From contig DFGM01000142.1 in assembly GCA_002371755.1 (NCBI GenBank), positions 1 to 56,517 of the forward strand: a DNA stretch of 56,517 nt. Reading direction: 5' to 3'. A model generated the notes under the pieces. That model was not told the origin of the DNA. It was given only the letters and a program-made list of their open reading frames with translations, and did not search any database. Positions within the stretch are counted from its first letter, which is position 1; the number at the start of each line of letters is the position of its first letter. Below are positions 1 through 56,517 of the stretch, piece by piece. Source of the stretch: Verrucomicrobia bacterium UBA3750 (GTDB taxonomy: Bacteria; Verrucomicrobiota; Kiritimatiellia; RFP12; UBA1067). The position numbers were made by a program, and so were the translations under genes.

Positions 1-2118
1 ACGATACCGGACAGCGTGACGAGTATCGGGAGTTCGGCGTTTAAAAATTGTAGAGGGCTTACGAGTGTGACGATGCCGGCACGGTTCAATACTCAATTTG
101 GTGACAATTTGAATGGTTGTCGGATTGCATATATCGCAACTGTTAAGGTCGATGTTGATGGGGAAGCGTTGACAACAAGATATGTCCCATGCGGGTCGGC
201 AATAGGAAAGTTGATAGCCGTGCAGCCGCGCGAAGGCTATACAGCGGTGTTCTTTTCGGCAAAGGATGATGGCGTCGAGATTTCTGCGGATACGGTGGTG
301 AACGAGGACATGACGGTTTATGTTCGGTGGATTGAGAATGAGCGTCAGGTGACTTTCGACGCAAATGGTGGTGCGGGCGGTAAGACGGTAACGCAGGACT
401 ATGGCACGGAGCTGGCTGCTCCGACGGTGACTAGGGCTGGTTATACGTTTGCAGGCTGGTCGCCTGAAGTCCCTGCTACTGTTCCTGCAGGCGATGCGAC
501 GTATGTGGCGCAGTGGACGGCCAACAAATACTCCATAGCCTACGATCCAAACGGCGGCAGCGGCAAGATGAATGCGACGCCAATGGTGTATGACGAGGTG
601 GGTGTCGTCGCCACATCGACATTCACTTATCCTGGGTATCTGTTTGCGGGATGGGCGACGAACGCGACTGGCGAGGTGGTGTACGGCGCAGGGCAGGCCG
701 TCAGCAATCTCTCTGCGCAGTCGGGCGGCGTTGTGACGCTGTACGCCGTCTGGGATGAGCGTGCGCTGACGTTTGGCGAGGCGGTAGGGACGGATGCGAA
801 AACCGAGTCCATCCCTTGGACGGTTGTCGAAGGCGAGGGGTGGATGGTTGATTTCGTCACGAACTATGATGGGGACGCGTCCTTGCGGAGCGGAGAGGTT
901 CCTGCCGCCGTTGACGGTGGTCGCACCGACACTACGTTGACGACGACGGTCTTTGGCGAGGGAAGCGGCTCATTTTGGTGGAAGGTGAGCTGCGAGAGTA
1001 TGGACGAGGAGTTTGGCGAATGGTATGACTATGCCGTGTTCTCGGTGGATGGCGCGGAAGTTGCAAGAATCGCGGGCGACAGCGGTTGGCAGGATGTTGA
1101 GTACGAAGTGACGGGCAATGTGTCGCATGTGCTGTCGTGGACGTTTACGCGCGACGACTGGGACGAACCCGACGCGGAATGGGAGAATGCCTTGTGGCTG
1201 GACGACTTCTCGTGGACGAAGGTGCTGACGCTCGGGGACGCGGCGAGCGCGGACGAGACAAGTGCGATGCTCCCGTGGGCGACAGGCGGGGACGCGGAAT
1301 GGACGGTTGACGAGACAACAGGCTGCGAGGACGGCCACTCCGCGATGAGCGGAGTGGTTACGAGTGGACAGTCATCGTGGATCGAGGTGTCGGTCGATGG
1401 CCCGGGAACGGCGACGTTCATGTGGAACGTGATGGGCGAAATCTATCGTGGTAATCCATTCGCATATGCAAAGGTCGAGGTTGACGGTGAAGAAAAGGCG
1501 CAAGAGTACAAGACCGACGGATGGAAGGAAAGGGCGCTTGATATTGATGGTGATGGAACGCATACGATCCGTTGGACGTATCTGCGCACGAGCGGCCGTG
1601 ATGCGGACGGCGACTGCGCTTGGCTTGACGCGGTGAGTTGGACGCCTAGCGAGGAGACGGAGGGCGTTGCGATTCTGGTCAACAGCGCGGCGGTTGAGTT
1701 CGAGACGGCTGCGGACGGGAAGTCGCGGACTGCGGCGGTCGCGGCGGGAACGACGGCGGAGGATGTGAAGGTCTTTGTCGGCGGCGTTGACGTGACGGCT
1801 GGGTTCAAGGTCGCGGTAGATGGAACGACGGCGACGGTGGCGTTGCGGGAGCCGTTTGAGAGGACGGGTGACGCGGCGGTTTCATCGAAACCGCCCTACC
1901 GTGAAAACGACGACGGCAAGACGGTTACGCTGAATGTCGAGGTTGTGCCGGGGCTTTACTATGCGGCGGATTCGGCGGCGACCATAGAGGCATTGAAGCG
2001 TCCGGGCGCGGCGGAGCCGGCGAAGGCTGGCGATGTCCTGACTCTCCCGAAGCAGGGCGGTTCACAAGGCTTCTACAAGGTCTGGGTTAGTGACGCGCCT
2101 ATTGCGGCAGACGATTGA
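1..2118 (+). CDS. surface repeat protein, 5'-partial (BspA-type LRR remnant, Listeria-Bacteroides/InlB B-repeats, two paralogous ~120-aa modules)
   Basis: The frame is open from nt 1 (TIPDSVTSIGSSAFKNCRGLTSV resembles a BspA-type LRR unit). Two ~70-aa units contain GYTFAGW / GYLFAGW, typical of Flg_new/InlB B-repeats. Two internal modules end in LWLDDFSWT / AWLDAVSWT. TGA at 2116-2118. Confidence 0.8.
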   Translation, partial: TIPDSVTSIGSSAFKNCRGLTSVTMPARFNTQFGDNLNGCRIAYIATVKVDVDGEALTTRYVPCGSAIGKLIAVQPREGYTAVFFSAKDDGVEISADTVVNEDMTVYVRWIENERQVTFDANGGAGGKTVTQDYGTELAAPTVTRAGYTFAGWSPEVPATVPAGDATYVAQWTANKYSIAYDPNGGSGKMNATPMVYDEVGVVATSTFTYPGYLFAGWATNATGEVVYGAGQAVSNLSAQSGGVVTLYAVWDERALTFGEAVGTDAKTESIPWTVVEGEGWMVDFVTNYDGDASLRSGEVPAAVDGGRTDTTLTTTVFGEGSGSFWWKVSCESMDEEFGEWYDYAVFSVDGAEVARIAGDSGWQDVEYEVTGNVSHVLSWTFTRDDWDEPDAEWENALWLDDFSWTKVLTLGDAASADETSAMLPWATGGDAEWTVDETTGCEDGHSAMSGVVTSGQSSWIEVSVDGPGTATFMWNVMGEIYRGNPFAYAKVEVDGEEKAQEYKTDGWKERALDIDGDGTHTIRWTYLRTSGRDADGDCAWLDAVSWTPSEETEGVAILVNSAAVEFETAADGKSRTAAVAAGTTAEDVKVFVGGVDVTAGFKVAVDGTTATVALREPFERTGDAAVSSKPPYRENDDGKTVTLNVEVVPGLYYAADSAATIEALKRPGAAEPAKAGDVLTLPKQGGSQGFYKVWVSDAPIAADD

Positions 2119-2273
2119 CGTGGATGCAATCCCTGGAGACCCTGCTCGTTTCGGATGATCGTGCGACTTATGGTGATTTCGGCTTAATCAAGCAGACAGG
2201 TGACAAGGTCTTTGCCCATACCCTATGGGCATTTACTTTGGCAAGTCATCCGCGCGGATGCTCCATTTCCCGT

Positions 2274-2303
2274 TTGCACTTTGGGCCGGGGATTTGGTAT
2301 AAT
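2274..2303 (+). promoter_or_regulatory. sigma70-type promoter upstream of glnS
   Basis: TTGCAC (2274-2279), 18-nt spacer, extended -10 TGgTATAAT (TATAAT at 2298-2303), about 40 nt upstream of the glnS ATG. Confidence 0.5.
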
Positions 2304-2343
2304 ATGCATCCAACCCTCAAATCCATGGATATATTGGAGATAT

Positions 2344-4056
2344 ATGAACGAATCTGACACTTCCAGGCACTTTCTGCGCCAATGGATCGAAAAGGACGTC
2401 GCCGACGGCAAAACAGGCGGCAAAGTCGTGACACGCTTTCCACCCGAACCGAACGGCTACATCCATATCGGTCACGCAAAGGCGGTGTGCGTGGACTTCG
2501 GCATGGCCGCGCTTTTCGGCGGCGAATGCCATTTGCGTCTTGACGACACGAATCCGGCAAAGGAATCCGACGAATACGCCGAAAACATCAAGAAGGATAT
2601 TCGCTGGCTCGGTTTCCAGTGGTCTGGCGATGGCGACGGGGTCGAGAGCGGGTTCTACAACGCTTCCAATATGTTCGACAAGATGTACGAGATTGCCGAA
2701 AATCTCATCAAGCGCGGTCAGGCATACTGCTGCAATCTCGGGCAGGAAGAGTGGAAAGAATACCGCGGCACGCCCGAAAAACCCGGCAAGCCCTCCCCTT
2801 CCCGCGATACCGACCCCGAACGCAACCTCAAAATCTTCCGCGAAATGCGCGACGGCAAGTATGCGGACGGCGAATGGTGCCTCAGGGCGAAGATCGACAT
2901 GTCCTCGCCAAACATCCATTTCCGCGATCCCGTCCTTTACCGCATCCGCCATGTCGCGCACTACCATCTTGGCGAGAAGTGGTGCATCTATCCCATGTAC
3001 GACTTTGCGCACCCGATTGAAGATGCGCTTGAAGGCGTGACGCATTCCATGTGCACGCTCGAGTTCGAGGTGCACCGTCCGCTATACGATTGGGTAGTGG
3101 ACCGTCTGGATGAAATGGGTATGCTCGTAGAGCGAGGCGGCGTCAAGATACGCCCGCAACAGCGCGAATTCGCGCGCCTCAATCTCACGCACACGGTGAT
3201 GTCGAAGCGTCTTTTGCTGCAGCTTGTCACCGAAGGCCGGGTGAACGGCTGGGACGATCCTCGCATGCCCACCGTATGCGGCATGCGCAGGCGCGGCTAC
3301 ACTCCAGGCGCGATACGCGAGTTCTGCGAACGCGTGGGCGTATCCAAGGTGGAAAGCGAAAGCGAAGGTGCGCTTCTGGAATGGTGCGTCAGGGAGGAGC
3401 TGAACAAGACTGCACTGCGCCGCATGGCCGTGCTCGACCCCGTCAAAGTGGTCATCGACAACTTCGAGGGCGTTCGCGAGGTGGAACTGCCGAACAACCC
3501 GCTGGACGAATCCGCGCTTACGCGCAAAATCCCCTTCTCCCGCGAAATCTGGATTGACAGGAGCGACTTCATGGAGGTGCCGGAGAAGAAGTTCTTCCGC
3601 ATGTTCCCGGGCGGCGAGGTGCGCCTGAGGGGGGCTTGCATCTTCAAATGCTCGCACGCCGTCAAGGACGATGCCGGCAATGTCGTTGAGATCCACGGCA
3701 CCTGGGACCCCGGCTCATGGGGCGGCAACGCTCCAGACGGCAGAAAGGTGAAAGGCACCATCCATTGGGTCGATGCCGCGACGGGCGTCAAGGCGAAGTT
3801 CCGTCTCTACGAGCAGCTTTTCACCGCGAAAGATCCTCTGAAGGATGGTTCCGAGCGCTTTTTGGAGCACATGAACCCCGATTCTCTTTGCGAGAAGGAG
3901 GGATTCGTGGAGCCGCTTCTCGGCACTGCCGCGCCCGGCGAACGCTTCCAGTTCGAGCGCACCGGGTATTTCGTCGCCGACGAAAAGGACTTCTCGCCAT
4001 CATCCCCCGTCTTCAACCGCACTGTCACCCTGAAGGACTCGTACAAGCCGGCATGA
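2344..4056 (+). CDS. glnS: glutaminyl-tRNA synthetase
   Basis: 570 aa. Class I HIGH motif (PEPNGYIHIGHAKA), KMSKS-like VMSKR, and GlnRS-like sequence throughout. Start set at ATG 2344, because the upstream 48 codons of the tracked ORF overlap the promoter region. Confidence 0.93.
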   Translation: MNESDTSRHFLRQWIEKDVADGKTGGKVVTRFPPEPNGYIHIGHAKAVCVDFGMAALFGGECHLRLDDTNPAKESDEYAENIKKDIRWLGFQWSGDGDGVESGFYNASNMFDKMYEIAENLIKRGQAYCCNLGQEEWKEYRGTPEKPGKPSPSRDTDPERNLKIFREMRDGKYADGEWCLRAKIDMSSPNIHFRDPVLYRIRHVAHYHLGEKWCIYPMYDFAHPIEDALEGVTHSMCTLEFEVHRPLYDWVVDRLDEMGMLVERGGVKIRPQQREFARLNLTHTVMSKRLLLQLVTEGRVNGWDDPRMPTVCGMRRRGYTPGAIREFCERVGVSKVESESEGALLEWCVREELNKTALRRMAVLDPVKVVIDNFEGVREVELPNNPLDESALTRKIPFSREIWIDRSDFMEVPEKKFFRMFPGGEVRLRGACIFKCSHAVKDDAGNVVEIHGTWDPGSWGGNAPDGRKVKGTIHWVDAATGVKAKFRLYEQLFTAKDPLKDGSERFLEHMNPDSLCEKEGFVEPLLGTAAPGERFQFERTGYFVADEKDFSPSSPVFNRTVTLKDSYKPA

Positions 4057-5273
4057 CACGCAGAGTCGCCATCACTGGAATGGGCATCGTGAGTGCGCTC
4101 GGGAACGACATTCCGGGCGCGTTCCAGCGACTCAAGACACCGCAAAATCTTGTCGAGCACGTTGAAGAACTCGCCGCGATAAAGGGGATGTTCTCGCATT
4201 TGGGTTCGCTTGCGCACTTTAGGCGCCCTTCCCGCTGGGATCGCAAGACGACGCGCACGATGGGACCTGTCGCAATGTATGCGCTCGCCGCCACGGAAGA
4301 GGCGCTTGCGCAGGCAGGAATCGACGAGGCGACATTGGAAAGCGGAAGATGCGGCATCGCCTACGGAAGCTGTTCGGGTTCGATTGCGCCCCACCTCGAC
4401 TTCCTCTCGATGATGCATACGCACGAGGTGAAAAACATCACGAGCGGCACATACATAAAGCTCATGCCCCAGACGACGGCCTGCAATCTTTCGGTGCATT
4501 TCAAGACGCACGGCAGGCTTGTTCCGACGGGTACAGCCTGCACCTCCGGCTCGCTCGCCATCGGCAACGCCTACGAACTCGTGAAATACGGCATTCAGGA
4601 CGTGATGATCGCCGGGGGCGCAGAGGAGTTTTCGCCTGCGCAAGTGGCCATCTTCGATACGCTCTTCGCCACATCCACAAGAAACGGCGAACCCTCCAAA
4701 ACGCCCGCGCCGTACGATGCCAACCGCGACGGCCTTGTGATTGGCGAAGGCGCCTGCACCTTGATAGTGGAGGACATGGAGCGGGCCAAGGCACGGGGCG
4801 CGAAAATCCTCGCCGAAGTCGTCGGCTTTTGCGAAAACACCGATGGCACCCATGTCACCAACCCCAACGCCGAAACGATGTGCGCCGCACTGAAAGGCGC
4901 AATTGCCGACGCCCAAATCTCGCCAGATGCGATTTCCTATGTGAACGGACACGGCACGGCGACTAAAACGGGCGACATCGCCGAAACGCACGCCACTCGC
5001 GAGGCGTTTGCCAGAGCCGTGCCGATTTCTTCTACAAAGTCGTATATCGGCCACACGCTGGGCGCTTGCGGAGCGATTGAAGCGGCCATGACAATCTGTT
5101 CGCTGAACGAAGGCTGGTTCCACCCCACGCTCAATCTAACCACGCCGGATCCCGCATGCGCCGAACTCGACTACATCACAGGCGACGGCAGGCGCATGGA
5201 TGCGGAATACGCCATGAGCAACAACTTCGCTTTCGGCGGCGTGAATACCTCCCTCGTCTTCCGCCATCCCTGA
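4053..5273 (+). CDS. beta-ketoacyl-[ACP] synthase, KAS I/II family
   Basis: 406 aa starting MTRRVAITGMGIVSALGN. Active-site Cys context TACTSGSLAIGNA, His motifs HGTATKTGD and GHTLGACGAIE, C-terminal NNFAFGGVNTSLVF. The ATG overlaps the glnS TGA (ATGA at 4053-4056). Confidence 0.88.
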   Translation: MTRRVAITGMGIVSALGNDIPGAFQRLKTPQNLVEHVEELAAIKGMFSHLGSLAHFRRPSRWDRKTTRTMGPVAMYALAATEEALAQAGIDEATLESGRCGIAYGSCSGSIAPHLDFLSMMHTHEVKNITSGTYIKLMPQTTACNLSVHFKTHGRLVPTGTACTSGSLAIGNAYELVKYGIQDVMIAGGAEEFSPAQVAIFDTLFATSTRNGEPSKTPAPYDANRDGLVIGEGACTLIVEDMERAKARGAKILAEVVGFCENTDGTHVTNPNAETMCAALKGAIADAQISPDAISYVNGHGTATKTGDIAETHATREAFARAVPISSTKSYIGHTLGACGAIEAAMTICSLNEGWFHPTLNLTTPDPACAELDYITGDGRRMDAEYAMSNNFAFGGVNTSLVFRHP

Positions 5274-5282
5274 CCCCCGCCC

Positions 5283-5345
5283 TGTATTTTCAAAAACGAT
5301 TTGGGAAGGAATCAAGCGAAGTTGGGAAAGACGGCTTGAATCGCG
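5283..5345. repeat. putative prophage left end with candidate transposase-binding motifs
   Basis: Begins TGTATTTTC. TGGGAAG at 5302-5308 and TGGGAAAG at 5323-5330. A similar GATGGAAAC lies near 5440. The motif recurs in inverted orientation at the right end. Confidence 0.4.
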
Positions 5346-5384
5346 AACGACAAAAGCTCCCTGCAAGGGCGTTGCAAGGAGCTT
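5345..5384 (-). terminator. rho-independent terminator at the end of the leftward early operon
   Basis: On the minus strand: AAGCTCCTTGCAA-cgccc-TTGCAGGGAGCTT (13-bp stem with one G.U) followed by TTTTGTCGTT, located 20 nt after the stop of ORF 5406..5639. Confidence 0.6.
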
Positions 5385-5405
5385 GAATTGAAGTTGAATG
5401 ACATT

Positions 5406-5639
5406 TTAGAGAGTTGCGCGACGGGTTTTGCCTGAGCGATGGAAACAGTTGGGCGCACATGCGTCGCGCTCAAAACCAGAACGACTAAAGCTCCCTCTCC
5501 AGTTGCTGCGCGCCTTACGATAAACGCTCTCTTGCGGTATTACATGTAATCCGCGATGCTCGCAATAGAAATGGCCTGCGGCGTTGCAATTGTTTGGATC
5601 GAGCCAGCGGCAAGGTGGATAGAAGATCGGGCGGCTCAT
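5406..5639 (-). CDS. hypothetical small Cys/His-containing protein (last gene of early arm)
   Basis: 77 aa. The ATG overlaps the upstream stop (ATGA at 5636-5639). Scattered Cys/His residues (CRW, CNAAGHFYCEH, CAPNCFH). Lower GC than the phage core. Confidence 0.55.
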   Translation of the reverse strand: MSRPIFYPPCRWLDPNNCNAAGHFYCEHRGLHVIPQESVYRKARSNWRGSFSRSGFERDACAPNCFHRSGKTRRATL

Positions 5640-5896
5640 AGCGACTCCTTCATCCTTGAAAGTCTTTTGCGTATAAGTTCAAGCATCCTTGGCGTAATGT
5701 GATACCAGGCCTTCGCACCGTCAGGCCACTCGACCATGAGCGCGTACAGACCAGACCTCGGTCTGACTTGTAGACGCGATGCATCGCAGTACCCGAACCC
5801 TGCCGCAACGCAAAGTACATCGTCAATTTCTTGCACCCCATTTGGATCGTAATAATCCCAGAGGAATCTTTCTGGGCTGATTTCTTCAAGGTTCAT
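5636..5896 (-). CDS. hypothetical early protein
   Basis: 86 aa. 4-nt overlaps with both neighbouring genes indicate translational coupling. No motif recognised. Confidence 0.6.
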   Translation of the reverse strand: MNLEEISPERFLWDYYDPNGVQEIDDVLCVAAGFGYCDASRLQVRPRSGLYALMVEWPDGAKAWYHITPRMLELIRKRLSRMKESL

Positions 5897-6252
5897 TTTA
5901 GGTCGTCTTGATTCAAGGGTTTGTCAATGAGTTGCACACGGCGTTTGAGCGCTATGACATAGTGTGAGCCGGTCGGTTCGCCCCAGCTAGGGTGTAGCCG
6001 GTCGTGGTAGATGTTAACGCCGCATGCCTCGACATATAAACCAGGCTTGCAATAACCACGCGAGAAGGCTATCACAAGGTGTCCGCCGAAATTATAACGC
6101 ATTATCCAATTGCCAATCCGCTTTCGCCAGTATGGCGTATCTGCGCGGTATTCTTCCTTTTTCTCGCCGCTTGCGATCAGGTCATACCAATTGCCCTTGA
6201 GTACAAGAGGCAAAATAGAACATTGGCTGCGCTTGAGTTTAATCATCTTCAT
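5893..6252 (-). CDS. ASCH (PUA-like) domain protein
   Basis: 119 aa. The N-terminal pattern SILPLVLKGNWYDLIASGEKKEEYR resembles the ASCH beta-barrel start (ilsikpew...sGkKtvEfR). Confidence 0.6.
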   Translation of the reverse strand: MKMIKLKRSQCSILPLVLKGNWYDLIASGEKKEEYRADTPYWRKRIGNWIMRYNFGGHLVIAFSRGYCKPGLYVEACGVNIYHDRLHPSWGEPTGSHYVIALKRRVQLIDKPLNQDDLK

Positions 6253-6266
6253 GCTCCTAACTTTAA

Positions 6267-6506
6267 TCAGCCCAGCCGATCACATATCGCTCTTGCGATA
6301 ATTGCCGGCAGAACCATTAAGACATAAAGGACCAAAACAAGGGCTGCCGCAGGCCAAGCAACCACTGTGAGCAGAATGGCGCCAAAGTGTCTGTCAAAGT
6401 AGCTTTCAGCCGTCGAGTTCGTGCCTGACATTTTGATGCCCCATACTATGCCGGCGATAATCCAGCCAATAAAGTAAATGATTACAATTTTAGCACCAGT
6501 GCTCAT
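6267..6506 (-). CDS. small integral membrane protein
   Basis: 79 aa from ATG 6506, which overlaps the upstream TGA. Two to three hydrophobic helices (IVIIYFIGWIIAGIVWGI, AILLTVVAWPAAALVLVLYVLMVLPAII). Confidence 0.6.
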   Translation of the reverse strand: MSTGAKIVIIYFIGWIIAGIVWGIKMSGTNSTAESYFDRHFGAILLTVVAWPAAALVLVLYVLMVLPAIIARAICDRLG

Positions 6507-7144
6507 GACGCCCTCCGGATGTTGATGTGGATAGATGCGGAGATGTCGGCATATGCGTTTGGATCGTAACAAACGCGGACGCCGCCGGTGGACGGGAGCT
6601 CGTAGCGCGCGTGCGGGTCAAAGCCGAGGAACGCCCGGAGCGTGCGGCCGTCCAGGAGCCCCCGGAGAAGCCGCCGGCGGTGCGTATCGAGTATCTGGAA
6701 CAATAACGTCAGGCTGTCCGGCGAGACGTCCATCCAAAACGAATAATCAGTCAAGTTTCGGCCGCAAGGCACGCGCGCTTGCTCTACGATTCCAGCGAGG
6801 TAGTCGGTCGCTTCGGAAGATCCAGCCGGGCATCCTTTCAACTGCATGACTTGTGCGCAACAGATCCGGATCAGCGCCGCCTTGCGCGCGTCGTCGCCAA
6901 TAGCGAAACGGCACGCCGTCTCGTAGTCCCCGGCATCTTCAGCAAAGCGCTTCATAACCTTGTCGAACTCCCCCGTCCGGCCAAGGTCGGCGAGATGGTC
7001 CTTGCCAGCCTCTTCGCGCATGACGCGCTTGCGGTACTCCTCGCGCTCTTCTGTTGTTGAGTAGCCGAGGTTCACACACGCGGCGTGATGGGCGCGGAAG
7101 AACGCCAGCCGCTGCTTTTGCGTGATTTTGGTTTGTCTGCTCAT
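6503..7144 (-). CDS. GemA/Mu gp16-like early regulatory protein (tentative)
   Basis: 213 aa. Sits downstream of the B-like and DUF3164-like genes. The N-terminal ITQKQRLAFFRAHHAACVNLGYSTTEEREEYRKRVM resembles the GemA pattern (kiHvakkqLgldddtYRa). Assigned by synteny plus weak motif similarity. Confidence 0.45.
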   Translation of the reverse strand: MSRQTKITQKQRLAFFRAHHAACVNLGYSTTEEREEYRKRVMREEAGKDHLADLGRTGEFDKVMKRFAEDAGDYETACRFAIGDDARKAALIRICCAQVMQLKGCPAGSSEATDYLAGIVEQARVPCGRNLTDYSFWMDVSPDSLTLLFQILDTHRRRLLRGLLDGRTLRAFLGFDPHARYELPSTGGVRVCYDPNAYADISASIHINIRRAS

Positions 7145-7177
7145 CTTGTTTCTCCTGTTGGTTGGGTGGTCGGTTGG

Positions 7178-7798
7178 TCAGGTTGTTTCCTCCGGCCAGC
7201 AGTCGGCGATGTCGAGGCGGATTTGCCGGAAGTCGGCCTGCGTGGACGGCCGCACCTCGCAAGCCAAATACCGCTTTCCCTTCTGCGGCTTGATGGCGTC
7301 CTGGAGGATCTGCTTGGCCTCGCGCCAGTCGGCGTTGTCGATCTCCATCCGGAGGAGCGACATGATCTTGCCGGTCGAAAGGAAGCCCTGCGCGTTGGCC
7401 TTGAACGCCTCCGCGACAATGAGCTTCAGCGCCTGGGCGTCGTTCCCGCCGATCTTCGCGAGCACGCCCCCGACGTAGCCCAGCATCAGTTCCCGGGCGC
7501 GGACCACGCGCTCGTCGAGGAGGATGTTGTACTGCTGCCGGATCGAGACCTGGATGAGCGCGTCGAAGCTGCGTGCCTGGAAGTTGCCCTTAGCGCCCAG
7601 CGACTCCTTGCACTTCGCGAGCTCGTCGAGGTCGGCTATCGACTCCCTGACGACCGCCTCCAGCGCGGCGCGCGCCTTGCGGAAACGCGCCTCGATGCGG
7701 CGGGTGATCTTGTCGCGCAGCTTGTCGTAGGCCGAGACGTACTTGACCGGCACGTCCTGCCCGTTCGAGTCGCGCATCGTCTTGATTGGTGTTGCCAT
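7178..7798 (-). CDS. DUF3164-like Mu-family early protein
   Basis: 206 aa. Lies immediately downstream of the MuB-like gene, as in other transposable phages. Helical, with no catalytic motifs. Family call made from memory of length and synteny. Confidence 0.5.
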   Translation of the reverse strand: MATPIKTMRDSNGQDVPVKYVSAYDKLRDKITRRIEARFRKARAALEAVVRESIADLDELAKCKESLGAKGNFQARSFDALIQVSIRQQYNILLDERVVRARELMLGYVGGVLAKIGGNDAQALKLIVAEAFKANAQGFLSTGKIMSLLRMEIDNADWREAKQILQDAIKPQKGKRYLACEVRPSTQADFRQIRLDIADCWPEETT

Positions 7799-7825
7799 TT
7801 TTGTTTCCTTCCTGTTGTGGTGAAA

Positions 7826-8965
7826 TCAGTACTTCTCTTGCTCCATGTTGGCGAGTGCGAGGTAGCCGTTTGCCGTTTGCCAGAAGATATCCCATGTAAG
7901 CGCGCACTTCGTCTTTCGCGCCATTGCGTAGGATTTCTGGAGATACTTTATAAAGACGCCGAGACCGCGCGACTTGATAAGATCCTTGATGTCGCGCATT
8001 ACCTGGCCTGTCGGAAGCGGAAGGTCGAACGAGCGGGCGACCTCGTTGATGTCGCGTGTGGGCGGCAGATCTGGCAATATTGCCTTCACGACGCCACGCT
8101 TCGTAAACTGCTCGAAGGTCAGCCGGTTGTCGCTACGCTCGATCGCTTCGAGCCCAACCTTCGTCGCGCACATCACGACGCCGCAGCCGGTCCGGTCGTG
8201 GATCCCGCGAATGAACTCCAGGAGCTCAGCCACGCGGTCGCGGCGAAGCGTTGTAAAGGCAAGGTGGAACTCGTCGACGATCAGAAGGTTGTAACGGTTC
8301 AAGCTGCGGTGAATCGCGTCTTCAAGAGCCCAGCACTTCGTCGCCTTGACGCCGTTGTTGAGAATCTGAGCGAGCTCGCGCACAAAGCGTGTTCGCGTCC
8401 ATCCTGAGTCAAGACGGATATAGATCGTCCGGCCGTGGTTGTGCTCGCGCTGATACGCCATGAGCGCCGTCGTCTTCCCGATTTGCGAAGCGCCGTAGAC
8501 AAAGACAGGCCAGCCGTCGTTGAGCGCCGCATCGCAGCATTGATAGACTGTATCGCGAACTTCGGTATGAATAATCCCGATGTTCTTCTTCTTCATTTCC
8601 TCAATCTCGATGGCCTTGAACGCCCTGATTGCCTTGATGACGCCGGACCAGCTCGAAGTGCGCCCGTCCTTGTATACGCCGTATATGCCGCGAAACACCT
8701 GATAAAGAGAGTTTTTGTCATAGGCGCCCATCTTCGCCGCAAGATCGCCTTCCTTCAGGTGGTTGTCTTGTGCGTAGTTGTAGAGCCACCAGACTTCCTC
8801 GCCGTCTTCTTCAGATAGCTGGCCGCGAACGACAGCTTGTTTGATTGCGGCACGCACCTGGTGTGCCGGCATCGAGATTCCGCGCGTGATGATGGCGGAG
8901 TGCTTTTCGCCAGGCGCGGCCTCGACGGTCGGCAGTTCTGGCTGGACAGTGGATTTTTCGCTCAT
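7826..8965 (-). CDS. MuB-like AAA+ ATPase (transposition target-DNA activator)
   Basis: Walker A GASQIGKTT and Walker B LLIVDEFH. Directly downstream of the transposase. Start set at MSEKS (ATG 8965), which is preceded by AAGGAG. Confidence 0.8.
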   Translation of the reverse strand: MSEKSTVQPELPTVEAAPGEKHSAIITRGISMPAHQVRAAIKQAVVRGQLSEEDGEEVWWLYNYAQDNHLKEGDLAAKMGAYDKNSLYQVFRGIYGVYKDGRTSSWSGVIKAIRAFKAIEIEEMKKKNIGIIHTEVRDTVYQCCDAALNDGWPVFVYGASQIGKTTALMAYQREHNHGRTIYIRLDSGWTRTRFVRELAQILNNGVKATKCWALEDAIHRSLNRYNLLIVDEFHLAFTTLRRDRVAELLEFIRGIHDRTGCGVVMCATKVGLEAIERSDNRLTFEQFTKRGVVKAILPDLPPTRDINEVARSFDLPLPTGQVMRDIKDLIKSRGLGVFIKYLQKSYAMARKTKCALTWDIFWQTANGYLALANMEQEKY

Positions 8966-8996
8966 TTGGTTTTCTCCTTTGGTGGTTGGTACTGGT

Positions 8997-11132
8997 TCAA
9001 ACATTGTTTAACTCTTTTAGAAACGCCAGGGCACTGGCGTTGGGTGAAGAGACCTCCCCGGCGGCGGCCTCGCCACACCCGCCCATGCAGCCGGGGGGGA
9101 AATCGTTTCTGGCTCCATTGAGCTCTTCGAGGCTGTAGCCCTTGCCGGTCGGCACGGGGCCGCGCGCAGCGGCGCTCTGCGCCGCCGCGACGAGGGCGCG
9201 GTTGACGTTCTCTGCCGCGACGCGGGCGACGTGGCTTTCGGCGTGCCGCGCCCTGGTGTCGGCCATGAGCTCGGCTATCTGATGCTGGCGCTGGCCCACG
9301 GCGACCTTGATACTGTCCGGATCCGCCCAGGCTGCCGTCTTGAGCGCTGGAGCGACGCCGAAGTTCTCTGCGCCCGTCTCGTCGGTAATCCAGATCTGCA
9401 ATGGAAGCGTCGGGCACCAATAGAACCAAACCTCGTCGCCCGCGCGGAGATTGTGAGCGATGCCGTTCCTGTCGCGGTACTGCGCGAGGTAGATCTTGCG
9501 CTCGCCCGGATAGTAGACTGCATCGGTGAAGCTGATCGTGCCGTCACGCCCAACCGTCGCCTTGCGGATGTCGCCCGGATCAAGAAAGCAGCAAGCGTCG
9601 AATATCGGCCAGCGCACCAAATCCTTGGCGCCCGCCGCCCACGCCTCGCGCCGCGACATCTTCATTTTGCACATGTAGCGCTCGGGGTCGCTCTCGATGA
9701 ACGCGCGGATCGCCGCGACCTTCTCAGGCGCTTTGTCCAGGAGGTCGCTGATCGGCAGCCACTTCGCGCTTTCGTCAATGCGGTACTTGACGATCTCCTT
9801 CTCAGCCCATCCTTCGAGATGGTGGTCGTGGTCGTCCATCACCTCGGCTTCAATGACCTGGAAATAGGAAAGATAGTTCTTCCACTCCAGGATCGGCAGC
9901 TGCAAAAGCGGCACAAGCGCCACGTCGATCTTCTCGGCAAGCGCAATCATCTTCTCTGAATACTTGACGACCGCGCCCTGGCTCTCGTGCATGTGCGCGG
10001 CATCGCGGCCACGGTTGCCGAGAAGCCCCGCCGTCGCGTTGTGCAGGATGTTGTGGCTGCACTCGCAAAGCGCTTTCATCCTCGGGTTACCGCCGCCGTC
10101 GCCCATCAGGATGCCGTTGTGCGCGGGCGTGTTCATTTTGCCCGAGACGCGCCAGTGGAAAAGCTCGCCCCACCCGGGCACTGCCGCGATGCGCGACAGG
10201 ACGCGATCGTTGAGCCTCGTCGTTCCGTGTTCGCCAACCCAGGTGACGCCGGCGCGGTAGAAGCCGGTGTTGCACATGATCCCGGCCAGCTCGAAGCGAA
10301 ACTGCTGCTCCTTCAGGTTGTCGCGCGTTTCCTTGCCGGTCTTTGGATCGACCTTGAGCGTGCGCGGCTTGATGAGCGATCCAATCTTGAAAGCCGACGC
10401 GACATCGTAGGTAGCGAACTCCAGCGGCTGGAAGATCCCCTTGATGCCGGGCGCGTAGACGTCGATATTGTGCCAGACGTCGTCCGACTGGTAGACCTCG
10501 CCCGGATGGAGCCCGACGCGCGAGCGGATCACCGGCGCAAGATATTTCGACGCGGCGAACATGCCCTGCCGATTCCACGCCAGCGCCAGGTCGCGCCCCT
10601 GCTCGCGGGCGTAGATGACCATCAGGTTTTGGTAGGTCATTCCGCGCGGCGTCCAGTTCGCGGGGCAATACGCGGGCATTGCCTCGTATTGGTTCTGACC
10701 CGCCCAAATGTCGCGCCAGGTTCCGAAGGAGAAGCGGATGTCGCCGCGCCTGAAGTCGCGCATCATCGCGCGGTAGGCCGCATGGCAGCCGCCGTCGTTC
10801 TTGTTGCGCTCGCAGTAGTTCTTGAAGTCGCGGTAGAAAGGATTGTCGACGGCCGGGCGCTTCATCTTACGCCCGTCGGCGAGCGCCAGAACGCCGTCGC
10901 CCGTCTTCCGGGCCTCCGCCTCCAGCCAGACGTAGTACTTCCGCTTCAGGCCCTTCGTGCCGTAGAGCCGCTGGTACTTGGCGAAAAGATCGAGTATCTT
11001 CCCCCCCTCGTCGTTCTCCTTGCGGATGAGCTTGAAGATGCGGTCAAGGTCGAGGATGCGCTTGCGCTCCGTGTAGGAGTCGACGCACTCCAGTGCCGCG
11101 TAGGCCGCCATTGCTTGCGTTGCTTCAGACAT
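8997..11132 (-). CDS. MuA-like DDE transposase
   Basis: 711 aa. Immediately upstream of the AAA+ partner. The segment VYQSDDVWHNIDVY resembles the first catalytic Asp region of MuA (wngDgylhnvfv). Size and synteny are typical for a MuA-like transposase. Confidence 0.75.
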   Translation of the reverse strand: MSEATQAMAAYAALECVDSYTERKRILDLDRIFKLIRKENDEGGKILDLFAKYQRLYGTKGLKRKYYVWLEAEARKTGDGVLALADGRKMKRPAVDNPFYRDFKNYCERNKNDGGCHAAYRAMMRDFRRGDIRFSFGTWRDIWAGQNQYEAMPAYCPANWTPRGMTYQNLMVIYAREQGRDLALAWNRQGMFAASKYLAPVIRSRVGLHPGEVYQSDDVWHNIDVYAPGIKGIFQPLEFATYDVASAFKIGSLIKPRTLKVDPKTGKETRDNLKEQQFRFELAGIMCNTGFYRAGVTWVGEHGTTRLNDRVLSRIAAVPGWGELFHWRVSGKMNTPAHNGILMGDGGGNPRMKALCECSHNILHNATAGLLGNRGRDAAHMHESQGAVVKYSEKMIALAEKIDVALVPLLQLPILEWKNYLSYFQVIEAEVMDDHDHHLEGWAEKEIVKYRIDESAKWLPISDLLDKAPEKVAAIRAFIESDPERYMCKMKMSRREAWAAGAKDLVRWPIFDACCFLDPGDIRKATVGRDGTISFTDAVYYPGERKIYLAQYRDRNGIAHNLRAGDEVWFYWCPTLPLQIWITDETGAENFGVAPALKTAAWADPDSIKVAVGQRQHQIAELMADTRARHAESHVARVAAENVNRALVAAAQSAAARGPVPTGKGYSLEELNGARNDFPPGCMGGCGEAAAGEVSSPNASALAFLKELNNV

Positions 11133-11145
11133 CTTCCAATCCCTT

Positions 11146-11439
11146 TCAAATCTTGTTGCAGTACTTCTTCAGGAACTTCAAAAGCGACGCGCGCGGAATG
11201 CGGTAGCTGCGTCGCTTGCCCTTGTTCGTCGGGCGCGCGAGGAACCCCAGCTCGCCCGAGTCGCACAGCGCGTAGACAGGTTCGGCGTCGGCGCCCCACC
11301 CGAGGATGCCCGCCGCCTCCAGCGGCGAGAACTCGTCCTTTCCGCGCATCTTGCGAACGTAGTGCTGCATCTCGACGGAATTCACCAACTCGGCGTCTTC
11401 CAGCTCCTGCAGCCAGTTCCTCTGGACGAATTCGGCCAT
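11146..11439 (-). CDS. excisionase-type HTH DNA-binding protein
   Basis: 97 aa. The C-terminal RSYRIPRASLLKFLKKY matches the excisionase-family HTH ending (yripr..l..fl). Confidence 0.55.
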   Translation of the reverse strand: MAEFVQRNWLQELEDAELVNSVEMQHYVRKMRGKDEFSPLEAAGILGWGADAEPVYALCDSGELGFLARPTNKGKRRSYRIPRASLLKFLKKYCNKI

Positions 11440-11460
11440 GTCCCGTTTCCTTGCGCCCCT

Positions 11461-12195
11461 CTACTTCTTCAGCCGCTTCCGCAGGGCGTCGACGAGCATC
11501 TCAAGTTCGCCAAGAAACTTCTTGGCAACTCCCGTGTTGAGGTCGCGCGCCGCCGAGTGGAACGCCGCGCGGTTCTGTTCGAACACCTTCATCGCGTCCA
11601 TCCACATCCTTGTCGCCGCGTCGCCGTCCGTGAGGCCGTCGCCGCTCGCCGAAATCTCCTGTGCGATCTTCCGCTTGCGATCCATCGCCGCGCTCTTCTT
11701 CTTCCCGCCTGCGTCCCCCATGAAGTCGAACCACGCCTGCTCCAGCTTGCGGCGGCTCGTCACGTTCTCGAACAGATCGTCGCACTTCTCCACGACCGTT
11801 GCGTCCACGTCCACCGTCTCGCCGTCCGGCTGGACGACCTGCTCGCGCCCCAGGAGCGCCGCCGCCGCGCTTGCCGAGTTGCCCAGCATCGCCAAAGCCT
11901 TCTCCGCATACGCTTTGTAGTTCATCGCCGTTGGATAGGGAAGCTCTGGACAGTGCGTTTCAAGCCAGCCCTTGAGCCCGGCGCCTGACGTGCCGCCTTC
12001 GCCGCCGCGCGACTCGCCGAGGAAGTTGCCCCACTCGATGAGCATCGCGCCGAATTTGACGCGCTCGCGAAAACACGACTTCTCGGCTGCGATGACGACC
12101 TGATACTGGTTGACGAGCTGCAGCGCGGTCGCCGCGTCCTGAGAGTTGCGAGTTGAAAGTTGAGAGTTGAGAGTGGCATTCTTTTTCATCTTCAT
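11461..12195 (-). CDS. hypothetical early protein
   Basis: 244 aa from MKMKKN (ATG 12195). The upstream part of the tracked ORF is Arg-rich and overlaps the neighbouring gene, so it was rejected. Helical; function unknown. Confidence 0.6.
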   Translation of the reverse strand: MKMKKNATLNSQLSTRNSQDAATALQLVNQYQVVIAAEKSCFRERVKFGAMLIEWGNFLGESRGGEGGTSGAGLKGWLETHCPELPYPTAMNYKAYAEKALAMLGNSASAAAALLGREQVVQPDGETVDVDATVVEKCDDLFENVTSRRKLEQAWFDFMGDAGGKKKSAAMDRKRKIAQEISASGDGLTDGDAATRMWMDAMKVFEQNRAAFHSAARDLNTGVAKKFLGELEMLVDALRKRLKK

Positions 12196-12218
12196 GTTTG
12201 TCCTTTTTTTGGCTTGTA

Positions 12219-12461
12219 CTAGTAAATGCTCCCGGCGCAAGTGCCGCGCCGCTCGATGCGGACGCTGCCGCGTTCCTCGATCTTCGGGATCGGCAGCCCC
12301 GCGCGCTCGAAGGCGGCGTCGCGGGCGGCGAAGAACTCTGCACGGCGGCGCGCCTTCTGCTGCTTCCGCCTTGCGGCTTGGCACTTGTCGCTGCAGCAGA
12401 CCTGGCTGCCGTAGCGCGGAAGAAACGCTGCACCGCAGACTGGGCAGACGCGCGAGTTCAT
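12219..12461 (-). CDS. small zinc-ribbon protein
   Basis: 80 aa. CPVCG...CCSDKC forms a four-Cys ribbon, followed by a basic helix (ARRKQQKARRRAEFF). Confidence 0.6.
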   Translation of the reverse strand: MNSRVCPVCGAAFLPRYGSQVCCSDKCQAARRKQQKARRRAEFFAARDAAFERAGLPIPKIEERGSVRIERRGTCAGSIY

Positions 12462-12598
12462 GGCCGCGCCTCCATGTTGCGCCCGTAGCGGTGGTAGAGT
12501 TTGATGCCGATGGCGATACCGAAGCAGACGCCGGTTGCGAGCGCGAGCGCGGCGAAGGCGAGGAACTGCCCTGCGTTTATGTCGATCGGGAGATTCAT
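12458..12598 (-). CDS. 46-aa single-pass membrane peptide (below the ORF-track cutoff)
   Basis: My translation: MNLPIDINAGQFLAFAALALATGVCFGIAIGIKLYHRYGRNMEARP. Its stop overlaps the next ATG (ATGA). Confidence 0.45.
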   Translation of the reverse strand: MNLPIDINAGQFLAFAALALATGVCFGIAIGIKLYHRYGRNMEARP

Positions 12599-12638
12599 CT
12601 AAACGTGCTCCTTGTGTGGTGTGGTTTTTAGACAGGAT

Positions 12639-12800
12639 TTACAGGATTGACAGGATTAGATTTGTCGCAGCAGTCGAGCAGTCCTCGCTGTCGTCGATCG
12701 GATCGACGCCGAAGTCGTTGGCACCGTCGCAGTCGCATCCGCCGCCAAGTTGGGCGGCGTCTTCGCAAGTGTCTAAGAATGGGCAGTTCGAACACCACAT
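12639..12800 (-). CDS. 53-aa Cys/Asp-rich peptide
   Basis: MWCSNCPFLDTCEDAAQLGGGCDCDGANDF... from ATG 12800, one nt after the upstream stop. The 3' end overlaps a 3x9-bp ACAGGATT tandem repeat. Confidence 0.45.
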   Translation of the reverse strand: MWCSNCPFLDTCEDAAQLGGGCDCDGANDFGVDPIDDSEDCSTAATNLILSIL

Positions 12801-12801
12801 C

Positions 12802-13095
12802 TTACTTGCCCTCCTTCTTGGCTGCGCGGTTGGCTGTCTGGCGGCGGTGCTTGCCGAGTCTGGACAAGCAGCCACTCAGCATTTTCCTCGTTACTTCACT
12901 GGCAAATGCTCCGCCGCGAAAGACCGAGGCAGTTGCCAGTAGGAGGCCGTCTTCGTCAAGCTTTATCGAGATGTTGTAAAACGCGGGATCACGTCTCACT
13001 ATTATCGCCCGAAGCACTGGAATCTCCTTGTCATCCGCGCGCGCGACAACTGTTGTCAGATCTTCGCTCTCCTTTTTGAACTCGTATGTGCTCAT
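12802..13095 (-). CDS. hypothetical early protein
   Basis: 97 aa from MSTYEFKK (ATG 13095), preceded by AAGGAGAAAAACAAG. Confidence 0.55.
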   Translation of the reverse strand: MSTYEFKKESEDLTTVVARADDKEIPVLRAIIVRRDPAFYNISIKLDEDGLLLATASVFRGGAFASEVTRKMLSGCLSRLGKHRRQTANRAAKKEGK

Positions 13096-13129
13096 CTTGT
13101 TTTTCTCCTTGTTTGTGGCGTGGGTGTGG

Positions 13130-13375
13130 TTAAATATCGCGCTGAGACGCAGAGCCGCTGAGGTCGGTGCCGGGGCAGGTCGCGAATATCTGAATGACAA
13201 CCGGCGCTGGGCCGTAAAAGTCGTGGACGTCGAGCGCCGAAAACTTGCCTGCCGGATCCATGTCGGCTATCTTCCGCGCTGTCGTTGCCAAGGCAGCGCT
13301 CTGCCTGCGATAAAGCCCTTTGAGGAAGGCGGCGCTTTGTTTGCGATGAAGCTTTTTGAGCGGTTCAGCAGTCAT
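13130..13375 (-). CDS. hypothetical early protein
   Basis: 81 aa from MTAEPLKK (ATG 13375), 1 nt after the stop of the upstream lipoprotein gene. Confidence 0.5.
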   Translation of the reverse strand: MTAEPLKKLHRKQSAAFLKGLYRRQSAALATTARKIADMDPAGKFSALDVHDFYGPAPVVIQIFATCPGTDLSGSASQRDI

Positions 13376-13376
13376 C

Positions 13377-13634
13377 TCACTTCCCCTCCTCATCGTCACA
13401 GCCGAAGGTATACTGGCGAGTTTCGGAGACATTCAACCACCCTTTGTACCAAGTAGGGGTAGTGGTGTATTTTTTGGCCTCAATCATAAGCCTGTATCTA
13501 CCGGGCGGCAGGCTCTCATAGCCTGTAGTCGTAATATCAACCCTTCTCTCGCGAATGAGATTGAAGCCCTTGTCTTCTATTGTGATGCATCCGGCCAGCA
13601 TTGTCGCTGCCGCAATCGCCATCAGTTTCTTCAT
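13377..13634 (-). CDS. phage-encoded lipoprotein
   Basis: 85 aa. Signal peptide with lipobox (MKKLMAIAAATMLAGC). Confidence 0.65.
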   Translation of the reverse strand: MKKLMAIAAATMLAGCITIEDKGFNLIRERRVDITTTGYESLPPGRYRLMIEAKKYTTTPTWYKGWLNVSETRQYTFGCDDEEGK

Positions 13635-13669
13635 CTTTCCCTACCTCCTGTTTGATTGTTTGTTTGTGG

Positions 13670-13867
13670 TTACTCAAACTCCTTGCCGTCGACTGTGCAC
13701 GTCACGCCCATCCGGCGGAGGCTGCGCTTAAGGCTGTCGTTCGGCTTGCGCTGGCCGTGCAGCACTTTGGATAGGTGCTCGCGTGAGCAGCCAAACCGCC
13801 GCGCGGCGCCCGTGATGCCGGTATAGGTCATCCGGCTCTTGATCATCGATGTCGCTTTCGACTTCAT
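13670..13867 (-). CDS. Ner/Cro-like small HTH regulator (first gene of early arm)
   Basis: 65 aa. HTH ITGAARRFGCSREHLSKVLHG. It is the first ORF downstream of the leftward promoter, facing the repressor gene. Confidence 0.6.
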   Translation of the reverse strand: MKSKATSMIKSRMTYTGITGAARRFGCSREHLSKVLHGQRKPNDSLKRSLRRMGVTCTVDGKEFE

Positions 13868-13883
13868 TTCTTTCCTGCGCTCC

Positions 13884-13912
13884 TTGTCTTTGTCATACTT
13901 TTATGATATAAT
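13884..13912 (+). promoter_or_regulatory. rightward promoter for the repressor operon
   Basis: TTGTCT (13884-13889), 17-nt spacer, extended -10 TGaTATAAT (TATAAT at 13907-13912). Confidence 0.55.
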
Positions 13913-13940
13913 CTTCGCCTGTCACAACGTGACGGTGCAT

Positions 13941-13969
13941 ATTGTATCAAATCGGATACAGGTTGTCAA
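13941..13969 (-). promoter_or_regulatory. leftward early promoter
   Basis: On the minus strand: TTGACA (13969-13964), 17-nt spacer, TACAAT (13946-13941). The predicted start sites of the two promoters cross each other by ~15 nt. Confidence 0.6.
13943..13960. promoter_or_regulatory. palindromic operator TGTATC-N6-GATACA inside the early promoter
   Basis: Perfect 6-bp arms at 13943-13948 and 13955-13960, spanning the -10/spacer of the leftward promoter. An extra TGTATC half-site lies at 13975-13980, and a second palindrome GTCACaacGTGAC at 13921-13933. Confidence 0.55.
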
Positions 13970-14000
13970 TGGTGTGTATCGGAAAAATAACAGACAAACA

Positions 14001-14399
14001 ATGAGCGTGTTGAGCGAGAGATTGAAAGAGTTGCGAGGTCCAACATCGCAGTCTGAAATGGCGCGGCAATTGGGAATGCCGCGCCCACAATGGATACGCT
14101 ACGAAACTGGCAAGAGCGTTCCAGGCTCTGATATACTCGCTGAAATCTGTCGCGTTCACGACTGCTCCGCCGACTGGCTGCTAGGGCTTCGCACGCCTCC
14201 ACGGCCGGTGCGCGTGACGGCGATTGATGCCGGGGACCACGCGGTCGTCGCCATCGGAGATAAGTCGCGCACGACGGTGCGCGTCACTTCTGCCGCGCCA
14301 GGCAAACGCCCCGACTGCAACGACTGCCCCTACAAAGAAAAGATGAAGGAGTTTGAAGCATTCTTCACTGCCACCAAAAAGAAAGGCAAAAGGAAATGA
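14001..14399 (+). CDS. XRE-family HTH repressor (c-repressor analogue)
   Basis: 132 aa from MSVLSERLKELRG. Classic HTH_3 (SQSEMARQLGMPRPQWIRYETGKSVP). Arranged head-to-head with the early arm (overlapping promoters, transcribed away from it). Confidence 0.8.
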   Translation: MSVLSERLKELRGPTSQSEMARQLGMPRPQWIRYETGKSVPGSDILAEICRVHDCSADWLLGLRTPPRPVRVTAIDAGDHAVVAIGDKSRTTVRVTSAAPGKRPDCNDCPYKEKMKEFEAFFTATKKKGKRK

Positions 14400-15493
14400 A
14401 TGTTCAACAGCCAGTCTTCACTTTCAAACCACTTCTTAAAAGATCCCTCTTTGAGAAATTATTCGGGCTCAAAAAAACAGAGAATGCTTTCAGAGAAATC
14501 AACAACGTTATTGCGGCAGCTCCTCGACCTTCATTGTCCGACATAGAGAAAATCAACGAACTTCATATGCGCTATGGGGCGAATGCCGTTATACAATGCC
14601 GTTCGCATGCGCTTGCACAGTATCGTTCATACCTGAAATCCTGTTTCCGTTCGCTGGCCCACACGGAAATCAGCCAACAAGACCTTGACGATCTGCAAAC
14701 GATCCAACATGCCTATCTGATCTCAGACGAAGAAATCTATGAACAAAACTTGCAGGTCGGCAAGTCGATCTACCAATGGGCGCTCAAAAACGCATTGTCA
14801 GACGGAGTCATAACCGACATGGAGAAGGCGCAATTAACGCATCTCGGGCACCAGCTCAATCTTGACGATGATGTCATTCATCAGATTTATGCCAAGGAAT
14901 TGCAATGCTTGTTAACGGCAAAATTGGAAGCCGCGCTTAAAGACGGGGAGATGTCACCCGAAGAGGAGGGGGAGATTGAAACCATCTGCCGACGATTCAA
15001 CATAAACCATAGCTATGAGATTGAAACCCAGGCTATCGTCGATGCCGCAAAAGATTTGTGGCAAGCCAAACACGGACGGCTGACACCGATTGAGGCTGAT
15101 ATTGCCCTGAAACCACGCGAAGAATGTTATCACGCCCAGCAGGTGGAATGGTGGGAACTCTCACAGTCACGTTCAAGAATGCACACACGAGACTCCAAAA
15201 CTACTTCCGTCTTCGTGGACTGCTGTCCCATTGTGGGTGGCACAATGAAGCAAATTGACGCAGGAACGCTTTACGTCACCAATATGCGACTGTTGTTTGT
15301 TGGACTAAATGGAACCAAGACATTACCTTACACAAGACTGATCAACGTGAGCGTCCATGAACCGTTTGTGCGACTTGACAAGGATTCTGGACGTAGTCCC
15401 TATTTGGCACCATCAAAAAACGTCAACAGCCTGTCGGCTCTGATCAACAGAATGATCGCCAAGCCTCACAGGAATTCATCTTTGCCGGAGTAG
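14396..15493 (+). CDS. repressor-coupled accessory protein: helical acidic repeats plus C-terminal PH/GRAM-like domain
   Basis: 365 aa. The ATG overlaps the repressor TGA (ATGA at 14396-14399). Visibly AT-richer than flanking phage DNA. Three DG-x-I/M-x3-E-type helical repeats. C-terminal GTLYVTNMRLLFVG...VRLDKDSGRSPYL. Confidence 0.8.
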   Translation: MNVQQPVFTFKPLLKRSLFEKLFGLKKTENAFREINNVIAAAPRPSLSDIEKINELHMRYGANAVIQCRSHALAQYRSYLKSCFRSLAHTEISQQDLDDLQTIQHAYLISDEEIYEQNLQVGKSIYQWALKNALSDGVITDMEKAQLTHLGHQLNLDDDVIHQIYAKELQCLLTAKLEAALKDGEMSPEEEGEIETICRRFNINHSYEIETQAIVDAAKDLWQAKHGRLTPIEADIALKPREECYHAQQVEWWELSQSRSRMHTRDSKTTSVFVDCCPIVGGTMKQIDAGTLYVTNMRLLFVGLNGTKTLPYTRLINVSVHEPFVRLDKDSGRSPYLAPSKNVNSLSALINRMIAKPHRNSSLPE

Positions 15494-15518
15494 TGGCAAT
15501 CCCCGCACAACCTTGAAT

Positions 15519-15542
15519 GCCCCTTGCAAGGGGTTTTATTTG
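15519..15542 (+). terminator. possible rho-independent terminator after the repressor operon
   Basis: GCCCCTTGCAAGGGG hairpin (short GC stem) followed by TTTTATTT. Confidence 0.4.
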
Positions 15543-15552
15543 CCCTGAAGCC

Positions 15553-15658
15553 GACGCGCATGTGCGAGCCGATGGTGGCCTGACGATGCGCCCTTGCGCG
15601 TTTTTCCGGCCCTTTGACGCGCACGTGCGCGTGATTTTCGCGACCATGCGCGTTGCGC
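15553..15658. repeat. A-B-A-B array of GC-rich near-palindromic motifs in the non-coding region before the late arm
   Basis: A: GACGCGCATGTGCG (15553-15566) and GACGCGCACGTGCG (15616-15629, containing the perfect palindrome GCGCACGTGCGC). B: GACGATGCGCCCTTGCGCG (15582-15600) and GACCATGCGCGTTGCGC (15642-15658). Period ~60-63 bp. Confidence 0.6.
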
Positions 15659-15700
15659 TTTGAGCAAAATATGCCGCGGCAGATTTTGCTCCCAAATTTA

Positions 15701-15738
15701 GCGGATTAAGCGGTTTTGCAGGATTAGGCGGATTAAGC
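15701..15738. repeat. three GC(G/A)GGATTA(A/G)GC motifs
   Basis: GCGGATTAAGC at 15701-15711, GCAGGATTAGGC at 15718-15729, GCGGATTAAGC at 15728-15738. Related to the ACAGGATT x3 repeat at 12632-12658. Confidence 0.55.
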
Positions 15739-15920
15739 ATTTTCTTTCCGTCTGACCTATGAGATAATACCCTCGCAACCGCACAACGGTTCGCTCAATC
15801 GAATCCTCCTAGTTGGTTGACGCTCACCACTGGAAGCGCAGGGAATGTCCAGGATAAACAAACTGCGCCCCCCGCAAAGGGTCAAAGGTCTTAAGGTCAA
15901 AGGTCAAAGGAGCGAAAAGA

Positions 15921-16187
15921 ATGTTCAAGGCACTCATAAGAAAGCTGATCCCGGGCGAAAAGCGCCTGGCCAGGCTCGCCGCCGACCGCGTGCAGAAGTC
16001 GGTCAACGGCAAGGACGACGACACCCGGCGGCTGATCGCCAAGTATTTCGCGCTCGCGCACGAGGCGACGGAGATTGCGAATCAGCTGACCGACTGGCTC
16101 AAAGACGGCGACATCGACGACGTCGAGCGCGACGCGATGGCCGCGCTGCTCGAACCGGCCATGGCCAAGGTGAAGGAGCTGATCTGA
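15921..16187 (+). CDS. hypothetical protein, first gene of late arm
   Basis: 88 aa. AAAGGAG lies 8 nt upstream of the ATG. Helical and acidic. Confidence 0.6.
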   Translation: MFKALIRKLIPGEKRLARLAADRVQKSVNGKDDDTRRLIAKYFALAHEATEIANQLTDWLKDGDIDDVERDAMAALLEPAMAKVKELI

Positions 16188-16510
16188 TGCGCGACCTTGT
16201 CACCTTCCTCCTGGGGGCCGCGCTGCTCGCGCTCTGCGGGTGCGTCAACACCGGCAGCCGCGTCATCGTGGGCGAGCAGCACGCGCTCCCGGAAGTGAGC
16301 GACGCCGCCGACAACTTCTCGGCGAAGATCTACGAGAACATCAAGGGCGCGTCGGTCTGGACGCGCAAGGACTCGGAGGTGCACGTCGTCTACCGCTGCG
16401 CCTACACGAACAGCTACTGCGGCGTCGTCCACACGCAAAGCGACATGTCGCTCGACGTGACCGTCACCCCGCTCGCCGTATCGAGCGACGACAGAGAGGA
16501 GGCGAAGTAA
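16187..16510 (+). CDS. phage lipoprotein
   Basis: 107 aa from MRDLVTFLLGAALLALCGC (lipobox). The start overlaps the upstream stop (TGATG). The Arg-rich N-terminal part of tracked ORF 15845..16510 was rejected. Confidence 0.65.
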   Translation: MRDLVTFLLGAALLALCGCVNTGSRVIVGEQHALPEVSDAADNFSAKIYENIKGASVWTRKDSEVHVVYRCAYTNSYCGVVHTQSDMSLDVTVTPLAVSSDDREEAK

Positions 16511-16511
16511 G

Positions 16512-16895
16512 ATGGAAGTCGACGGCATCAACCTTGCAATCGGCGGCGGCGTGGTCTCGACGATCGCGGGCGTTATCGGCGTGTGGATCAAGGCGAAGTT
16601 TGGCAAGGCGCGCATCGAACCCACGCCGCTTCCGGTTGAAAAGGTCAAGGACTTCGTGACCGTCGGCGAGTGTAAATCGAAGATGTGTGCGATGGACGCG
16701 CGCATTGACCGGGTGGCCGATGGGCAGCAGAAGATACTCGACAAGCTCGACGAGATGGACAGCCGATCGGAGAAGCGAGCGCGGGAAACGCATGAGCGGA
16801 TCGACCCGCTCGTAAAAGAACTGGCCAAGAACATCGGCCAAGTCGAGCTCATGAAAGAGACATTCATCCAGGCGGCAATCGGAGGAAATAAATAA
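16512..16895 (+). CDS. N-terminally anchored coiled-coil protein (Mu gp25-like or spanin/holin-like, uncertain)
   Basis: 127 aa. One TM helix (LAIGGGVVSTIAGVIGVWI) followed by a helical region. Positioned just before the terminase genes. Confidence 0.6.
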   Translation: MEVDGINLAIGGGVVSTIAGVIGVWIKAKFGKARIEPTPLPVEKVKDFVTVGECKSKMCAMDARIDRVADGQQKILDKLDEMDSRSEKRARETHERIDPLVKELAKNIGQVELMKETFIQAAIGGNK

Positions 16896-17146
16896 TGAGG
16901 AACGTAGAACTTCAAAAATCGATTCTTGTAATACTTTCACATCTCGACGGGATAGCCGTGCGCGAAAGCGTCTTGGCGAAAGAGACGGAAATCGCCGTCA
17001 AGCACCCGATCACAACCGAGGAGTTCCATCGCGAGATGAAGGAGCTCCTGGGCACGCGACGCGTAAAGCGCGACTTCGATCCGTTCGGCGAGGCGATATA
17101 CACGATCACCGGCGCGGGCAAGGACGCGCTCATGGGACGCGGCTGA
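16895..17146 (+). CDS. hypothetical small protein (possible winged-helix)
   Basis: 83 aa. The ATG overlaps the upstream TAA. Confidence 0.55.
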   Translation: MRNVELQKSILVILSHLDGIAVRESVLAKETEIAVKHPITTEEFHREMKELLGTRRVKRDFDPFGEAIYTITGAGKDALMGRG

Positions 17147-17147
17147 A

Positions 17148-17711
17148 ATGGCGAAAGTTCGCATAGACTCCTGGGCGGCGAGCCTCACGGAAGAGCAGTC
17201 GTGGGCGCTCTACTACAAAGCGCGCGCGCTCAAGTGGAACGAGGCTGCCGCGTGGGCCGTGAAGGAGTTCGGCCTTGACCGCGCGCCGAGCCGCTCCGGC
17301 TTTTACGAGTGGCTTTCGGCGATGCGGGACGAGGAATCTTCCCACCGGCTGAACCAGGCGGCGACGGCTGCAGCGGAGGCCGCCGCACTCGCGAAGACCC
17401 AGGCGAAGGACGACGCGCTCATTGGCGCGTATAAGGCGATGGCTGCCGAACTCGCGCTTCGCACCGGCAGCGCGAAGGAAGCTCAGAAGTTCGTCGAGAT
17501 GGCGACGGCGCTTGCCGACCGGCAGCTGCACGCCGCCGAGCTCGACATCAAGGAGCGCTCGCAGAAGACGAAGGACGAACAGCTGAAGCTCGCCCGCGAG
17601 AAGTTCGAGGCGGCCGAGCGCCGCGAGAACGCAGCGAAAGCGACTGTTTCGGACGCCAAGCTCACCGACGAGGAGCGCATGGCGAAGCTGAAGGAGATCT
17701 ACGGAATATGA
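17148..17711 (+). CDS. putative terminase small subunit (Mu gp27-like position)
   Basis: 187 aa. N-terminal HTH-like region followed by a long Ala/Lys/Glu coiled coil. Immediately upstream of, and overlapping, the large terminase gene. Confidence 0.5.
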   Translation: MAKVRIDSWAASLTEEQSWALYYKARALKWNEAAAWAVKEFGLDRAPSRSGFYEWLSAMRDEESSHRLNQAATAAAEAAALAKTQAKDDALIGAYKAMAAELALRTGSAKEAQKFVEMATALADRQLHAAELDIKERSQKTKDEQLKLAREKFEAAERRENAAKATVSDAKLTDEERMAKLKEIYGI

Positions 17712-19135
17712 CGAGCCCCGTCCAGCTGCTGAAGAGCTACCAGTCGCGCGTCTACCGCGATGCCTCGCGCTTCATTGCCTGGATCGCCGGCCGACAGATC
17801 GGCAAAAGCTTCACCGGCGCGATGCGCGCCGTCAAGCTCTCCGACACGCGCCCGAAGCACGACTTCCTCATAGCCTCCCCATCGGAGCGACAGTCGCTCG
17901 AGGCCGCCGAGAAGTGCAAGCAGCACGTCGATGCGTTCGGCACCTGCAAGGTCGCCGAGGAGATAGTCGAGCGCGACGCGCCCGGCGCGCTGATGAAGTC
18001 GTCGACCATCATCTTCGAGAACGGCAGCCGCATCATCGCCGTCCCTGGCAAGCCCGACACCGTGCGCGGCTACTCGGCCGACATCTGGATGGACGAGTTC
18101 GCCTTCTTCGAGGATCCCGCCGCGACCTGGAAGGCGATACTCCCGTCTATCTCCAACCCCCTGAAGGGGCTCAAGACCGCGTTCCTCACCTCGACGCCGA
18201 ACGGCAAGTCGGGGCGCGGCAAGCGCTTCTACGACATCGTCACCGACAAAGGCACGATAGACCCGACGCTCATGCCTCCGCAGTATATGGCTGGGGCATG
18301 GTCCATCCACCGCACGCCAATCACGCTCGCCGCGCCGGAACTCGGAACGGACATCGAGGAGCTCGAGCGCGCGATCGACGACGACGAGACATGGAAGCAG
18401 GAGTTCCTCGCGCTCTTCATCGACGGCACGAGCGTGCTACTGCCCTACGACGTCATGGCGAAGTGCGAGAGCATGGAGGCGACGCTTTCGATCACGCCGG
18501 AGGAGATGGCGGGACGCGGCCCCTGGTATGCCGGCATTGACTTTGGCCGCACCAGCGACCCGTCGGTCCTGTGGCTCATGGAGAAGGTCGGCGACGTCCT
18601 GTGGACTCGCGCCGTAAAGACGCTCAAGAACGAGAACACGGTCGACCAGTTCGAGGTCTACCGCCCCTACATCGAGCGATGCACCCACGTGTGCGTGGAC
18701 TACACCGGCCCCGGCATCGGCTTCGGTGACATCCTCGACAAGCACTTCACCTGCTGCAAGTCGACGGGCGCGAAGTTCGGCGGAGAGAAGGTCGAGCTGT
18801 GCACGTTCTCGGTGCCCTTCAAGTGCGACATCTTCCCGAAGCTGCGCGGCAGTTTCGACGCGATGAAGCTGCGCGTGCCGTTCGCGACCGAGACGCGCGA
18901 GGATCTCCACGAGATGCAGCAGGTGATCTCGAACGGCAACTACAACTACAAGGCACCGCGAACGGACGCCGGGCACTCCGACCGCTGCACCGCCCTCGCG
19001 CTCGCACTTCGCGCCGCGAGCTTCGGCGGCGCGGCCCCCATCCTGCCCGCTGCCGGGAGGTCGCGCGCCTCCTCCGTCCGCCGCACCCTCGTCGCCGCCC
19101 TCCGTTCCCGCCTGAAAGGAGCCTCCGTCCTATGA
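17708..19135 (+). CDS. terminase large subunit (Mu gp28-like)
   Basis: 475 aa. Walker A-like AGRQIGKSF and Walker B-like ADIWMDEFAFF, with a C-terminal nuclease-like half. Followed by the portal gene. Confidence 0.85.
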   Translation: MTSPVQLLKSYQSRVYRDASRFIAWIAGRQIGKSFTGAMRAVKLSDTRPKHDFLIASPSERQSLEAAEKCKQHVDAFGTCKVAEEIVERDAPGALMKSSTIIFENGSRIIAVPGKPDTVRGYSADIWMDEFAFFEDPAATWKAILPSISNPLKGLKTAFLTSTPNGKSGRGKRFYDIVTDKGTIDPTLMPPQYMAGAWSIHRTPITLAAPELGTDIEELERAIDDDETWKQEFLALFIDGTSVLLPYDVMAKCESMEATLSITPEEMAGRGPWYAGIDFGRTSDPSVLWLMEKVGDVLWTRAVKTLKNENTVDQFEVYRPYIERCTHVCVDYTGPGIGFGDILDKHFTCCKSTGAKFGGEKVELCTFSVPFKCDIFPKLRGSFDAMKLRVPFATETREDLHEMQQVISNGNYNYKAPRTDAGHSDRCTALALALRAASFGGAAPILPAAGRSRASSVRRTLVAALRSRLKGASVL

Positions 19136-20649
19136 TTCGATTCCCCATGAACCGCGCGCTTGCCGTCGCCAACTCCTGGCGCGAGCAATACAACCCTCTT
19201 CGCGGCCTCACCATGTCCCGTGCGGTCGCGCTCATGGAGGACGCCCAGCGCGGCGTCATGGCCGGCCTCCAGTGGCTCTACGCCTCGGAGCTCGGCATCG
19301 AGGCGACCGACCCGGACCTGATGACGATCATCGAGAAGACGCTTGCCGGCGTCGCCGACATGGACTGGCAGATCGTCACCGCCGATCCCGAGTCGCGGGG
19401 CTTCGACGCCACGCTCGCCCAGGAGCAGAAGGAGTTCCTTGAATCATCCTACAACGCCTGCGACAATCTGCCCGCCGCGATCGACCACCTCGTCATGGCC
19501 CGCTTTCGCGGATTCGCCCACCTCCAGCCGTGGCTGAAGCCGGACTGGACGATTGAGCATCTCGAACCGCTGCCGCAGTGGAACATGGTGCGAGACGGAA
19601 CGCGCTCGAACTGGGCTTGGAACCCCGCCGCGCTTGAAAAGCCGTTCCGCTCGTTCGGCGCTGAAGCCGTCCTTTCGCCCGAAGACTACATCCTTCTCGA
19701 AAACCGCCGTCCTGTCAACCGTATTGCGGTCATCAAGTACATCCGATCGACCGTCGCCGAGAAGGACTGGGACGGCTACGTCGAGATCTACGGCATTCCC
19801 GGCGTCTTCATCATCATGCCGCCGAACATCCCGGAGGGGAAGGAAGAGCCTTACCGCGACGAGGCGGTTGCGGCGGCCGAGGCGGCCTCCGGCGCGCTCC
19901 CGAACGGCAGCGACGTCAAGACGCTTTCGGAGGTGCGCGGCGTCCAGCCGTTCCAACTGCGCCTCGAATGGCTTCAGAAGCAGCTCATCCTCGCCGGCAC
20001 GGGCGGCATGCTCACATCGCTCGCCGAGCCGACCGGCATCGGCGGCGGCGCGTCGGGCGCGCACGAATCGGCCTGGGTCACCATCGTCCGCCGCGTCGCC
20101 CACAAGGTCGAGGCCGCGTTCAACCGCCAGTACGACCATCGCGCGCTCGCCGCGCTCTTCCCGGGCCGCCCCGTGCTCGCGCAGTTCGCGCTGAGGACGC
20201 GGCAGGAAAAGGACGTCGGCGCGGCGGTCGAGTCGATCGCCAAACTTTCCACGGCCGGCTTCCAGGTCGACCCCGCCCAGGTCGAGGCCGAAACGGGCTA
20301 CAAAGTCACCGTCAAGGCACCGGAAGCCCCCGTCCCGTTCAGGAATGCGTTTAAAACGCGCGTAGGGGCGTTTAAAAACGCGCCGCGCGTCCCGGACGGG
20401 CAAGGAGAGGGGGCGGCCGAGACCCCCGCTCAAATCGAAAAAAAACGGCCTTCTGCGGCGGAGGCCGTCCTGGCCGAGATTGCCGCAACCATCCTCGACG
20501 GCTCGGTGCCTTACGAACAGGCGATCCAGAACGCCCAGGCGCGGCTGAAGGAACTCGACCTGGAAGACCTTTCGAAAGACCTTGAAGCCAAACTTGAAAA
20601 GGCGATGTTCGCTCAGGCGCAGGCCCAACAGAAAGGAACACGCGAATGA
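19132..20649 (+). CDS. portal protein (DUF935 / Mu gp29-like)
   Basis: 505 aa from MIRFPMNRAL (the ATG overlaps the terminase TGA). Size and position between terminase and protease are as expected, and the N-terminal WREQYNPLRGLT...LMEDAQRG pattern is typical of DUF935 portals. Confidence 0.8.
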   Translation: MIRFPMNRALAVANSWREQYNPLRGLTMSRAVALMEDAQRGVMAGLQWLYASELGIEATDPDLMTIIEKTLAGVADMDWQIVTADPESRGFDATLAQEQKEFLESSYNACDNLPAAIDHLVMARFRGFAHLQPWLKPDWTIEHLEPLPQWNMVRDGTRSNWAWNPAALEKPFRSFGAEAVLSPEDYILLENRRPVNRIAVIKYIRSTVAEKDWDGYVEIYGIPGVFIIMPPNIPEGKEEPYRDEAVAAAEAASGALPNGSDVKTLSEVRGVQPFQLRLEWLQKQLILAGTGGMLTSLAEPTGIGGGASGAHESAWVTIVRRVAHKVEAAFNRQYDHRALAALFPGRPVLAQFALRTRQEKDVGAAVESIAKLSTAGFQVDPAQVEAETGYKVTVKAPEAPVPFRNAFKTRVGAFKNAPRVPDGQGEGAAETPAQIEKKRPSAAEAVLAEIAATILDGSVPYEQAIQNAQARLKELDLEDLSKDLEAKLEKAMFAQAQAQQKGTRE

Positions 20650-21692
20650 AAACCAGAAACCTCCTCGGCTCCGCGTTCGCCACCTGCACCGCGCACGACG
20701 GCGCGGACGGGGCGACGCCGGCCTGGTTCCAGACCACGCCGCCCTATGGCGACTATCCGGGCGGCAACATCACCGGCAAGGACGGAAAGCCGGTCGAAAA
20801 CGCCGTCGTCAGGTTTGACGTGGCGTCCGTCAAAGCCGTCGTCGACGCCTTCCGCGCGCGGATGACCGCCTCCGACTGGCCGGGCGTCCTCGTCGACCGC
20901 GAGCATTTCAGCCTGGATCTCGACAAGCCATCCGACGCGATGGCCTGGGCGATCGACATCCGCGTCGCCGACGACGGATCCATCTGGACGAAGTGGCGCT
21001 TCACGCCGGAAGGCGAACGGCTCTGGAAGGATCGCGTGCATGTCTGCCGCTCGCCCGTCCTGAAGCTCGACGACGGCCCGGACGGAGTCTACCGCCCGAC
21101 CGCGCTGCAGTCGATCGGCATGACGAACACGCCGCACTTCAAGGAACTTTCGACTCTTGCCGCCGCAAAGGCTGCGGCGGAAGAAACAAACACACAAGGA
21201 GAAAACCAAATGGACAAGGAAATCCTCGACGCTCTCGGTCTCGCCGAAGGCGCGTCGAAAGCAGACGTCCTCGCAGCCATCAAGGCGATGAAGGACGAGA
21301 AAGCCGCAGCCGCCCAGCAGGCGACCGACGCTCAGAAGAAGGCCGACGAAGCCGAGGCGGCGTGCCGGGGCCTGAAGGCGGATGCCTTCATTGCCGCGCA
21401 CAAGGACTCGATCACGGATGCCGCGAAGTTCCGCGAGGCGTATCTGAAGGCGCCCGAGGCGACCGAGGCGGCGTTCGCGCTCTACAAGACCCCGGCCGCG
21501 AAGCCGAGCGATACGCGCATCGCCGCACGCGACGCGAAGACCCCGGATGTGACGAGCGGCACCGGCGACAGCAAGGCCAAGATCGCCGCGCGCAACAAGG
21601 CCGTCAACGAATACATGGCCGCGCACAAGTGCTCGTTCCAGACCGCCTGGAGCGCGTGCCGCGCGTGCGACCCCGAAACTTTCGCCGATTAA
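20646..21692 (+). CDS. Mu-I-type head protease / scaffold
   Basis: 348 aa. WFQTTPPYGDYPGG...VVRFDVASVKAVVDAF...VLVDREHFS matches the Mu-like prophage I protein pattern. Ala/Lys-rich scaffold-like C-terminal half. Confidence 0.8.
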   Translation: MKTRNLLGSAFATCTAHDGADGATPAWFQTTPPYGDYPGGNITGKDGKPVENAVVRFDVASVKAVVDAFRARMTASDWPGVLVDREHFSLDLDKPSDAMAWAIDIRVADDGSIWTKWRFTPEGERLWKDRVHVCRSPVLKLDDGPDGVYRPTALQSIGMTNTPHFKELSTLAAAKAAAEETNTQGENQMDKEILDALGLAEGASKADVLAAIKAMKDEKAAAAQQATDAQKKADEAEAACRGLKADAFIAAHKDSITDAAKFREAYLKAPEATEAAFALYKTPAAKPSDTRIAARDAKTPDVTSGTGDSKAKIAARNKAVNEYMAAHKCSFQTAWSACRACDPETFAD

Positions 21693-21719
21693 GGCAACTC
21701 AAGGAAAGGAAAAACAATC

Positions 21720-22103
21720 ATGGCAATCGCCAACGAGACAGCACTGGTGCGCATGGCCAACAAAGCCAGCACCGACCTCACCGGCAAGGAAGGCTACGTC
21801 GCCGTCTACGACAGCGGCCTCGCCCTCGCCGCCACCGCCAACCTCGCGGGCGCGCTCGGCGTCATCGTCGAAGGCGGCGCGAACAGCTCCGACGTCGCCA
21901 TCGCGGGCGCGTTCGGCGGAATCGTCCGTTGCAAGGCGGGCGGCTCCATCTCCTGCGGTGCAAAGGTCAAGGTCGTCAACGGCGGCACGGTCGAGTCCTA
22001 CAGCTCCGGCGCGGGCACCGTGATCGGCGTCGCGCTCCAGGCCGCCGCGGCCGACGAGCTCTTCGAGGTCGCGCTTCGCACCCCCATCACCTTCGCAAGC
22101 TGA
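21720..22103 (+). CDS. DUF2190-like head decoration/cement protein
   Basis: 127 aa. Gly/Ala-rich beta-protein (GYVAVYDSG...GVIVEGG...VKVVNGGTV) directly upstream of the capsid gene. Confidence 0.6.
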   Translation: MAIANETALVRMANKASTDLTGKEGYVAVYDSGLALAATANLAGALGVIVEGGANSSDVAIAGAFGGIVRCKAGGSISCGAKVKVVNGGTVESYSSGAGTVIGVALQAAAADELFEVALRTPITFAS

Positions 22104-22132
22104 TCAACCCCCTCAAGGAAAGGAAATTCACA

Positions 22133-23056
22133 ATGGGAAAGCTTGGTACCTCCACATTCGTTGAAACCCTGAAGAACTACGCCTTCGGCGTGGCCCAGGA
22201 CGTCAAGACCACCCTCGCGGACTTCATCGCGCCGCGCGTCCCCGTCGGGGTCGCCACCGGCAAGTTCAAGAAGTTCAACACCAAGAACGCCTTCCAGCTC
22301 TACGACACGCAGCGTGCCGTGGGCGGCATGGCCAAGCGCATCGAGTTCGCTGCGGACGACGGCAACTTCAACTGCGTGCCCAACGCGCTCGAAGTGCCGA
22401 TCGACGACCAGGAGCGCGCGCAGGCTGGCTCCGCCGACGCCGCGCTGGAGGAGGCGAAGACCCGCACGCTCGTCATCAACGCGGCGCTGGCGCGCGAGAA
22501 GAAGATCTTCGACCTCGTCAAGTCCGGCGTCTCCGCCGTCGCCTCCAAGGGCGTCTGGTCGTCCGACGCGACCGCCGATCCGATTGACGAAATCGACGAG
22601 CAGATCGCGGCGATCGCCACCGCGACGGGAATGCTCCCGAACCGCATGGTGATTGGCCTCGGCGCGTGGCGCATCCTGAAGAACCACGCCAGCGTCCTCA
22701 AGCGCCAGCAGGGCGTGACGGACAAGGGGCTCAGCCTCTCTGGCTTCGCCGCGATGCTGCTCAACCCCGCGATGGACGTCCGCGTGGGCGTCATGGGCTA
22801 CGACGCCAACAAGATGGGGAAGAGCGAGTCGAAGGCGAACGTCGTCGGCTCGGAGATCTTCCTGTTCCACGGCAGCGACAACCCGACGCAGTACGATCCT
22901 GGCTTCGCCAAGACCTTCTCTATCGGCTCGAACTCGGTCGAGGACGTGCGGATGTACCGCGACGAGCGCAGCCGTAGCGACATCCTTGCCGTCGACTGGT
23001 CCGAGGACGTCCAGGTGATCTCCACGCTCTGCGCGAAGCGCATCACCGTCTCGTGA
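22133..23056 (+). CDS. major capsid protein
   Basis: 307 aa from MGKLGTSTF, with AAGGAAAGGAAA upstream. Sits after the protease/scaffold and decoration genes and is followed by a strong hairpin. Confidence 0.8.
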   Translation: MGKLGTSTFVETLKNYAFGVAQDVKTTLADFIAPRVPVGVATGKFKKFNTKNAFQLYDTQRAVGGMAKRIEFAADDGNFNCVPNALEVPIDDQERAQAGSADAALEEAKTRTLVINAALAREKKIFDLVKSGVSAVASKGVWSSDATADPIDEIDEQIAAIATATGMLPNRMVIGLGAWRILKNHASVLKRQQGVTDKGLSLSGFAAMLLNPAMDVRVGVMGYDANKMGKSESKANVVGSEIFLFHGSDNPTQYDPGFAKTFSIGSNSVEDVRMYRDERSRSDILAVDWSEDVQVISTLCAKRITVS

Positions 23057-23065
23057 TTCCCGCGC

Positions 23066-23106
23066 GCTCCAAGGGGCGTCCTTTTCGCCTCTTGGAGCGT
23101 GTTTGA
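23066..23106 (+). terminator. hairpin terminator/attenuator after the capsid gene
   Basis: GCTCCAAGGGGCG-tcctttt-CGCCTCTTGGAGC (13-bp stem, one mismatch) followed by GTGTTTG. Confidence 0.5.
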
Positions 23107-23130
23107 AAACCCTCTGCAAGATTCGCTGAC

Positions 23131-23580
23131 ATGGCCTGGAAGCAACCGACCCAAGACGATTTCTTCGCGACGCTCGACGCGGAGGAGGCCGCTCTTTTCG
23201 CGCGCAACGAAAACGACGACCGCACGCCCATCGACCTTCAGATCGCGATGACCGTCTCGCACGTGCGCGGCTTCATCCGCTCCGGCCGCAAGTGCCGAAT
23301 GCCGGGCGACGAATCACTCCTGCCGGACATGCTCATCACGCCGGCAATGGACTTCGCCGCGTTCAATCTTCTCAAGCGCTTGAGGCGCAACGTCAACGAG
23401 TCGCGCACCAAGGCTTACGACCGCGCCTGTTCGCTCTTCGAGAAGATCGGCCAGGGTGCCATCGTGCCGGAGGACTACGGCGAGGACCCGTCCGCCGTCG
23501 AGCCGGAAACATCGCTGGCGCGGCCATCCATCGCCGCCAAGCGCCGCCTCCTGGGGCGGCAGAACGAGGAGGGAATCTAG
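23131..23580 (+). CDS. head-tail connector protein (DUF1320/Mu gp36-like, tentative)
   Basis: 149 aa. First gene after the capsid terminator. Confidence 0.5.
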   Translation: MAWKQPTQDDFFATLDAEEAALFARNENDDRTPIDLQIAMTVSHVRGFIRSGRKCRMPGDESLLPDMLITPAMDFAAFNLLKRLRRNVNESRTKAYDRACSLFEKIGQGAIVPEDYGEDPSAVEPETSLARPSIAAKRRLLGRQNEEGI

Positions 23581-23582
23581 CG

Positions 23583-24014
23583 ATGGACCTCCAGACGTTC
23601 CAGGAAGCCGTCGCCGCGCGAATCCGCGAGATCCCGCTCTTGGCGGCACTGCCGGTGCGCGAAGAGCAGCTCGGCAACATCGTCGAGAACGTCCAGAACG
23701 ACGTGCTGCAGAACAAGTTCTGCGTTGTCGTCGGCGCGGCGGGCTTCACCGACGAGGCGCCCGACGCGGCGACGTGCTACGGCACGGTCCGCATCGTCGT
23801 CTCGGTGTTCGAGGATCCCGAGATGAACCGCCGTTCCGCCGGGAACCCAACGTTCCTCAACGCGGCGCAGGAGATCGCGAAGGCCCTGAAGCTTTTCAAA
23901 CCGAACGTTCAAGGCGCGGGCTCGCTCACCTCGCCCACCATCTCCGAACCAAGCGACATCGGCGACGGCGTCGTCTCCGTCACCGTCACGCTCACCACAA
24001 AGGCGACGCTCTAG
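23583..24014 (+). CDS. head-tail joining / tail completion protein
   Basis: 143 aa from MDLQTFQEAV. Located between the connector and the major tail protein. Confidence 0.5.
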   Translation: MDLQTFQEAVAARIREIPLLAALPVREEQLGNIVENVQNDVLQNKFCVVVGAAGFTDEAPDAATCYGTVRIVVSVFEDPEMNRRSAGNPTFLNAAQEIAKALKLFKPNVQGAGSLTSPTISEPSDIGDGVVSVTVTLTTKATL

Positions 24015-24037
24015 GATTTGACGAAAGGAATCAAAAC

Positions 24038-24958
24038 ATGGCAACGACACGACAATCAATCATTCGCGGCCCCGGCACCGTCACTTTCGGCGGCGCTACA
24101 ATCTTCGACGCCTCCGGCATCGACGCAGCCATCGACTCCGCGACGTTCGATGTCCCGAGCTCCATTTCCGGGAAGCTCGACACCATCAAGACCGACCAGA
24201 CCGGCAAGGTGACGCTCACGCCGGTTGGCAATCTCTCTGAAGCGCTCGTCGCGCTGCTCTACCCCTCGTGGCTGCAGTCGCCGGAGATCGGGCGTTCGCT
24301 GTTCGGCACGTCCGACCAGCCGCTCGTCGTCGCCTCTCGTGCCGGGCAGAAGGTCACGTTCTACGCGGCCGCCGTCACCAAGTTCCCCGATCTCAACCTC
24401 TCGCCCATCAAGACCGCGTTTGGATCCGTCGAGTGGACGGCGCTCCTGGCGAACGGGAAGCTGCCGACCGACGCCAACAGCTTCTACGCCGTTAGCGCGG
24501 CGACCTACGCGGACGGCGAGCCTCCGCGCGACGGGCTCACTGGCTACCACTACGCCGGGACGTTCGGCGCGCTCTCGATCCCCGACACGGTGGACGGCTG
24601 GACCGTCTCGATCGACGCGCAGCTCGATCCCGTCACGACCGACAGCCAGGGAACGATCGACTACACCCTGGGAGGCGTGAACGTCACGGCGCGCTGCACG
24701 CCGCTCGGCCTCACCGAGTCGCAGATCCTCGCCGCGCTCCCCGCCCTCTCCGGGCGCGGCGCATCGCTCGCGGGCGCGAACGACCTCGTGATCGCGGCGA
24801 CGGGGGGACTCACGGTCACGCTGAAAAAGGCTGCGCTCGTCACGGGCCCGCTCCAGTGGGGCACGACGACACTGCGCGCCGGCGAGCTCGGCTTCACCGC
24901 GAACATCGACCCCTCGACCGGCAAGCTCTTCGAGGTTGCCTACACGGATCCCGACTGA
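24038..24958 (+). CDS. major tail (tube) protein, non-contractile type
   Basis: 306 aa from MATTRQSIIRGPG. No sheath gene is present. Followed by a small ORF and the tape measure gene. Confidence 0.65.
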   Translation: MATTRQSIIRGPGTVTFGGATIFDASGIDAAIDSATFDVPSSISGKLDTIKTDQTGKVTLTPVGNLSEALVALLYPSWLQSPEIGRSLFGTSDQPLVVASRAGQKVTFYAAAVTKFPDLNLSPIKTAFGSVEWTALLANGKLPTDANSFYAVSAATYADGEPPRDGLTGYHYAGTFGALSIPDTVDGWTVSIDAQLDPVTTDSQGTIDYTLGGVNVTARCTPLGLTESQILAALPALSGRGASLAGANDLVIAATGGLTVTLKKAALVTGPLQWGTTTLRAGELGFTANIDPSTGKLFEVAYTDPD

Positions 24959-25326
24959 TGACGATCTCAGTCGGCAGCACCGTCCTCTGCGCGGGCCAGG
25001 CGCGCAACGCGACCGGCAGTCCCGTCGGCCCGGCGAACTTTCGCTGGGCCGAGGCCCCGGGCGTCCTCAAGCGCGAGTACGTGGGCGCGGACCGCATCGC
25101 AGCCGAACGCATCAGGTCTGATTCCGGAGTCGTCACGTTCGATGTGACGCGCACCTTCGCGTCGGTCGAGGATGCCTTCGCCTACATCGTCGCGTCGAAG
25201 AGCGAGAACGTCGCGGGCGCGCTCAAGTTCGACCAGACGGAAATCCTCGCGAATGCCGCCGTGACGAACCGCACGCTGATCCAGCGGGGCTGCACTGTCT
25301 CCATCTCCTACACGATCGAGGGATAA
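24958..25326 (+). CDS. tail assembly chaperone-position protein
   Basis: 122 aa. The start overlaps the upstream stop (TGATG). Located between the tube and tape measure genes. Confidence 0.5.
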   Translation: MTISVGSTVLCAGQARNATGSPVGPANFRWAEAPGVLKREYVGADRIAAERIRSDSGVVTFDVTRTFASVEDAFAYIVASKSENVAGALKFDQTEILANAAVTNRTLIQRGCTVSISYTIEG

Positions 25327-25329
25327 AGA

Positions 25330-26811
25330 ATGGCCGACACGGGAGAGGTAAACGTCAAGCTGAAGGTCACCGCCGAGACGGGCGGCGCGGCCAAGGTCAA
25401 AGCGGCCCTGGAATCGACCGGTGAAGCCGCGAAGAAGGCTGCCGACAAGACAAAGGGCTCCTTCGCACAAGTGCAGTCGACGATGTCCGGCGTCACTCGT
25501 GCGGCCGGCCTCTTTCAAAAGGCGCTTACAGGATTCGGCGTCGTCGGCGTCGTCACCACTCTTGCCGCCGCCATCGGGAAGATCCGGGACAGCTTCAAGG
25601 AGTCGACGAAAGAGGCGAAGGAGTTTGAAAAGGCGGCCGAGGCCAAGGCGGTGCAGGCGTCCGTCGACGCGCTCGCCGAAAGCTACCGCAAGCTGACCGA
25701 GGCGATCAGCGAGGCCAATGCAGCGCGCCGCCACGAACAGGAGCTTGACGACATCAAGCTGAAGAACAAGCGCGATGCGGAGGACGCCGCGTTGGATCTT
25801 GCAGAGCAGAAGGAACTCGCGGGCATCGACGCGAATGACCTGGCGGCCGCTGAAGCCCGCGCCGAGATCCAGGCGCGCTATCAGGCCGAGCGTAGCAAGC
25901 GCCAGGCCGAGCGCGCCAAGTTCGACGGCATCCGCGAACGCGAGTCGCTGCGCGGCGATGCGGCGGCCGGCCGCAAGGAAGCCGATGCAATCGACGCCTC
26001 GCTCAAGGAGGACGACGCGGCCATCGCCGCCGCCAGGCGTCGACTCGGCGAGAAGCGTGCGGCGAGCGTCAACGAAAACGACGACGACGATCAAGGCTTC
26101 TGGTCCAACTTCGCCTCGAACGTCCGCAAGATCGTCACGCTCAACTGGGGGAAGGTCGGCGACAGCCGCACCGAGGAAGGCAACGCGCGCCGCGCCGAGG
26201 CCAAACGGGAGGCCGAAGCGGAAGAGGAGCGGATCAAGTCGCTGGAAAAGAGCCGCGACGAAAAGGCCAAGCGGGCGGCAGAGCTGCGCACCGAGGCGGC
26301 GCGCAAGGAGGAAAAGGCGGAGGCGCTGGGCGGATCGGTCGAGGCGCAGGACCTGCGCATCGAGTCGACACGCCTTGCAAACCGGCAGGCAATCGCCGCC
26401 GCAGAGCGCGCAACCGACAAGAAGGACGCCGACACGGAGGCGGAAAAGGCGATGCTTGCCGACGCGGTGACGTCCCAGGAGATGCTCGCGCGCGAAAAGG
26501 CCGACATCCAATCGCGGCTGGCGGCGCTCCAGGCGCGCAAGGACGCGGCGGGCTTGTCCGTCTACCAGGCGCAGAACGCCTACGACGCGTCGCGCTTAAG
26601 CGGCAACCGCGCCGCGCAGCAGTCCGCCTTCGGCAACCTCCAGGCGGCCAAGGACGCCGCGCTGGAAGTCGACGCCGCCGTTGACGGAACGATCAAGGCG
26701 CTCAACGACACCTTGAAGAACATTGAAACGCGCCTTAAGGCGGCGCAAAGCTACATGGAAAGCCAGTCGAAGCAGACGCGCTTCGCCTGGTCGGAGCAGC
26801 CACCGGCATGA
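25330..26811 (+). CDS. tape measure protein
   Basis: 493 aa. Long Ala/Glu/Lys/Arg coiled coil with an N-terminal hydrophobic patch (GFGVVGVVTTLAAAIG). Confidence 0.7.
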   Translation: MADTGEVNVKLKVTAETGGAAKVKAALESTGEAAKKAADKTKGSFAQVQSTMSGVTRAAGLFQKALTGFGVVGVVTTLAAAIGKIRDSFKESTKEAKEFEKAAEAKAVQASVDALAESYRKLTEAISEANAARRHEQELDDIKLKNKRDAEDAALDLAEQKELAGIDANDLAAAEARAEIQARYQAERSKRQAERAKFDGIRERESLRGDAAAGRKEADAIDASLKEDDAAIAAARRRLGEKRAASVNENDDDDQGFWSNFASNVRKIVTLNWGKVGDSRTEEGNARRAEAKREAEAEEERIKSLEKSRDEKAKRAAELRTEAARKEEKAEALGGSVEAQDLRIESTRLANRQAIAAAERATDKKDADTEAEKAMLADAVTSQEMLAREKADIQSRLAALQARKDAAGLSVYQAQNAYDASRLSGNRAAQQSAFGNLQAAKDAALEVDAAVDGTIKALNDTLKNIETRLKAAQSYMESQSKQTRFAWSEQPPA

Positions 26812-28922
26812 CGGAAGCGGACTACACGGCAATCGCGGCGCGCGAGAACGCGGCCTTCGTCTTCTACCGCGTGCGCGGCGGAACAGAGACGCGATTTCTC
26901 CCGGAATCGCCGAAGCTGCATTTCGCCAGCCGCGATGCGGACACGCTTTCGGTCGGCGGCGCACCCACCGGTTTTTTCGCGCCCGGCGACGCCGTGCGCG
27001 TCGCATACCTCGGAACGACCGTCTTCCTCGGCACGCTTGCACGCTCGGGCGTCCGCCACGCGCGCGGCACGTCTGCAGCGCAGGAGGCCGTGTTCGAAGG
27101 CCCGTGGTCGACAATGGCACGGCTCGTCTACCGCCAGTACTGGAAAACCGAATCAAGCTATGAACTCTCCTCTCGCCTCATCCTCAACCAGCACCAGTCC
27201 GGCACGGCCCAAAACCTCAACAGCGAACTCGGGGAAATCCTCGCCCATGCGGCAGCCGCTTGTGGCTATCAAGTGGGTACCGTCTCGGTTTCGACGCAGC
27301 AGCTTCCGTTCGACGAATGCCGCGATATCACGGTTGCCGACGCAATCCGGCGCGAGCTGAGATTCTTCCCCCGCGCCGTCGTCCGCTTCGACTATTCTAC
27401 GCCTACGCCGATCGTCAGCATCGTCCGCGCGGCGAATGCGTCAGCCGACGCCGCCTATGTCCAGGGCATCCCCAAGACAGAGCGCGACATCGAATACGAC
27501 GAGCACCCGATCACCGGCGTCGACCTTGAGATCGAAACCGTCGGCGACGGCTACAGGACCATCAGCCACCAGCGCGCGGGAAACACCCTCGCTGGCAATC
27601 CCGATTGCCTCTACGCAACGCTGCGCCTCGCCGGCGCAAGCGGCAGCACGGTGACGCAAAGCTTTGACTCGGTGACCGAGGACATTCCAGCCAGCCTGAA
27701 CGACGTTGCCTGGTGGCGCGCAAAACATGCGCGGCTCCAGAATGTGGCGGCAAGCGCGATCACGATCACGGATGGCGCGCGCAGCGGCACCACCGATCTG
27801 GGCGTCTTCGCGCGCATCAGCGCCAATACGGCGGGCGAACTCGATGCGGCGGGGCTCCGGTACCGAGTCGAAGAGTTCACCTGCAAGGCGACGATCGATG
27901 ACGGCGACACGAAGGAAGAAGGCGTGCTCCTGTCGGTCAAATTCCTGACGACGAACGCGACCGGCACGGCGCAATCGCCGCGCCGGTACTCGTGGGTCGT
28001 TTCGTCGGAATCGACGGCCGGCGAGACGGTGCCGTCCGGCCTTGCCGCCGCCATCCTCGCCGACCGCGCCGGACGGCTGCGCGCCGAACGCATGACCGTC
28101 CGCCTGGGCGACGCGCTGCCGCAGCTGGGCGACGCCTGCGACGGGCTTTTCCTGCAGCAGTTCGACGTCGACTGCGACGCGCTCACCGCCCAGCTGAAGT
28201 TCGGCTCGCCGGAATTCCTGTCGCCCGAGGACATGGCCGGTCTGCTCTCCGGCTTCAGGAACAGGGCCCGGCCGACGACGGCGTTCTCGCGCTACACGGG
28301 CAAGCCGGAGGACGACAACCAGGGCAAGGTCGAGCTCGGCGGCATCCCGCCGCTGGAGGCGACCGAATGGGCGCCCGGCAGCACGGCGAAGCAGACGTTC
28401 CGCGCGGCGTCCGGATCCTCCTGCGGCACGGCGGTCATCGATTCGTCAGCCATCCCCGCCGGCAAGACGATCGCCGTCAAGACGCTCACGGTCAAGGGTG
28501 CGGGCGAGAACGGCACCGACCTGACGTTCAAGGTCCTGGCCGACGCAGACGTCGAGATCCCGGAAGGCGGCGCCACGCTCGACAAGGAGTTCCAGCTGTC
28601 CGGCGTGAAGGTCGCCGACATCGCCGCGAGCGCAAACATCAACGTCACGCAGAAGACGATCACGGGTGACACGGCTTCCGGCATCGTGGTGACGGAAGCG
28701 AACGGCGTCATCACTATCAGCTTCAACGGCGGCGCGGGCGGCACGACCGGCTACACGGGCACACGCTACACGCTCAAGGAATCCCGCTACGATGCGGAGG
28801 CGCACAAGCTCCAGATGAAGCGCTACACGGAGACGTGGACTGACGGCGTGATGACGGACTCCGTTGAAGGCAGCTGGGAAGACTTCAGCGCGGGCGCGCT
28901 GGCGGTACAGGAGACGGTGTAA
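26808..28922 (+). CDS. distal tail / tail tip (hub) protein
   Basis: 704 aa. Overlaps the tape measure stop (ATGA). Confidence 0.55.
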   Translation: MTEADYTAIAARENAAFVFYRVRGGTETRFLPESPKLHFASRDADTLSVGGAPTGFFAPGDAVRVAYLGTTVFLGTLARSGVRHARGTSAAQEAVFEGPWSTMARLVYRQYWKTESSYELSSRLILNQHQSGTAQNLNSELGEILAHAAAACGYQVGTVSVSTQQLPFDECRDITVADAIRRELRFFPRAVVRFDYSTPTPIVSIVRAANASADAAYVQGIPKTERDIEYDEHPITGVDLEIETVGDGYRTISHQRAGNTLAGNPDCLYATLRLAGASGSTVTQSFDSVTEDIPASLNDVAWWRAKHARLQNVAASAITITDGARSGTTDLGVFARISANTAGELDAAGLRYRVEEFTCKATIDDGDTKEEGVLLSVKFLTTNATGTAQSPRRYSWVVSSESTAGETVPSGLAAAILADRAGRLRAERMTVRLGDALPQLGDACDGLFLQQFDVDCDALTAQLKFGSPEFLSPEDMAGLLSGFRNRARPTTAFSRYTGKPEDDNQGKVELGGIPPLEATEWAPGSTAKQTFRAASGSSCGTAVIDSSAIPAGKTIAVKTLTVKGAGENGTDLTFKVLADADVEIPEGGATLDKEFQLSGVKVADIAASANINVTQKTITGDTASGIVVTEANGVITISFNGGAGGTTGYTGTRYTLKESRYDAEAHKLQMKRYTETWTDGVMTDSVEGSWEDFSAGALAVQETV

Positions 28923-29413
28923 TGGCGAACGAAGGCAAGCTAATCTATAGGTCCGGCAGTGGCGCGGACGCTGGGAAGCTCTGCTACAAGGCAAGTGGAG
29001 CGGATGCCGGGAAGCTATGCTACAAGGCCGCGCCAATCGGCGACATCTCGCTTGAGATTGCATTTTCGCCGCTAACGTGGGTCTGCTACACCTATGATGC
29101 GCAACATGACGGCATACTTGTCGTCAGGACGCTGTGGGATGGTGAAACCTACACGATCTCGTCTTCGCCCTTCACAATTGCGATCCCTACATCTTATTGC
29201 AAGGGCGGCACAACATCCCTCCAGCTGACTATCGCCACATCCGATGTCTGCACCGCCCATGAAGATCCGGGAGTCAAAGCTGCTTTTGCCGCGACCCAGA
29301 ATGGGAAAACCACCGTGTCGTCGTTTGTTGCCTCTCCGCTCGGGCAGAATGGCGTGTCAAAAACAATCACAATCTCGCTATCAAATGGACTTGTTAGCGC
29401 CATAACGGAATAG
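28922..29413 (+). CDS. hypothetical tail-associated protein with 12-aa tandem duplication
   Basis: 163 aa. SGADAGKLCYKA occurs twice near the N-terminus. Confidence 0.55.
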   Translation: MANEGKLIYRSGSGADAGKLCYKASGADAGKLCYKAAPIGDISLEIAFSPLTWVCYTYDAQHDGILVVRTLWDGETYTISSSPFTIAIPTSYCKGGTTSLQLTIATSDVCTAHEDPGVKAAFAATQNGKTTVSSFVASPLGQNGVSKTITISLSNGLVSAITE

Positions 29414-29425
29414 GGGTTGTTTGCG

Positions 29426-30730
29426 ATGACAAATGTTTCAGGACGTTATTTTCGCGTCAACCGTGCGCAAAGCGTCAGCGGTGATTTCCTCTATGTCCCG
29501 CCGCAGACGGTCGGACCAGAGAGCTGGAGCGGTCTCGACTACAGCTATCCGTGGAGTTATGGCGGCAAGTCCGGATCGATTCCGAGCAACGGGCAGACCG
29601 GCAACACTACGGCCACTCAGTCCTACTTGTCTATATCGTTCGATGCTCCGGCGACATTGACGGTCAACGGCGTCAAATACGGATTCCTCTGCCATGCGCG
29701 CATCCGGGAGTCAACGAACGCTGCGGCCTACTCAATCGATCGCTCGACGGTGACGACAATCCCGTATGAGCGGCTTGGCCATTATTACTTCTATACGTCG
29801 ATCTATTACAAGCTTGCCCAATACACAGTCACCGTCAAGGCATCGCCCTCCTATGGCGGCACTGTCATGGGCGGCGCGACTGTTTACGAGGGTGATACAG
29901 TCACGGTCAATGCCACGCCTGCAACACATTTTGCTTTCTCGCATTGGCAAACTACCGGCGGAACTACGGTGTCGACGGCGGCATCGTACACTTTTACGCC
30001 GACGGCAAGCGTGACGCTCGTTGCAGTCTTCACGTCGACCGAATCAATCGTCGCGTTCGACGCAACTGGCGGGTCAGCGTCGCCGGCATTCGCAACTGCA
30101 TATTTCGGCGATGCCTACGGCACGCTGCCGACGCCTACGCGTAGCGGTTACACGTTTGCCGGGTGGTGGACGGCGGCGAGTGGCGGAACGCAAGTGACGG
30201 CCAGCACGGTTGTCACGGCAACAGCCGACCACACGCTCTACGCCCATTGGACGACGGATTCTGTTACGACGACACTTACATTCGACGCAGCTGGCGGTAC
30301 GGTTTCGCCGTCGTCCAAACAGGTGACGAGCGGGTCGACATACGGCACGCTCCCGACGCCGACGCGCAGCGGCTACATCTTCGCCGGTTGGTACACGCGG
30401 GCAACCGGCGGCGACGCGGTGACGGCGGCGACGGTGGCGGGCGACGAGGACGCGACAATCTACGCGCACTGGACGGGCGAGAGCCTGACGATCACCTTCA
30501 ACGCCAACGGCGGAACGGTGACTGAGACGACGCGGACGGTCGAGCGCGGCCATCAGTACAGGCGGCTGCCGTTCCCGACGAGGAGCGGGTACGCGTTCGA
30601 CGGGTGGTTCACGGCGGCGACGGGCGGCACGCAGGTGACGGCGGGCGGCTACCCAAGTGCATCGATTACGCTCTACGCGCACTGGACGGCGGGCGGCGGC
30701 GTGCCGTGGTTTGTCGTGTCAACATTCTGA
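29426..30730 (+). CDS. tail fibre/receptor-binding candidate carrying InlB B-repeat (Flg_new) domains
   Basis: Three tandem ~70-aa repeats (TRSGYTFAGWWTAASGGTQV...LYAHWT; TRSGYIFAGWYTRATGG...IYAHWT; TRSGYAFDGWFTAATGG...LYAHWT) plus a divergent copy (FAFSHWQTTGG). Start set at ATG 29426; the tracked start at 29417 is TTG. Confidence 0.7.
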   Translation: MTNVSGRYFRVNRAQSVSGDFLYVPPQTVGPESWSGLDYSYPWSYGGKSGSIPSNGQTGNTTATQSYLSISFDAPATLTVNGVKYGFLCHARIRESTNAAAYSIDRSTVTTIPYERLGHYYFYTSIYYKLAQYTVTVKASPSYGGTVMGGATVYEGDTVTVNATPATHFAFSHWQTTGGTTVSTAASYTFTPTASVTLVAVFTSTESIVAFDATGGSASPAFATAYFGDAYGTLPTPTRSGYTFAGWWTAASGGTQVTASTVVTATADHTLYAHWTTDSVTTTLTFDAAGGTVSPSSKQVTSGSTYGTLPTPTRSGYIFAGWYTRATGGDAVTAATVAGDEDATIYAHWTGESLTITFNANGGTVTETTRTVERGHQYRRLPFPTRSGYAFDGWFTAATGGTQVTAGGYPSASITLYAHWTAGGGVPWFVVSTF

Positions 30731-30749
30731 ACACAGGAAAGGAACAAAA

Positions 30750-31958
30750 ATGAAAATACCGATACTCGCACTCACCCTCGCGCCGCTCGCGGCCCTCGCC
30801 ATCGAGCGCCCGCTGCACTGGACCTCCGACATCTCGCGCGTGGCCGACATGCGCTTCGACGCGATGCACGGCGACGCCTTGGACTTCAAGGTGGATTTCA
30901 ACGCCCTTGGAAAGCCCGTTGACCTGTCCGGCCTCGACGCCACGCTCTATTGGCAGACAAACGGCATGGGCTCGGCCTGGTGGTCGGCCCCTGGCGCGAT
31001 CTCTAATTCCACCGCCCGCGCGCTGTTCCCGTCGTCGGCCGATCCGGGCGACAAGACGCTCAACTTCTACCTGGCTCTTTCAGGCGGCAGCAACGTCGTC
31101 TACGGCGCGAGCGCACGCGTCACCTTCAGGAACTCGCCGGGACTGTCGCCAAACATGATCGCGCCGCCCATTGTCACGATCGACTTCAACGCGATCGAAG
31201 TGCTCAACGCACCGTGGCCCGACGAAGCCGACATCGCCGCCGACATACCACCGGCCATCTCAAACATCGTGACGAAAGCTTACGTCGAGGATCTTGGCAT
31301 TGCGACGAAAGCCGATGTCAACACATTGAACGCAAAGGATTTGGAACTTCAACAGCATTTAGAAATTGATAGCGAAATCAACGACCAGCAGTTTATCCAA
31401 ATCAACAGAGATTTGGCCGAAATAAACAGCGACTTGAGCGAAATTACCCCATGTTTCCCAGCCGATGGAACGCCGACAGAAGGGAGTCGCGAAAAAGTAG
31501 TGACGAGCCACGGCGTCAGAAGGGCTATTGACGACGCCAAAGCCGCAACCATCGCCGCCGTCGCGGCTGCGTACAAACCCAAGCAGGACGCCAAGACAAG
31601 CCCTTCCGCCGCGACCACCGAGGCGTACCAATTTATCGATACGGTCTCCCAGGACACCAACGGCGTAATCACAGCCACGAAAAAGACGATGCGCAAGGCG
31701 ACCACAGCCGCGCCAGGAATGGTGCAACTCAATGACAACATCGACTCCACGCGCACCGACCACGCCGCCACCGCCAATGCCGTCCGCAAAGTCGCCGAAA
31801 GCGTCACCTCCGCCACCAACTCCCTCGACACCGCGCTCCGCGAATGGGCCGACGGGGAAATCACCATCCGACTCGGTTCGACAAACGCTTTTATCAGCGT
31901 ATCGAACGGCGTGCAGCGCATCTACGAGGTGGACGGCACAAACAAAACCCTCAGGTGA
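30750..31958 (+). CDS. tail fibre protein
   Basis: 402 aa from MKIPILALTL. Motifs KVVTSHGVRRAID and APGMVQLNDNIDSTRTDHAATANAVRKV resemble the phage tail-fibre repeat (G.v.la...e......avtp..l). Confidence 0.65.
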   Translation: MKIPILALTLAPLAALAIERPLHWTSDISRVADMRFDAMHGDALDFKVDFNALGKPVDLSGLDATLYWQTNGMGSAWWSAPGAISNSTARALFPSSADPGDKTLNFYLALSGGSNVVYGASARVTFRNSPGLSPNMIAPPIVTIDFNAIEVLNAPWPDEADIAADIPPAISNIVTKAYVEDLGIATKADVNTLNAKDLELQQHLEIDSEINDQQFIQINRDLAEINSDLSEITPCFPADGTPTEGSREKVVTSHGVRRAIDDAKAATIAAVAAAYKPKQDAKTSPSAATTEAYQFIDTVSQDTNGVITATKKTMRKATTAAPGMVQLNDNIDSTRTDHAATANAVRKVAESVTSATNSLDTALREWADGEITIRLGSTNAFISVSNGVQRIYEVDGTNKTLR

Positions 31959-31967
31959 GAATGGAAC

Positions 31968-32678
31968 ATGAACTTTGCCGCGATATCGAACACGGTGAAC
32001 CGGCTCGTCACGGACATGCTGCGGAAGAAAGAGGATTCGAGCGACTGGTCCGATTGGTCCGCCAATGGCGCGCCCAATCCCTTCCCCGGCGCGGTGAATC
32101 TCAACAAGTCGCTATACATTTCCGGCACGAACGTGACGTGGGAAGCGAGCAACGGCTTCTACGCAATGACCGGCCACATGCCGGTTGGCGCATCGGGCAC
32201 CGCCTCTCAATTCCGCATCGGGCCGGACGTCGACGACTGGTTTGGCATGGAAGTGACGGCGGCTTACCTCGTCGATGCGACGGTCGGATCGTTCTCGCGC
32301 GACAACGCCGGCAACACCTCCACGCTTTCGACGCCCTACGACTCCACCTATCCCGGCAATCCGCCGAAGCTCTACTTTTCCGTGTCCCTTGCGGAGCCGT
32401 TCGCGGAGCTGACGAGCGGTATCACATGGACGCACGATCCGGGCGCCGGCACGTCCACTGTGGTCGCGACGGGTCAGACGGCCGGGAGCGGCTTCTACTT
32501 CCTGAAGAAAGAGGAAGCGGGCGGCGCGATTTTCCGCAGCACGATGCCAATTCTGCCGGAAGGGTATCGCGTAGAAGATGAATCCGGCAACTATGTGGGC
32601 ACGTTGCAGCCGGATTCGATTATCAGCGTCACGCAAGGCGGGAAGAATTACATTCTATTCGCGCAGGAGGTAAAATGA
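31968..32678 (+). CDS. hypothetical tail fibre-distal protein
   Basis: 236 aa. Follows the fibre gene. No motif recognised. Confidence 0.55.
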   Translation: MNFAAISNTVNRLVTDMLRKKEDSSDWSDWSANGAPNPFPGAVNLNKSLYISGTNVTWEASNGFYAMTGHMPVGASGTASQFRIGPDVDDWFGMEVTAAYLVDATVGSFSRDNAGNTSTLSTPYDSTYPGNPPKLYFSVSLAEPFAELTSGITWTHDPGAGTSTVVATGQTAGSGFYFLKKEEAGGAIFRSTMPILPEGYRVEDESGNYVGTLQPDSIISVTQGGKNYILFAQEVK

Positions 32679-32878
32679 TGATAAAAATGCGACCAGGGCT
32701 AGTATTGCTGGCAATCGGAGCGACCATCTACGGCGGCACCAAGCCGCCCGGGCCGACACCGCCTCCAAAGCCATCCGAAGAGCTTGTCATCATCGTCTAC
32801 CCGATTCAGGACGGCATGTATTCCACTCGTTATCTCACCATTGATAAGGAAGAAGCAGATGAACTTCGCAGTCATTAA
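32675..32878 (+). CDS. small signal-anchored Pro-rich protein
   Basis: 67 aa. AGGAGG RBS. The hydrophobic segment LVLLAIGATIYGG is followed by PPGPTPPPKP. Confidence 0.5.
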   Translation: MMIKMRPGLVLLAIGATIYGGTKPPGPTPPPKPSEELVIIVYPIQDGMYSTRYLTIDKEEADELRSH

Positions 32879-33362
32879 GAACGGTTTATTCATTGTGCTG
32901 GCGGTCACAAGTCTGGCTGGACACGCATTCACACGAGTGCGGCGCGTCACGGAGCTCAAAGAGCAAGACCCTGCAGCCATAATTGCACGCGCACCGGAAT
33001 CCGCGCAAGTCACGCTGCCGGTGAGGTATTATCGCGGGCAGGAGGCGGAGATAGGCTCGCTTGAGAGCATCACAAACGCCCTCACGCTTGGGCAGCTCAT
33101 GCTGCAGCGAGAGCTGCGCGAGGCCGGAGCTCTATACACCATAGCGACCAACGATCTTGCGAGCGCCAGGAGCGAGCGCGACTGGTATCATGCGGAATAC
33201 GACCGCGCCTCGGCGGCTGCCGCTGCGGCGGAGGCACGGGCGGCGAGGCTCGATGCGCTACGCGAGTGGCTTATCGCGCGGCGCGATGCAGTGCCGCTCT
33301 CCCCAACAAAGGTCATCTACCAGGACATCATCGACAGGATTGACAATTATGGAAATCAGTAA
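32859..33362 (+). CDS. N-terminally anchored coiled-coil protein (spanin-like architecture)
   Basis: 167 aa from MNFAVIKNGLFIVLAVTSLAG, followed by Ala/Arg/Glu-rich helices. Confidence 0.5.
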   Translation: MNFAVIKNGLFIVLAVTSLAGHAFTRVRRVTELKEQDPAAIIARAPESAQVTLPVRYYRGQEAEIGSLESITNALTLGQLMLQRELREAGALYTIATNDLASARSERDWYHAEYDRASAAAAAAEARAARLDALREWLIARRDAVPLSPTKVIYQDIIDRIDNYGNQ

Positions 33363-33540
33363 AATCGTTGCTTCCGATCTTGACAGCACGCAATGGAACG
33401 CGATCCAGGCGGCGCGCGCCGCAGCCGTGGAAGAGGCCAAGGCAGCGGGCAAGCCGTCCAAAGCGGCCGCCATCTACCGCAAGCGCGCCGCCGCCATCAC
33501 CAACAAGACCGAGACCGTCACCGTCGAAGCGAACAAGTAA
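33349..33540 (+). CDS. hypothetical small protein
   Basis: 63 aa from MEISKIVASD. Overlaps the end of the upstream gene. Confidence 0.4.
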   Translation: MEISKIVASDLDSTQWNAIQAARAAAVEEAKAAGKPSKAAAIYRKRAAAITNKTETVTVEANK

Positions 33541-33556
33541 GACAGTAGGTGCAAAC

Positions 33557-34765
33557 ATGACACCGGAAGAAGTCATCCTCCGCAAATCTCTTGTCCTTCA
33601 AGGCGAGATGTCCGCCGCCGATTGGGAGGTCGTGTCGGCTGCCATCAAGGACCGGGCCTTCTTCTCTTCGCGTGTCGCATCTGCAAACTTCCTGGACATC
33701 TGCCAATCGAAGCTGGCCGACCTCCTTTCTGGCGCGCGAAATTCAGACGGAGCAGTCACCTCCCGTGCAGAAGCCGTTTCGGCTATCATGCAGGCCGCCC
33801 GCGCTGAGGGCATCGCACAGGGGACAGACCGGCTCTCTGATCCGGGGTCTGCCGCACGTGCCAACGTCATCGTCGACACGAACGCCGCGCTTGCGGCTGG
33901 CTACGTCCGCGCCGAGGTCGGCAACACTTACGGCGCCCGGCTTGCGTTCCCAGCGCAGGAACTCGTTCGCGTGGAGGCGCGCGAAAAGCCGCGCGACTGG
34001 AGGAGAATTTGGACGGAGCACGGCGGCCGACTCTACACAGGGCGCATGGTCGCCCTCAAGGGCGATCCGGTCTGGCTGGCGATTTCGCGCTTCGGCGTCC
34101 CCTATCCGCCGTTCGACTTCAACTCCGGCATGGGCGTCGAGGACGTGTCCTTCGACGAGGCCGTGGAGCTGGGCGTAATCCCGCAGGGCTACCAGCCGCC
34201 GGAATCCTCGCCGATCAAGGAGTTCAACGATGGACTGGAATCAGCACTGAATGTGTCCGGGCCGGAAAGCCCGCGGCTCAAAGAGCTTCAGTCTGTGTTT
34301 GGCGAACAGATACAGTTCAACCACCATACGAAAAGCGTCTACTTCGACGGCGCGATGATCCACAACGTCATACGTCAGATTCGTGCAGATATTTCGAATG
34401 GCGCGAACACGACTTCTGTCAAGGCCAAGCCGTCCGTCGGCACGGCGTCGGGCCTCTTTCGCAAGACCGTCGGCGCGCTTCCAAAGCCGGATGCCGCGCT
34501 CAAGCTTTCGCCGTCAAACCTTCTGCATGTTCTCCAAGACCATGTCGGCGTCGACAAGGATTCACGCAACATCCCGCTCACGGATCGCGAGCTGGGGCTT
34601 GTCGGCCATGTCTGGCGAAATCCCGATTCCGTCGAGGCGGCGAAGGATGGCGGCTGGCTGCTTACGAAGCGTGCGGCGGACGGCAACTTGTATCGCCTCG
34701 TCATCTCGGTCGAGCCAAACGGCGGGCTGGTGTTCCATACCTTCTACAAGGAGAAACAAAAGTAG
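33557..34765 (+). CDS. MuF/SPP1 gp7-like head morphogenesis protein with PBECR-like C-terminal extension
   Basis: 402 aa. MuF-like core (ARANVIVDTNAALAAGYVRAE...EHGGRLYTGRMVALKGDPVW...PYPPFDFNSGMGV). The C-terminal ~90 aa (LLHVLQDHVGVDKDSRNIPLTDRELGLVGHVWRNPDSVEAAKDGGWLLTKRAADGNLYRLVISVEPNGGLVFHTFY) matches the pattern of phage-Barnase-EndoU-ColicinE5/D-RelE-like domains. Confidence 0.65.
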   Translation: MTPEEVILRKSLVLQGEMSAADWEVVSAAIKDRAFFSSRVASANFLDICQSKLADLLSGARNSDGAVTSRAEAVSAIMQAARAEGIAQGTDRLSDPGSAARANVIVDTNAALAAGYVRAEVGNTYGARLAFPAQELVRVEAREKPRDWRRIWTEHGGRLYTGRMVALKGDPVWLAISRFGVPYPPFDFNSGMGVEDVSFDEAVELGVIPQGYQPPESSPIKEFNDGLESALNVSGPESPRLKELQSVFGEQIQFNHHTKSVYFDGAMIHNVIRQIRADISNGANTTSVKAKPSVGTASGLFRKTVGALPKPDAALKLSPSNLLHVLQDHVGVDKDSRNIPLTDRELGLVGHVWRNPDSVEAAKDGGWLLTKRAADGNLYRLVISVEPNGGLVFHTFYKEKQK

Positions 34766-34880
34766 TCGGGTGCGCAACCCACGACCGTTCATGCCGTTTC
34801 CGGCCAACAATTTTGTCCTGGTCTTCCGCACCCGATTCGCCAATATTATATCACAACCCCTTCAGGAAAGGCAAGCGCAA

Positions 34881-35603
34881 ATGGTGGATTCAATCGAGTT
34901 TTCAGAACTGGAGATAAGGGAGTTTGAAAACGCCTTAAAGGAGGCTGAAAAGGCGGTTGACAAGCTCTCTCTCCCGGCCTCGCGCAAGACGATCATCGAG
35001 GCCGCGAACGCCGGGCTGGTCAATGGACTGCGCCGCTATTTCCGTCAGCGCGAGCAGATGCCGGGGCGGAAGGACGGTTTTCCGTGGTTCGGCCAGGCAT
35101 ACCCAAAGAGCTACTTCTGGTACGGCACGCGCGGCACGTCCGTCGCCGAGAGGATTCGTGTCACGCTGTCCTCGCCGACGCGGATGGTCGGACAGGTGAC
35201 TATTGCATCGCCCGCGCTCGCCCGCATGGTTGCCGAGCATCCGCAGCCGATCCGTCCAAAGGGTGGGCGGCGATTCCTGGCGATTCCTGCCTCGCCTCTG
35301 GCCGCGAACTGGTCAGGCATGCCGAAGGACTTCCCAGGCGGCCTCCGTTTTGCATTCTCGAAGACGCCAGACGGGAACTGGCTGCCGTCCCTTGTCGCCG
35401 CTTCAAACGTCAAACGATCGGGCAAGGGGTCTGGTGGTGTCACGGCGAGCGGAAAGAAAGGCGCTGGCTCGGTCGTCTATTGGCTCGTGCACAAGGTCAA
35501 CCCGCGTCGCGATCGGACGGCGATGCCGTCGATTCACGATCAGAAGGCGTTTGCGAGGAGTTCGGTCGCGGTGGCGGTCAAGCGCATCTTGGCGACGCAG
35601 TGA
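34881..35603 (+). CDS. virion morphogenesis protein (Mu gpG-like, tentative)
   Basis: 240 aa from MVDSIEF (RBS AGGAAAGG). The pattern ...RYFRQREQ...VTIASPALARMVAEHPQPIRPKGGRRFLAIPA resembles gpG/tail-completion families. Last ORF before the right end. Confidence 0.45.
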   Translation: MVDSIEFSELEIREFENALKEAEKAVDKLSLPASRKTIIEAANAGLVNGLRRYFRQREQMPGRKDGFPWFGQAYPKSYFWYGTRGTSVAERIRVTLSSPTRMVGQVTIASPALARMVAEHPQPIRPKGGRRFLAIPASPLAANWSGMPKDFPGGLRFAFSKTPDGNWLPSLVAASNVKRSGKGSGGVTASGKKGAGSVVYWLVHKVNPRRDRTAMPSIHDQKAFARSSVAVAVKRILATQ

Positions 35604-35639
35604 TTTTTTCCATTTCAATTTGATTCGGCGGTTGCGCGG

Positions 35640-35761
35640 GTGTCTCTTTCCCATATTGCGCTTTCGCGCCGTCGCGGATCGGCACCATGCTTTCGGCCAG
35701 TCGTGTCCGGCTTAATCCGTCTTCTGTCGGTTCTTTTCCCGTTTCCCAGCAGACTGATTCA
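35640..35761. repeat. putative prophage right end with inverted TGGGAAA-type motifs
   Basis: CTTTCCCA at 35646-35653, and TTTTCCCGTTTCCCA at 35734-35748 (reverse complements of TGGGAAAG / TGGGAAAC). Ends ...GACTGATTCA at 35761. Confidence 0.4.
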
Positions 35762-35782
35762 CGGCGTGCCCCGTGAGCAGTG

Positions 35783-35811
35783 TTGCATCGTGCACGGAAT
35801 TGTGGTATAAT
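35783..35811 (+). promoter_or_regulatory. sigma70-type promoter (extended -10) for the small membrane protein / nadC / coaX cluster
   Basis: TTGCAT (35783-35788), 17-nt spacer, TGgTATAAT (TATAAT at 35806-35811). The ATG at 35819 lies only ~8 nt after the -10 element. Confidence 0.6.
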
Positions 35812-35818
35812 ACGCGTC

Positions 35819-36052
35819 ATGAAAATCAAAAAGCCAATGAAAGTGAAGCCAATGGCACCGGCTGCGCCCGCCACAGGCGGCGCCACGATCGCCGATCGTT
35901 TCAAGCTGGATGTCCCTGCGGCTCCGGCAGCGGGCAGCGTCAGCAAAACCGCAGCTTCTGTCGCGCTTGCCGCCGGCGCACTCGCGCTCGTGGTTTCCGG
36001 CATCCTCGCATTCGTTCTGTTCAATCATCTCCAGTCCCTGACAGGGGCTTGA
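35819..36052 (+). CDS. small C-terminally anchored membrane protein
   Basis: 77 aa from MKIKKPMKVKP. Ala/Pro-rich linker, then a TM helix (AASVALAAGALALVVSGILAFVLF). The start is uncertain; the alternative in-frame Met within MKVKPMAP is also possible. Confidence 0.5.
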   Translation: MKIKKPMKVKPMAPAAPATGGATIADRFKLDVPAAPAAGSVSKTAASVALAAGALALVVSGILAFVLFNHLQSLTGA

Positions 36053-36065
36053 GGCGGGAGGAGCC

Positions 36066-36959
36066 ATGAAGGACGTAATGCGTTCGAAGAGAGCGCAAGC
36101 CGCTGTGAGGCTTGCGCTTGATGAAGATTTGTGCGCGGAAGGTTCCACACGCTGGTGCGACGCCACGAGCGAAGCGCTCGTCGATCCCGATGCCGTTGCG
36201 ACGGGCGAAATATATCCCAAGGGGGAAGGATGCATCGTCTCCGGCACGACTGTCGCCAAAGCAGTGATGAAGGCGATAGACAGCGCCATCGTCGTGAAGA
36301 TCCTCAAGAAGGATGGCGACTTTGCAAAGCCCGGCGAGCAAATCCTGACATTCCGCGGCAAGGCGCGCAGCATTCTCGCCGCGGAACGCACCGCCCTCAA
36401 CTTCATGCAGCGCATGTGCGCCACGGCTACGCTCGCGCACAAGTTCGTCAAGGCGACAGCCAAATACGGCACCATCATTCTCGACACGCGCAAGACCACG
36501 CCCGGGCTTAGAGTGTTTGAAAAGTACGCCGTCCTTTGCGGCGGCGGCACGAACCACCGCATGGGGATGTATGACAGGGTGCTTATGAAGGATAACCATC
36601 GCCGCCTTTGGCGTGGCGGCAATCCAGACGAGCTGGACAAAGCCGTGGCTGCCGCGCGAAAGGCATTCCCCAAGCTTGATGTCGAGGTGGAAGTCGAAAA
36701 TATGCGCGAGCTCAAGAGCGCACTCAAGGCAAAGCCCGAGTGGATCATGCTCGACAACATGTCGCCTGCCGACATGAAGAAGTGCGTCAAACTCTGCAAG
36801 GGCATCTGCAAGACCGAGGCTTCCGGCGGCATCACGCTCGAAAAGGCGGCTCAAATAGCCGCAACTGGCGTCACCGCGATTTCCCTCGGCTGCCTAACGC
36901 ATTCCGCAGGCTCGGTAGACCTTTCGCTTGAATGGAGTGCCGTAGGCAAGGCGCGTTGA
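36066..36959 (+). CDS. nadC: nicotinate-nucleotide diphosphorylase (quinolinate phosphoribosyltransferase)
   Basis: 297 aa. LAAERTALNFMQRMCATAT and ILDTRKTTPGLRVFEKYAVLCGGGTNHRMGMYDRVLMKDNH are typical NadC motifs. Confidence 0.92.
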   Translation: MKDVMRSKRAQAAVRLALDEDLCAEGSTRWCDATSEALVDPDAVATGEIYPKGEGCIVSGTTVAKAVMKAIDSAIVVKILKKDGDFAKPGEQILTFRGKARSILAAERTALNFMQRMCATATLAHKFVKATAKYGTIILDTRKTTPGLRVFEKYAVLCGGGTNHRMGMYDRVLMKDNHRRLWRGGNPDELDKAVAAARKAFPKLDVEVEVENMRELKSALKAKPEWIMLDNMSPADMKKCVKLCKGICKTEASGGITLEKAAQIAATGVTAISLGCLTHSAGSVDLSLEWSAVGKAR

Positions 36960-36978
36960 TTGGCTGGAGGCAGGCGTC

Positions 36979-37755
36979 ATGTTGGTAATAGACGTTGGCA
37001 ACACCAGCACGGCACTGGGAATCTGGCGCTCGGGGCGCGTCGGCGGAATCGTCCATTGCGATGGCGATTTCGCCGAATCTTTCGGCGCGGCCGACCGCTT
37101 AATCGCGAAATACCATCCGGAAGCTATTGCCTACGTATCGGTAGTGCCTGCGAAAGACGCCAAATGGGCGCGTTTCGCAAAATCGAGAGGCCTGCGCCTT
37201 TGCGTCATCTCCTGCGATGCCTATCCGGGAAAGCTTTGCTATGACAACCCTCGCGCTATCGGCGCCGACAGGCTCGCCGACGCTGCAGGCGCGATTGAAC
37301 GCTATGGCGCCCCTGTCCTTGTGATGGATTTCGGCACGGCCCTCACTGCCGCGGTAGTCACAAGCGATGGCGTCTGGCGTGGCGGCGCCATCGCCCCGGG
37401 ATTCCCAGTGATGGGGGATTACCTCAACGAACGCACGGCAAAACTACCCAAAATCGAACTCGGCAAGGGGAAAGCCCCCAAAATAGGCCGCTCTACAGAG
37501 GAGGCTATGCGGTTTGGCGCTCTAGTGGGCTACCGCGGAATGGTAAAAGAGATTGTCGCCCAGCTGAAGGCGAACTTCAATGAAGACTTCCGCCTCGTCG
37601 CTACCGGCGGCTATGCGCGCTGGGCACTGAAGAATGTCGGCCTCGATTTCCGGATCGACCCCGACCTCACCCTTTTTGGCGCAGGGCTTCTCGCCTCCCG
37701 CCAACTGAAGCTCTCGCCTTCCCGACCGCCCCAAAACCGCACCAAAGGAGTCTGA
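36979..37755 (+). CDS. coaX: type III pantothenate kinase
   Basis: 258 aa. N-terminal MLVIDVGNTSTALGIW, DFGTALT, and GGYA near the C-terminus, typical of CoaX. Confidence 0.9.
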   Translation: MLVIDVGNTSTALGIWRSGRVGGIVHCDGDFAESFGAADRLIAKYHPEAIAYVSVVPAKDAKWARFAKSRGLRLCVISCDAYPGKLCYDNPRAIGADRLADAAGAIERYGAPVLVMDFGTALTAAVVTSDGVWRGGAIAPGFPVMGDYLNERTAKLPKIELGKGKAPKIGRSTEEAMRFGALVGYRGMVKEIVAQLKANFNEDFRLVATGGYARWALKNVGLDFRIDPDLTLFGAGLLASRQLKLSPSRPPQNRTKGV

Positions 37756-37761
37756 ATCCAC

Positions 37762-38277
37762 ATGAAATTGCCGCTTATCGCCTGTCTCGCCGCCGCCTTT
37801 ACCCTCTCCGGCTGCGGTCCCTTCTGGGTGAACCCCTATATCACCGTCCACAAGAGCCACCTGAACTGGGTGGAAATACACTATTACAACCTCAAGCACA
37901 AGCCACCGCGCAAAACCGCAGTCTATCTGAACGGTGCAGGCCACGTCGAACTGCGCAAGGGCACAAGCGAACTCGTATCCAACGACTTCGCCAAGCGCAA
38001 CGACTCCAAAGAATGGGAAAAGATAAAGACGCAGCGCGTCAGCGTAGACCCCGACCATATCAACGACATCTTCCAGCATCTCGTCAACTACGGAATCCTG
38101 GACCGTGAAAAGAACTTCAAGGCTTCGAAAAAGAAGGAGTTCGACCGCTTTATCGCCGTCAAAGCCAACATCAGCAACTATACGTATTCCGAGCGGGACA
38201 ACATATTTGAAGTCGATCCCGACCTCGCCGAACAGTTGCTTGACGTAGTGCGCGAGTTTGACAATCCCACCCTCTGA
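37762..38277 (+). CDS. lipoprotein, unknown function
   Basis: 171 aa. MKLPLIACLAAAFTLSGC lipobox. Confidence 0.7.
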   Translation: MKLPLIACLAAAFTLSGCGPFWVNPYITVHKSHLNWVEIHYYNLKHKPPRKTAVYLNGAGHVELRKGTSELVSNDFAKRNDSKEWEKIKTQRVSVDPDHINDIFQHLVNYGILDREKNFKASKKKEFDRFIAVKANISNYTYSERDNIFEVDPDLAEQLLDVVREFDNPTL

Positions 38278-38303
38278 CCCTATACGCTTCCTCTTGAACC
38301 GCA

Positions 38304-39038
38304 ATGACCGGATACGACACCTGCGACTCCGCCGACATTCCCAGCTCGAAAGACCTGCGCGATGAAGCCTGGTCTGCGCTCGAGGACAGGGGATATTGGC
38401 CTTTCGTGGGCGCCGGCATCGTGCTCATGCTCATATCGGGCTTTTTCTCCATCCCTTTTTTCAGCACGGTGCTCACCATACATTTGATGAATGGTCTGGT
38501 AGATGTCAAAAGCTCGCACCTTGACATCCAAAGTCTCGTGACCTTTGTCCTCGCGCTATCCGTCGCCGCCGTCCCGCTTTTGTACATAATTGGGCTGGGG
38601 ACATTCTCCGACGCAAAGATGTCTCTCGCCGCCATCCGGCGCGAAATGAGGTTTGAACTCTTCTGGAGCGGCTATGGGCACGGCTGGAAAACGCTCGGGC
38701 TGTTGCTTGTCATGTCGTTTTACATCCTATTGTGGTCGCTCTTGCTGATCTTGCCGGGGATAAAGAAAGCTTTTTCCTATGCCATGGCGCCGTATATCCT
38801 CGTGGAACATCCCGATTGGAGCATAAAGAAGTGCATTGCCGTTTCTTCAACCATGATGAAAGGCAGCAGGCTCCGGCTTTGCGACCTCCTCTTGAGTTTT
38901 CTTGTCTGGTTTGTTCTTGCCGTCCTCGCAAGCCGCGTCCGCGTAATCGGCCACTTCGTAAACGCCTTTTACATGCCATACCCGCAAACAGCCGTTGCTG
39001 CGTTCTACGAAGATTTGAAACGCCGATTCCGCATGTAA
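38304..39038 (+). CDS. DUF975-like integral membrane protein
   Basis: 244 aa. Multi-pass membrane protein. The N-terminal pattern (DLRDEAWSALEDRGYWPFVGAGIVLMLI) and overall topology resemble DUF975. Confidence 0.6.
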   Translation: MTGYDTCDSADIPSSKDLRDEAWSALEDRGYWPFVGAGIVLMLISGFFSIPFFSTVLTIHLMNGLVDVKSSHLDIQSLVTFVLALSVAAVPLLYIIGLGTFSDAKMSLAAIRREMRFELFWSGYGHGWKTLGLLLVMSFYILLWSLLLILPGIKKAFSYAMAPYILVEHPDWSIKKCIAVSSTMMKGSRLRLCDLLLSFLVWFVLAVLASRVRVIGHFVNAFYMPYPQTAVAAFYEDLKRRFRM

Positions 39039-39100
39039 ATCCCGATGCGCCTGCCTGCATCCAGGCGTGCGGCTTACTGACCTTGAGGGATTATTTTTAC

Positions 39101-39176
39101 TGGTCGGACTGGCGGGGATCGGACCCGCGACCCCAACATTAAAAGTGTCGTGCTCTACCAACTGAGCTACAGTCCG
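39101..39176 (-). tRNA. tRNA-Lys (anticodon UUU), CCA encoded
   Basis: Manual cloverleaf on the minus strand: CGGACTG-TA-GCTC-AGTTGGTA-GAGC-A-CGACA-CTTTTAA-TGTTG-GGGTC-GCGGG-TCCGATC-CCCGC-CAGTCCG-A-CCA (76 nt). Confidence 0.92.
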
Positions 39177-39200
39177 TTATTGAGGTGGCAACGGGCGCAT

Positions 39201-39229
39201 ATTATACCGAATTCCTCGCGGAAAATCAA
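39201..39229 (-). promoter_or_regulatory. promoter of tRNA-Lys
   Basis: On the minus strand: TTGATT (39229-39224), 17-nt spacer, TATAAT (39206-39201), ~25 nt upstream of the mature tRNA 5' end. Confidence 0.55.
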
Positions 39230-39239
39230 GGGGGTGCGC

Positions 39240-39254
39240 CAAAAAATCTAGGGG
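39240..39254. repeat. left copy of the 15-bp target-site duplication of the IS
   Basis: CAAAAAATCTAGGGG immediately abuts IRL. An identical copy lies at 40711-40725. Confidence 0.8.
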
Positions 39255-40710
39255 TGTCGCGTGGATTTCAAAAGCGGAATTTTTGTGGAGAGCAAAAGCG
39301 GAATGCTCTTAGACGTTTCCGACCCTTGGATTGGTCGAAAACACGACCCTTGGACGCACTGCATGTTCCGGTTTGTTCAGCACGATCGAGAATGACCCGT
39401 CCACATGCCGGCACAGCCAGCCACGAGTCCCATTCGCGCACCCGGTCGGGCACCACAGTCCGTCGACGACAGCCTTCCCCCCTGGGCCTATGACGATGCC
39501 GCCCCACTGCGCCCACACAAGCTCCCACCATCCGTCATCAGGGATCGGGCGTATCTTCGAGCGTCCCTCGGCAATCGCCTTTTCCCACGCTGCCCTGGGA
39601 GTCATTCGTATTTCGCTGTGCACCTCAAAGTCGTTCCGGTAATCGACGAGCGAATCGATCCTGCCGTTCACAACCTCCAGCGGAGTGTCGACGCCCACCC
39701 CTTCATTCTTGAAATACCGAGGCAGCCTGTCCTGCCAGACCTGATGAACCCGCTCGATCTTCCCCTTCGCGGCAGGCGTGTTCGCGCACATGAAAGTGAT
39801 GCCGTAAAACCTCAACCGTTTTGCGAGCTGGGTGTCGGATCCGTCGTCCTTGCAGAAGAATGTCGCCTTGTCGACATAGATCTGCAGAGGCAGCCCGTAG
39901 CGCATGAAAGCCTTGTAAAACAAGTGCAAATACGAATCCACGCGCTCATGGCTGTACAGCGAGCAGCCCACCTGGAGCCTGCTACAGTCGTCAAGCATGT
40001 CTATCAGATGCAGCTGCGAATGCTCCCTGCCAAAGAAGTAGTCCGGCGTGGCGTCAAGCTGCCACAGTTCGCCGATGCTGGTGCGCTGCCACCGCCTGAC
40101 ATGCGGCGTGACGCGAGGCTTCCCGAGGAAGCTCTTGATGCCATGGTCGATCGCCCAGTGCCGCACCTGCCCCCTGTCCACGGCAAACCCGAACTTGCGC
40201 CCCAGCTCGCTCGCCGCGAACGCGTACGAGTACCTGTCGGCATTGCTGTGCGCGCCAAGGACTCTACGCAGGAACGACTGCACCTCCTCCGGCCACGCCT
40301 GCATGTGATTCCCGCCGGACGATCCCGGAATCCAGGTTTCTGACGCTCCCCTTGCCTTTGCCCTGAGAAAATCCGCCTTCAGCTCATAGAGCCTGGTCTT
40401 TCCGATGCCAAGCTCGGAGAGTGCCTGCACGAGTGAAATGGAGCCTTCCGAGAAGGACTTTACCGTGTCGCGCACGTGCGCGACGCCCAGCCTGTTTGCA
40501 ATCTGTTTTTTCATGGCGGAATTGTATCAAATTCCGCTTTTGCTCTCCACATCGGGCGGCGGCCCCCCTAGGGGGGCCTTAGGGATCAGACTTGGTTGAC
40601 GACACCCAATAAAAACGGCCTAATCTGTCGCTGAAGCCCGCCAAACAATCCCCAAAATGCCATTCCGCTTTTGCTCTCCACAAGTTTCCGCTTTTGCTTT
40701 CACCGCGACA
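39255..40710. mobile_element. IS481-family-like insertion sequence (1456 bp)
   Basis: Single rve-type DDE transposase ORF. ~50-bp imperfect terminal inverted repeats starting TGTCGCG (IRL TGTCGCGTGGATTTCAAAAGCGGAATTTTTGTGGAGAGCAAAAGCGGAATG; IRR reverse complement TGTCGCGGTGAAAGCAAAAGCGGAAACTTGTGGAGAGCAAAAGCGGAATG). Flanked by a perfect 15-bp direct repeat. Confidence 0.85.
39309..40514 (-). CDS. DDE (rve) transposase, IS481-like
   Basis: 401 aa. N-terminal HTH (GIGKTRLYELK). Catalytic-core landmarks WQLDATP, IYVDKATFF and AAKGKIERVHQ. Confidence 0.85.
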   Translation of the reverse strand: MKKQIANRLGVAHVRDTVKSFSEGSISLVQALSELGIGKTRLYELKADFLRAKARGASETWIPGSSGGNHMQAWPEEVQSFLRRVLGAHSNADRYSYAFAASELGRKFGFAVDRGQVRHWAIDHGIKSFLGKPRVTPHVRRWQRTSIGELWQLDATPDYFFGREHSQLHLIDMLDDCSRLQVGCSLYSHERVDSYLHLFYKAFMRYGLPLQIYVDKATFFCKDDGSDTQLAKRLRFYGITFMCANTPAAKGKIERVHQVWQDRLPRYFKNEGVGVDTPLEVVNGRIDSLVDYRNDFEVHSEIRMTPRAAWEKAIAEGRSKIRPIPDDGWWELVWAQWGGIVIGPGGKAVVDGLWCPTGCANGTRGWLCRHVDGSFSIVLNKPEHAVRPRVVFSTNPRVGNV

Positions 40711-40725
40711 CAAAAAATCTAGGGG
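40711..40725. repeat. right copy of the 15-bp target-site duplication
   Basis: CAAAAAATCTAGGGG. Contains the stop codon (CTA on plus = TAG on minus, 40719-40721) of the thermonuclease gene. Confidence 0.8.
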
Positions 40726-41207
40726 CGGGAATTGTATGCCCGTTTGCGCTTGTTGCGCTTGCGCCACTCCTGGGGATTGACAGGATCGGGATTCGCCCAG
40801 AGGCCAAGCTTTTGTTCTCGTGCATCCCGTTCGGCGTCACAGTATGCGACAGTCTTGTCGAACCGTCGATAGTGCCACGCGTTGCCGGTCGCCACCATCT
40901 CAAGGTTGATGTCCAGATCTTCCAGGAAGATGAGCCCTAGGATTCTGCCGTATCTATCCTTCTTGTCGTAGCAGATCCTGACAGTCTTCCCGAAGATCTT
41001 ATTCCTTAAATGTTCCGCAGCCTCCTTGCCGTACTCCTGCCGCGATTCCGGAGCATCGATCCTATCAAGCCGAATCTTCGATTTCTCGCTCCCTGCAAGC
41101 AAATGCACGGTATCGCCGTCATAAACCTTCACCACCCTGCCTTCAATCGTATCGGCAAGGACCGCACCAGCGACAAGCGCTGCAACTATGGCAAATATAC
41201 GCTTCAT
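40719..41207 (-). CDS. secreted thermonuclease (SNase-like)
   Basis: 162 aa from MKRIFAIVAALVAGAVLA (signal peptide). VYDGDTVHL...IRLDRIDAPESRQEYG...DRYGRILG...ATGNAWHY are typical staphylococcal-nuclease-fold motifs. Confidence 0.85.
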   Translation of the reverse strand: MKRIFAIVAALVAGAVLADTIEGRVVKVYDGDTVHLLAGSEKSKIRLDRIDAPESRQEYGKEAAEHLRNKIFGKTVRICYDKKDRYGRILGLIFLEDLDINLEMVATGNAWHYRRFDKTVAYCDAERDAREQKLGLWANPDPVNPQEWRKRNKRKRAYNSRP

Positions 41208-41265
41208 ATGGTTTATTGCTCCTTTTCTGCAACGACTCCTGTGTTTCTCAATGGTAATCTTCATG

Positions 41266-41298
41266 AATATATTCGCACTCTGTCGCAAAATCTGACAA
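41266..41298 (-). promoter_or_regulatory. conserved promoter-like motif, copy 1 (upstream of thermonuclease)
   Basis: Minus strand: TTGTCAGATTTTGCGACAGAGTGCGAATATA. TTGTCA, 19 nt, then an A/T-rich hexamer. Confidence 0.45.
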
Positions 41299-41792
41299 CT
41301 TGCATTGTCAAAAATCTGGTTCTTCGCAAGATTTAACGGGCAAATTGGATAAATATCAACGCGTGGCCGCACGGAGGACGGGAATGCCAATGAGAATAAG
41401 TTCAACAATGCCGACAATGGGAGAACGACAACATCAACAATCGCCTGTGCTTGTGCTTCGGCGCATCACGATATAATTGTCATTATTGGATAAAATTGTT
41501 GCCATTATTGAAAATATCCAATAGGGGGAAACAAGTCAGGCAAGGGTGCCGGGAGTTGAGGGTGGAGTAAGAGAAACTATCTATATGATGGAACGACAGG
41601 CCGTATCTGCATCATGCCCATCATGGATAGTGCATGGTGCGAATGAAATCGGAATACTGCTGTGCGGAACAATCGCCGACAACATGCCAATGAGCGAAGT
41701 TGAGCGCAAGTTCGCCGCACGGGCCAGCAAAGCAACTACAACAACAAGCCATTTCAAATCATACCCCATGTTTGACCCTTTACAAGTCACCG

Positions 41793-43253
41793 TCAATTCA
41801 CGCACAGGTCTTCGCTGCGGTCGCTAGGGATAAGGTTGCGTTTCATGACCCGGGCGGTCGATTCGCGCATTTCCTTTGCGTCCACAATCACCTTGATGTC
41901 CCATTCGTTGCCGCGATCCAGCCCGAAGCACACGAATCCATCCCTGCACGAATCGACGAGCTCCACGAGATGCCGGAGATTGCGCACCTTCACCCCGTTG
42001 ACGCTCCGCACCAGCGATTTGTCACAGCCTATATACCCCTCGATGCACTTGTCGGCGAAGCAAAACGAAATCACGACGGCCTCTTCATGGTCGAATTCCT
42101 TGTCACGGAATAGATCGTCGTGGAATTTCGCGTCCGACTGCACCATGTAGTCGAGCGAAATTGTCGTAAACACAAAGCCTCCATACACGAAATAGTCGGG
42201 CTTTTCATCATACATCCACCCGCGGATTGGCGGATTCTTCTTCATGGCCGTAATGGAGGTTTCAACGACGGCGCCGTCGCGATACACTTTCACAGGTATC
42301 TTCTCCCCTATCTGGCGGACATAGAGAGGATAGTAAAGCGAACGAGGTTCTCCTCCCTTGAGGCGGATTCGGCCGTTGTTGGAGACCTTGTATCCATCAA
42401 CCTCAAGTATAATATCATCCGTGCGAATCGAATCTGTTCCCAAGACCGAGGCAACATCCTGGACAATTACGCCCGTACGCCCCGAATCCATCTTATAATA
42501 GCGCCGTTTCGCAGGGCTTTCCATTTGATCCTCCGAAAACAATAAATCAGGAAAACCATCTACTCTCCCATCCCGAATGTCTACAAGGAAGTGCCGTATG
42601 ATGTCCGAAGGAATGATGAACCCAAGAGCCTCTCCTTCCTCCTTGCCAAGGCCCTGGAACGCAATGCCGGCAATTTTCCCGCTTCTCATATCCAGCACAG
42701 GGCCTCCGCTATTGCCAGGGTTGATGGCCGCGTCAACCTGGATTCCAAGAAGATACGTCCAGCCATGGGAATAACTGATGTCCTCTATGCGGGAGACAAT
42801 GCCGCGCGTATAGGAAATATCCTCGCCGCCAAGTGGATAGCCGACGGCCAGCACATCATCCTGCACATGCGGCGTTTCGCCTATCTCCATGGGTTCAATA
42901 CCCTCCATGAACGCGGGATCGTCGACTCCGACCAGCGCCAGGTCGGCATCATTGTCTACAAATTTAACCGAACCATGGTAGAGCGTGTCTTCGTTGTGCT
43001 TGCGAACACGGATATAACAGGAATCCGTCACGCAGTGGGCGCAGGTGAGGATAAGCCCCCTGTCAATTACTGCACCCGATCCGGTCCCGCCTGACGTGCG
43101 ATTGGCCCACGGACAGCAGATATCCGGCTTGGCGGTCGTAACCTCAAGTTTGACGACTGCGTTGAGCGGATTGATTTCGCCATCCTGGACTGCCGCTTCC
43201 TGTGCAAACCCAGGCATTGCCGCAGCGACCAAACCTGCAACCATAGTTCTCAT
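41793..43253 (-). CDS. secreted Deg/HtrA-type trypsin-like serine protease with C-terminal PDZ-like region
   Basis: 486 aa. Signal peptide. Catalytic His (LTCAHCV), Asp (DADLALV) and Ser (GNSGGPV). Confidence 0.85.
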   Translation of the reverse strand: MRTMVAGLVAAAMPGFAQEAAVQDGEINPLNAVVKLEVTTAKPDICCPWANRTSGGTGSGAVIDRGLILTCAHCVTDSCYIRVRKHNEDTLYHGSVKFVDNDADLALVGVDDPAFMEGIEPMEIGETPHVQDDVLAVGYPLGGEDISYTRGIVSRIEDISYSHGWTYLLGIQVDAAINPGNSGGPVLDMRSGKIAGIAFQGLGKEEGEALGFIIPSDIIRHFLVDIRDGRVDGFPDLLFSEDQMESPAKRRYYKMDSGRTGVIVQDVASVLGTDSIRTDDIILEVDGYKVSNNGRIRLKGGEPRSLYYPLYVRQIGEKIPVKVYRDGAVVETSITAMKKNPPIRGWMYDEKPDYFVYGGFVFTTISLDYMVQSDAKFHDDLFRDKEFDHEEAVVISFCFADKCIEGYIGCDKSLVRSVNGVKVRNLRHLVELVDSCRDGFVCFGLDRGNEWDIKVIVDAKEMRESTARVMKRNLIPSDRSEDLCVN

Positions 43254-43305
43254 TTTGGTTTTCCTTTCTGAACATCATTGAATTTCGGTAATACAGTTCT
43301 ACATT

Positions 43306-43336
43306 GATATACGCGTCGCGTCACAGAATCTGACAA
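43306..43336 (-). promoter_or_regulatory. conserved promoter-like motif, copy 2 (upstream of serine protease)
   Basis: Minus strand: TTGTCAGATTCTGTGACGCGACGCGTATATC. 22 of 31 nt identical to copy 1. Confidence 0.45.
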
Positions 43337-43424
43337 ATCCCATGCACGGATTCTCCGCACTTGTATTTTTTACTTGAAAATTGTTTAACAAGTATTTCCT
43401 TTTAGATTCCTCAATTGGATTTCT

Positions 43425-43613
43425 TTTTTAGCCGCAAAGGACGCAAAAGTCGCAAAGAATGTCGGGGATTCGCCTTGCTTTCATCAATTATCGTTTTGAG
43501 ACAAGCCAAGGCACGCCTCACCCATTGGTGAACGGCTTTGAGATCGAATACAACTCTTATAATGTATGATTTCTTGCGAATCTTTGCGGACTTTGCGTTC
43601 TTTACGGCTAAAA
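43425..43613. repeat. 189-bp element bounded by ~36-bp imperfect inverted repeats (MITE/REP-like)
   Basis: Left arm TTTTAGCCGCAAAGGACGCAAAAGTCGCAAAGAATG (43425-43460). Reverse complement of the right arm TTTTAGCCGTAAAGAACGCAAAGTCCGCAAAGATTCG (43577-43613). Each arm carries three GCAAAG-type units. Confidence 0.6.
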
Positions 43614-43681
43614 CAACCGACTGCATTTGCTTCAACTGCGTTTTTTTAATCAGTAGTTTGTCTGGTTCATGCATCCAGACA

Positions 43682-44530
43682 TCACGCTTCCAAGCACCAT
43701 TTCCATGCCGGGACGATTTTGACTCCTTCTGTCGTTCGCTCTTCATCCCATGTCACGACCGTACAATCGTCAACATTGATTTCATCTCTTGCTGTTTTCA
43801 GTGCAGATAATTCGCGGACTTCCGTGTCATGAGAAGTCTTCTCCCATGACACCTGGATCAAACGGCGTTTCTTCGTCACCCTGTCCGTGACAAGAAAATC
43901 CACCTCTTCCCCCTTTTTTGTGTTGTAGTACTCTATTATATTGTCGCCGCGCCGCAAGGCGAGGTAGACAAGATTTTCCAGAAACCATCCACGCGCCGCA
44001 TCGTTTTTCGGCGTCACCGCCCGCGCCAGCCCCGTATCCACCAGATAGAATTTGTCTGGATTCATTCGCCGCACGGAAAGCGAATCCGTATTTATGGGAA
44101 CGCGATATATCAGATAAGCCTGCTCAAGCCAATCGAGGTAGTCTGAAATGTATTCCCGGTTGTCTGAAACCCCAAGACCTTTGAGAACACCTGAAATGGC
44201 ACGTGTCGATATCTTGTGCGCAAAGTTGTGCTTTATGTATTCAAGTGTATAACGCAGCGACTGCACGCTTGGCACATCGTGGCGTTCAATCACATCTCGA
44301 TATAAGACTGCATCCACATAACCTTGAAGCATCTTTGTCCGTATGCGGCGGTCTTCACCCTGGACATCCGGGAAGCCGCCCTCGTCCAGATAGCGTTCCA
44401 TCGCATGGCGCAAGACTCCAGACATTCGCGATGAATATGGCGCGGACGGAACGGATTTCACCAACGAATTGAAGCGAAGGAATTCGGCAAAGGACAAAGG
44501 GAACACCTCTACATCGATCGAACGACCGCG
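43682..44530 (-). pseudogene. 5'-truncated AAA_14/DUF4143-family ATPase gene (only the C-terminal ~280 aa remain)
   Basis: The ORF begins mid-family at ...GRSIDVEVFPLSFAEFL, the motif that normally follows the AAA domain. In-frame stops lie immediately upstream, and no Walker A region is present. Confidence 0.6.
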
Positions 44531-44689
44531 TCAACCATCCTGGCAAACTTTTTAATCCACAATCCATCTATTCTGGCTTAAAAATCTATCCACAACAACC
44601 TGTTTCCTATTCCTCTAACAACTTCAATACACCCACCTCTTTTCCTTAATCCTAAATGCAGCAGTTGAACTTGCAAAAAGTGTTTTCGG

Positions 44690-44851
44690 TCAATATCTAC
44701 TACATGCGTATTGATGAACCGGCGGCATCACCAACCTGGTGAAAAGCTTTGGCGCTGCGCTGGGGGCACGGAATCCGAGCCTGTCGGCAACCGTTGCGCG
44801 GTTTGTGTCCGAGAGTCCGGCATTGGCTCTCGAGTCTTCGACTCGCGCCAT
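44690..44851 (-). pseudogene. possible remnant of an AraC-family regulator C-terminus
   Basis: My translation: MARVEDSRANAGLSDTNRATVADRLGFRAPSAAPKLFTRLVMPPVHQYACSRY. The segment VADRLGF...S...KLFTRLV..PP..Y resembles the second HTH of AraC/XylS proteins (iA..vGF.s.s.Fsr.Fkr..G.sP..Y). No intact upstream domain is present. Confidence 0.3.
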
Positions 44852-45028
44852 GCCGTCCTCTCGTCCACAGCCTGCGGCTTGCTGACAAGTTCAGAGACGG
44901 AAGCGGTTCTGCGGGTCGTCACGGAAGAACACCGAAAGTCCTTGGCGCAAATTCCGGCAGCTTGCGGATTTATCTGTCAAACGCCCAAGATGGGCGTTCT
45001 ACCATGGATACGCGAACCTGTTTGGTAG

Positions 45029-45718
45029 TCAGGTTTGATTTTCACGTTTATGCTTCTCCAGAAAATCAAGCTCTTCAAGAACGGTAGCCACGCCGCGAAT
45101 TGTCGCATTGGCGGGGGCTTCAGCCACATGGACGGGAATGCCCATGGCCGCGGCAAGCCGCCTGTCCAAGCCGGGCAAACTTGCGCAGTCTCCAGTCAGA
45201 ATGAATCCATGCTTCGCAATGTCGGCGACATGTTCGCGCGAAACGCGATGCGTCATAAAATCGGACAGCGAATCCTCTATCCGGTCAAAGACACCTGCAA
45301 GCGCTTCTTCGCGTATCTCGCGGGAGTCAATCCTATAAGTGCGCACGCCGCCTTCGTCGGCATCCTGTCCAAGGACTTCGAAATCAAGTTCCGAATCCAG
45401 CTCCCAGGCGGAGCCGACCTTCGCCTTGACAAGTTCCGCCATTCGCCTGTCGATGCAGCACATGCGCACAGTGCGCATGTACATCATGATGGCGTTATCC
45501 ATATCGTCCCCGCCTATTTTCAATTTCTTGGCGCAAACGCCCCCCTCGCGCGAAACGAGCTCGATTTTCGTTACGCGGGCACCAATGTCCACAAGAAGCC
45601 AGACCTTCGGCCCTTCCTCGCACCGTCTCCCCCTCGATTCCCATTCAAGGAAATCGACCGCGCGGAAAAACCTCTCCAATTTCTCGTCATGCCAGAATAG
45701 TTTTGGGAAAATGCTCAT
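45029..45718 (-). CDS. MreB/actin-like ATPase fragment lacking the N-terminal ~110 residues (possibly a pseudogene)
   Basis: 229 aa, alignable by eye to the MreB region from the phosphate-2 motif to the C-terminus. LLVDIGARVT corresponds to VVDIGGGTT, KIGGDDMDNAI to RIGGDRFDEAI, and FILTGDCASLPGLDRRLAAAMGIPVHVAEAP to [31 protein letters not shown]. The conserved Gly residues are degenerate. Confidence 0.6.
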   Translation of the reverse strand: MSIFPKLFWHDEKLERFFRAVDFLEWESRGRRCEEGPKVWLLVDIGARVTKIELVSREGGVCAKKLKIGGDDMDNAIMMYMRTVRMCCIDRRMAELVKAKVGSAWELDSELDFEVLGQDADEGGVRTYRIDSREIREEALAGVFDRIEDSLSDFMTHRVSREHVADIAKHGFILTGDCASLPGLDRRLAAAMGIPVHVAEAPANATIRGVATVLEELDFLEKHKRENQT

Positions 45719-45748
45719 ACTTGCTTTCCTTTCTATGCGATACTCGCC

Positions 45749-45937
45749 TTACTCAGATATACGATCCTCCCGCAAAATTCTGACAAGGCCTATTCTCGAC
45801 ATGCCTGCCGCCGCATTTTGCAGAATCCGGTGGTTGTCCAGCCTCAAATCAATTCCCGCCTCTGCCAGCACCTTGCGCGCGTCTTTCCTGCCAAGCTTGA
45901 TCAGCCGTAACGCGGTTTCGGAAGACGAGACGAAGAC
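45749..45937 (-). pseudogene. remnant of the 3' end of a second patatin-like gene
   Basis: 45885-45934 is 42/50 nt identical to 47273-47322, the 3' end of the intact patatin gene. It translates to VFVSSSETALRLIKLGRKDARKVLAEAGI..., compared with DTSPETARRLIELGRKDALEALKCAGFLK in the intact gene. No upstream catalytic part is present. Confidence 0.65.
45756..45786 (-). promoter_or_regulatory. conserved promoter-like motif, copy 3 (upstream of the MreB-like fragment)
   Basis: Minus strand: TTGTCAGAATTTTGCGGGAGGATCGTATATC. TTGTCA, 19 nt, TATATC. Confidence 0.45.
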
Positions 45938-45950
45938 TATCTACATACGG

Positions 45951-47213
45951 TCATCTTTCAGACTCTGTCGCATCCCGCCCCTTATCTCCTCCCTTGCGTC
46001 GCCACGGGAGTTTAAAGCGTTTCGCCGCCGGAGGCTGATTTGTTGCGAATCCTTCTGGCACATCTTTCCTATCGTGCTTTCCCAAACGTCCTATCGCATT
46101 CGTGACTGATGCCTTCAAGTCAATCTTCGTAAAGTCGACCTCATCAGCCCGATGCTTCGGTTGGCTACCCAAGCCGACTTTGGGCATCTTATACAAATCA
46201 GGTTCAGCAAGCACCTTTCTTACATGTTCAATGCGCTCGTCATTTACTGGATGTGTACTAAGGAGAGGGATTAATACACTTGGCTTCTGCGGATCAATCT
46301 TTTTAAAACTCTCAAACAGCCTCTCCGCGCCCTCCGGGTCGAATCCTGCGCGCGCAAGATAGCGGACACCCAGTCGATCGGCCTCCAACTCATTACGACG
46401 GCTACGTGGCAAGATGAAACCAACACTTCCGCCAAGACCGTAAGCAAGCCGAACCAACGACACCCCCTCGCCCGAATCGAAAATTGGCATAACCTTCGCA
46501 AGCCATTCCTCAAATGCGACACCACCAGCCGCACCCATCAGCGCAAGCGTCACGGATTCATTCCCGTGCCGCGCCGCAGCATGCCCCAATTCATGCGCAA
46601 GGATGGCCGCCAGAAGCGAGTCATCTGCAATAGCTTTCAGCGTTCCTGTATTCATAAAAACCGTGCCATCAGGAAGGCAACATGCATTGACGGAATCGTC
46701 TCTGAGAATATGTATTTCAGGAATGGAATCAATTTCCGGAACGACGGCAACGAGGCGCTCGACAATTGCTGCAATACGAGCAATATTGTCGGGATTGTCG
46801 TCAAAGAAGCCTTTCTTTTCGCACTCTTCGACATAACGGCGAGCAATGACAGCTTCATCGTTTGCCGATAGGACAAGCATGCGCGTCCGTTTATGCTCGG
46901 GCACTCCGGCGATAAGGCGAGTAGGATGCGCCTTGGCGTTTGCGACGATGTTCAAAGCATCTATCCCCAAAGCCTCCAATTCATCAACAAGTCGTTCCTT
47001 GATGCGCCTTGCCACTTCCTCCATCGACTCAGCACTATGCCAGTCGGGGATTGTAGCTGTTTGATTCTTCGCCGCGGATTGAGATTCCGCGTCCGCGACA
47101 TCAGATGGGGCTTTTATAAAACTATAAAGCGCCCAAACAAATCCTATGAGGACAACCAACCCCAACACCCCTCCCGATAAAGATGCCCCCTTCTGCTTTT
47201 CTGGATTCTCCAT
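45951..47213 (-). CDS. membrane-anchored M48-family zinc metalloprotease
   Basis: 420 aa. N-terminal TM helix (GVLGLVVLIGFVWALYSFI). HExxH in LAAILAHELGHAAARHGNE. Downstream ELEADRLG. Confidence 0.85.
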   Translation of the reverse strand: MENPEKQKGASLSGGVLGLVVLIGFVWALYSFIKAPSDVADAESQSAAKNQTATIPDWHSAESMEEVARRIKERLVDELEALGIDALNIVANAKAHPTRLIAGVPEHKRTRMLVLSANDEAVIARRYVEECEKKGFFDDNPDNIARIAAIVERLVAVVPEIDSIPEIHILRDDSVNACCLPDGTVFMNTGTLKAIADDSLLAAILAHELGHAAARHGNESVTLALMGAAGGVAFEEWLAKVMPIFDSGEGVSLVRLAYGLGGSVGFILPRSRRNELEADRLGVRYLARAGFDPEGAERLFESFKKIDPQKPSVLIPLLSTHPVNDERIEHVRKVLAEPDLYKMPKVGLGSQPKHRADEVDFTKIDLKASVTNAIGRLGKHDRKDVPEGFATNQPPAAKRFKLPWRRKGGDKGRDATESER

Positions 47214-47229
47214 AACGCCTCCTCTTGCA

Positions 47230-48363
47230 TCATTTCAAGAATCCAGCGCACTTCAACGCCTCCAGCGCATCCTTCCTGCCAAGCTCGATCAGCCGCCGCG
47301 CGGTTTCGGGAGAGGTGTCGAACATACCTTCCCAGCCACCGAACGACCCGCCGATGTCTTCGGAAGGTATGATTTCCATGAGTCGGACACCTTTCTTTTC
47401 TGCAGCGCTTCGTACACGATCACGCTGCGCAGGATTGATATGCCGCTCGTCTTTAAGATACACCACGATCACCGTCTTGACTTGTGGATGATTATCAAGG
47501 ATCGGAGCTATTGGCACATTGTCCCCGCCCTTTTCCTCCCATCCGCCATCGACATACGCTTCACCCTTGACGCTGAATGTACCGAAAAACACTGGCACCG
47601 ATGCAGAGGCGCAAATCATTTCAATGCGAGCTTCCGCGTCCTCATTGTTCAACATAAAGACGTCCTTGCGGAATTCATTGCCTGGCAACTTGCGAAGCGC
47701 CGTTGCATATGTCTGCGGAGCGGCATCTTCCCACTTGGCAGGCAGTATTTTGCGGGCGACATCTTGCAGTCCCTTGGTTGCGAGAAATCCGTCTGCCCTG
47801 CCATCATCAAGAAAACCGCACACCGCCGCGCACAAACGGCTGCCGCCATGTCTCAGCAACAACTTCTTGGCGGAAACAGAATAACATCTATCGACAATCT
47901 CGGAAATAATCGACTCCGGGAGAGCATTTGTTGGAATATTCCTTCTCTTCGCTTCTGCTATGATATCCTCTTCAATATGGCGTGTCCTCAACAATGACTC
48001 CCGCTCTCGTTCCTCCGGCGTGCCAAACATCTCAAGCGCATTTGCGCTGACTGACAATATTCCGCCTATCTCATCCAACCAAACGGATCTTATCGCATCC
48101 GTATTCGGAACCGAAGCGAACAACGCCGCATTGATCGCGCCTATGCTCGTCCCTGATATCGCACAAATATCGTCAGCCACATGAGTTTCCTTCAACGCTT
48201 CCCATACACCGACTTCATACGCACCTTTCGCGCCGCCACCGGAAAGGATAAGGCCTATTTGAGACTTGCTGCTAATGCAAGCTGACATACAATTATTCAA
48301 CGCCAGCAACAGCGAGAAAATCACCGCGATAATTATCTTGCTATTCCGCATAAGCGCATTCAT
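47230..48363 (-). CDS. secreted patatin-like phospholipase
   Basis: 377 aa. Signal peptide. Oxyanion GLILSGGGAKGAYEVG, nucleophile elbow GTSIG, and catalytic Asp in YVDGGW. Confidence 0.85.
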   Translation of the reverse strand: MNALMRNSKIIIAVIFSLLLALNNCMSACISSKSQIGLILSGGGAKGAYEVGVWEALKETHVADDICAISGTSIGAINAALFASVPNTDAIRSVWLDEIGGILSVSANALEMFGTPEERERESLLRTRHIEEDIIAEAKRRNIPTNALPESIISEIVDRCYSVSAKKLLLRHGGSRLCAAVCGFLDDGRADGFLATKGLQDVARKILPAKWEDAAPQTYATALRKLPGNEFRKDVFMLNNEDAEARIEMICASASVPVFFGTFSVKGEAYVDGGWEEKGGDNVPIAPILDNHPQVKTVIVVYLKDERHINPAQRDRVRSAAEKKGVRLMEIIPSEDIGGSFGGWEGMFDTSPETARRLIELGRKDALEALKCAGFLK

Positions 48364-48388
48364 AGTTTATTTTGATATCGACATGCTG

Positions 48389-48772
48389 TTAATGTTCACC
48401 GCTGCTTTTGAATATAACTTTATATTTTGGACTTGGGCCTGCTGGCTCCCTAATCCATTCAACTCTATCCGCGTCAACACGGCGCAAACGTTGTGGCTTG
48501 GACTTGGCCAAATCGTCTTTATCATACACCTTCCGATTCGTCCTATTTGGCAGAGAATACAGCGTTGACTTGCCTCTGACAATTCTTACATTGTCATTAT
48601 CAGCGACCATTATTATTTTGATTCCCTCTTCAGCAACATAAGTGCCAGACGGGATGTGTCCGATACGATTGAAATAAATAATGGCAACCACCACAACCGC
48701 TAAAACCGCCACAACCGCGCAGATATTGCGCTTTAAGCAAAAACGTGTAAGAATTCTCGCTGAATCCATCAC
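48389..48772 (-). CDS. N-terminally anchored small protein, unknown function
   Basis: 127 aa. One TM helix (ICAVVAVLAVVVVAIIYF). 4-nt overlap with the upstream gene. Confidence 0.65.
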   Translation of the reverse strand: MMDSARILTRFCLKRNICAVVAVLAVVVVAIIYFNRIGHIPSGTYVAEEGIKIIMVADNDNVRIVRGKSTLYSLPNRTNRKVYDKDDLAKSKPQRLRRVDADRVEWIREPAGPSPKYKVIFKSSGEH

Positions 48773-50082
48773 TTGTCCTCCACATCAGTTGTTATCACAC
48801 TATGTAACGTCACCGCCCCCCCATCTATGTGCACACGCATTTCATGCTCTGGGTCGTTAAGGCTCAATTGTTCTACCTTGGGAACTGCGCCCCTGTAGTT
48901 ACACAGCGTCGCTCTCATCTCTGCCTTAGTGCAAACTCTATTGTCTGTATCAATCGTAAATACAACGAAATTGTCATGTTCGTTCTGCATATATGTTGTA
49001 AACTCGGGCCGATGTTCACTTTCCTCGGTTCTTGGCTCGATTTTGAGATCTGTAGACACCATCGCCCCATCAACCTTTCCGCGGGGCAAGCTCTTAACTG
49101 TCACAACTCCATTATCGTCCGACACTACAGTTAGCACGAGAACACCCGACTTAAACGAAAACGGCTTCCTGTTTTTGCTCTGCAACGGGAAAAATGATTC
49201 CAACATTTCGGAATCGATCGTCCATACGTCGCCTACTTCACGCGTCTCCTGCTGCCCATAGATGGCATAAGTCATCATTTTCGCTTCTGCCTGTGCAACA
49301 CAGAATCCAAGATCAAGTTTAGATTCTTTGGACCACCCTGAAGCGGCACCAGTTCCAACACTTTGCGAACTAATTTTCGCTCTATCATTCGGCGAAAGGT
49401 TCATAAGGAATTCATTTGGAACATCACGGACATCCTTTTTGAAGACATCCATACTATACCGCATATCGGCTTTGAACGCCTCTCTCTGTTTCCAGTCAAG
49501 AAAATACCAACTCAATGAATCCAAGAAATTACCATCGGCCGTAAATATCTCTCTAAACACAAAATCTGCATCCTGCATCTTTTCCGCAATTTCGCGGTTC
49601 GACACCTCTTCACAACGAGGTCCGAACAACACACGACGTAACCATGATGGCTCTGCATCAGTAAAAACAGTCCTACCTGCCGCATCTAATGGCTGAAATG
49701 AGACATCAGCATTGGCATATCTTCTAAAGACAGAACCGGCGTTTTTATTCTCATAATATGCCCCAAACGTTTGGTAATTTAGATAGCATGAATACATCCC
49801 CGAAAAAGGTTTAGAATAATAATGCTCTTCTACTTTCTCTGGATGATCGGCCTCACAAAGCCACAAGGTCCAAAAATGCCTTTCTTTGTGTGCCTTGCGT
49901 ATTTTTTTCACATCTAAGACAATATTATCAAGGCGCATCTCATATCTTGATTCCACGCTGTAATATTTTCCAGGTCGCCACGGCGGGTTGACCTTCCCGT
50001 AATGGATAGAATCCGATGCCATCAGCATGGTTGCCACACTAATGATGGCCGCAGCAAGTGAGAATCTTCTACCTGAGTTCAT
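48769..50082 (-). CDS. secreted protein of unknown function, paralogue B
   Basis: 437 aa. Signal peptide (FSLAAAIISVATMLMA). The C-terminal ~150 aa share GDVW[TV][IV]D and GKVDGA[MT]VSTDL with ORF 52451..53893. Confidence 0.7.
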   Translation of the reverse strand: MNSGRRFSLAAAIISVATMLMASDSIHYGKVNPPWRPGKYYSVESRYEMRLDNIVLDVKKIRKAHKERHFWTLWLCEADHPEKVEEHYYSKPFSGMYSCYLNYQTFGAYYENKNAGSVFRRYANADVSFQPLDAAGRTVFTDAEPSWLRRVLFGPRCEEVSNREIAEKMQDADFVFREIFTADGNFLDSLSWYFLDWKQREAFKADMRYSMDVFKKDVRDVPNEFLMNLSPNDRAKISSQSVGTGAASGWSKESKLDLGFCVAQAEAKMMTYAIYGQQETREVGDVWTIDSEMLESFFPLQSKNRKPFSFKSGVLVLTVVSDDNGVVTVKSLPRGKVDGAMVSTDLKIEPRTEESEHRPEFTTYMQNEHDNFVVFTIDTDNRVCTKAEMRATLCNYRGAVPKVEQLSLNDPEHEMRVHIDGGAVTLHSVITTDVEDK

Positions 50083-51451
50083 TGAATTGCCTCCTCATCT
50101 TTAACAAGACTATTGTAATGCCGGCATAAATGGCACACCAGAAAAGCAATGCCAGCGCCTCCACAGCGGCCATTCTACGACAGAATGAAATTAGAGACCC
50201 GACGCCACCTACATCCTCAGACGCGGCTTGGTGAAACTTTCCTGGACTTCCGCACAACTCTTCCTCATCTTCTCCTTCAAGCTTCACGAGGACATGTCTC
50301 TTCCAATTGCCTGTAGAAATTCCTCCACCGATCCAATGATTGCTCAGATTGCAATCTTTACCTTCCCATGAAACAACATACTGCCCATTCGTCTCGATCA
50401 CCTTTGCTAGGCCAATGCAGACAGGGCATTTGCAGAAATCGGATGCCATGTTAGTATGTTCAGCAAGACGCTCTGGATTATGCCATGGACGCATTTCACC
50501 GTCATATCCCAGCGACGCCTCTAATTTGAGGCAAGGTATGCGCGCAATGTTGAAAAAGTATCGTTGCGGCAGCAGAAACGAAAGTTGCTCAACCATACCG
50601 CCATCTTTCCATCGTGTCTGCCGCCGACCTTCTCTATGCAGCCCATCATATGTCTTGGCATCCTGGTACTGTCGCCCCTTCTGACGAATAATCAGATCAA
50701 TAGGAGCGAACTCTCTTTCCGTCCGGGAATCGCCGCCGCACCCGACAGTTCCCGTGTGCGAGCAGATGCAGCACGCGACAATAAGCAATACTGCCGCATT
50801 TTGCGACACATGCGGCGTAGGACATATTGCGCTCACGAGCAGTCCAATTGAGACTCCTGACGCGACGGCCATCGTCACAGCACCGAGATAAAACCCTGAA
50901 CACGTTACAAACCACAGAAGATTATTCGTTCCTCCTGCATGATTTGCTGCATTCATTGCTGCACTCAACCCTTGCAAATTATATGCCGTCCCGCCCTTTA
51001 GCATTGCACCAACCTGATTGACAAAAGCATTGCCATCGTCCGGAGCCACAAAAAGGAACCCTAATGGCTTGATGACTGCTCCAATTTCCCATAAACTCCA
51101 CAAGAACAACAACGAGATGCAGACTTGCAGCATGGCGAAGAAGAACCCTGCCACAAAATGCGCTATGTAATGCCGCACAACACCCCTGTGCAGGCCGAGC
51201 ATCCAATACGACCATTCTCCAGAGTTTACCTCTCCATTGAAAGCCTGGCACGTTCCGAACAATCCACACCAAAAGGCATAGATCGTCCCAAAGAACAAAA
51301 ACGCCTCTCCTTGCGCATCTGGTGCGGAACGAGCAAGAAAAGAAGACACCATTATAAATGCCACCATGAGCGGAAGTACGACAAACTCAAAAACTGTCCG
51401 CCACAAGCCTCTATTCCAAGTAGTAGAGACAACTCTTCTAAGCTCAAGCAT
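50069..51451 (-). CDS. ABC-2-type permease-like membrane protein with large Cys-containing insert
   Basis: 460 aa. About 6 hydrophobic helices, and a ~170-aa soluble insert before the last helix (CKCPVCIGLAKV...). Overlaps the ATPase gene by 8 nt. Confidence 0.7.
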   Translation of the reverse strand: MLELRRVVSTTWNRGLWRTVFEFVVLPLMVAFIMVSSFLARSAPDAQGEAFLFFGTIYAFWCGLFGTCQAFNGEVNSGEWSYWMLGLHRGVVRHYIAHFVAGFFFAMLQVCISLLFLWSLWEIGAVIKPLGFLFVAPDDGNAFVNQVGAMLKGGTAYNLQGLSAAMNAANHAGGTNNLLWFVTCSGFYLGAVTMAVASGVSIGLLVSAICPTPHVSQNAAVLLIVACCICSHTGTVGCGGDSRTEREFAPIDLIIRQKGRQYQDAKTYDGLHREGRRQTRWKDGGMVEQLSFLLPQRYFFNIARIPCLKLEASLGYDGEMRPWHNPERLAEHTNMASDFCKCPVCIGLAKVIETNGQYVVSWEGKDCNLSNHWIGGGISTGNWKRHVLVKLEGEDEEELCGSPGKFHQAASEDVGGVGSLISFCRRMAAVEALALLFWCAIYAGITIVLLKMRRQFNELR

Positions 51452-52439
51452 GATGCGACCTCCTTTCAGTTGCGTTTGCTTCGCACACGCCTTTTACCTG
51501 TTCAAATAAAGACGATCCATCATTTGCAAAAGTTCTTTCTTTATAATCCTCAAAAAACTGACGCCAGACATCCTCTGCCTTCCCATCAAAAACTACACGA
51601 CAATTAACTTCGTCGTTTTTATGAACTCCGTGTACCACGCACACACGGTCAATAACACGCTCGCGCCTCTCGCCACTTCCGACAACATCATCAAGACATT
51701 TCATCTCATGCGTTGTAAGTACGGCACCCACGCAAATTCCGTCACTGCACAGTTCGTCGACAGCATTTTTAACTTCTCGTACAAAATCAATTGCATTTAC
51801 GGGGTCAAATCCTGTTGTCGGCTCGTCCAATACAAGCAACCCCGGTCTTCTGGATATCTCCATTGCAACGATCCTTGCAATCAATTCCGCTCTTCGACGC
51901 TCCCCTCCCGAAAGTTCGGCAATATTCTTGTCCAAAACATCTGTAAGACTATATTTCTCAAACTTGTCTCTGAATCTTTTGCCGATTTCCTTTTTCAAAA
52001 TATGATTTCTTGATGCCAGAGCCTCTACTACTTGCAACATCATATCCAGCGCATTTTGATGTTGCGCCCTGGCAACGGGAAAGAACTGCGGCAAATAGAA
52101 CAGTTCCCCAGACTTCCGCAACTGTCTGCGCCACCTTGCGGCAGAACAGACATTGCGGAATGCATTTGTGGGCATCAATTCGCCAAATTGTGAAAACTCA
52201 GCAAAATTCAGCCTCCCGCCCACACCAAAGGCAGGGCAACCCATGATTAAACTAAGCAACACGCTTTTGCCGCAACCGCTACCGCCGATAACGGCGGTTA
52301 TTTCGCCTTCTTTCAGGCAGAGATTAGGCAAAGAAAGCGAAAGCCTTTCTTTTTTCCCAGACTCCAGCCTGCTTTCCCCAGAGAGGCTGAAATTAGATAT
52401 ATTAATAAGGCATTCTGACTTTTCTGTACCATTGACCAT
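51444..52439 (-). CDS. ABC transporter ATP-binding protein
   Basis: 331 aa. Walker A GGSGCGKS, signature LSGGERRR, Walker B LLVLDEPTTGFD. Confidence 0.88.
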   Translation of the reverse strand: MVNGTEKSECLINISNFSLSGESRLESGKKERLSLSLPNLCLKEGEITAVIGGSGCGKSVLLSLIMGCPAFGVGGRLNFAEFSQFGELMPTNAFRNVCSAARWRRQLRKSGELFYLPQFFPVARAQHQNALDMMLQVVEALASRNHILKKEIGKRFRDKFEKYSLTDVLDKNIAELSGGERRRAELIARIVAMEISRRPGLLVLDEPTTGFDPVNAIDFVREVKNAVDELCSDGICVGAVLTTHEMKCLDDVVGSGERRERVIDRVCVVHGVHKNDEVNCRVVFDGKAEDVWRQFFEDYKERTFANDGSSLFEQVKGVCEANATERRSHHA

Positions 52440-52450
52440 GATGACTCTCC

Positions 52451-53893
52451 TTATTTCCTATACTCGTCAAGGTTTACTACCTCACCTGTGATAGTGAGGT
52501 CGAGCGAAGCTTCTCCTGCAGACTTGAAGCCGTCAAGTAAGGAAAGTGAAGGCAACGCACCAACTTCATCCGCATTGAGATTCATTTTTCCAAACACGAG
52601 ATGCCCTGAGACTTTGTCAACGAGCATATATATATCCGATTTGCCGCTGTCGTACTTAGCCCAGAAACGCCCTCCCATCGGTCTCTCGTCATAGACAAGA
52701 TCCGTTGAAACTGTAGCCCCGTCAACCTTTCCGCCTTTCACAACCTCGATCTTACGAACGTCATATCGCTTCGGCATGCTGGCAGCCCTTGCAGGTTCCG
52801 AGTAATATCCATCATCTCCTTCCTGATCCTCGACGTAGTGCACGACAGCGCACCCTCTGAATGCACCTTTAAGGTCAGGGTGGAGGAAAGAATTGAAGAA
52901 TGCACCGTCAACCACCCACACATCGCCAGGTTTGCGAACGGCTGCATCAAACAGGTCACTCGTCATGGAAAACGCCTCGCGCTTCACCAGGGCGTCTATA
53001 TCGGAATTCGCAGGAGACCCCTGCCGCATATAGACATCAAACGCCTCAACCGATGCTCTGGGGTCGACATCTGCCGATTTGAGTGATTTGATTTCGGAAA
53101 TGGTGCGATGGTACTTTCCATTGGCGGCAATCGCAACCTTGCGCCCATTTACATTATTGCTGAACTGCATTGCCATAGCCATTACCTTCTTTCTCTCATC
53201 CTCTCCCAGTCCCTTGGCTATTAGCGTGTTTTCCCCGATATTCAACCGGCCTTCCGTATCAAAAGTACCGACATTATCCTTCATCCAATCAGCGCTTACC
53301 TCATATCCTGCCTCACCCCATGTCGAAAGGAACTTCCCTATGGCGGGGCTGAAGAAGCCAACAGCATTATAGAACAAATGCCGAGACTCTCTGCCTAATG
53401 CGTCAACTTCTACCGCTTTACCGATAGCCTGCTTGACAATTTGACTCTTAGGCACGACATCGCCACCCCAAGTACCGTCACTCATAACGTACTGGTAATC
53501 GCGCACCAGACGCAGCATTGGCATTTCATGGTACACAAATGTCTTTGAAATCGCCTTGCCGGAGAAACTGCCCTTTTCCGCAACTCGTACAGAATTGACA
53601 GTCAAATCTGCAAACCATGCTTTCAGCCACTTTGTGATCTTACCTCCTGTCATGTCCTCGTTTTTCTCTGTTTTCAATTTAGCTTCATACAGATACTCAG
53701 CTTGCGTCATATACACTTCGCCCTTGTGCCATGACTTAAGCCATTCCTTTGTTGCTTCGTCACGGCCTACCGTGCGTGTACGATCACGCTCGAACATCGG
53801 TTTCTCAACCTGAGAAGAAACATCTGCAAAAGTCAATGTTGATGCGACCAATGTTGCAGCAACAAGAGCGCCTTTTGTGATAGCGTTTTTCAT
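52451..53893 (-). CDS. secreted protein of unknown function, paralogue A
   Basis: 480 aa. Signal peptide (GALVAATLVASTLTFA). C-terminal domain shared with ORF 48769..50082. Confidence 0.7.
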   Translation of the reverse strand: MKNAITKGALVAATLVASTLTFADVSSQVEKPMFERDRTRTVGRDEATKEWLKSWHKGEVYMTQAEYLYEAKLKTEKNEDMTGGKITKWLKAWFADLTVNSVRVAEKGSFSGKAISKTFVYHEMPMLRLVRDYQYVMSDGTWGGDVVPKSQIVKQAIGKAVEVDALGRESRHLFYNAVGFFSPAIGKFLSTWGEAGYEVSADWMKDNVGTFDTEGRLNIGENTLIAKGLGEDERKKVMAMAMQFSNNVNGRKVAIAANGKYHRTISEIKSLKSADVDPRASVEAFDVYMRQGSPANSDIDALVKREAFSMTSDLFDAAVRKPGDVWVVDGAFFNSFLHPDLKGAFRGCAVVHYVEDQEGDDGYYSEPARAASMPKRYDVRKIEVVKGGKVDGATVSTDLVYDERPMGGRFWAKYDSGKSDIYMLVDKVSGHLVFGKMNLNADEVGALPSLSLLDGFKSAGEASLDLTITGEVVNLDEYRK

Positions 53894-53919
53894 TTCATGA
53901 TTCCTTTCTTGCGTTTTGT

Positions 53920-54669
53920 TTAGTGTTGCCCCTCTCCCTGGGGATAATACAAGTTGTCAAAAGTCTTTGTCACGTATTTCGCTAAATCACCAGTTGTCAA
54001 CCGACGCTTTAATTCATCGCGTGTTGCACTCTGGAGATTACGGATCTCTTGGACCACAGTTGCAGCAGCCTTAAGCTGGAACACTGGCCACTCCTTGTCA
54101 AAAGTGAAATCATTCTGAAGATTAACAGGGCCGCATAATGCAATGAAACACGCGTCGTCCCCCGCAAGCTTCTCTGGAACAGAAACAATTACAACAGAAA
54201 AACGATCTCGCTCTCCTGTTTCAAGTTTCACAGGAAATACTCCAAATCGATATCTGGCAATCTCAAGCGTTCCTGTTGCTGGTTTTTTGACTTTATACGA
54301 CACTGGTTCTGGTGTGGCATTGTCGTCATCAATCCTTGACGCCCATATTGCCGGTTTCAGAACAAATCCATTTTTCCCGATACCCGTTCCATCCCCCATC
54401 TCACTGATCGAGGCGGCCAAAGCCTTGTATCTATACGCATAATTCCGCTCGAAACTCCAAATAGCACGCATGTCATCTACTATCTCTTTACACGGAACAA
54501 CTCTTGGCTCTGGCACGGGGAACAATATACAACATCCAGAGCATGGTCCAAGGAACAAACATGCACTCACCGTAATCATCAACATCAACCCAAAGGCAAT
54601 TAGGACTCCCTTTCCATCGGTCAATTTCTTCCGTTTAACCTGTTCCTCAATTGTGTTTTCTTTATTCAT
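53920..54669 (-). CDS. N-terminally anchored protein, unknown function
   Basis: 249 aa. TM helix (GVLIAFGLMLMITVSACLFL) followed by a Cys cluster (GPCSGCCILF). Confidence 0.65.
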   Translation of the reverse strand: MNKENTIEEQVKRKKLTDGKGVLIAFGLMLMITVSACLFLGPCSGCCILFPVPEPRVVPCKEIVDDMRAIWSFERNYAYRYKALAASISEMGDGTGIGKNGFVLKPAIWASRIDDDNATPEPVSYKVKKPATGTLEIARYRFGVFPVKLETGERDRFSVVIVSVPEKLAGDDACFIALCGPVNLQNDFTFDKEWPVFQLKAAATVVQEIRNLQSATRDELKRRLTTGDLAKYVTKTFDNLYYPQGEGQH

Positions 54670-54691
54670 GATTTTCCTTTTTTGTCTGTAG

Positions 54692-55285
54692 TTAATTGTT
54701 CACTCCAAGCTCTTCGAGCATCTCCTTTGCACCGGCGTGGCTTTGGGCGGCGGCGAGGCGCAGGAGCTGGATTGCTTGGCGACCGGCGCCTTGTTCCTTG
54801 CTGGCGGGATGATGCGGGTTGAGATAGAGCTTTGCAAGATTGTACTCCGCATCGGCGTAATCTTGCTTCGCCGCTTCCTTCAACCATTTCACGGATAAGC
54901 GCTGGGCTTCTTTGTCCGAAAACCTAGCATAGTAGATGCCAAGATTGTACTGCGCTTGTGCGTGGTTCTGCGCCGCCGCCTTGCCCAGCCATTCGACGGC
55001 CTTGTCGTCATCTTGCTCGACGCCAAGACCGTTCATATAGAAAAGCCCCATCTGGCATTGCGCGGCGGCGAACCCGCCATCCGCCGCCTTGCGCGTCCAC
55101 TTCGCCGCCTCCTTCATGTTCTTTGCTACGCCGCGCCCATCGCGCAACATCTCCGCATAGCAGAACTGCGCCTTGGCGTCGCCACTCTCTGCCGCCGCCT
55201 TGGCATCATCGGATACAGCCGCCCTTACCGCGTGCACGCACAGCGCAAAAAGCAGCACCAAAGCAATATTATTGCATCTCTTCAT
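54692..55285 (-). CDS. secreted Sel1-repeat (SLR/TPR-like) protein
   Basis: 197 aa. Signal peptide. Four to five Sel1 units (AQFCYAEMLRDGRGVAKNMKEAAKW; AQCQMGLFYMNGLGVEQDDDKAVEW; AQYNLGIYY...). Higher GC than its neighbours. Confidence 0.85.
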   Translation of the reverse strand: MKRCNNIALVLLFALCVHAVRAAVSDDAKAAAESGDAKAQFCYAEMLRDGRGVAKNMKEAAKWTRKAADGGFAAAQCQMGLFYMNGLGVEQDDDKAVEWLGKAAAQNHAQAQYNLGIYYARFSDKEAQRLSVKWLKEAAKQDYADAEYNLAKLYLNPHHPASKEQGAGRQAIQLLRLAAAQSHAGAKEMLEELGVNN

Positions 55286-55400
55286 TAAAGCAACCTCTAT
55301 GTTTGTTCTAACATCACCGATTTTGCGTGCTAGGATTCATTCTTATTGCCAATTGGTCTTCGCATGAAATGTGATATACACGCCAAAGCACCTGTGGTTT

Positions 55401-55691
55401 TCATTCGAACACATGCACATAGTTGAGTATTCCCAAAGTCACCAATTTATCATTAATATATCCCAATGAAAATACTCCATAACTCTTTCTATGCAAACTG
55501 TCGATAGTTGTTGTAACATAAGCATCCTTGAGAACAAGTATGGATAACTTATCAACGAAGTTACCATTTTGATAATATTCATTCAAAGCCTTTTCAGCGT
55601 ATGGACGCAATGCCTCTTTATGCGTGTCAATTCTAGGATTAAAGACAAGCAAAACTATCAAAATCACAATATATTTTATGGTTTTCATCAT
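55401..55691 (-). CDS. small N-terminally anchored protein, unknown function
   Basis: 96 aa. Hydrophobic N-terminus (IKYIVILIVLLVF). Confidence 0.55.
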   Translation of the reverse strand: MMKTIKYIVILIVLLVFNPRIDTHKEALRPYAEKALNEYYQNGNFVDKLSILVLKDAYVTTTIDSLHRKSYGVFSLGYINDKLVTLGILNYVHVFE

Positions 55692-55719
55692 AACAAACCT
55701 CTATGCGTCATCGCCGACA

Positions 55720-56481
55720 TTACGAAAAGAATCCCTTAAATCCAATTTTACACATGGATTCCGTGACTAAGGAGCCCGTCTCTGCCAAATCATCCTTTGC
55801 ATATTTTCGAAATCCTTCAAGAGCACTACGTCTCGACTCAGAAGAAACGCCCTTGAGGAGATATGCTCGTGTCAATTCACCACCTTTGAGTACAACTGCA
55901 GATCCGGCAACACTTTGCACAAGCCGGACAGCAACACCTCCGACAAATTCTGAAACATCGAACAAATCACACAACTCCTCCAGGCTTGCAGCAAAGAACG
56001 ATGCAAACACTATGTGCGCCCAGATCGATATTACGGTTCTAGCTTTTGGTCGAAAACCATATATGCGGAAAGTTTCATATACCAACCTCGATTTCCAGAC
56101 GAACATTCCAAGACCATCACCGATCGAAGAAGAAGACACAGCCATTGTGAGGCCGGCCATAGCGGCAATTTCCAATGCTTTCTTCCTTGCAGCCTGCTCA
56201 CGCTTCTCCAAGAGTTCCTTCACCGTCTTGTCAATCTCCGCTGGTCTCTCCAACGCTGATTGAAGCACGTCACGGTCTTCTTCTGGGCATGATTCGGCAG
56301 CACACATGGCTTGTGCGATAATTGCTCCTGCCTCTTCGCGTATACACCCATCTGCGGCTGTCAGTTGCTGAATCACACATGGCTCCACCAGCGGGATGTC
56401 TCGAATTGGGCAGACCATAAACACATAGACAACACCGATTGGCACCAAAAGGAACACAGCGACCACAATAAACTTTATCAA
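55720..56481 (-). CDS. membrane protein, DUF697/YcjF-like (tentative)
   Basis: 253 aa. N-terminal TM helix, and a central region (AAMAGLTMAVSSSSIGDGLGMFVWKSRLVYETFRIYGFRP) resembling the DUF697 core. The tracked start is a TTG, so the true start is uncertain and the operon may continue beyond the window. Confidence 0.5.
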   Translation of the reverse strand: MIKFIVVAVFLLVPIGVVYVFMVCPIRDIPLVEPCVIQQLTAADGCIREEAGAIIAQAMCAAESCPEEDRDVLQSALERPAEIDKTVKELLEKREQAARKKALEIAAMAGLTMAVSSSSIGDGLGMFVWKSRLVYETFRIYGFRPKARTVISIWAHIVFASFFAASLEELCDLFDVSEFVGGVAVRLVQSVAGSAVVLKGGELTRAYLLKGVSSESRRSALEGFRKYAKDDLAETGSLVTESMCKIGFKGFFS

Positions 56482-56517
56482 ACAAAGAACAATTGACGCC
56501 CAAAGATTTGTCGTTTG

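What the first reader, a model, noticed from the sequence alone, without database searches (positions are those of the whole stretch)
14396..15493. Low-GC 365-aa gene translationally coupled to the prophage repressor: candidate lysogen-expressed exclusion/defence module
Seen in the sequence:
- The ATG at 14396 overlaps the TGA of the XRE repressor gene (ATGA). The ORF therefore rides on the lysogeny-maintenance transcript that starts at the TTGTCT-17-TATAAT promoter (13884-13912), not on the early or late lytic arms.
- It is clearly AT-richer than the flanking phage DNA.
- It is followed by a GC hairpin plus T-run at 15519-15542.

Protein features:
- The N-terminal ~230 aa contain three acidic helical repeats (ISQQDLDDLQTIQHAYLISDEEIYEQ; DGVITDMEKAQLTHLGHQLNLDDDVIHQIY; DGEMSPEEEGEIETICRRFNINHSYEIE) that remind me of TerB-like modules.
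- The C-terminal ~110 aa (GTLYVTNMRLLFVGLNGTKTLPYTRLINVSVHEPFVRLDKDSGRSPYL) look like a bacterial PH/GRAM-like domain.

Established knowledge: genes co-transcribed with a prophage repressor (for example lambda rexAB with cI) are typically superinfection-exclusion or abortive-infection functions.

Inference: this is a prophage accessory gene protecting the lysogen. I do not recognise this domain combination as a named defence system.
Basis: partly seen in the sequence, partly recalled or inferred. Interest (0 to 1): 0.72.

Follow-up and report, generated by a model that had tools for sequence, protein, structure and literature searches.

The report
Repressor-coupled TerB/PH-domain prophage gene
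A real gene fused to the end of a Mu-like prophage's repressor gene encodes a helical-repeat plus PH-like protein from a large, unnamed family; relatives sit right behind the repressor in unrelated temperate phages of five phyla, so it is probably a membrane-linked protein made in the lysogen, possibly to exclude other phages, though its function is untested.

Summary
ORF 14396-15493 is real (dN/dS 0.13-0.26), overlaps the XRE repressor stop codon (ATGA), is AT-richer than the phage (GC3 0.53 vs 0.71-0.90) and is followed by a hairpin and T-run.

With 60 distant relatives, AlphaFold gives pLDDT 91.5. Residues about 18-226 form TerB/Tic110-like helical hairpins. Residues about 244-355 form a PH/GRAM-like fold.

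The protein is not an orphan. Exhaustive HMMER finds about 1,640 clusters, every named one "hypothetical".

In a clade of Kiritimatiellae Mu-like phages (37-96% identity) the gene always follows the repressor. The C-domain sits on the repressor strand of the lysogeny module, directly after the repressor or one gene further on, in a Bacteroidota-type Mu-like phage, an Anaerolineaceae phage, Enterococcus and Lactobacillus prophages and Bordetella avium phages. There it is fused to TM helices, a Zn-ribbon or nothing.

Chromosomal copies pair with a DUF3761 membrane protein or a K+ channel, never with an HTH gene.

Best reading (about 0.5): a lysogen-expressed, membrane-proximal exclusion or abortive-infection factor. 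No function has been shown, and it matches no named defence system. The PADLOC PDC-S48 hit covers only the repeat segment.

The parts
13884..13912 (+). Sigma-70-like promoter (TTGTCT-17-TATAAT, TG-extended) upstream of the repressor. Presumed lysogeny-maintenance promoter for the two-gene operon.
   Evidence: 10 of 12 matches. Consensus match only; no other + strand promoter match lies between here and 15493.
13941..13969 (-). Stronger leftward promoter-like site (TTGACA-17-TACAAT) for the early operon (Ner/Cro-like gene, transposase A, B). The predicted transcription starts of the two promoters overlap by about 15 nt.
   Evidence: 11 of 12 matches. Early genes are on the - strand.
13952..13983 (.). 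Imperfect inverted repeat TCGGATACA-N14-TGTATCGGA spanning the -35 of the leftward promoter. Candidate operator.
   Evidence: 9-nt arms, 89% complementary. Weak and not tested further.
13670..13867 (-). 65-aa Ner/Cro-like HTH protein, first gene of the leftward early operon.
   Evidence: weak HTH and PHROG repressor/HTH hits. Analogous small HTH genes are in L006 and L095.
14001..14399 (+). XRE-family repressor gene (132 aa).
   Evidence: Pfam HTH_31 4.9e-8 and HTH_3 3e-6. PHROG 8/4/2328 transcriptional repressor. NCBIfam RstR-like 1.2e-9, below the family cut-off.
14396..15493 (+). The 365-aa gene (stop codon included), translationally coupled to the repressor through an ATGA overlap.
   Evidence: dN/dS 0.13-0.26. 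The same overlap is present in L001-L004, L006 and L095-L097.
14396..15079 (+). N-terminal region (residues 1-228). After a conserved N-terminal motif it forms stacked alpha-hairpin repeats homologous to Tic110/TerB-type repeats, with DG-x5-E motifs at residues 136-143 and 183-190. Acidic (pI 5.6).
   Evidence: Pfam Tic110 in 61 of 61 and TerB in 34 of 61 family members. PDB 4bm5 (Tic110) profile E 9.4e-21. AF2 helices 18-226 at pLDDT above 90. pI.
15080..15490 (+). C-terminal PH/GRAM-like domain (residues 229-365): seven strands plus a C-terminal helix. Basic (pI 9.1). Carries the family motif G-T-LYVTN-x-RLLF-x-G.
   Evidence: AF2. Foldseek hits to Lam6 GRAM/PH 5yqr, MTMR GRAM 5c16 and 1lw3, Dcp1 EVH1 and PH domains, prob 1.0. 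Pfam GRAM, CheF-arch, Vps36-GLUE and bPH_3 in 18, 14, 11 and 3 of 61 relatives.
15519..15542 (+). Intrinsic-terminator-like hairpin plus T-run, 25 nt after the stop codon. Presumed end of the lysogeny transcript.
   Evidence: The fold itself is not exceptional (z 0.55). Analogous hairpins follow the homologues in L092 and L095.

Best explanation
The ORF is a real gene and the second cistron of the prophage repressor operon.

Shown:
- It has an ATGA overlap with the repressor gene.
- No promoter-like match of its own was found.
- A terminator-like hairpin follows it.
- It encodes a soluble two-domain protein with no TM segment. The N-terminal part is an acidic stack of TerB/Tic110-type alpha-hairpin repeats. 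The C-terminal part is a basic PH/GRAM-like domain.
- It belongs to a large unnamed family.

Inferred from position and from five or more independent parallels in other temperate phages: it is made in the lysogen together with the repressor.

Inferred mechanism: the PH/GRAM-like domain works at the inner face of the cytoplasmic membrane. Relatives are tethered there by their own TM helices, or are paired with a DUF3761 membrane protein or a K+ channel. The TerB-like repeats act as a sensor or adaptor, as proposed for TerB proteins in the Bunzi, Shango and Dionysus systems.

The most likely output is protection of the lysogen against other phages. This could work by blocking genome entry (Sie-like). 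It could also work by perturbing a membrane protein or ion flux on infection (Rex-like abortive logic, with a host-encoded membrane partner).
For: 1. Real gene in the repressor operon.

2. Architecture:
- AF2 pLDDT 91.5, pTM 0.82.
- Foldseek hits to PH/GRAM folds.
- Tic110 in 61 of 61, TerB in 34 of 61 and GRAM-type hits in relatives.
- PDB 4bm5 E 9e-21.

3. The slot is conserved in a clade of Kiritimatiellae Mu-like phages at 96, 76, 44 and 37% identity, always directly after the XRE repressor. In L006 only the ORF itself is similar at the DNA level.

4. Independent placements of the family's C-domain in the lysogeny module, on the repressor strand:
- L088: a Mu-like phage with an HTH_3+S24 repressor. 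Its protein is closest (55%) to Flavobacteriales chromosomal copies.
- L091: an Anaerolineaceae phage with a PH-only protein.
- Enterococcus faecium prophages: repressor, ImmA-like gene, TM+PH gene, integrase.
- Lactobacillus phage JNU_P4: a Zn-ribbon+PH protein between the two genes that occupy the repressor and ImmA-like positions (annotated hypothetical; role assigned by position only) and a further hypothetical gene followed by the integrase.
- Bordetella avium phages IFTN1-7: Cro | repressor, hypothetical gene, 2TM+PH gene.
- C-domain HMM E-values are 7e-35, 1e-26 and 2.5e-19.

5. XRE HTH adjacency is seen only in phage loci and in 0 of 80 chromosomal loci. The gene is therefore a passenger on the repressor transcript, not a generic HTH partner.

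6. Membrane theme:
- A TM-TPR-DUF3761 partner lies immediately upstream in 34 of 96 loci.
- Ion_trans K+ channels are adjacent in 7 of 96 loci, with an eighth case at L005.
- P0003 has a C-terminal TM helix.

7. Some chromosomal copies are next to defence genes: Cap4-nuclease/NB-ARC, Mokosh, Shedu, OLD/PARIS/Gabija-type ATPases and a type II REase.

8. Precedents:
- lambda cI-rexAB (established knowledge).
- Exclusion genes on the repressor transcript of Mu-like phage Fc02 (PMC9936078).
- TerB proteins in Bunzi, Shango and Dionysus with a proposed membrane-surveillance role (10.1101/2025.09.30.679545).
Against: - There are no expression data and no phenotype for any family member. Every named member is "hypothetical".
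- Most nearest neighbours of chromosomal copies are housekeeping or metabolic genes. The defence hits (roughly 10 of 135) were not compared with a control.
- Full-length copies occur in T4-like phages away from any repressor.
- The conserved basic hairpin of the family's PH domain (R.VT.R..Y.GP..R.KI.KG.Y.R.G) is replaced in this phage clade and is modelled with low confidence. Lipid or ligand binding may therefore differ.
- The PADLOC match (PDC-S48) covers only the repeat segment.
- The window has no membrane partner gene in the operon.
Confidence: 0.5

Rival explanations
1. Lysogenic-conversion factor for host physiology rather than phage defence. In this reading it is a membrane-peripheral regulator of ion or membrane homeostasis, for example one that modulates a K+ channel or envelope stress in the way ter-operon TerB proteins are thought to. 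That would improve the fitness of the lysogen.
For: - Chromosomal relatives are co-operonic with Ion_trans K+ channels (4-bp overlap in L098/L099) or with a TM-TPR-DUF3761 protein.
- Their other neighbours are mostly ordinary metabolic genes.
- TerB/Tic110-type repeats are present.
- T4-like phages carry the family too, which could reflect host-membrane management during infection.
Against: - The position next to the repressor, repeated in five phage lineages, is the classical slot for exclusion or immunity cargo. In Enterococcus phage 4995_1 the same slot holds a DUF4352 protein instead.
- Several chromosomal copies abut bona fide defence genes.
- The ter operon itself is reported to confer phage inhibition (my own knowledge), so this rival overlaps with the defence reading.
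Confidence: 0.25
2. Part of the lysis-lysogeny switch: a sensor or co-factor that modulates the repressor. It might sequester, stabilise or inactivate the repressor in response to a membrane or ionic signal, by analogy with ImmA/ImmR or antirepressors. Translational coupling would then set its stoichiometry with the repressor.
For: - ATGA coupling to the repressor is conserved across the Kiritimatiellae phage clade.
- In L001-L004 the conserved DNA block starts inside the repressor's C-terminal half and runs through the gene.
- HTH genes lie near P0003 and P0175.
Against: - No HTH gene is adjacent in 0 of 80 chromosomal loci.
- The associated repressors are of different types: short XRE, HTH+S24, XRE+ImmA.
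- In the Enterococcus and Lactobacillus prophages an ImmA-type protease is already present between the repressor and this gene.
- The protein has no HExxH motif, no protease hit and no DNA-binding hit.
- T4-like phages carry the family.
Confidence: 0.12
3. A lytic-cycle function read from a different transcript, for example membrane-associated help for transposition or replication, lysis timing, or counter-defence. In that case the link to the repressor would be incidental.
For: - Full-length relatives occur in T4-like phages among replication and structural genes.
- The gene lies between the early and late arms, and a cluster of palindromic sites follows it.
Against: - It lies on the same strand as the repressor and overlaps it.
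- It diverges from the early operon.
- It is separated from the next + strand genes by a terminator-like hairpin and about 350 nt.
- The arrangement recurs in lysogeny modules beside integrases.
Confidence: 0.08

Closest known systems
lambda cI-rexA-rexB (and Sbash gp30/gp31, CarolAnn gp44/43)
   Same: Accessory cargo is placed directly downstream of the prophage repressor and, by position, transcribed with it in the lysogen. It has a cytoplasmic component with a membrane theme. Some chromosomal relatives of this family are paired with an ion channel, echoing the sensor-plus-channel logic (PMC6426596).
   Different: There is no sequence or domain relation: no DUF4747 (RexA) hit. The operon in the window has no 4-TM RexB-like partner, only a single gene. 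No phenotype is known.
TerB-domain proteins of defence systems (Bunzi BnzA, Shango SngA, Dionysus DinB) and ter-operon TerB
   Same: The N-terminal repeats carry the TerB-type DG-x5-E helical motif. TerB Pfam hits are found in 34 of 61 relatives. A membrane-surveillance role has been proposed for such proteins (10.1101/2025.09.30.679545).
   Different: The query's own TerB score is below the Pfam cut-off (22.1 vs 24.4 bits). The best-matching model is Tic110 repeats. The operon has no helicase, ATPase or pore-forming partner. Fusion to a PH/GRAM-like domain is not a feature of those systems. Only one relative gave a weak BnzA hit.
Tic110 stromal helical-repeat domain (PF16940; PDB 4bm5)
   Same: The alpha-hairpin repeats are homologous: all 61 family members hit PF16940 (best 1e-19), and the profile matches 4bm5 at E 9.4e-21 over profile positions 51-200.
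   Different: Tic110 is a roughly 1000-aa chloroplast inner-envelope protein with N-terminal TM helices and no PH domain. The present protein is bacterial or phage-borne, 365 aa and soluble. The relation is a shared repeat module, not orthology.
PADLOC candidate PDC-S48
   Same: Significant HMM match (1.3e-11 for the query; 58 of 61 relatives).
   Different: Only profile positions about 223-317 of 411 align, which is the TerB/Tic110-like repeat segment. An unrelated HNH-plus-repeat protein (P0181) gives the same partial match. PDC-S48 is itself an untested candidate for which I found no literature.
Superinfection-exclusion genes in the repressor-integrase slot of Firmicutes prophages (e.g. Sie2009 of Tuc2009) and Mu-like Fc02 exclusion genes
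   Same: They occupy the same genomic slot and presumed lysogenic expression. The Enterococcus, Lactobacillus and Bordetella relatives are small, N-terminally anchored proteins, like Sie proteins (PMC9936078).
   Different: There is no homology to Sie2009 or to the membrane-anchored Abi protein PdpSau (C-domain HMM E 0.3 and 0.07). The window protein has no TM anchor.

Membership tests
PH-like / GRAM superfamily (fold level) | Seven-stranded antiparallel beta-sandwich capped by a C-terminal alpha-helix. | tested here: met
   AF2 model: strands 244-339 plus helix 343-355, pLDDT above 90 except the loop 263-276. Foldseek: Lam6 GRAM/PH, MTMR GRAM-PH, Dcp1 EVH1 and many PH domains at prob 1.0, E 1e-3 to 1e-2.
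PH-like / GRAM superfamily (sequence level, Pfam GRAM PF02893 / bPH families) | Significant match to a curated PH-clan model. | tested here: inconclusive
   The query alone has no hit, even when the C-domain is scanned separately. Among 61 relatives, GRAM hits 18, CheF-arch 14, Vps36-GLUE 11 and bPH_3 3, all at E<=0.01 and none strong.
TerB (PF05099) | Match above the Pfam gathering score; helical bundle with conserved acidic DG...E motifs. | tested here: inconclusive
   Query 22.1 bits vs cut-off 24.4, E 2e-4, residues 166-206. 34 of 61 relatives match, best 1.9e-7. DG-x5-E motifs are seen at residues 136-143 and 183-190 (sequence). No TerB_N or TerB_C hits.
Tic110 (PF16940), as an orthologue | Chloroplast inner-envelope translocon protein: N-terminal TM helices plus a long stromal repeat domain. 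| tested here: not met
   Only the repeat module is shared. There is no TM segment (maximum Kyte-Doolittle 19-residue mean 0.85). The protein is 365 aa and in a prokaryotic/phage context.
PADLOC PDC-S48 | Full-length match to the PDC-S48 profile. | tested here: not met
   The match is limited to profile positions 223-315 of 411. The same partial match is given by the HNH-repeat protein P0181.
RexAB-type exclusion | RexA-like DUF4747 sensor plus a 4-TM RexB-like channel, co-transcribed with the repressor. | tested here: not met
   No DUF4747 hit. There is no second gene before the terminator. Only the position behind the repressor is shared.
Moron (classical definition) | Atypical composition. 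| tested here: met
   GC3 0.525 vs 0.71-0.90 for phage core genes.
Moron (classical definition) | Its own terminator. | tested here: met
   A terminator-like hairpin plus T-run follows the stop codon.
Moron (classical definition) | Its own promoter. | tested here: not met
   No promoter-like match of its own. By position it uses the repressor's promoter.
Moron (classical definition) | Sporadic presence among related phages. | tested here: not met
   The gene is conserved in the same slot across the phage clade down to 37% identity.
ImmA/IrrE-type antirepressor protease | HExxH metalloprotease domain encoded next to the XRE repressor. | tested here: not met
   No Peptidase_M78 hit and no HExxH motif in the sequence. 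In the Enterococcus prophage a separate ImmA-like gene precedes the relative.
Lysogen-expressed prophage gene | Transcript present in the lysogen. | not testable with these tools
   Inferred only from the overlap with the repressor, the strand, the promoter and terminator matches and recurrent synteny.

The most novel reading that the evidence does not exclude
The C-terminal PH/GRAM-like domain may define an unrecognised, cross-phylum class of prophage lysogeny-module effectors. It comes fused to TerB-like repeats, TM helices or a Zn-ribbon. These proteins would act at the inner membrane to exclude or abort superinfecting phages. Their chromosomal relatives, in operons with a DUF3761 membrane protein and/or a voltage-gated-type K+ channel, would be new two- or three-gene defence systems that gate ion flux, following Rex-like logic with unrelated parts.
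Probability: 0.3. Interest if true: 0.8.

Novelty: new variant of a known kind. Interest (0 to 1): 0.6.

Why it matters
Genes carried on prophage repressor transcripts have repeatedly turned out to be exclusion or abortive-infection systems (rexAB, Fc02 exclusion genes, BstA-type genes).

Here an uncharacterised protein family has been captured into that slot independently by temperate phages of Kiritimatiellota, Bacteroidota-type hosts, Chloroflexota, Bacillota and Pseudomonadota.
- It has about 1,640 clusters at 50% identity.
- No curated family covers it.
- It is in no named defence system.

One relative is found on more than 600 Enterococcus faecium contigs and others are in isolated Bordetella avium and Lactobacillus phages. 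The hypothesis can therefore be tested directly in culturable hosts.

If confirmed, it would add a PH-like membrane-proximal module to the prophage defence repertoire. It would also give a function to a widespread Bacteroidota operon (DUF3761 protein, this family, sometimes a K+ channel). If instead the family regulates ion channels or membrane stress, it would be a new kind of lysogenic conversion.

Tried and rejected
- Word-indexed homology search with the single protein found only 3 relatives. With the 61-sequence alignment it found only 6. The apparent orphan status came from the 5-mer prefilter, and exhaustive HMMER fixed it.
- First AF2 run with 4 sequences: the C-domain was not modelled (pLDDT below 50). 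It was superseded.
- The query protein has no tblastn match in 50,697 phage records. The prophage has no megablast match. Patterns from A1 found no GTDB hit. Patterns from the phage clade found nothing in IMG/VR and only distant relatives in JGI metagenomes.
- PDB sequence search with the single protein gave nothing meaningful.
- Tested whether known prophage exclusion or Abi proteins are homologues:
  - Sbash gp30 / RexA (DUF4747): no, from the paper's description of their DUF4747 domain and the lack of a DUF4747 hit here.
  - PdpSau and Sie2009: no (C-domain HMM E 0.07 and 0.3).
- PDC-S48 membership: rejected because only the repeat segment matches. No literature on it.
- Literature searches for TerB+GRAM and for Tic110+TerB gave nothing relevant.
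- Prophage right end: no inverted copy of the left-end sequence and no 5-bp target duplication could be pinned.
- The promoter and terminator scans are not enriched over shuffles, and the terminator region's fold energy is unremarkable. These features rest on position only.
- Neighbour scan for defence-island association: a dozen strong defence hits but no control set, so it is inconclusive.
Full report
**Setting**

The window holds a Mu-like (transposable) prophage in a Kiritimatiellae chromosome.
- Host genes flank it: a Flg_new-repeat protein, GlnRS and a beta-ketoacyl synthase at 1-5273, and type III pantothenate kinase at 36979.
- GlnRS is 81-84% identical to goat, sheep and human gut Kiritimatiellae MAGs.
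- The phage's left end is at 5283 (TGTATTTTC...). The same end is present in the related contig L001 next to different flanking DNA.
- The early operon runs leftward: a 65-aa Ner/Cro-like HTH protein, a 711-aa transposase and an AAA_22/TniB-type B protein. L001 shows Gam further on.
- The repressor and the late genes (Terminase_6N at 17708) run rightward.

**Observation**

- ORF 14396-15493 (365 aa) starts with an ATG that overlaps the TGA of a 132-aa XRE repressor gene (14001-14399).
- The promoter-like site at 13884-13912 and the hairpin plus T-run at 15519-15542 are both found. So is a stronger leftward promoter at 13969-13941, whose predicted transcript would overlap that of the + strand promoter.
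- These are consensus matches and are not enriched over shuffles. Only their position gives them weight.
- The gene's GC is 0.472 and its GC3 is 0.525. Phage core genes have GC3 0.71-0.90.
- The gene is under purifying selection: dN/dS 0.255 against the 96%-identical copy and 0.127 against the 76% copy.
- N-terminal residues are conserved across the family, which supports the annotated start.

**What the protein is**

- The word-indexed search found only three relatives. An exhaustive HMMER search with their alignment found 1,643 cluster representatives at E<=1e-3 and 246 at E<=1e-30. Most are 355-365 aa and match end to end.
- None carries a name other than "hypothetical".
- With 60 of these relatives as the alignment, AlphaFold2 gives pLDDT 91.5 and pTM 0.82.
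  - Helices span residues 18-226.
  - Seven strands (244-339) and a C-terminal helix (343-355) follow.
  - One loop (263-276) is of low confidence.
- Foldseek matches the C-domain to Lam6 GRAM/PH, myotubularin GRAM-PH, Dcp1 EVH1 and many PH domains.
- All 61 aligned members hit Pfam Tic110 repeats (best 1e-19). 34 hit TerB, and 18, 14, 11 and 3 hit GRAM, CheF-arch, Vps36-GLUE and bPH_3.
- The family profile matches the Tic110 crystal structure 4bm5 at E 9.4e-21.
- The protein has no TM segment. The N-terminal region is acidic (pI 5.6) and the C-domain is basic (pI 9.1).
- The PADLOC hit to candidate PDC-S48 (1.3e-11) covers only the repeat segment, positions 223-315 of 411. An unrelated HNH-repeat protein gives the same partial match. 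It is a shared module, not membership.

**Context in related phages**

- The closest relatives (96, 76, 44 and 37% identity) all come from Mu-like phages in gut metagenomes. All sit in the same slot, immediately after an XRE repressor, with 4-bp overlaps (23 bp in L094). Terminator-like hairpins follow in L092 and L095.
- The next relatives are only 28-30% identical. Within this phage lineage the gene is therefore an old resident of the immunity region, not a recent moron.
- It is nonetheless low in GC in every copy.
- DNA comparison shows mosaicism.
  - In L001-L004, similarity of 90-97% begins at 14145, inside the repressor gene. The HTH-coding part is only about 70% identical.
  - In L006 only the ORF itself is similar (78%).

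**Independent parallels**

This is the strongest new evidence. The family, or its C-domain alone, lies on the repressor strand of the lysogeny module in unrelated temperate phages, directly after the repressor or one gene further on.
- L088 is a low-GC Mu-like phage (rve transposase, AAA_22 B protein) with an HTH_3+Peptidase_S24 repressor. Its 268-aa protein is closest (55%) to Flavobacteriales chromosomal copies.
- L091 is an Anaerolineaceae phage with an HTH_3 repressor followed by a 147-aa PH-only protein and then a DUF4352 protein.
- Enterococcus faecium prophages have the order XRE repressor, ImmA-like gene, 233-aa TM+PH protein, integrase. That protein is on 646 contigs.
- Lactobacillus phage JNU_P4 has a 296-aa Zn-ribbon+PH protein. 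It follows the two genes that occupy the repressor and ImmA-like positions (annotated hypothetical; I did not translate or scan them). A further hypothetical gene and then the integrase follow it.
- Bordetella avium phages IFTN1-7 have the order Cro | repressor, 210-aa hypothetical protein, 229-aa 2TM+PH protein.
- A C-domain HMM scores these at 7e-35, 1e-26 and 2.5e-19.
- In Enterococcus phage 4995_1 the same slot holds a DUF4352 protein instead. The slot therefore exchanges cargo.

**Context in chromosomes**

- A GTDB scan found 109 relatives. Most are in Bacteroidota, with others in Chlorobiales, Spirochaetes and further groups.
- In 34 of 96 loci a ~311-aa TM-TPR-DUF3761 protein lies immediately upstream on the same strand, with a median gap of 4 bp.
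- In 7 of those 96 loci an Ion_trans/Ion_trans_2 K+ channel is adjacent. In L098/L099 it overlaps the gene by 4 bp. In L107, L109 and L117 it lies about 930 bp upstream on the same strand, a gap that fits a DUF3761-size gene. L005 adds an eighth, convergent case.
- No XRE HTH gene is adjacent in any of the 80 chromosomal loci. The HTH link is therefore specific to phages.
- P0170 sits beside a Cap4-nuclease/NB-ARC/TPR protein.
- Among 135 nearest neighbours about ten are strong PADLOC hits: Mokosh, Shedu, OLD/PARIS/Gabija-type ATPases, a type II REase and PD-T4-2_B. Most of the rest are metabolic. No control was possible.
- Full-length copies also occur in T4-like phages away from any repressor.

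**Interpretation**

*Shown*
- A real gene.
- The distal cistron of the repressor operon, by arrangement.
- TerB/Tic110-like repeats plus a PH/GRAM-like domain.
- A large unnamed family.
- Recurrent capture into lysogeny modules.
- A recurrent membrane theme.

*Inferred*
- Expression in the lysogen.
- Action at the inner membrane.
- A role in excluding or aborting other phages.

The logic resembles lambda cI-rexAB and the exclusion genes on the repressor transcript of Mu-like phage Fc02 (PMC9936078). TerB proteins in Bunzi, Shango and Dionysus have been proposed to survey the membrane (10.1101/2025.09.30.679545). However, RexA/Sbash gp30 (DUF4747), Sie2009 and PdpSau are not homologues.

The phage clade has replaced the basic hairpin that is conserved elsewhere in the family's PH domain. 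Its ligand may therefore differ.

Three rivals remain: a membrane or ion-homeostasis conversion factor, a switch regulator and a lytic function. The first is the most serious.

**Verdict**

I class it as a new variant of a known kind, namely repressor-operon cargo, built from an uncharacterised protein family. Interest 0.6.

Noticed in passing
window 15554-15632: A cluster of 3-4 copies of the palindromic motif ACGCGCAnnTGCG(CGT) lies in the intergenic region after the terminator. The whole window has 10 matches against 4.4 expected. Similar GACGCGCAC(A/G)TGCGCGT palindromes follow the homologous gene in L001, L004 and L006. It is probably a regulatory site for the next rightward operon.
   Followed up: partly
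window 13377-13634 (- strand): An 85-aa ORF in the early leftward operon has a lipoprotein signal (MKKLMAIAAATMLAGC) and a faint hit to the PHROG Cor superinfection-exclusion lipoprotein (E 0.018). It is a second possible exclusion gene, on the lytic arm.
   Followed up: no
window 5283 and about 35600-35800: The prophage left end is at 5283 (TGTATTTTCAAAAACG..., with TTGGGAAGG-type repeats), directly after the host ketoacyl-synthase gene, and is shared with L001. The right end could not be pinned: no inverted copy of the end and no 5-bp target duplication was found. CTTTCCCA-type motifs lie at 35644-35761.
   Followed up: partly
window 14001-14399 vs L001-L004: The immunity region is mosaic. 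The C-terminal half of the repressor plus the 365-aa gene are 90-97% identical to L001-L004. The HTH-coding half and the operator region are only about 70% identical, which suggests a swap of immunity specificity.
   Followed up: partly
window 15335-15490 (residues 314-365): Twelve of the 14 amino-acid differences from the 96%-identical homologue P0001 fall in the last 52 residues, covering the last strands and the C-terminal helix of the PH-like domain. This could reflect local diversification or a recombination boundary.
   Followed up: no
window 39101-40514 and 41000-56517: tRNA-Lys(UUU) at 39101-39176 (-) is followed by a 401-aa rve-family integrase/transposase ORF (39309-40514, -). Beyond it lies about 15 kb of lower-GC DNA (0.49) with strongly negative GC skew. 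That stretch holds HtrA-like and M48 peptidase genes and several large ORFs with no Pfam hit. It may be a second integrated element or a compositionally distinct host region.
   Followed up: no
L104-L182 (e.g. L130 5062-5997; L107 4193-7080): In Bacteroidota the family forms a conserved operon with a TM-TPR-DUF3761 protein (34 of 96 loci). In L107, L109 and L117 a voltage-gated-type K+ channel gene lies about 930 bp further upstream on the same strand. This is an uncharacterised membrane module.
   Followed up: partly
L087, L089, L090 (IMG/VR): AT-rich T4-like phages (Portal_T4, clamp-loader-like AAA) carry full-length family members. These are 46-52% identical to chromosomal copies, mostly from Bacteroidales, and are not near any repressor.
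   Followed up: partly
L187 5716-6417 vs Enterococcus phage 4995_1; L091 8587-9159: The slot after the repressor and ImmA gene holds a TM+PH protein in some Enterococcus prophages and a DUF4352 protein in the related phage 4995_1. In L091 a DUF4352 protein directly follows the PH-only gene. The two cargo types therefore seem to share or exchange this slot.
   Followed up: partly
L195 4731-5420 (Bordetella phage IFTN1 gp47): This protein is annotated "TerB family tellurite resistance protein" in four of the five matching IFTN records (IFTN1, 3, 6, 7) and "hypothetical protein" in IFTN2. Its sequence shows two N-terminal TM helices plus the PH-like C-domain and no obvious TerB repeat, so the annotation is probably misleading.
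   Followed up: partly

Follow-up and report, generated by a model that had tools for sequence, protein, structure and literature searches.

The window analysed here is a 56,517-bp stretch that makes up an entire contig and ends within the first of eleven minus-strand ORFs, all in one orientation (Table 1; ORFs are numbered in order of transcription). Recomputing these genes returned the coordinates given in an earlier note on this DNA and reproduced its junctions of 28, 115, 22, 26, 11, −8, −14, −4, 25, and 16 nt, including a 14-nt overlap between the permease and ORF8 genes. The suspicion that the unit starts beyond the window edge proved correct: a longer contig, L001, is 100% identical to the window over L001 3393–17459 (window position is 59910 minus L001 position) and adds an upstream dynamin gene and the full first gene. 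The full unit has 13 co-oriented genes, of which the window block is the 3′ eleven, and its host is a gut or rumen Kiritimatiellae genome. A 253-aa ORF with a TTG start, considered as gene 1, is a contig-end artefact; the true gene (L001 3000–4190) encodes 396 aa and lies downstream of a gene for a 728-aa Dynamin_N GTPase. Its product contains hydrophobic segments, and its DUF697 score of 25.5 bits (range 24–25.5) falls just below the cut-off of 27.7.

As previously described, all eleven products except the ABC ATPase carry a signal peptide or an N-terminal hydrophobic segment, and the block is lower in GC (0.45–0.52 vs 0.57–0.66 elsewhere). Pfam or NCBIfam cut-offs were passed by Sel1 (three times), ABC_tran, Patatin, and Peptidase_M48; ORFs 2, 4, 5, 7, 8, and 9 had no match in either collection.

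Table 1. Features of the operon and its surroundings, in window coordinates.
Feature	Position	Strand	Remarks
DUF697-like membrane protein, 396 aa	55720..56517	-	3′ two-thirds, truncated by contig end; gene 2 of the real operon
96-aa protein, N-terminal anchor, no family	55401..55691	-	Outside conserved core
Sel1-repeat protein, secreted	54692..55285	-	Sel1 E 6e-21; signal peptide
ORF4, lipoprotein-like or N-terminally anchored periplasmic protein	53920..54669	-	Core; 11/11 loci
ORF5, secreted, 480 aa, unannotated family	52451..53893	-	Core
ABC ATPase	51444..52439	-	Core; ABC_tran E 8e-16
Permease, six TM, ABC-2 (type V) fold	50069..51451	-	Core; AF2 and Foldseek
ORF8, secreted, 437 aa	48769..50082	-	Core, all loci; ORF5-type C-terminal domain
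ORF9, small anchored protein	48389..48772	-	Core; canonical lipobox in most orthologues
Patatin-like phospholipase, secreted	47230..48363	-	Frequent add-on; Patatin E 4e-22
M48 metalloprotease, N-terminally anchored, BepA/LoiP type without TPR	45951..47213	-	Variable add-on; Peptidase_M48 E 2e-27
Exchangeable cassette, ORF4 through M48	45811..54704	-	blastn, L001 vs L016
MreB-like gene, C-terminal half	45029..45718	-	Matches MreB profile positions 144-325 only
HtrA/DegP-type protease	41793..43253	-	Recurrent neighbour

Comparison of 11 distinct loci separates these genes into three layers. ORF4, ORF5, the ABC ATPase, the ABC-2-fold permease, ORF8, and ORF9 form an invariant core whose order is kept in all 11, at identities down to 23–31%; synteny of the homologues, which had been singled out for checking, thus extends across the whole comparison set. 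The secreted patatin is a frequent add-on (6/11 loci), and dynamin or YcjX with DUF697, Sel1, and the BepA-like M48 protease are variable ones. The block is therefore a composite and not the single eleven-gene system that had been proposed, with the M48, Sel1, 96-aa, and DUF697/dynamin genes all variable among the 11 loci. The core cassette is restricted to Kiritimatiellia and one Prosthecobacter locus, where the last gene of the operon encodes a PqiA-like half protein. What is conserved is a rare six-to-seven-gene ABC cassette of uncharacterised proteins plus a secreted lipase in gut Kiritimatiellae, which in this genome sits after the dynamin/DUF697 module and Sel1 and before the BepA-like M48.

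The ABC ATPase has intact Walker A, signature, and Walker B motifs. All its NCBIfam subfamily matches were far below their cut-offs, and its nearest solved relatives are LptB, OpuCA, and ABCG8 (9e-13 to about 1e-8). The permease belongs to a family of only 40 clusters. The earlier description of it as ABC-2-like holds at the level of fold: an AF2 model (pLDDT 82.7, pTM 0.86) matched ABCG2, ABCG1, ABCG5/8, ABCG25, and NosY in Foldseek (probability about 1, target-normalised TM about 0.5, E about 0.1), and a weak ABC2_membrane_2 match was obtained with the allele from L016. The Cys-containing insert was also confirmed; it spans residues 237–413 (about 175 aa) between TM5 and TM6, bears a nearly invariant CxCxxC motif, and is predicted by the model to face the periplasm.

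Signal peptides or lipoboxes are conserved on ORF4, ORF5, ORF8, ORF9, and the patatin. ORF4 had no relative in Pfam, NCBIfam, or the PDB; its orthologues carry a lipobox-like VSAC and, in several cases, a Pro-rich or poly-Pro linker. The ORF5 family comprises 29 clusters among 5.8 billion proteins and 54 clusters among 1.84 billion representative proteins, with no Pfam domain and no annotation. Its AF2 model (pLDDT 68.6) gave weak Foldseek matches to the lipid-binding folds of ApoB, MTP, vitellogenin, and LIMP-2/CD36 (TM about 0.25). The proposed paralogy of ORF5 and ORF8 holds for a shared C-terminal domain, about 170 aa long (hhalign probability 98%, E 3e-14), and does not extend beyond it. 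Neither protein is predicted to form a beta-barrel, and OMP-type C-termini are absent from both.

The patatin gene immediately follows ORF9 in six loci (the window, L007, L008, L010, L012, and L013). Its catalytic motifs are intact (GGGAKG, GTSIG, DGG) and conserved in five orthologues (GGGxKG, GxSxG, DGG), and its nearest solved relatives are PlpD, ExoU, and VipD. It is absent from L005, L006, L015, and L016, and L004 ends before that position, so that up to 5 of the 11 loci have the core without a patatin. The lipase therefore cannot define the core function, nor can the export of lipid- and protein-degrading effectors be that function as the earlier note had stated it. The M48 protease, with intact HELGH and ELEADRLG motifs, matches the BepA protease domain at E 3e-20 (72 bits, against a cut-off of 570) and occurs elsewhere, among the loci compared, only in L008/L009.

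A dynamin or YcjX NTPase is found paired with DUF697 repeatedly, and three arrangements of this kind were seen. The DUF697-like gene always follows the dynamin gene; a genuine YcjX (DUF463) and DUF697 pair takes the corresponding position in L004 and L008; and the dynamin and DUF697 pair is also found alone, without the cassette. In L017/L018, the dynamin, DUF697, and a 399-aa gene are followed by an MreB gene, and the ABC core is absent. Fusions of Sel1 also occur, with ORF4 in L007 and with a Ser/Thr kinase in L005. The 96-aa protein has counterparts in L016 (99% identity) and L048 (44%).

L016 represents a near-identical strain, and its comparison with L001 delimits an exchanged segment. 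The two are 97.7% identical over L001 1–5205, have no blastn match over 5206–14099, and are 96% identical over 14100–14239; the cassette proteins at the same site in L016 are just 22–31% identical. The cassette has been swapped horizontally as one unit, with the Sel1 gene as its 5′ anchor. Identity restarts 92 nt upstream of the MreB-like fragment, which is probably a remnant at the 3′ border of the cassette insertion. HtrA adjoins the cassette in L007, L008, and L013. Other features of the neighbourhood are HipA, remnants of DUF4143 ATPases, an integrase, and ATPase_2 gene arrays.

In related loci, the operon is preceded by a common leader of approximately 430 nt with an ECF-like promoter motif and a covarying RNA structure, usually located downstream of paired Ser/Thr-kinase and ECF-sigma genes. 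The 5′ module of this leader is also present upstream of htrA (L007, L013) and of the kinase gene; the window itself contains no detectable copy of the leader or of the htrA promoter module. The leader is not specific to the cassette: most of its 52 metagenomic copies precede other cargo, and Sel1 proteins are the commonest genes after it. Ser/Thr-kinase and ECF-sigma genes adjoin the core in L005, L013, and L016, and a kinase gene does so in L006. These positions suggest that the kinase and ECF sigma factor may control the operon.

The analysis supports the earlier view of these genes as an accessory, envelope-located set. We tentatively propose that they encode an envelope complex, regulated by a signal and exchanged horizontally, whose task is to handle membrane lipid or to control periplasmic hydrolases. 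An envelope signal would lead to transcription of the unit, and the ABC-2 complex would then use cytoplasmic ATP to move a membrane lipid or lipid-anchored substrate or, in a manner resembling NosFY or FtsEX, to drive conformational work in periplasmic ORF4, ORF5, ORF8, and ORF9. This work could supply, position, or license the periplasmic patatin lipase (here also the M48 protease), while the dynamin/DUF697 pair might remodel or reseal the inner membrane from its cytoplasmic face. The net role would be regulated remodelling or repair of envelope lipids.

Several observations point in this direction. The type V permease fold has its nearest counterparts in ABCG1, ABCG5/8, and ABCG2, which export lipids and sterols, and in NosY, a mechanotransducer; the patatin after ORF9, the weak lipid-fold matches of ORF5, and the PqiA-like half protein of Prosthecobacter likewise suggest lipid. 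The periplasmic CxCxxC insert and the conserved signal peptides and lipoboxes of the partners argue for the envelope, and the conserved core order, the recurrent NTPase and DUF697 pairs, and the Sel1 fusions are consistent with lipid remodelling. YcjXF has been linked to psp envelope-stress loci (PMC3041696, PMC9239133). Regulation is suggested by the adjoining kinase/ECF-sigma genes, the common leader, and the occurrence of its 5′ module at htrA. Counting against this reading, wholesale allele replacement and lateral exchange of the cassette would be expected of loci for conflict or surface variation more than of housekeeping lipid homeostasis. The weakness of the ORF5 fold matches, the permease's Foldseek E of about 0.1, the loci that have the core but no patatin, the many leader copies in front of other cargo, and the lack of a leader copy or htrA module in the window weigh on the same side.

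Effector deployment is an unlikely but serious alternative, in which the ABC-2 complex would join its four periplasmic or lipoprotein partners in a PVC-specific route for export or surface display. Its cargo, the patatin or other hydrolases in other alleles, would be delivered to the cell surface, vesicles, or medium and directed at competitors or protist predators, and ORF9 or ORF4 may be a chaperone or immunity protein. The patatin is indeed secreted and its nearest solved relatives are effector-type enzymes, the last cassette slot behaves like a cargo slot (patatin, patatin plus M48, or an uncharacterised 274-aa protein), and exchange between near-identical strains, varying contexts, and lower GC would fit an arms race. 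A dynamin could drive vesicle formation, and kinase-coupled ECF sigma factors control an anti-amoeba T6SS in Xanthomonas (PMC13147305). However, profile searches found no outer-membrane channel, MFP, TolC-like component, secretin, or known secretion-system component, ORF5 and ORF8 lack barrel features, L005, L006, and L015 keep the core without a recognisable effector, and no immunity-like gene pattern was demonstrated. We consider abortive infection or another anti-phage role the least probable. It would combine an Eleos/LeoABC-like dynamin with a membrane-lysing patatin resembling CBASS CapV, and weak PADLOC matches exist for both (dynamin to LeoBC, 3.6e-9, and LeoA, 7e-7; patatin to phospholipase effectors), in island-like surroundings (HipA, DUF4143 ATPase remnants, integrase, ATPase_2 arrays) and with strain-to-strain cassette exchange. 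Yet no PADLOC model matched a core protein, this patatin has a signal peptide, unlike the cytoplasmic patatins of defence systems, and neither a cyclase, a sensor, a second Leo-type dynamin, nor plasmid or phage carriers were found for a system confined to PVC bacteria.

The two remaining alternatives both appear improbable, to a similar degree. An ECF-regulated ABC-2 transporter with periplasmic accessories could provide resistance or immunity by removing a membrane-active antimicrobial (bacteriocin, host peptide, or bile component) or shielding the cell against it, much as LanFEG/LanI and Bce-type modules do in Firmicutes. An extracytoplasmic domain on an ABC-2-fold permease, lipoprotein partners, coupling to ECF sigma/kinase genes with putative htrA co-regulation, and a gut or rumen habitat (judged by record titles) are all compatible with this, and allele diversity could follow antimicrobial diversity. 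Such a pump would leave the conserved secreted phospholipase and two large secreted paralogues without a role; moreover, similarity to the LanFEG, BceAB, and MacB families is lacking, and 40 permease clusters make for a very rare system. Alternatively, the complex and its partners could handle lipoproteins or outer-membrane proteins in envelope quality control or biogenesis, with M48 (BepA-like), Sel1 (TPR-like), and HtrA as a degradative arm in the style of a sigma-E regulon. Here the BepA protease domain is the best curated M48 match, Sel1 could stand in for the missing TPR part, and HtrA is a recurrent neighbour with a common promoter module. Against it, M48 occurs in just two locus types, Sel1 lies outside the invariant core, no Lol, Bam, Lpt, or Tam components were found in profile searches, and the conserved enzyme is a patatin, acting on lipids.

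The proposed lipid-handling or hydrolase-controlling complex can also be set against characterised systems. No profile match assigns the genes to Lol, Lpt, Mla, Gld, or CBASS, as the earlier note had judged from gene content, or to any PADLOC defence system. In NosDFYL, too, a separate ATPase and a type V permease with six TM segments are combined with a lipoprotein and a docked protein in the periplasm, which offers a precedent for an ABC-2 complex doing periplasmic work rather than solute transport; NosY ranks among the permease's best Foldseek matches (target-normalised TM about 0.5). The cassette lacks the NosD beta-helix, NosL, and an N2O-reductase context, its partners come from unrelated, unannotated families, and NosY lacks the 175-aa CxCxxC insert. 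ABCG-type and other ABC-2 (type V) exporters of lipids and polymers (ABCG1, ABCG5/8, ABCG2, Wzm-Wzt, TarGH) resemble the permease in fold and topology, sharing its N-terminal amphipathic helix, six TM segments, and extracytoplasmic TM5–TM6 loop. In ABCG2, this loop also bears three Cys. Sequence similarity is undetectable, however; the cassette loop is a whole domain, and the cassette encodes four partners of its own, periplasmic or lipoproteins, and lacks glycan and teichoic-acid genes.

Mla with PldA, which serves outer-membrane lipid homeostasis in Proteobacteria, follows a similar logic, in which an ABC complex of the inner membrane, its periplasmic or lipoprotein partners, and a phospholipase of the envelope address one membrane problem, but no MlaE, MlaD (MCE), MlaC, MlaA, or PldA family was detected in the cassette, which is rare, accessory, and laterally exchanged. 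As in FtsEX-EnvC (PcsB, RipC), cytoplasmic ATP hydrolysis may gate potentially self-destructive extracytoplasmic hydrolases, and the terminal hydrolase slot varies here; FtsX has a type VII fold and controls peptidoglycan hydrolases, whereas the cassette has no FtsX or EnvC-like domains. YcjX-YcjF and bacterial dynamin-like proteins (LeoABC/Eleos, DynA) share the pairing of a cytoplasmic P-loop NTPase gene with a DUF697 membrane-protein gene. The window-type locus differs from YcjX-YcjF in having a dynamin in YcjX's place and a DUF697 score under the cut-off, and its dynamin matches Leo proteins only at family level. Finally, the adjacent Hanks-type kinase and ECF sigma genes beside the cassette or leader in many loci recall ECF43 (EcfK/PknS, EcfP/PknT), in which kinase-sigma pairing controls envelope or antagonism functions (PMC13147305); compared by motif, the sigma factors here keep an acidic DADDxVQ in region 2.2, whereas ECF43 has a QTTA motif.

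The eleven minus-strand ORFs that the earlier note had read as one transcription unit were recovered as listed, and recomputation returned the same junctions (28, 115, 22, 26, 11, -8, -14, -4, 25 and 16 nt). The Sel1 repeats, ABC ATPase, patatin and M48 protease called there were recognised by Pfam and NCBIfam, and a motif check found the catalytic motifs of the patatin, M48 protease and ATPase intact. Gene 1 matched DUF697 below threshold in these scans. ORFs 2, 4, 5, 7, 8 and 9 (numbered in transcription order; respectively the 96-aa protein, the 249-aa protein, the 480-aa secreted protein, the permease, the 437-aa secreted protein and the 127-aa protein) returned nothing when all proteins were scanned with Pfam, NCBIfam and PADLOC. 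As described, every product except the ATPase carries a signal or anchor segment at its N-terminus in a sequence scan, and the block is lower in GC (0.45–0.52, compared with 0.57–0.66 across most of the contig). None of the sites listed by a simple promoter and terminator scan lies in an internal intergenic gap; the scan was uninformative, with promoter-like sites at chance level and terminator-like sites only ~2 sd above chance.

The window is itself a whole NCBI contig of 56,517 bp, 100% identical to a longer metagenomic contig, L001. This extension bears out the suspicion that the unit begins past the window edge: it supplies the full-length gene 1 (396 aa) and, upstream of it, a gene for a GTPase of 728 aa that has a Dynamin_N domain and the G1 and G3 motifs. 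With this dynamin gene beyond the contig break, the co-oriented unit comprises 13 genes. Upstream of the dynamin lie ~530 nt of non-coding DNA and then a HipA toxin gene. The break falls within a 32-aa tandem repeat of the DUF697-like gene, which probably accounts for the assembly ending there. The repeat reads SASDINKIQGQESAQ.SFRIESEQQTTNLWAS twice over and looks perfect; the version of this gene in locus L016 encodes 364 aa.

Eleven distinct loci were compared: the window with L001, L004, L005, L006, L007, L008/9, L010/11, L012, L013/14, L015 and L016. ORF4, ORF5, the ATPase, the permease, ORF8 and ORF9 (or an ORF9-like gene) are present in 11 of 11. Their order, the subject of the neighbourhood check proposed earlier, is the same in all loci but L006 at identities down to 23–31%; in L006, from Prosthecobacter, ORF5 stands ahead of ORF4 and the transporter genes are joined into one. 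Named carriers are Kiritimatiellae MAGs and this one Prosthecobacter, and the carriers' sample titles suggest gut and rumen sources. The locus delineates five co-inherited protein families that have no annotation anywhere in public data and are grouped around an unusual ABC-2 transporter.

Other genes come and go around this core. The patatin gene directly follows ORF9 in six loci and is absent from L005, L006, L015 and L016, and L004 ends before the patatin position. M48 occurs elsewhere only in L008/9, Sel1 genes recur frequently among the loci, and HtrA is a recurrent neighbour. The NTPase module also varies, being dynamin and DUF697 in the window type, dynamin, small GTPase, YcjX and DUF697 in L004, and a downstream YcjX and DUF697 in L008. 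Dynamin and DUF697 are also found as a stand-alone pair followed by an unannotated gene of ~370–400 aa, with an MreB gene next in L017. Fusions were seen as well: Sel1 repeats are joined to an ORF4 domain in a 483-aa protein of L007, and a Ser/Thr kinase adjoining an ECF sigma gene in L005 is fused to five Sel1 repeats.

The cassette is exchangeable as a unit, as comparison of L001 with L016, from a near-identical strain, shows. The two are 97.7% identical from HipA to the end of Sel1; nucleotide similarity then vanishes for 8.9 kb (ORF4 to M48) and returns, at 96% identity, just upstream of an MreB-like fragment. In place of the missing segment, L016 carries a homologous cassette that is 22–31% identical and lacks patatin and M48. 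Conversely, L012 has a cassette 89% identical to that of the window at a different chromosomal site. GC dips over the cassette in most loci. The MreB-like fragment looks like a scar of cassette insertion, and it marks where the exchanged cassette ends on the right-hand side. In L017 and L018 the dynamin and DUF697 module is followed by an MreB gene, full or split. Searches of plasmids and phages found no carrier of ORF5 or the permease.

Coordinates of features in the window, in its extension L001 and in related loci
Feature	Position	Remark
Segment exchanged in L016	window 45811-54704	
MreB-like ORF, 229 aa	window 45029-45718	matches C-terminal half of MreB only
rve integrase	window 39309-40514	island-like debris
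Secreted SNase-like nuclease	window 40719-41417	island-like debris
DUF4143 ATPase remnant	window 43682-44506	island-like debris
HipA toxin gene	L001 3-278; L016 8200-9453	upstream of dynamin; island-like debris
Repeat at contig break	window 56400-56517; L001 3225-3417	
Leader	L001 371-779	~2.6-3.0 kb past window end
Leader, other copies	L004 983-1396; L012 5832-6252; L013 5864-6289; L020-L071	
Sel1-ORF4 fusion	L007 8490-9941	
Kinase-Sel1 fusion	L005 16176-18350	
PqiA/YebS-like protein, 180 aa	L006 14599-15141	operon end
ATPase_2/AAA genes	L013 15052-21395	
Repeat-rich ORFs	window 29417-31958	

The ATPase has the Walker A (GGSGCGKS), signature (LSGGE), Walker B (LLVLDE) and H-loop (TTH) motifs and matches PF00005 (E 8e-16), as expected of an ABC nucleotide-binding subunit. 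It fits no curated subfamily, and the LptB and LolD models score far below their cut-offs. All but one of the permease's 40 relatives are unnamed or labelled "hypothetical"; the exception, which is also the most distant, is a fusion of ATPase and permease from Prosthecobacter named in the sources only "ATP-binding cassette domain-containing protein". No curated ABC-2 membrane family in Pfam or NCBIfam matched the window permease; its divergent L016 allele gave a sub-threshold match to ABC2_membrane_2 (E 3e-4), and a permease profile found nothing credible among PDB sequences. A confident AlphaFold (AF2) model (pLDDT 82.7, pTM 0.86) predicts six TM helices preceded by an N-terminal amphipathic helix, together with an insert of 175 aa that carries a nearly invariant CxCxxC motif. 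Given its place between TM5 and TM6, this insert would lie on the periplasmic side. The top Foldseek matches of the model are all ABCG or NosY at probability 0.9–1.0, with TM scores of 0.3–0.4 (query-normalised) and up to 0.54 (target-normalised) and E values of only ~0.1. These matches support an ABC-2/type V fold for the modelled permease.

The profile searches that the earlier note proposed for ORF5, ORF8 and ORF4, and the structure search of ORF5, led to no characterised pathway. ORF5 belongs to a family of 29 clusters among 5.8 billion proteins, and of 54 clusters among 1.84 billion representatives in an exhaustive HMMER profile search. The 40 aligned members scanned share no Pfam domain, and the family profile found no solved relative by sequence in the PDB; a SpaA match in one 1321-aa member is borderline and unrelated. 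The AlphaFold model of ORF5 is mediocre (pLDDT 68.6), and its best Foldseek matches (ApoB, MTP, vitellogenin and LIMP-2/CD36, TM ~0.25) offer only a hint of a lipid-binding fold of that kind. The proposed paralogy of ORF5 and ORF8 holds for a C-terminal domain of ~170 aa and fails for the rest of the two proteins. Profiles of ORF4 and ORF8 found nothing credible among PDB sequences; a match of ORF8 to PaxB (E 0.006) was rejected, since it covers a beta-rich region of ORF8 and PaxB is all-alpha. ORF4 and ORF9 are lipoprotein-like or anchored at the N-terminus, and several ORF4 orthologues contain a poly-proline linker.

The patatin scores 79.7 bits against PF01734 (cut-off 27.7), and its Gly-rich oxyanion motif, GxSxG serine and DG[GA] aspartate are kept in five orthologues; its closest solved relatives are PlpD, ExoU and VipD. 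The best curated match of the M48 protein is the BepA protease domain (72 bits, cut-off 570). Identity with BepA was rejected, as the alignment covers just the protease part (profile positions 40–255 of 483) and there is no TPR. The window-type DUF697-like protein, whose partner is the dynamin, reaches 24–25 bits against a cut-off of 27.7, and its L004 counterpart, whose partner is a true YcjX, reaches 55.8 bits. The 728-aa GTPase (PF00350, 42 bits, cut-off 27; GMLKAGKS and DTPG) qualifies by its Dynamin_N domain and motifs as a predicted bacterial dynamin-like protein; sequence search returned no solved relative. Many dynamin homologues (P0132–P0164) have precomputed matches to PF08310 and PF01476, which we take to be LGFP-repeat and LysM wall-binding domains. 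If so, their presence on a cytoplasmic dynamin would be unexpected.

A shared leader lies upstream of the first gene, where ~430 nt are 75–79% identical among L001, L004, L012 and L013 despite differing downstream genes. A pattern scan recovered 52 further copies of this leader in metagenomes; the window itself contains none. A structure of 55 base pairs, drawn from 46 distinct copies, leaves 97.8% of cells paired, compared with only 33–48% in shifted-register controls. Double changes occur at 15 pairs, against 6.3 ± 1.5 in shuffles (0 of 500 reach the observed value); much of this covariation is due to a single helix with two or three haplotypes, so that few independent events are represented. 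No Rfam covariance model gave a credible match to L001 1–1000 at E up to 1. The 5' end contains, in order, TTGTCAGA-N16-CGTATA, which resembles ECF-type promoters, hairpins, a GC-rich terminator-like hairpin with a U-tract, and TGGTATAAT. The 3' core spans ~250 nt with covarying helices. A 14-nt 5' segment, CUGAGAGAGCCCGG, is complementary to this core, which suggests alternative pairings; UCUCAGGC would have two.

As a rule, the leader directly follows a pair of genes for a Ser/Thr kinase and an ECF sigma factor. Sel1 proteins are most often encoded next, with varied cargo after them, and the leader is therefore not cassette-specific; within available flanks, 0 of the 52 metagenomic copies precede the core families. 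Its 5' module also occurs upstream of htrA, a kinase gene and a Sel1-ORF4 fusion, and its 3' half upstream of a stand-alone dynamin. Coupling of ECF sigma factors to kinases is an established mode of signalling (PMC13147305). Assignment of the present sigma factors to ECF43 was rejected, the diagnostic region 2.2 motif being absent.

No LptF/G, OstA-fold, LolC/E, LolA/B, MlaE or MCE-domain protein was found among the eleven proteins with Pfam and NCBIfam. The patatin does not qualify as a CBASS CapV-type effector (CBASS_lipase 28 bits, cut-off 200; the protein has a signal peptide), and Pfam and PADLOC found no CD-NTase cyclase at the locus. Eleos/LeoABC was rejected, as the locus has one dynamin, which matches LeoBC (34 bits) and LeoA (27 bits) weakly, and the dynamin's DUF697 partner had no PADLOC match. 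Because the defining components were sought and not found, the cassette is not NosDFYL, Mla, FtsEX, Lpt, Lol, MCE, CBASS or Eleos, in keeping with the earlier view that its gene content fits no known pathway (Lol, Mla, Lpt, CBASS). Within the library searched, no paper on DUF697 or patatin with dynamin or Kiritimatiellae describes such a locus. What is new is the set of five unannotated co-inherited families together with an unannotated structured leader. In its working the cassette would come closest to those ABC-2 complexes of the envelope that have periplasmic partners, NosDFYL for example; in logic, it also resembles Mla with PldA, or FtsEX with EnvC.

We tentatively favour, as possible rather than probable, an envelope-spanning ABC-2 assembly that serves or licenses a periplasmic lipase and is switched on by an envelope signal. 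The ABC-2 complex and its periplasmic domain would join ORF4, ORF5, ORF8 and ORF9, and the assembly may either move a lipid or lipid-anchored substrate or pass ATP-driven motion to periplasmic partners, as in NosFY and FtsEX. It would thereby serve or license the patatin and, in this genome, M48, with the dynamin/DUF697 pair acting on the cytoplasmic side of the inner membrane and the envelope signal turning on the whole unit. The main alternative is that hydrolase effectors are exported or deployed at the cell surface, consistent with the arms-race-like behaviour of the cassette and with patatin relatives of effector type; however, no outer-membrane conduit was found and some core loci carry no effector, and we consider this explanation unlikely. 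A role as a resistance pump, in envelope protein quality control or in phage defence is less likely.

We regard as distinctly improbable a broader proposal, that the cassette is an unrecognised PVC-specific trans-envelope apparatus deploying interchangeable hydrolases under kinase, ECF and leader-RNA control, with alleles diversified by an arms race. Its parts could be the ABC-2 motor, a proline-spaced anchor protein, the two secreted paralogues and a lipoprotein; patatin, M48 or other cargo could reach the cell surface or vesicles, and alleles could diversify against competitors, predators or phages. Kiritimatiellae and their PVC relatives are abundant in gut and rumen, and to our knowledge their envelope biology is almost unstudied. 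The cassette families recur in association with a secreted phospholipase, with membrane-remodelling NTPases and with proteases of the envelope, and the ECF-type promoter motif and covarying RNA of the leader are concrete handles for experiments. If the ABC complex does gate or deliver periplasmic hydrolases, the "mechanotransducing ABC" idea (FtsEX, NosFY, LolCDE) would reach lipases.

Three further observations concern neighbouring genes. In a region of the window with GC ~0.61, two large ORFs lie side by side that carry Listeria-Bacteroides repeat (Flg_new) domains and repeat domains of phage tail fibres; they have no connection with the cassette. The small protein at the end of the L006 operon resembles the C-terminal half of PqiA/YebS (E 3e-16), a sequence match that is the sole link to a known lipid-transport family. 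Directly downstream of the L013 cassette lie at least four paralogous ATPase_2/AAA genes of ~472 aa each.
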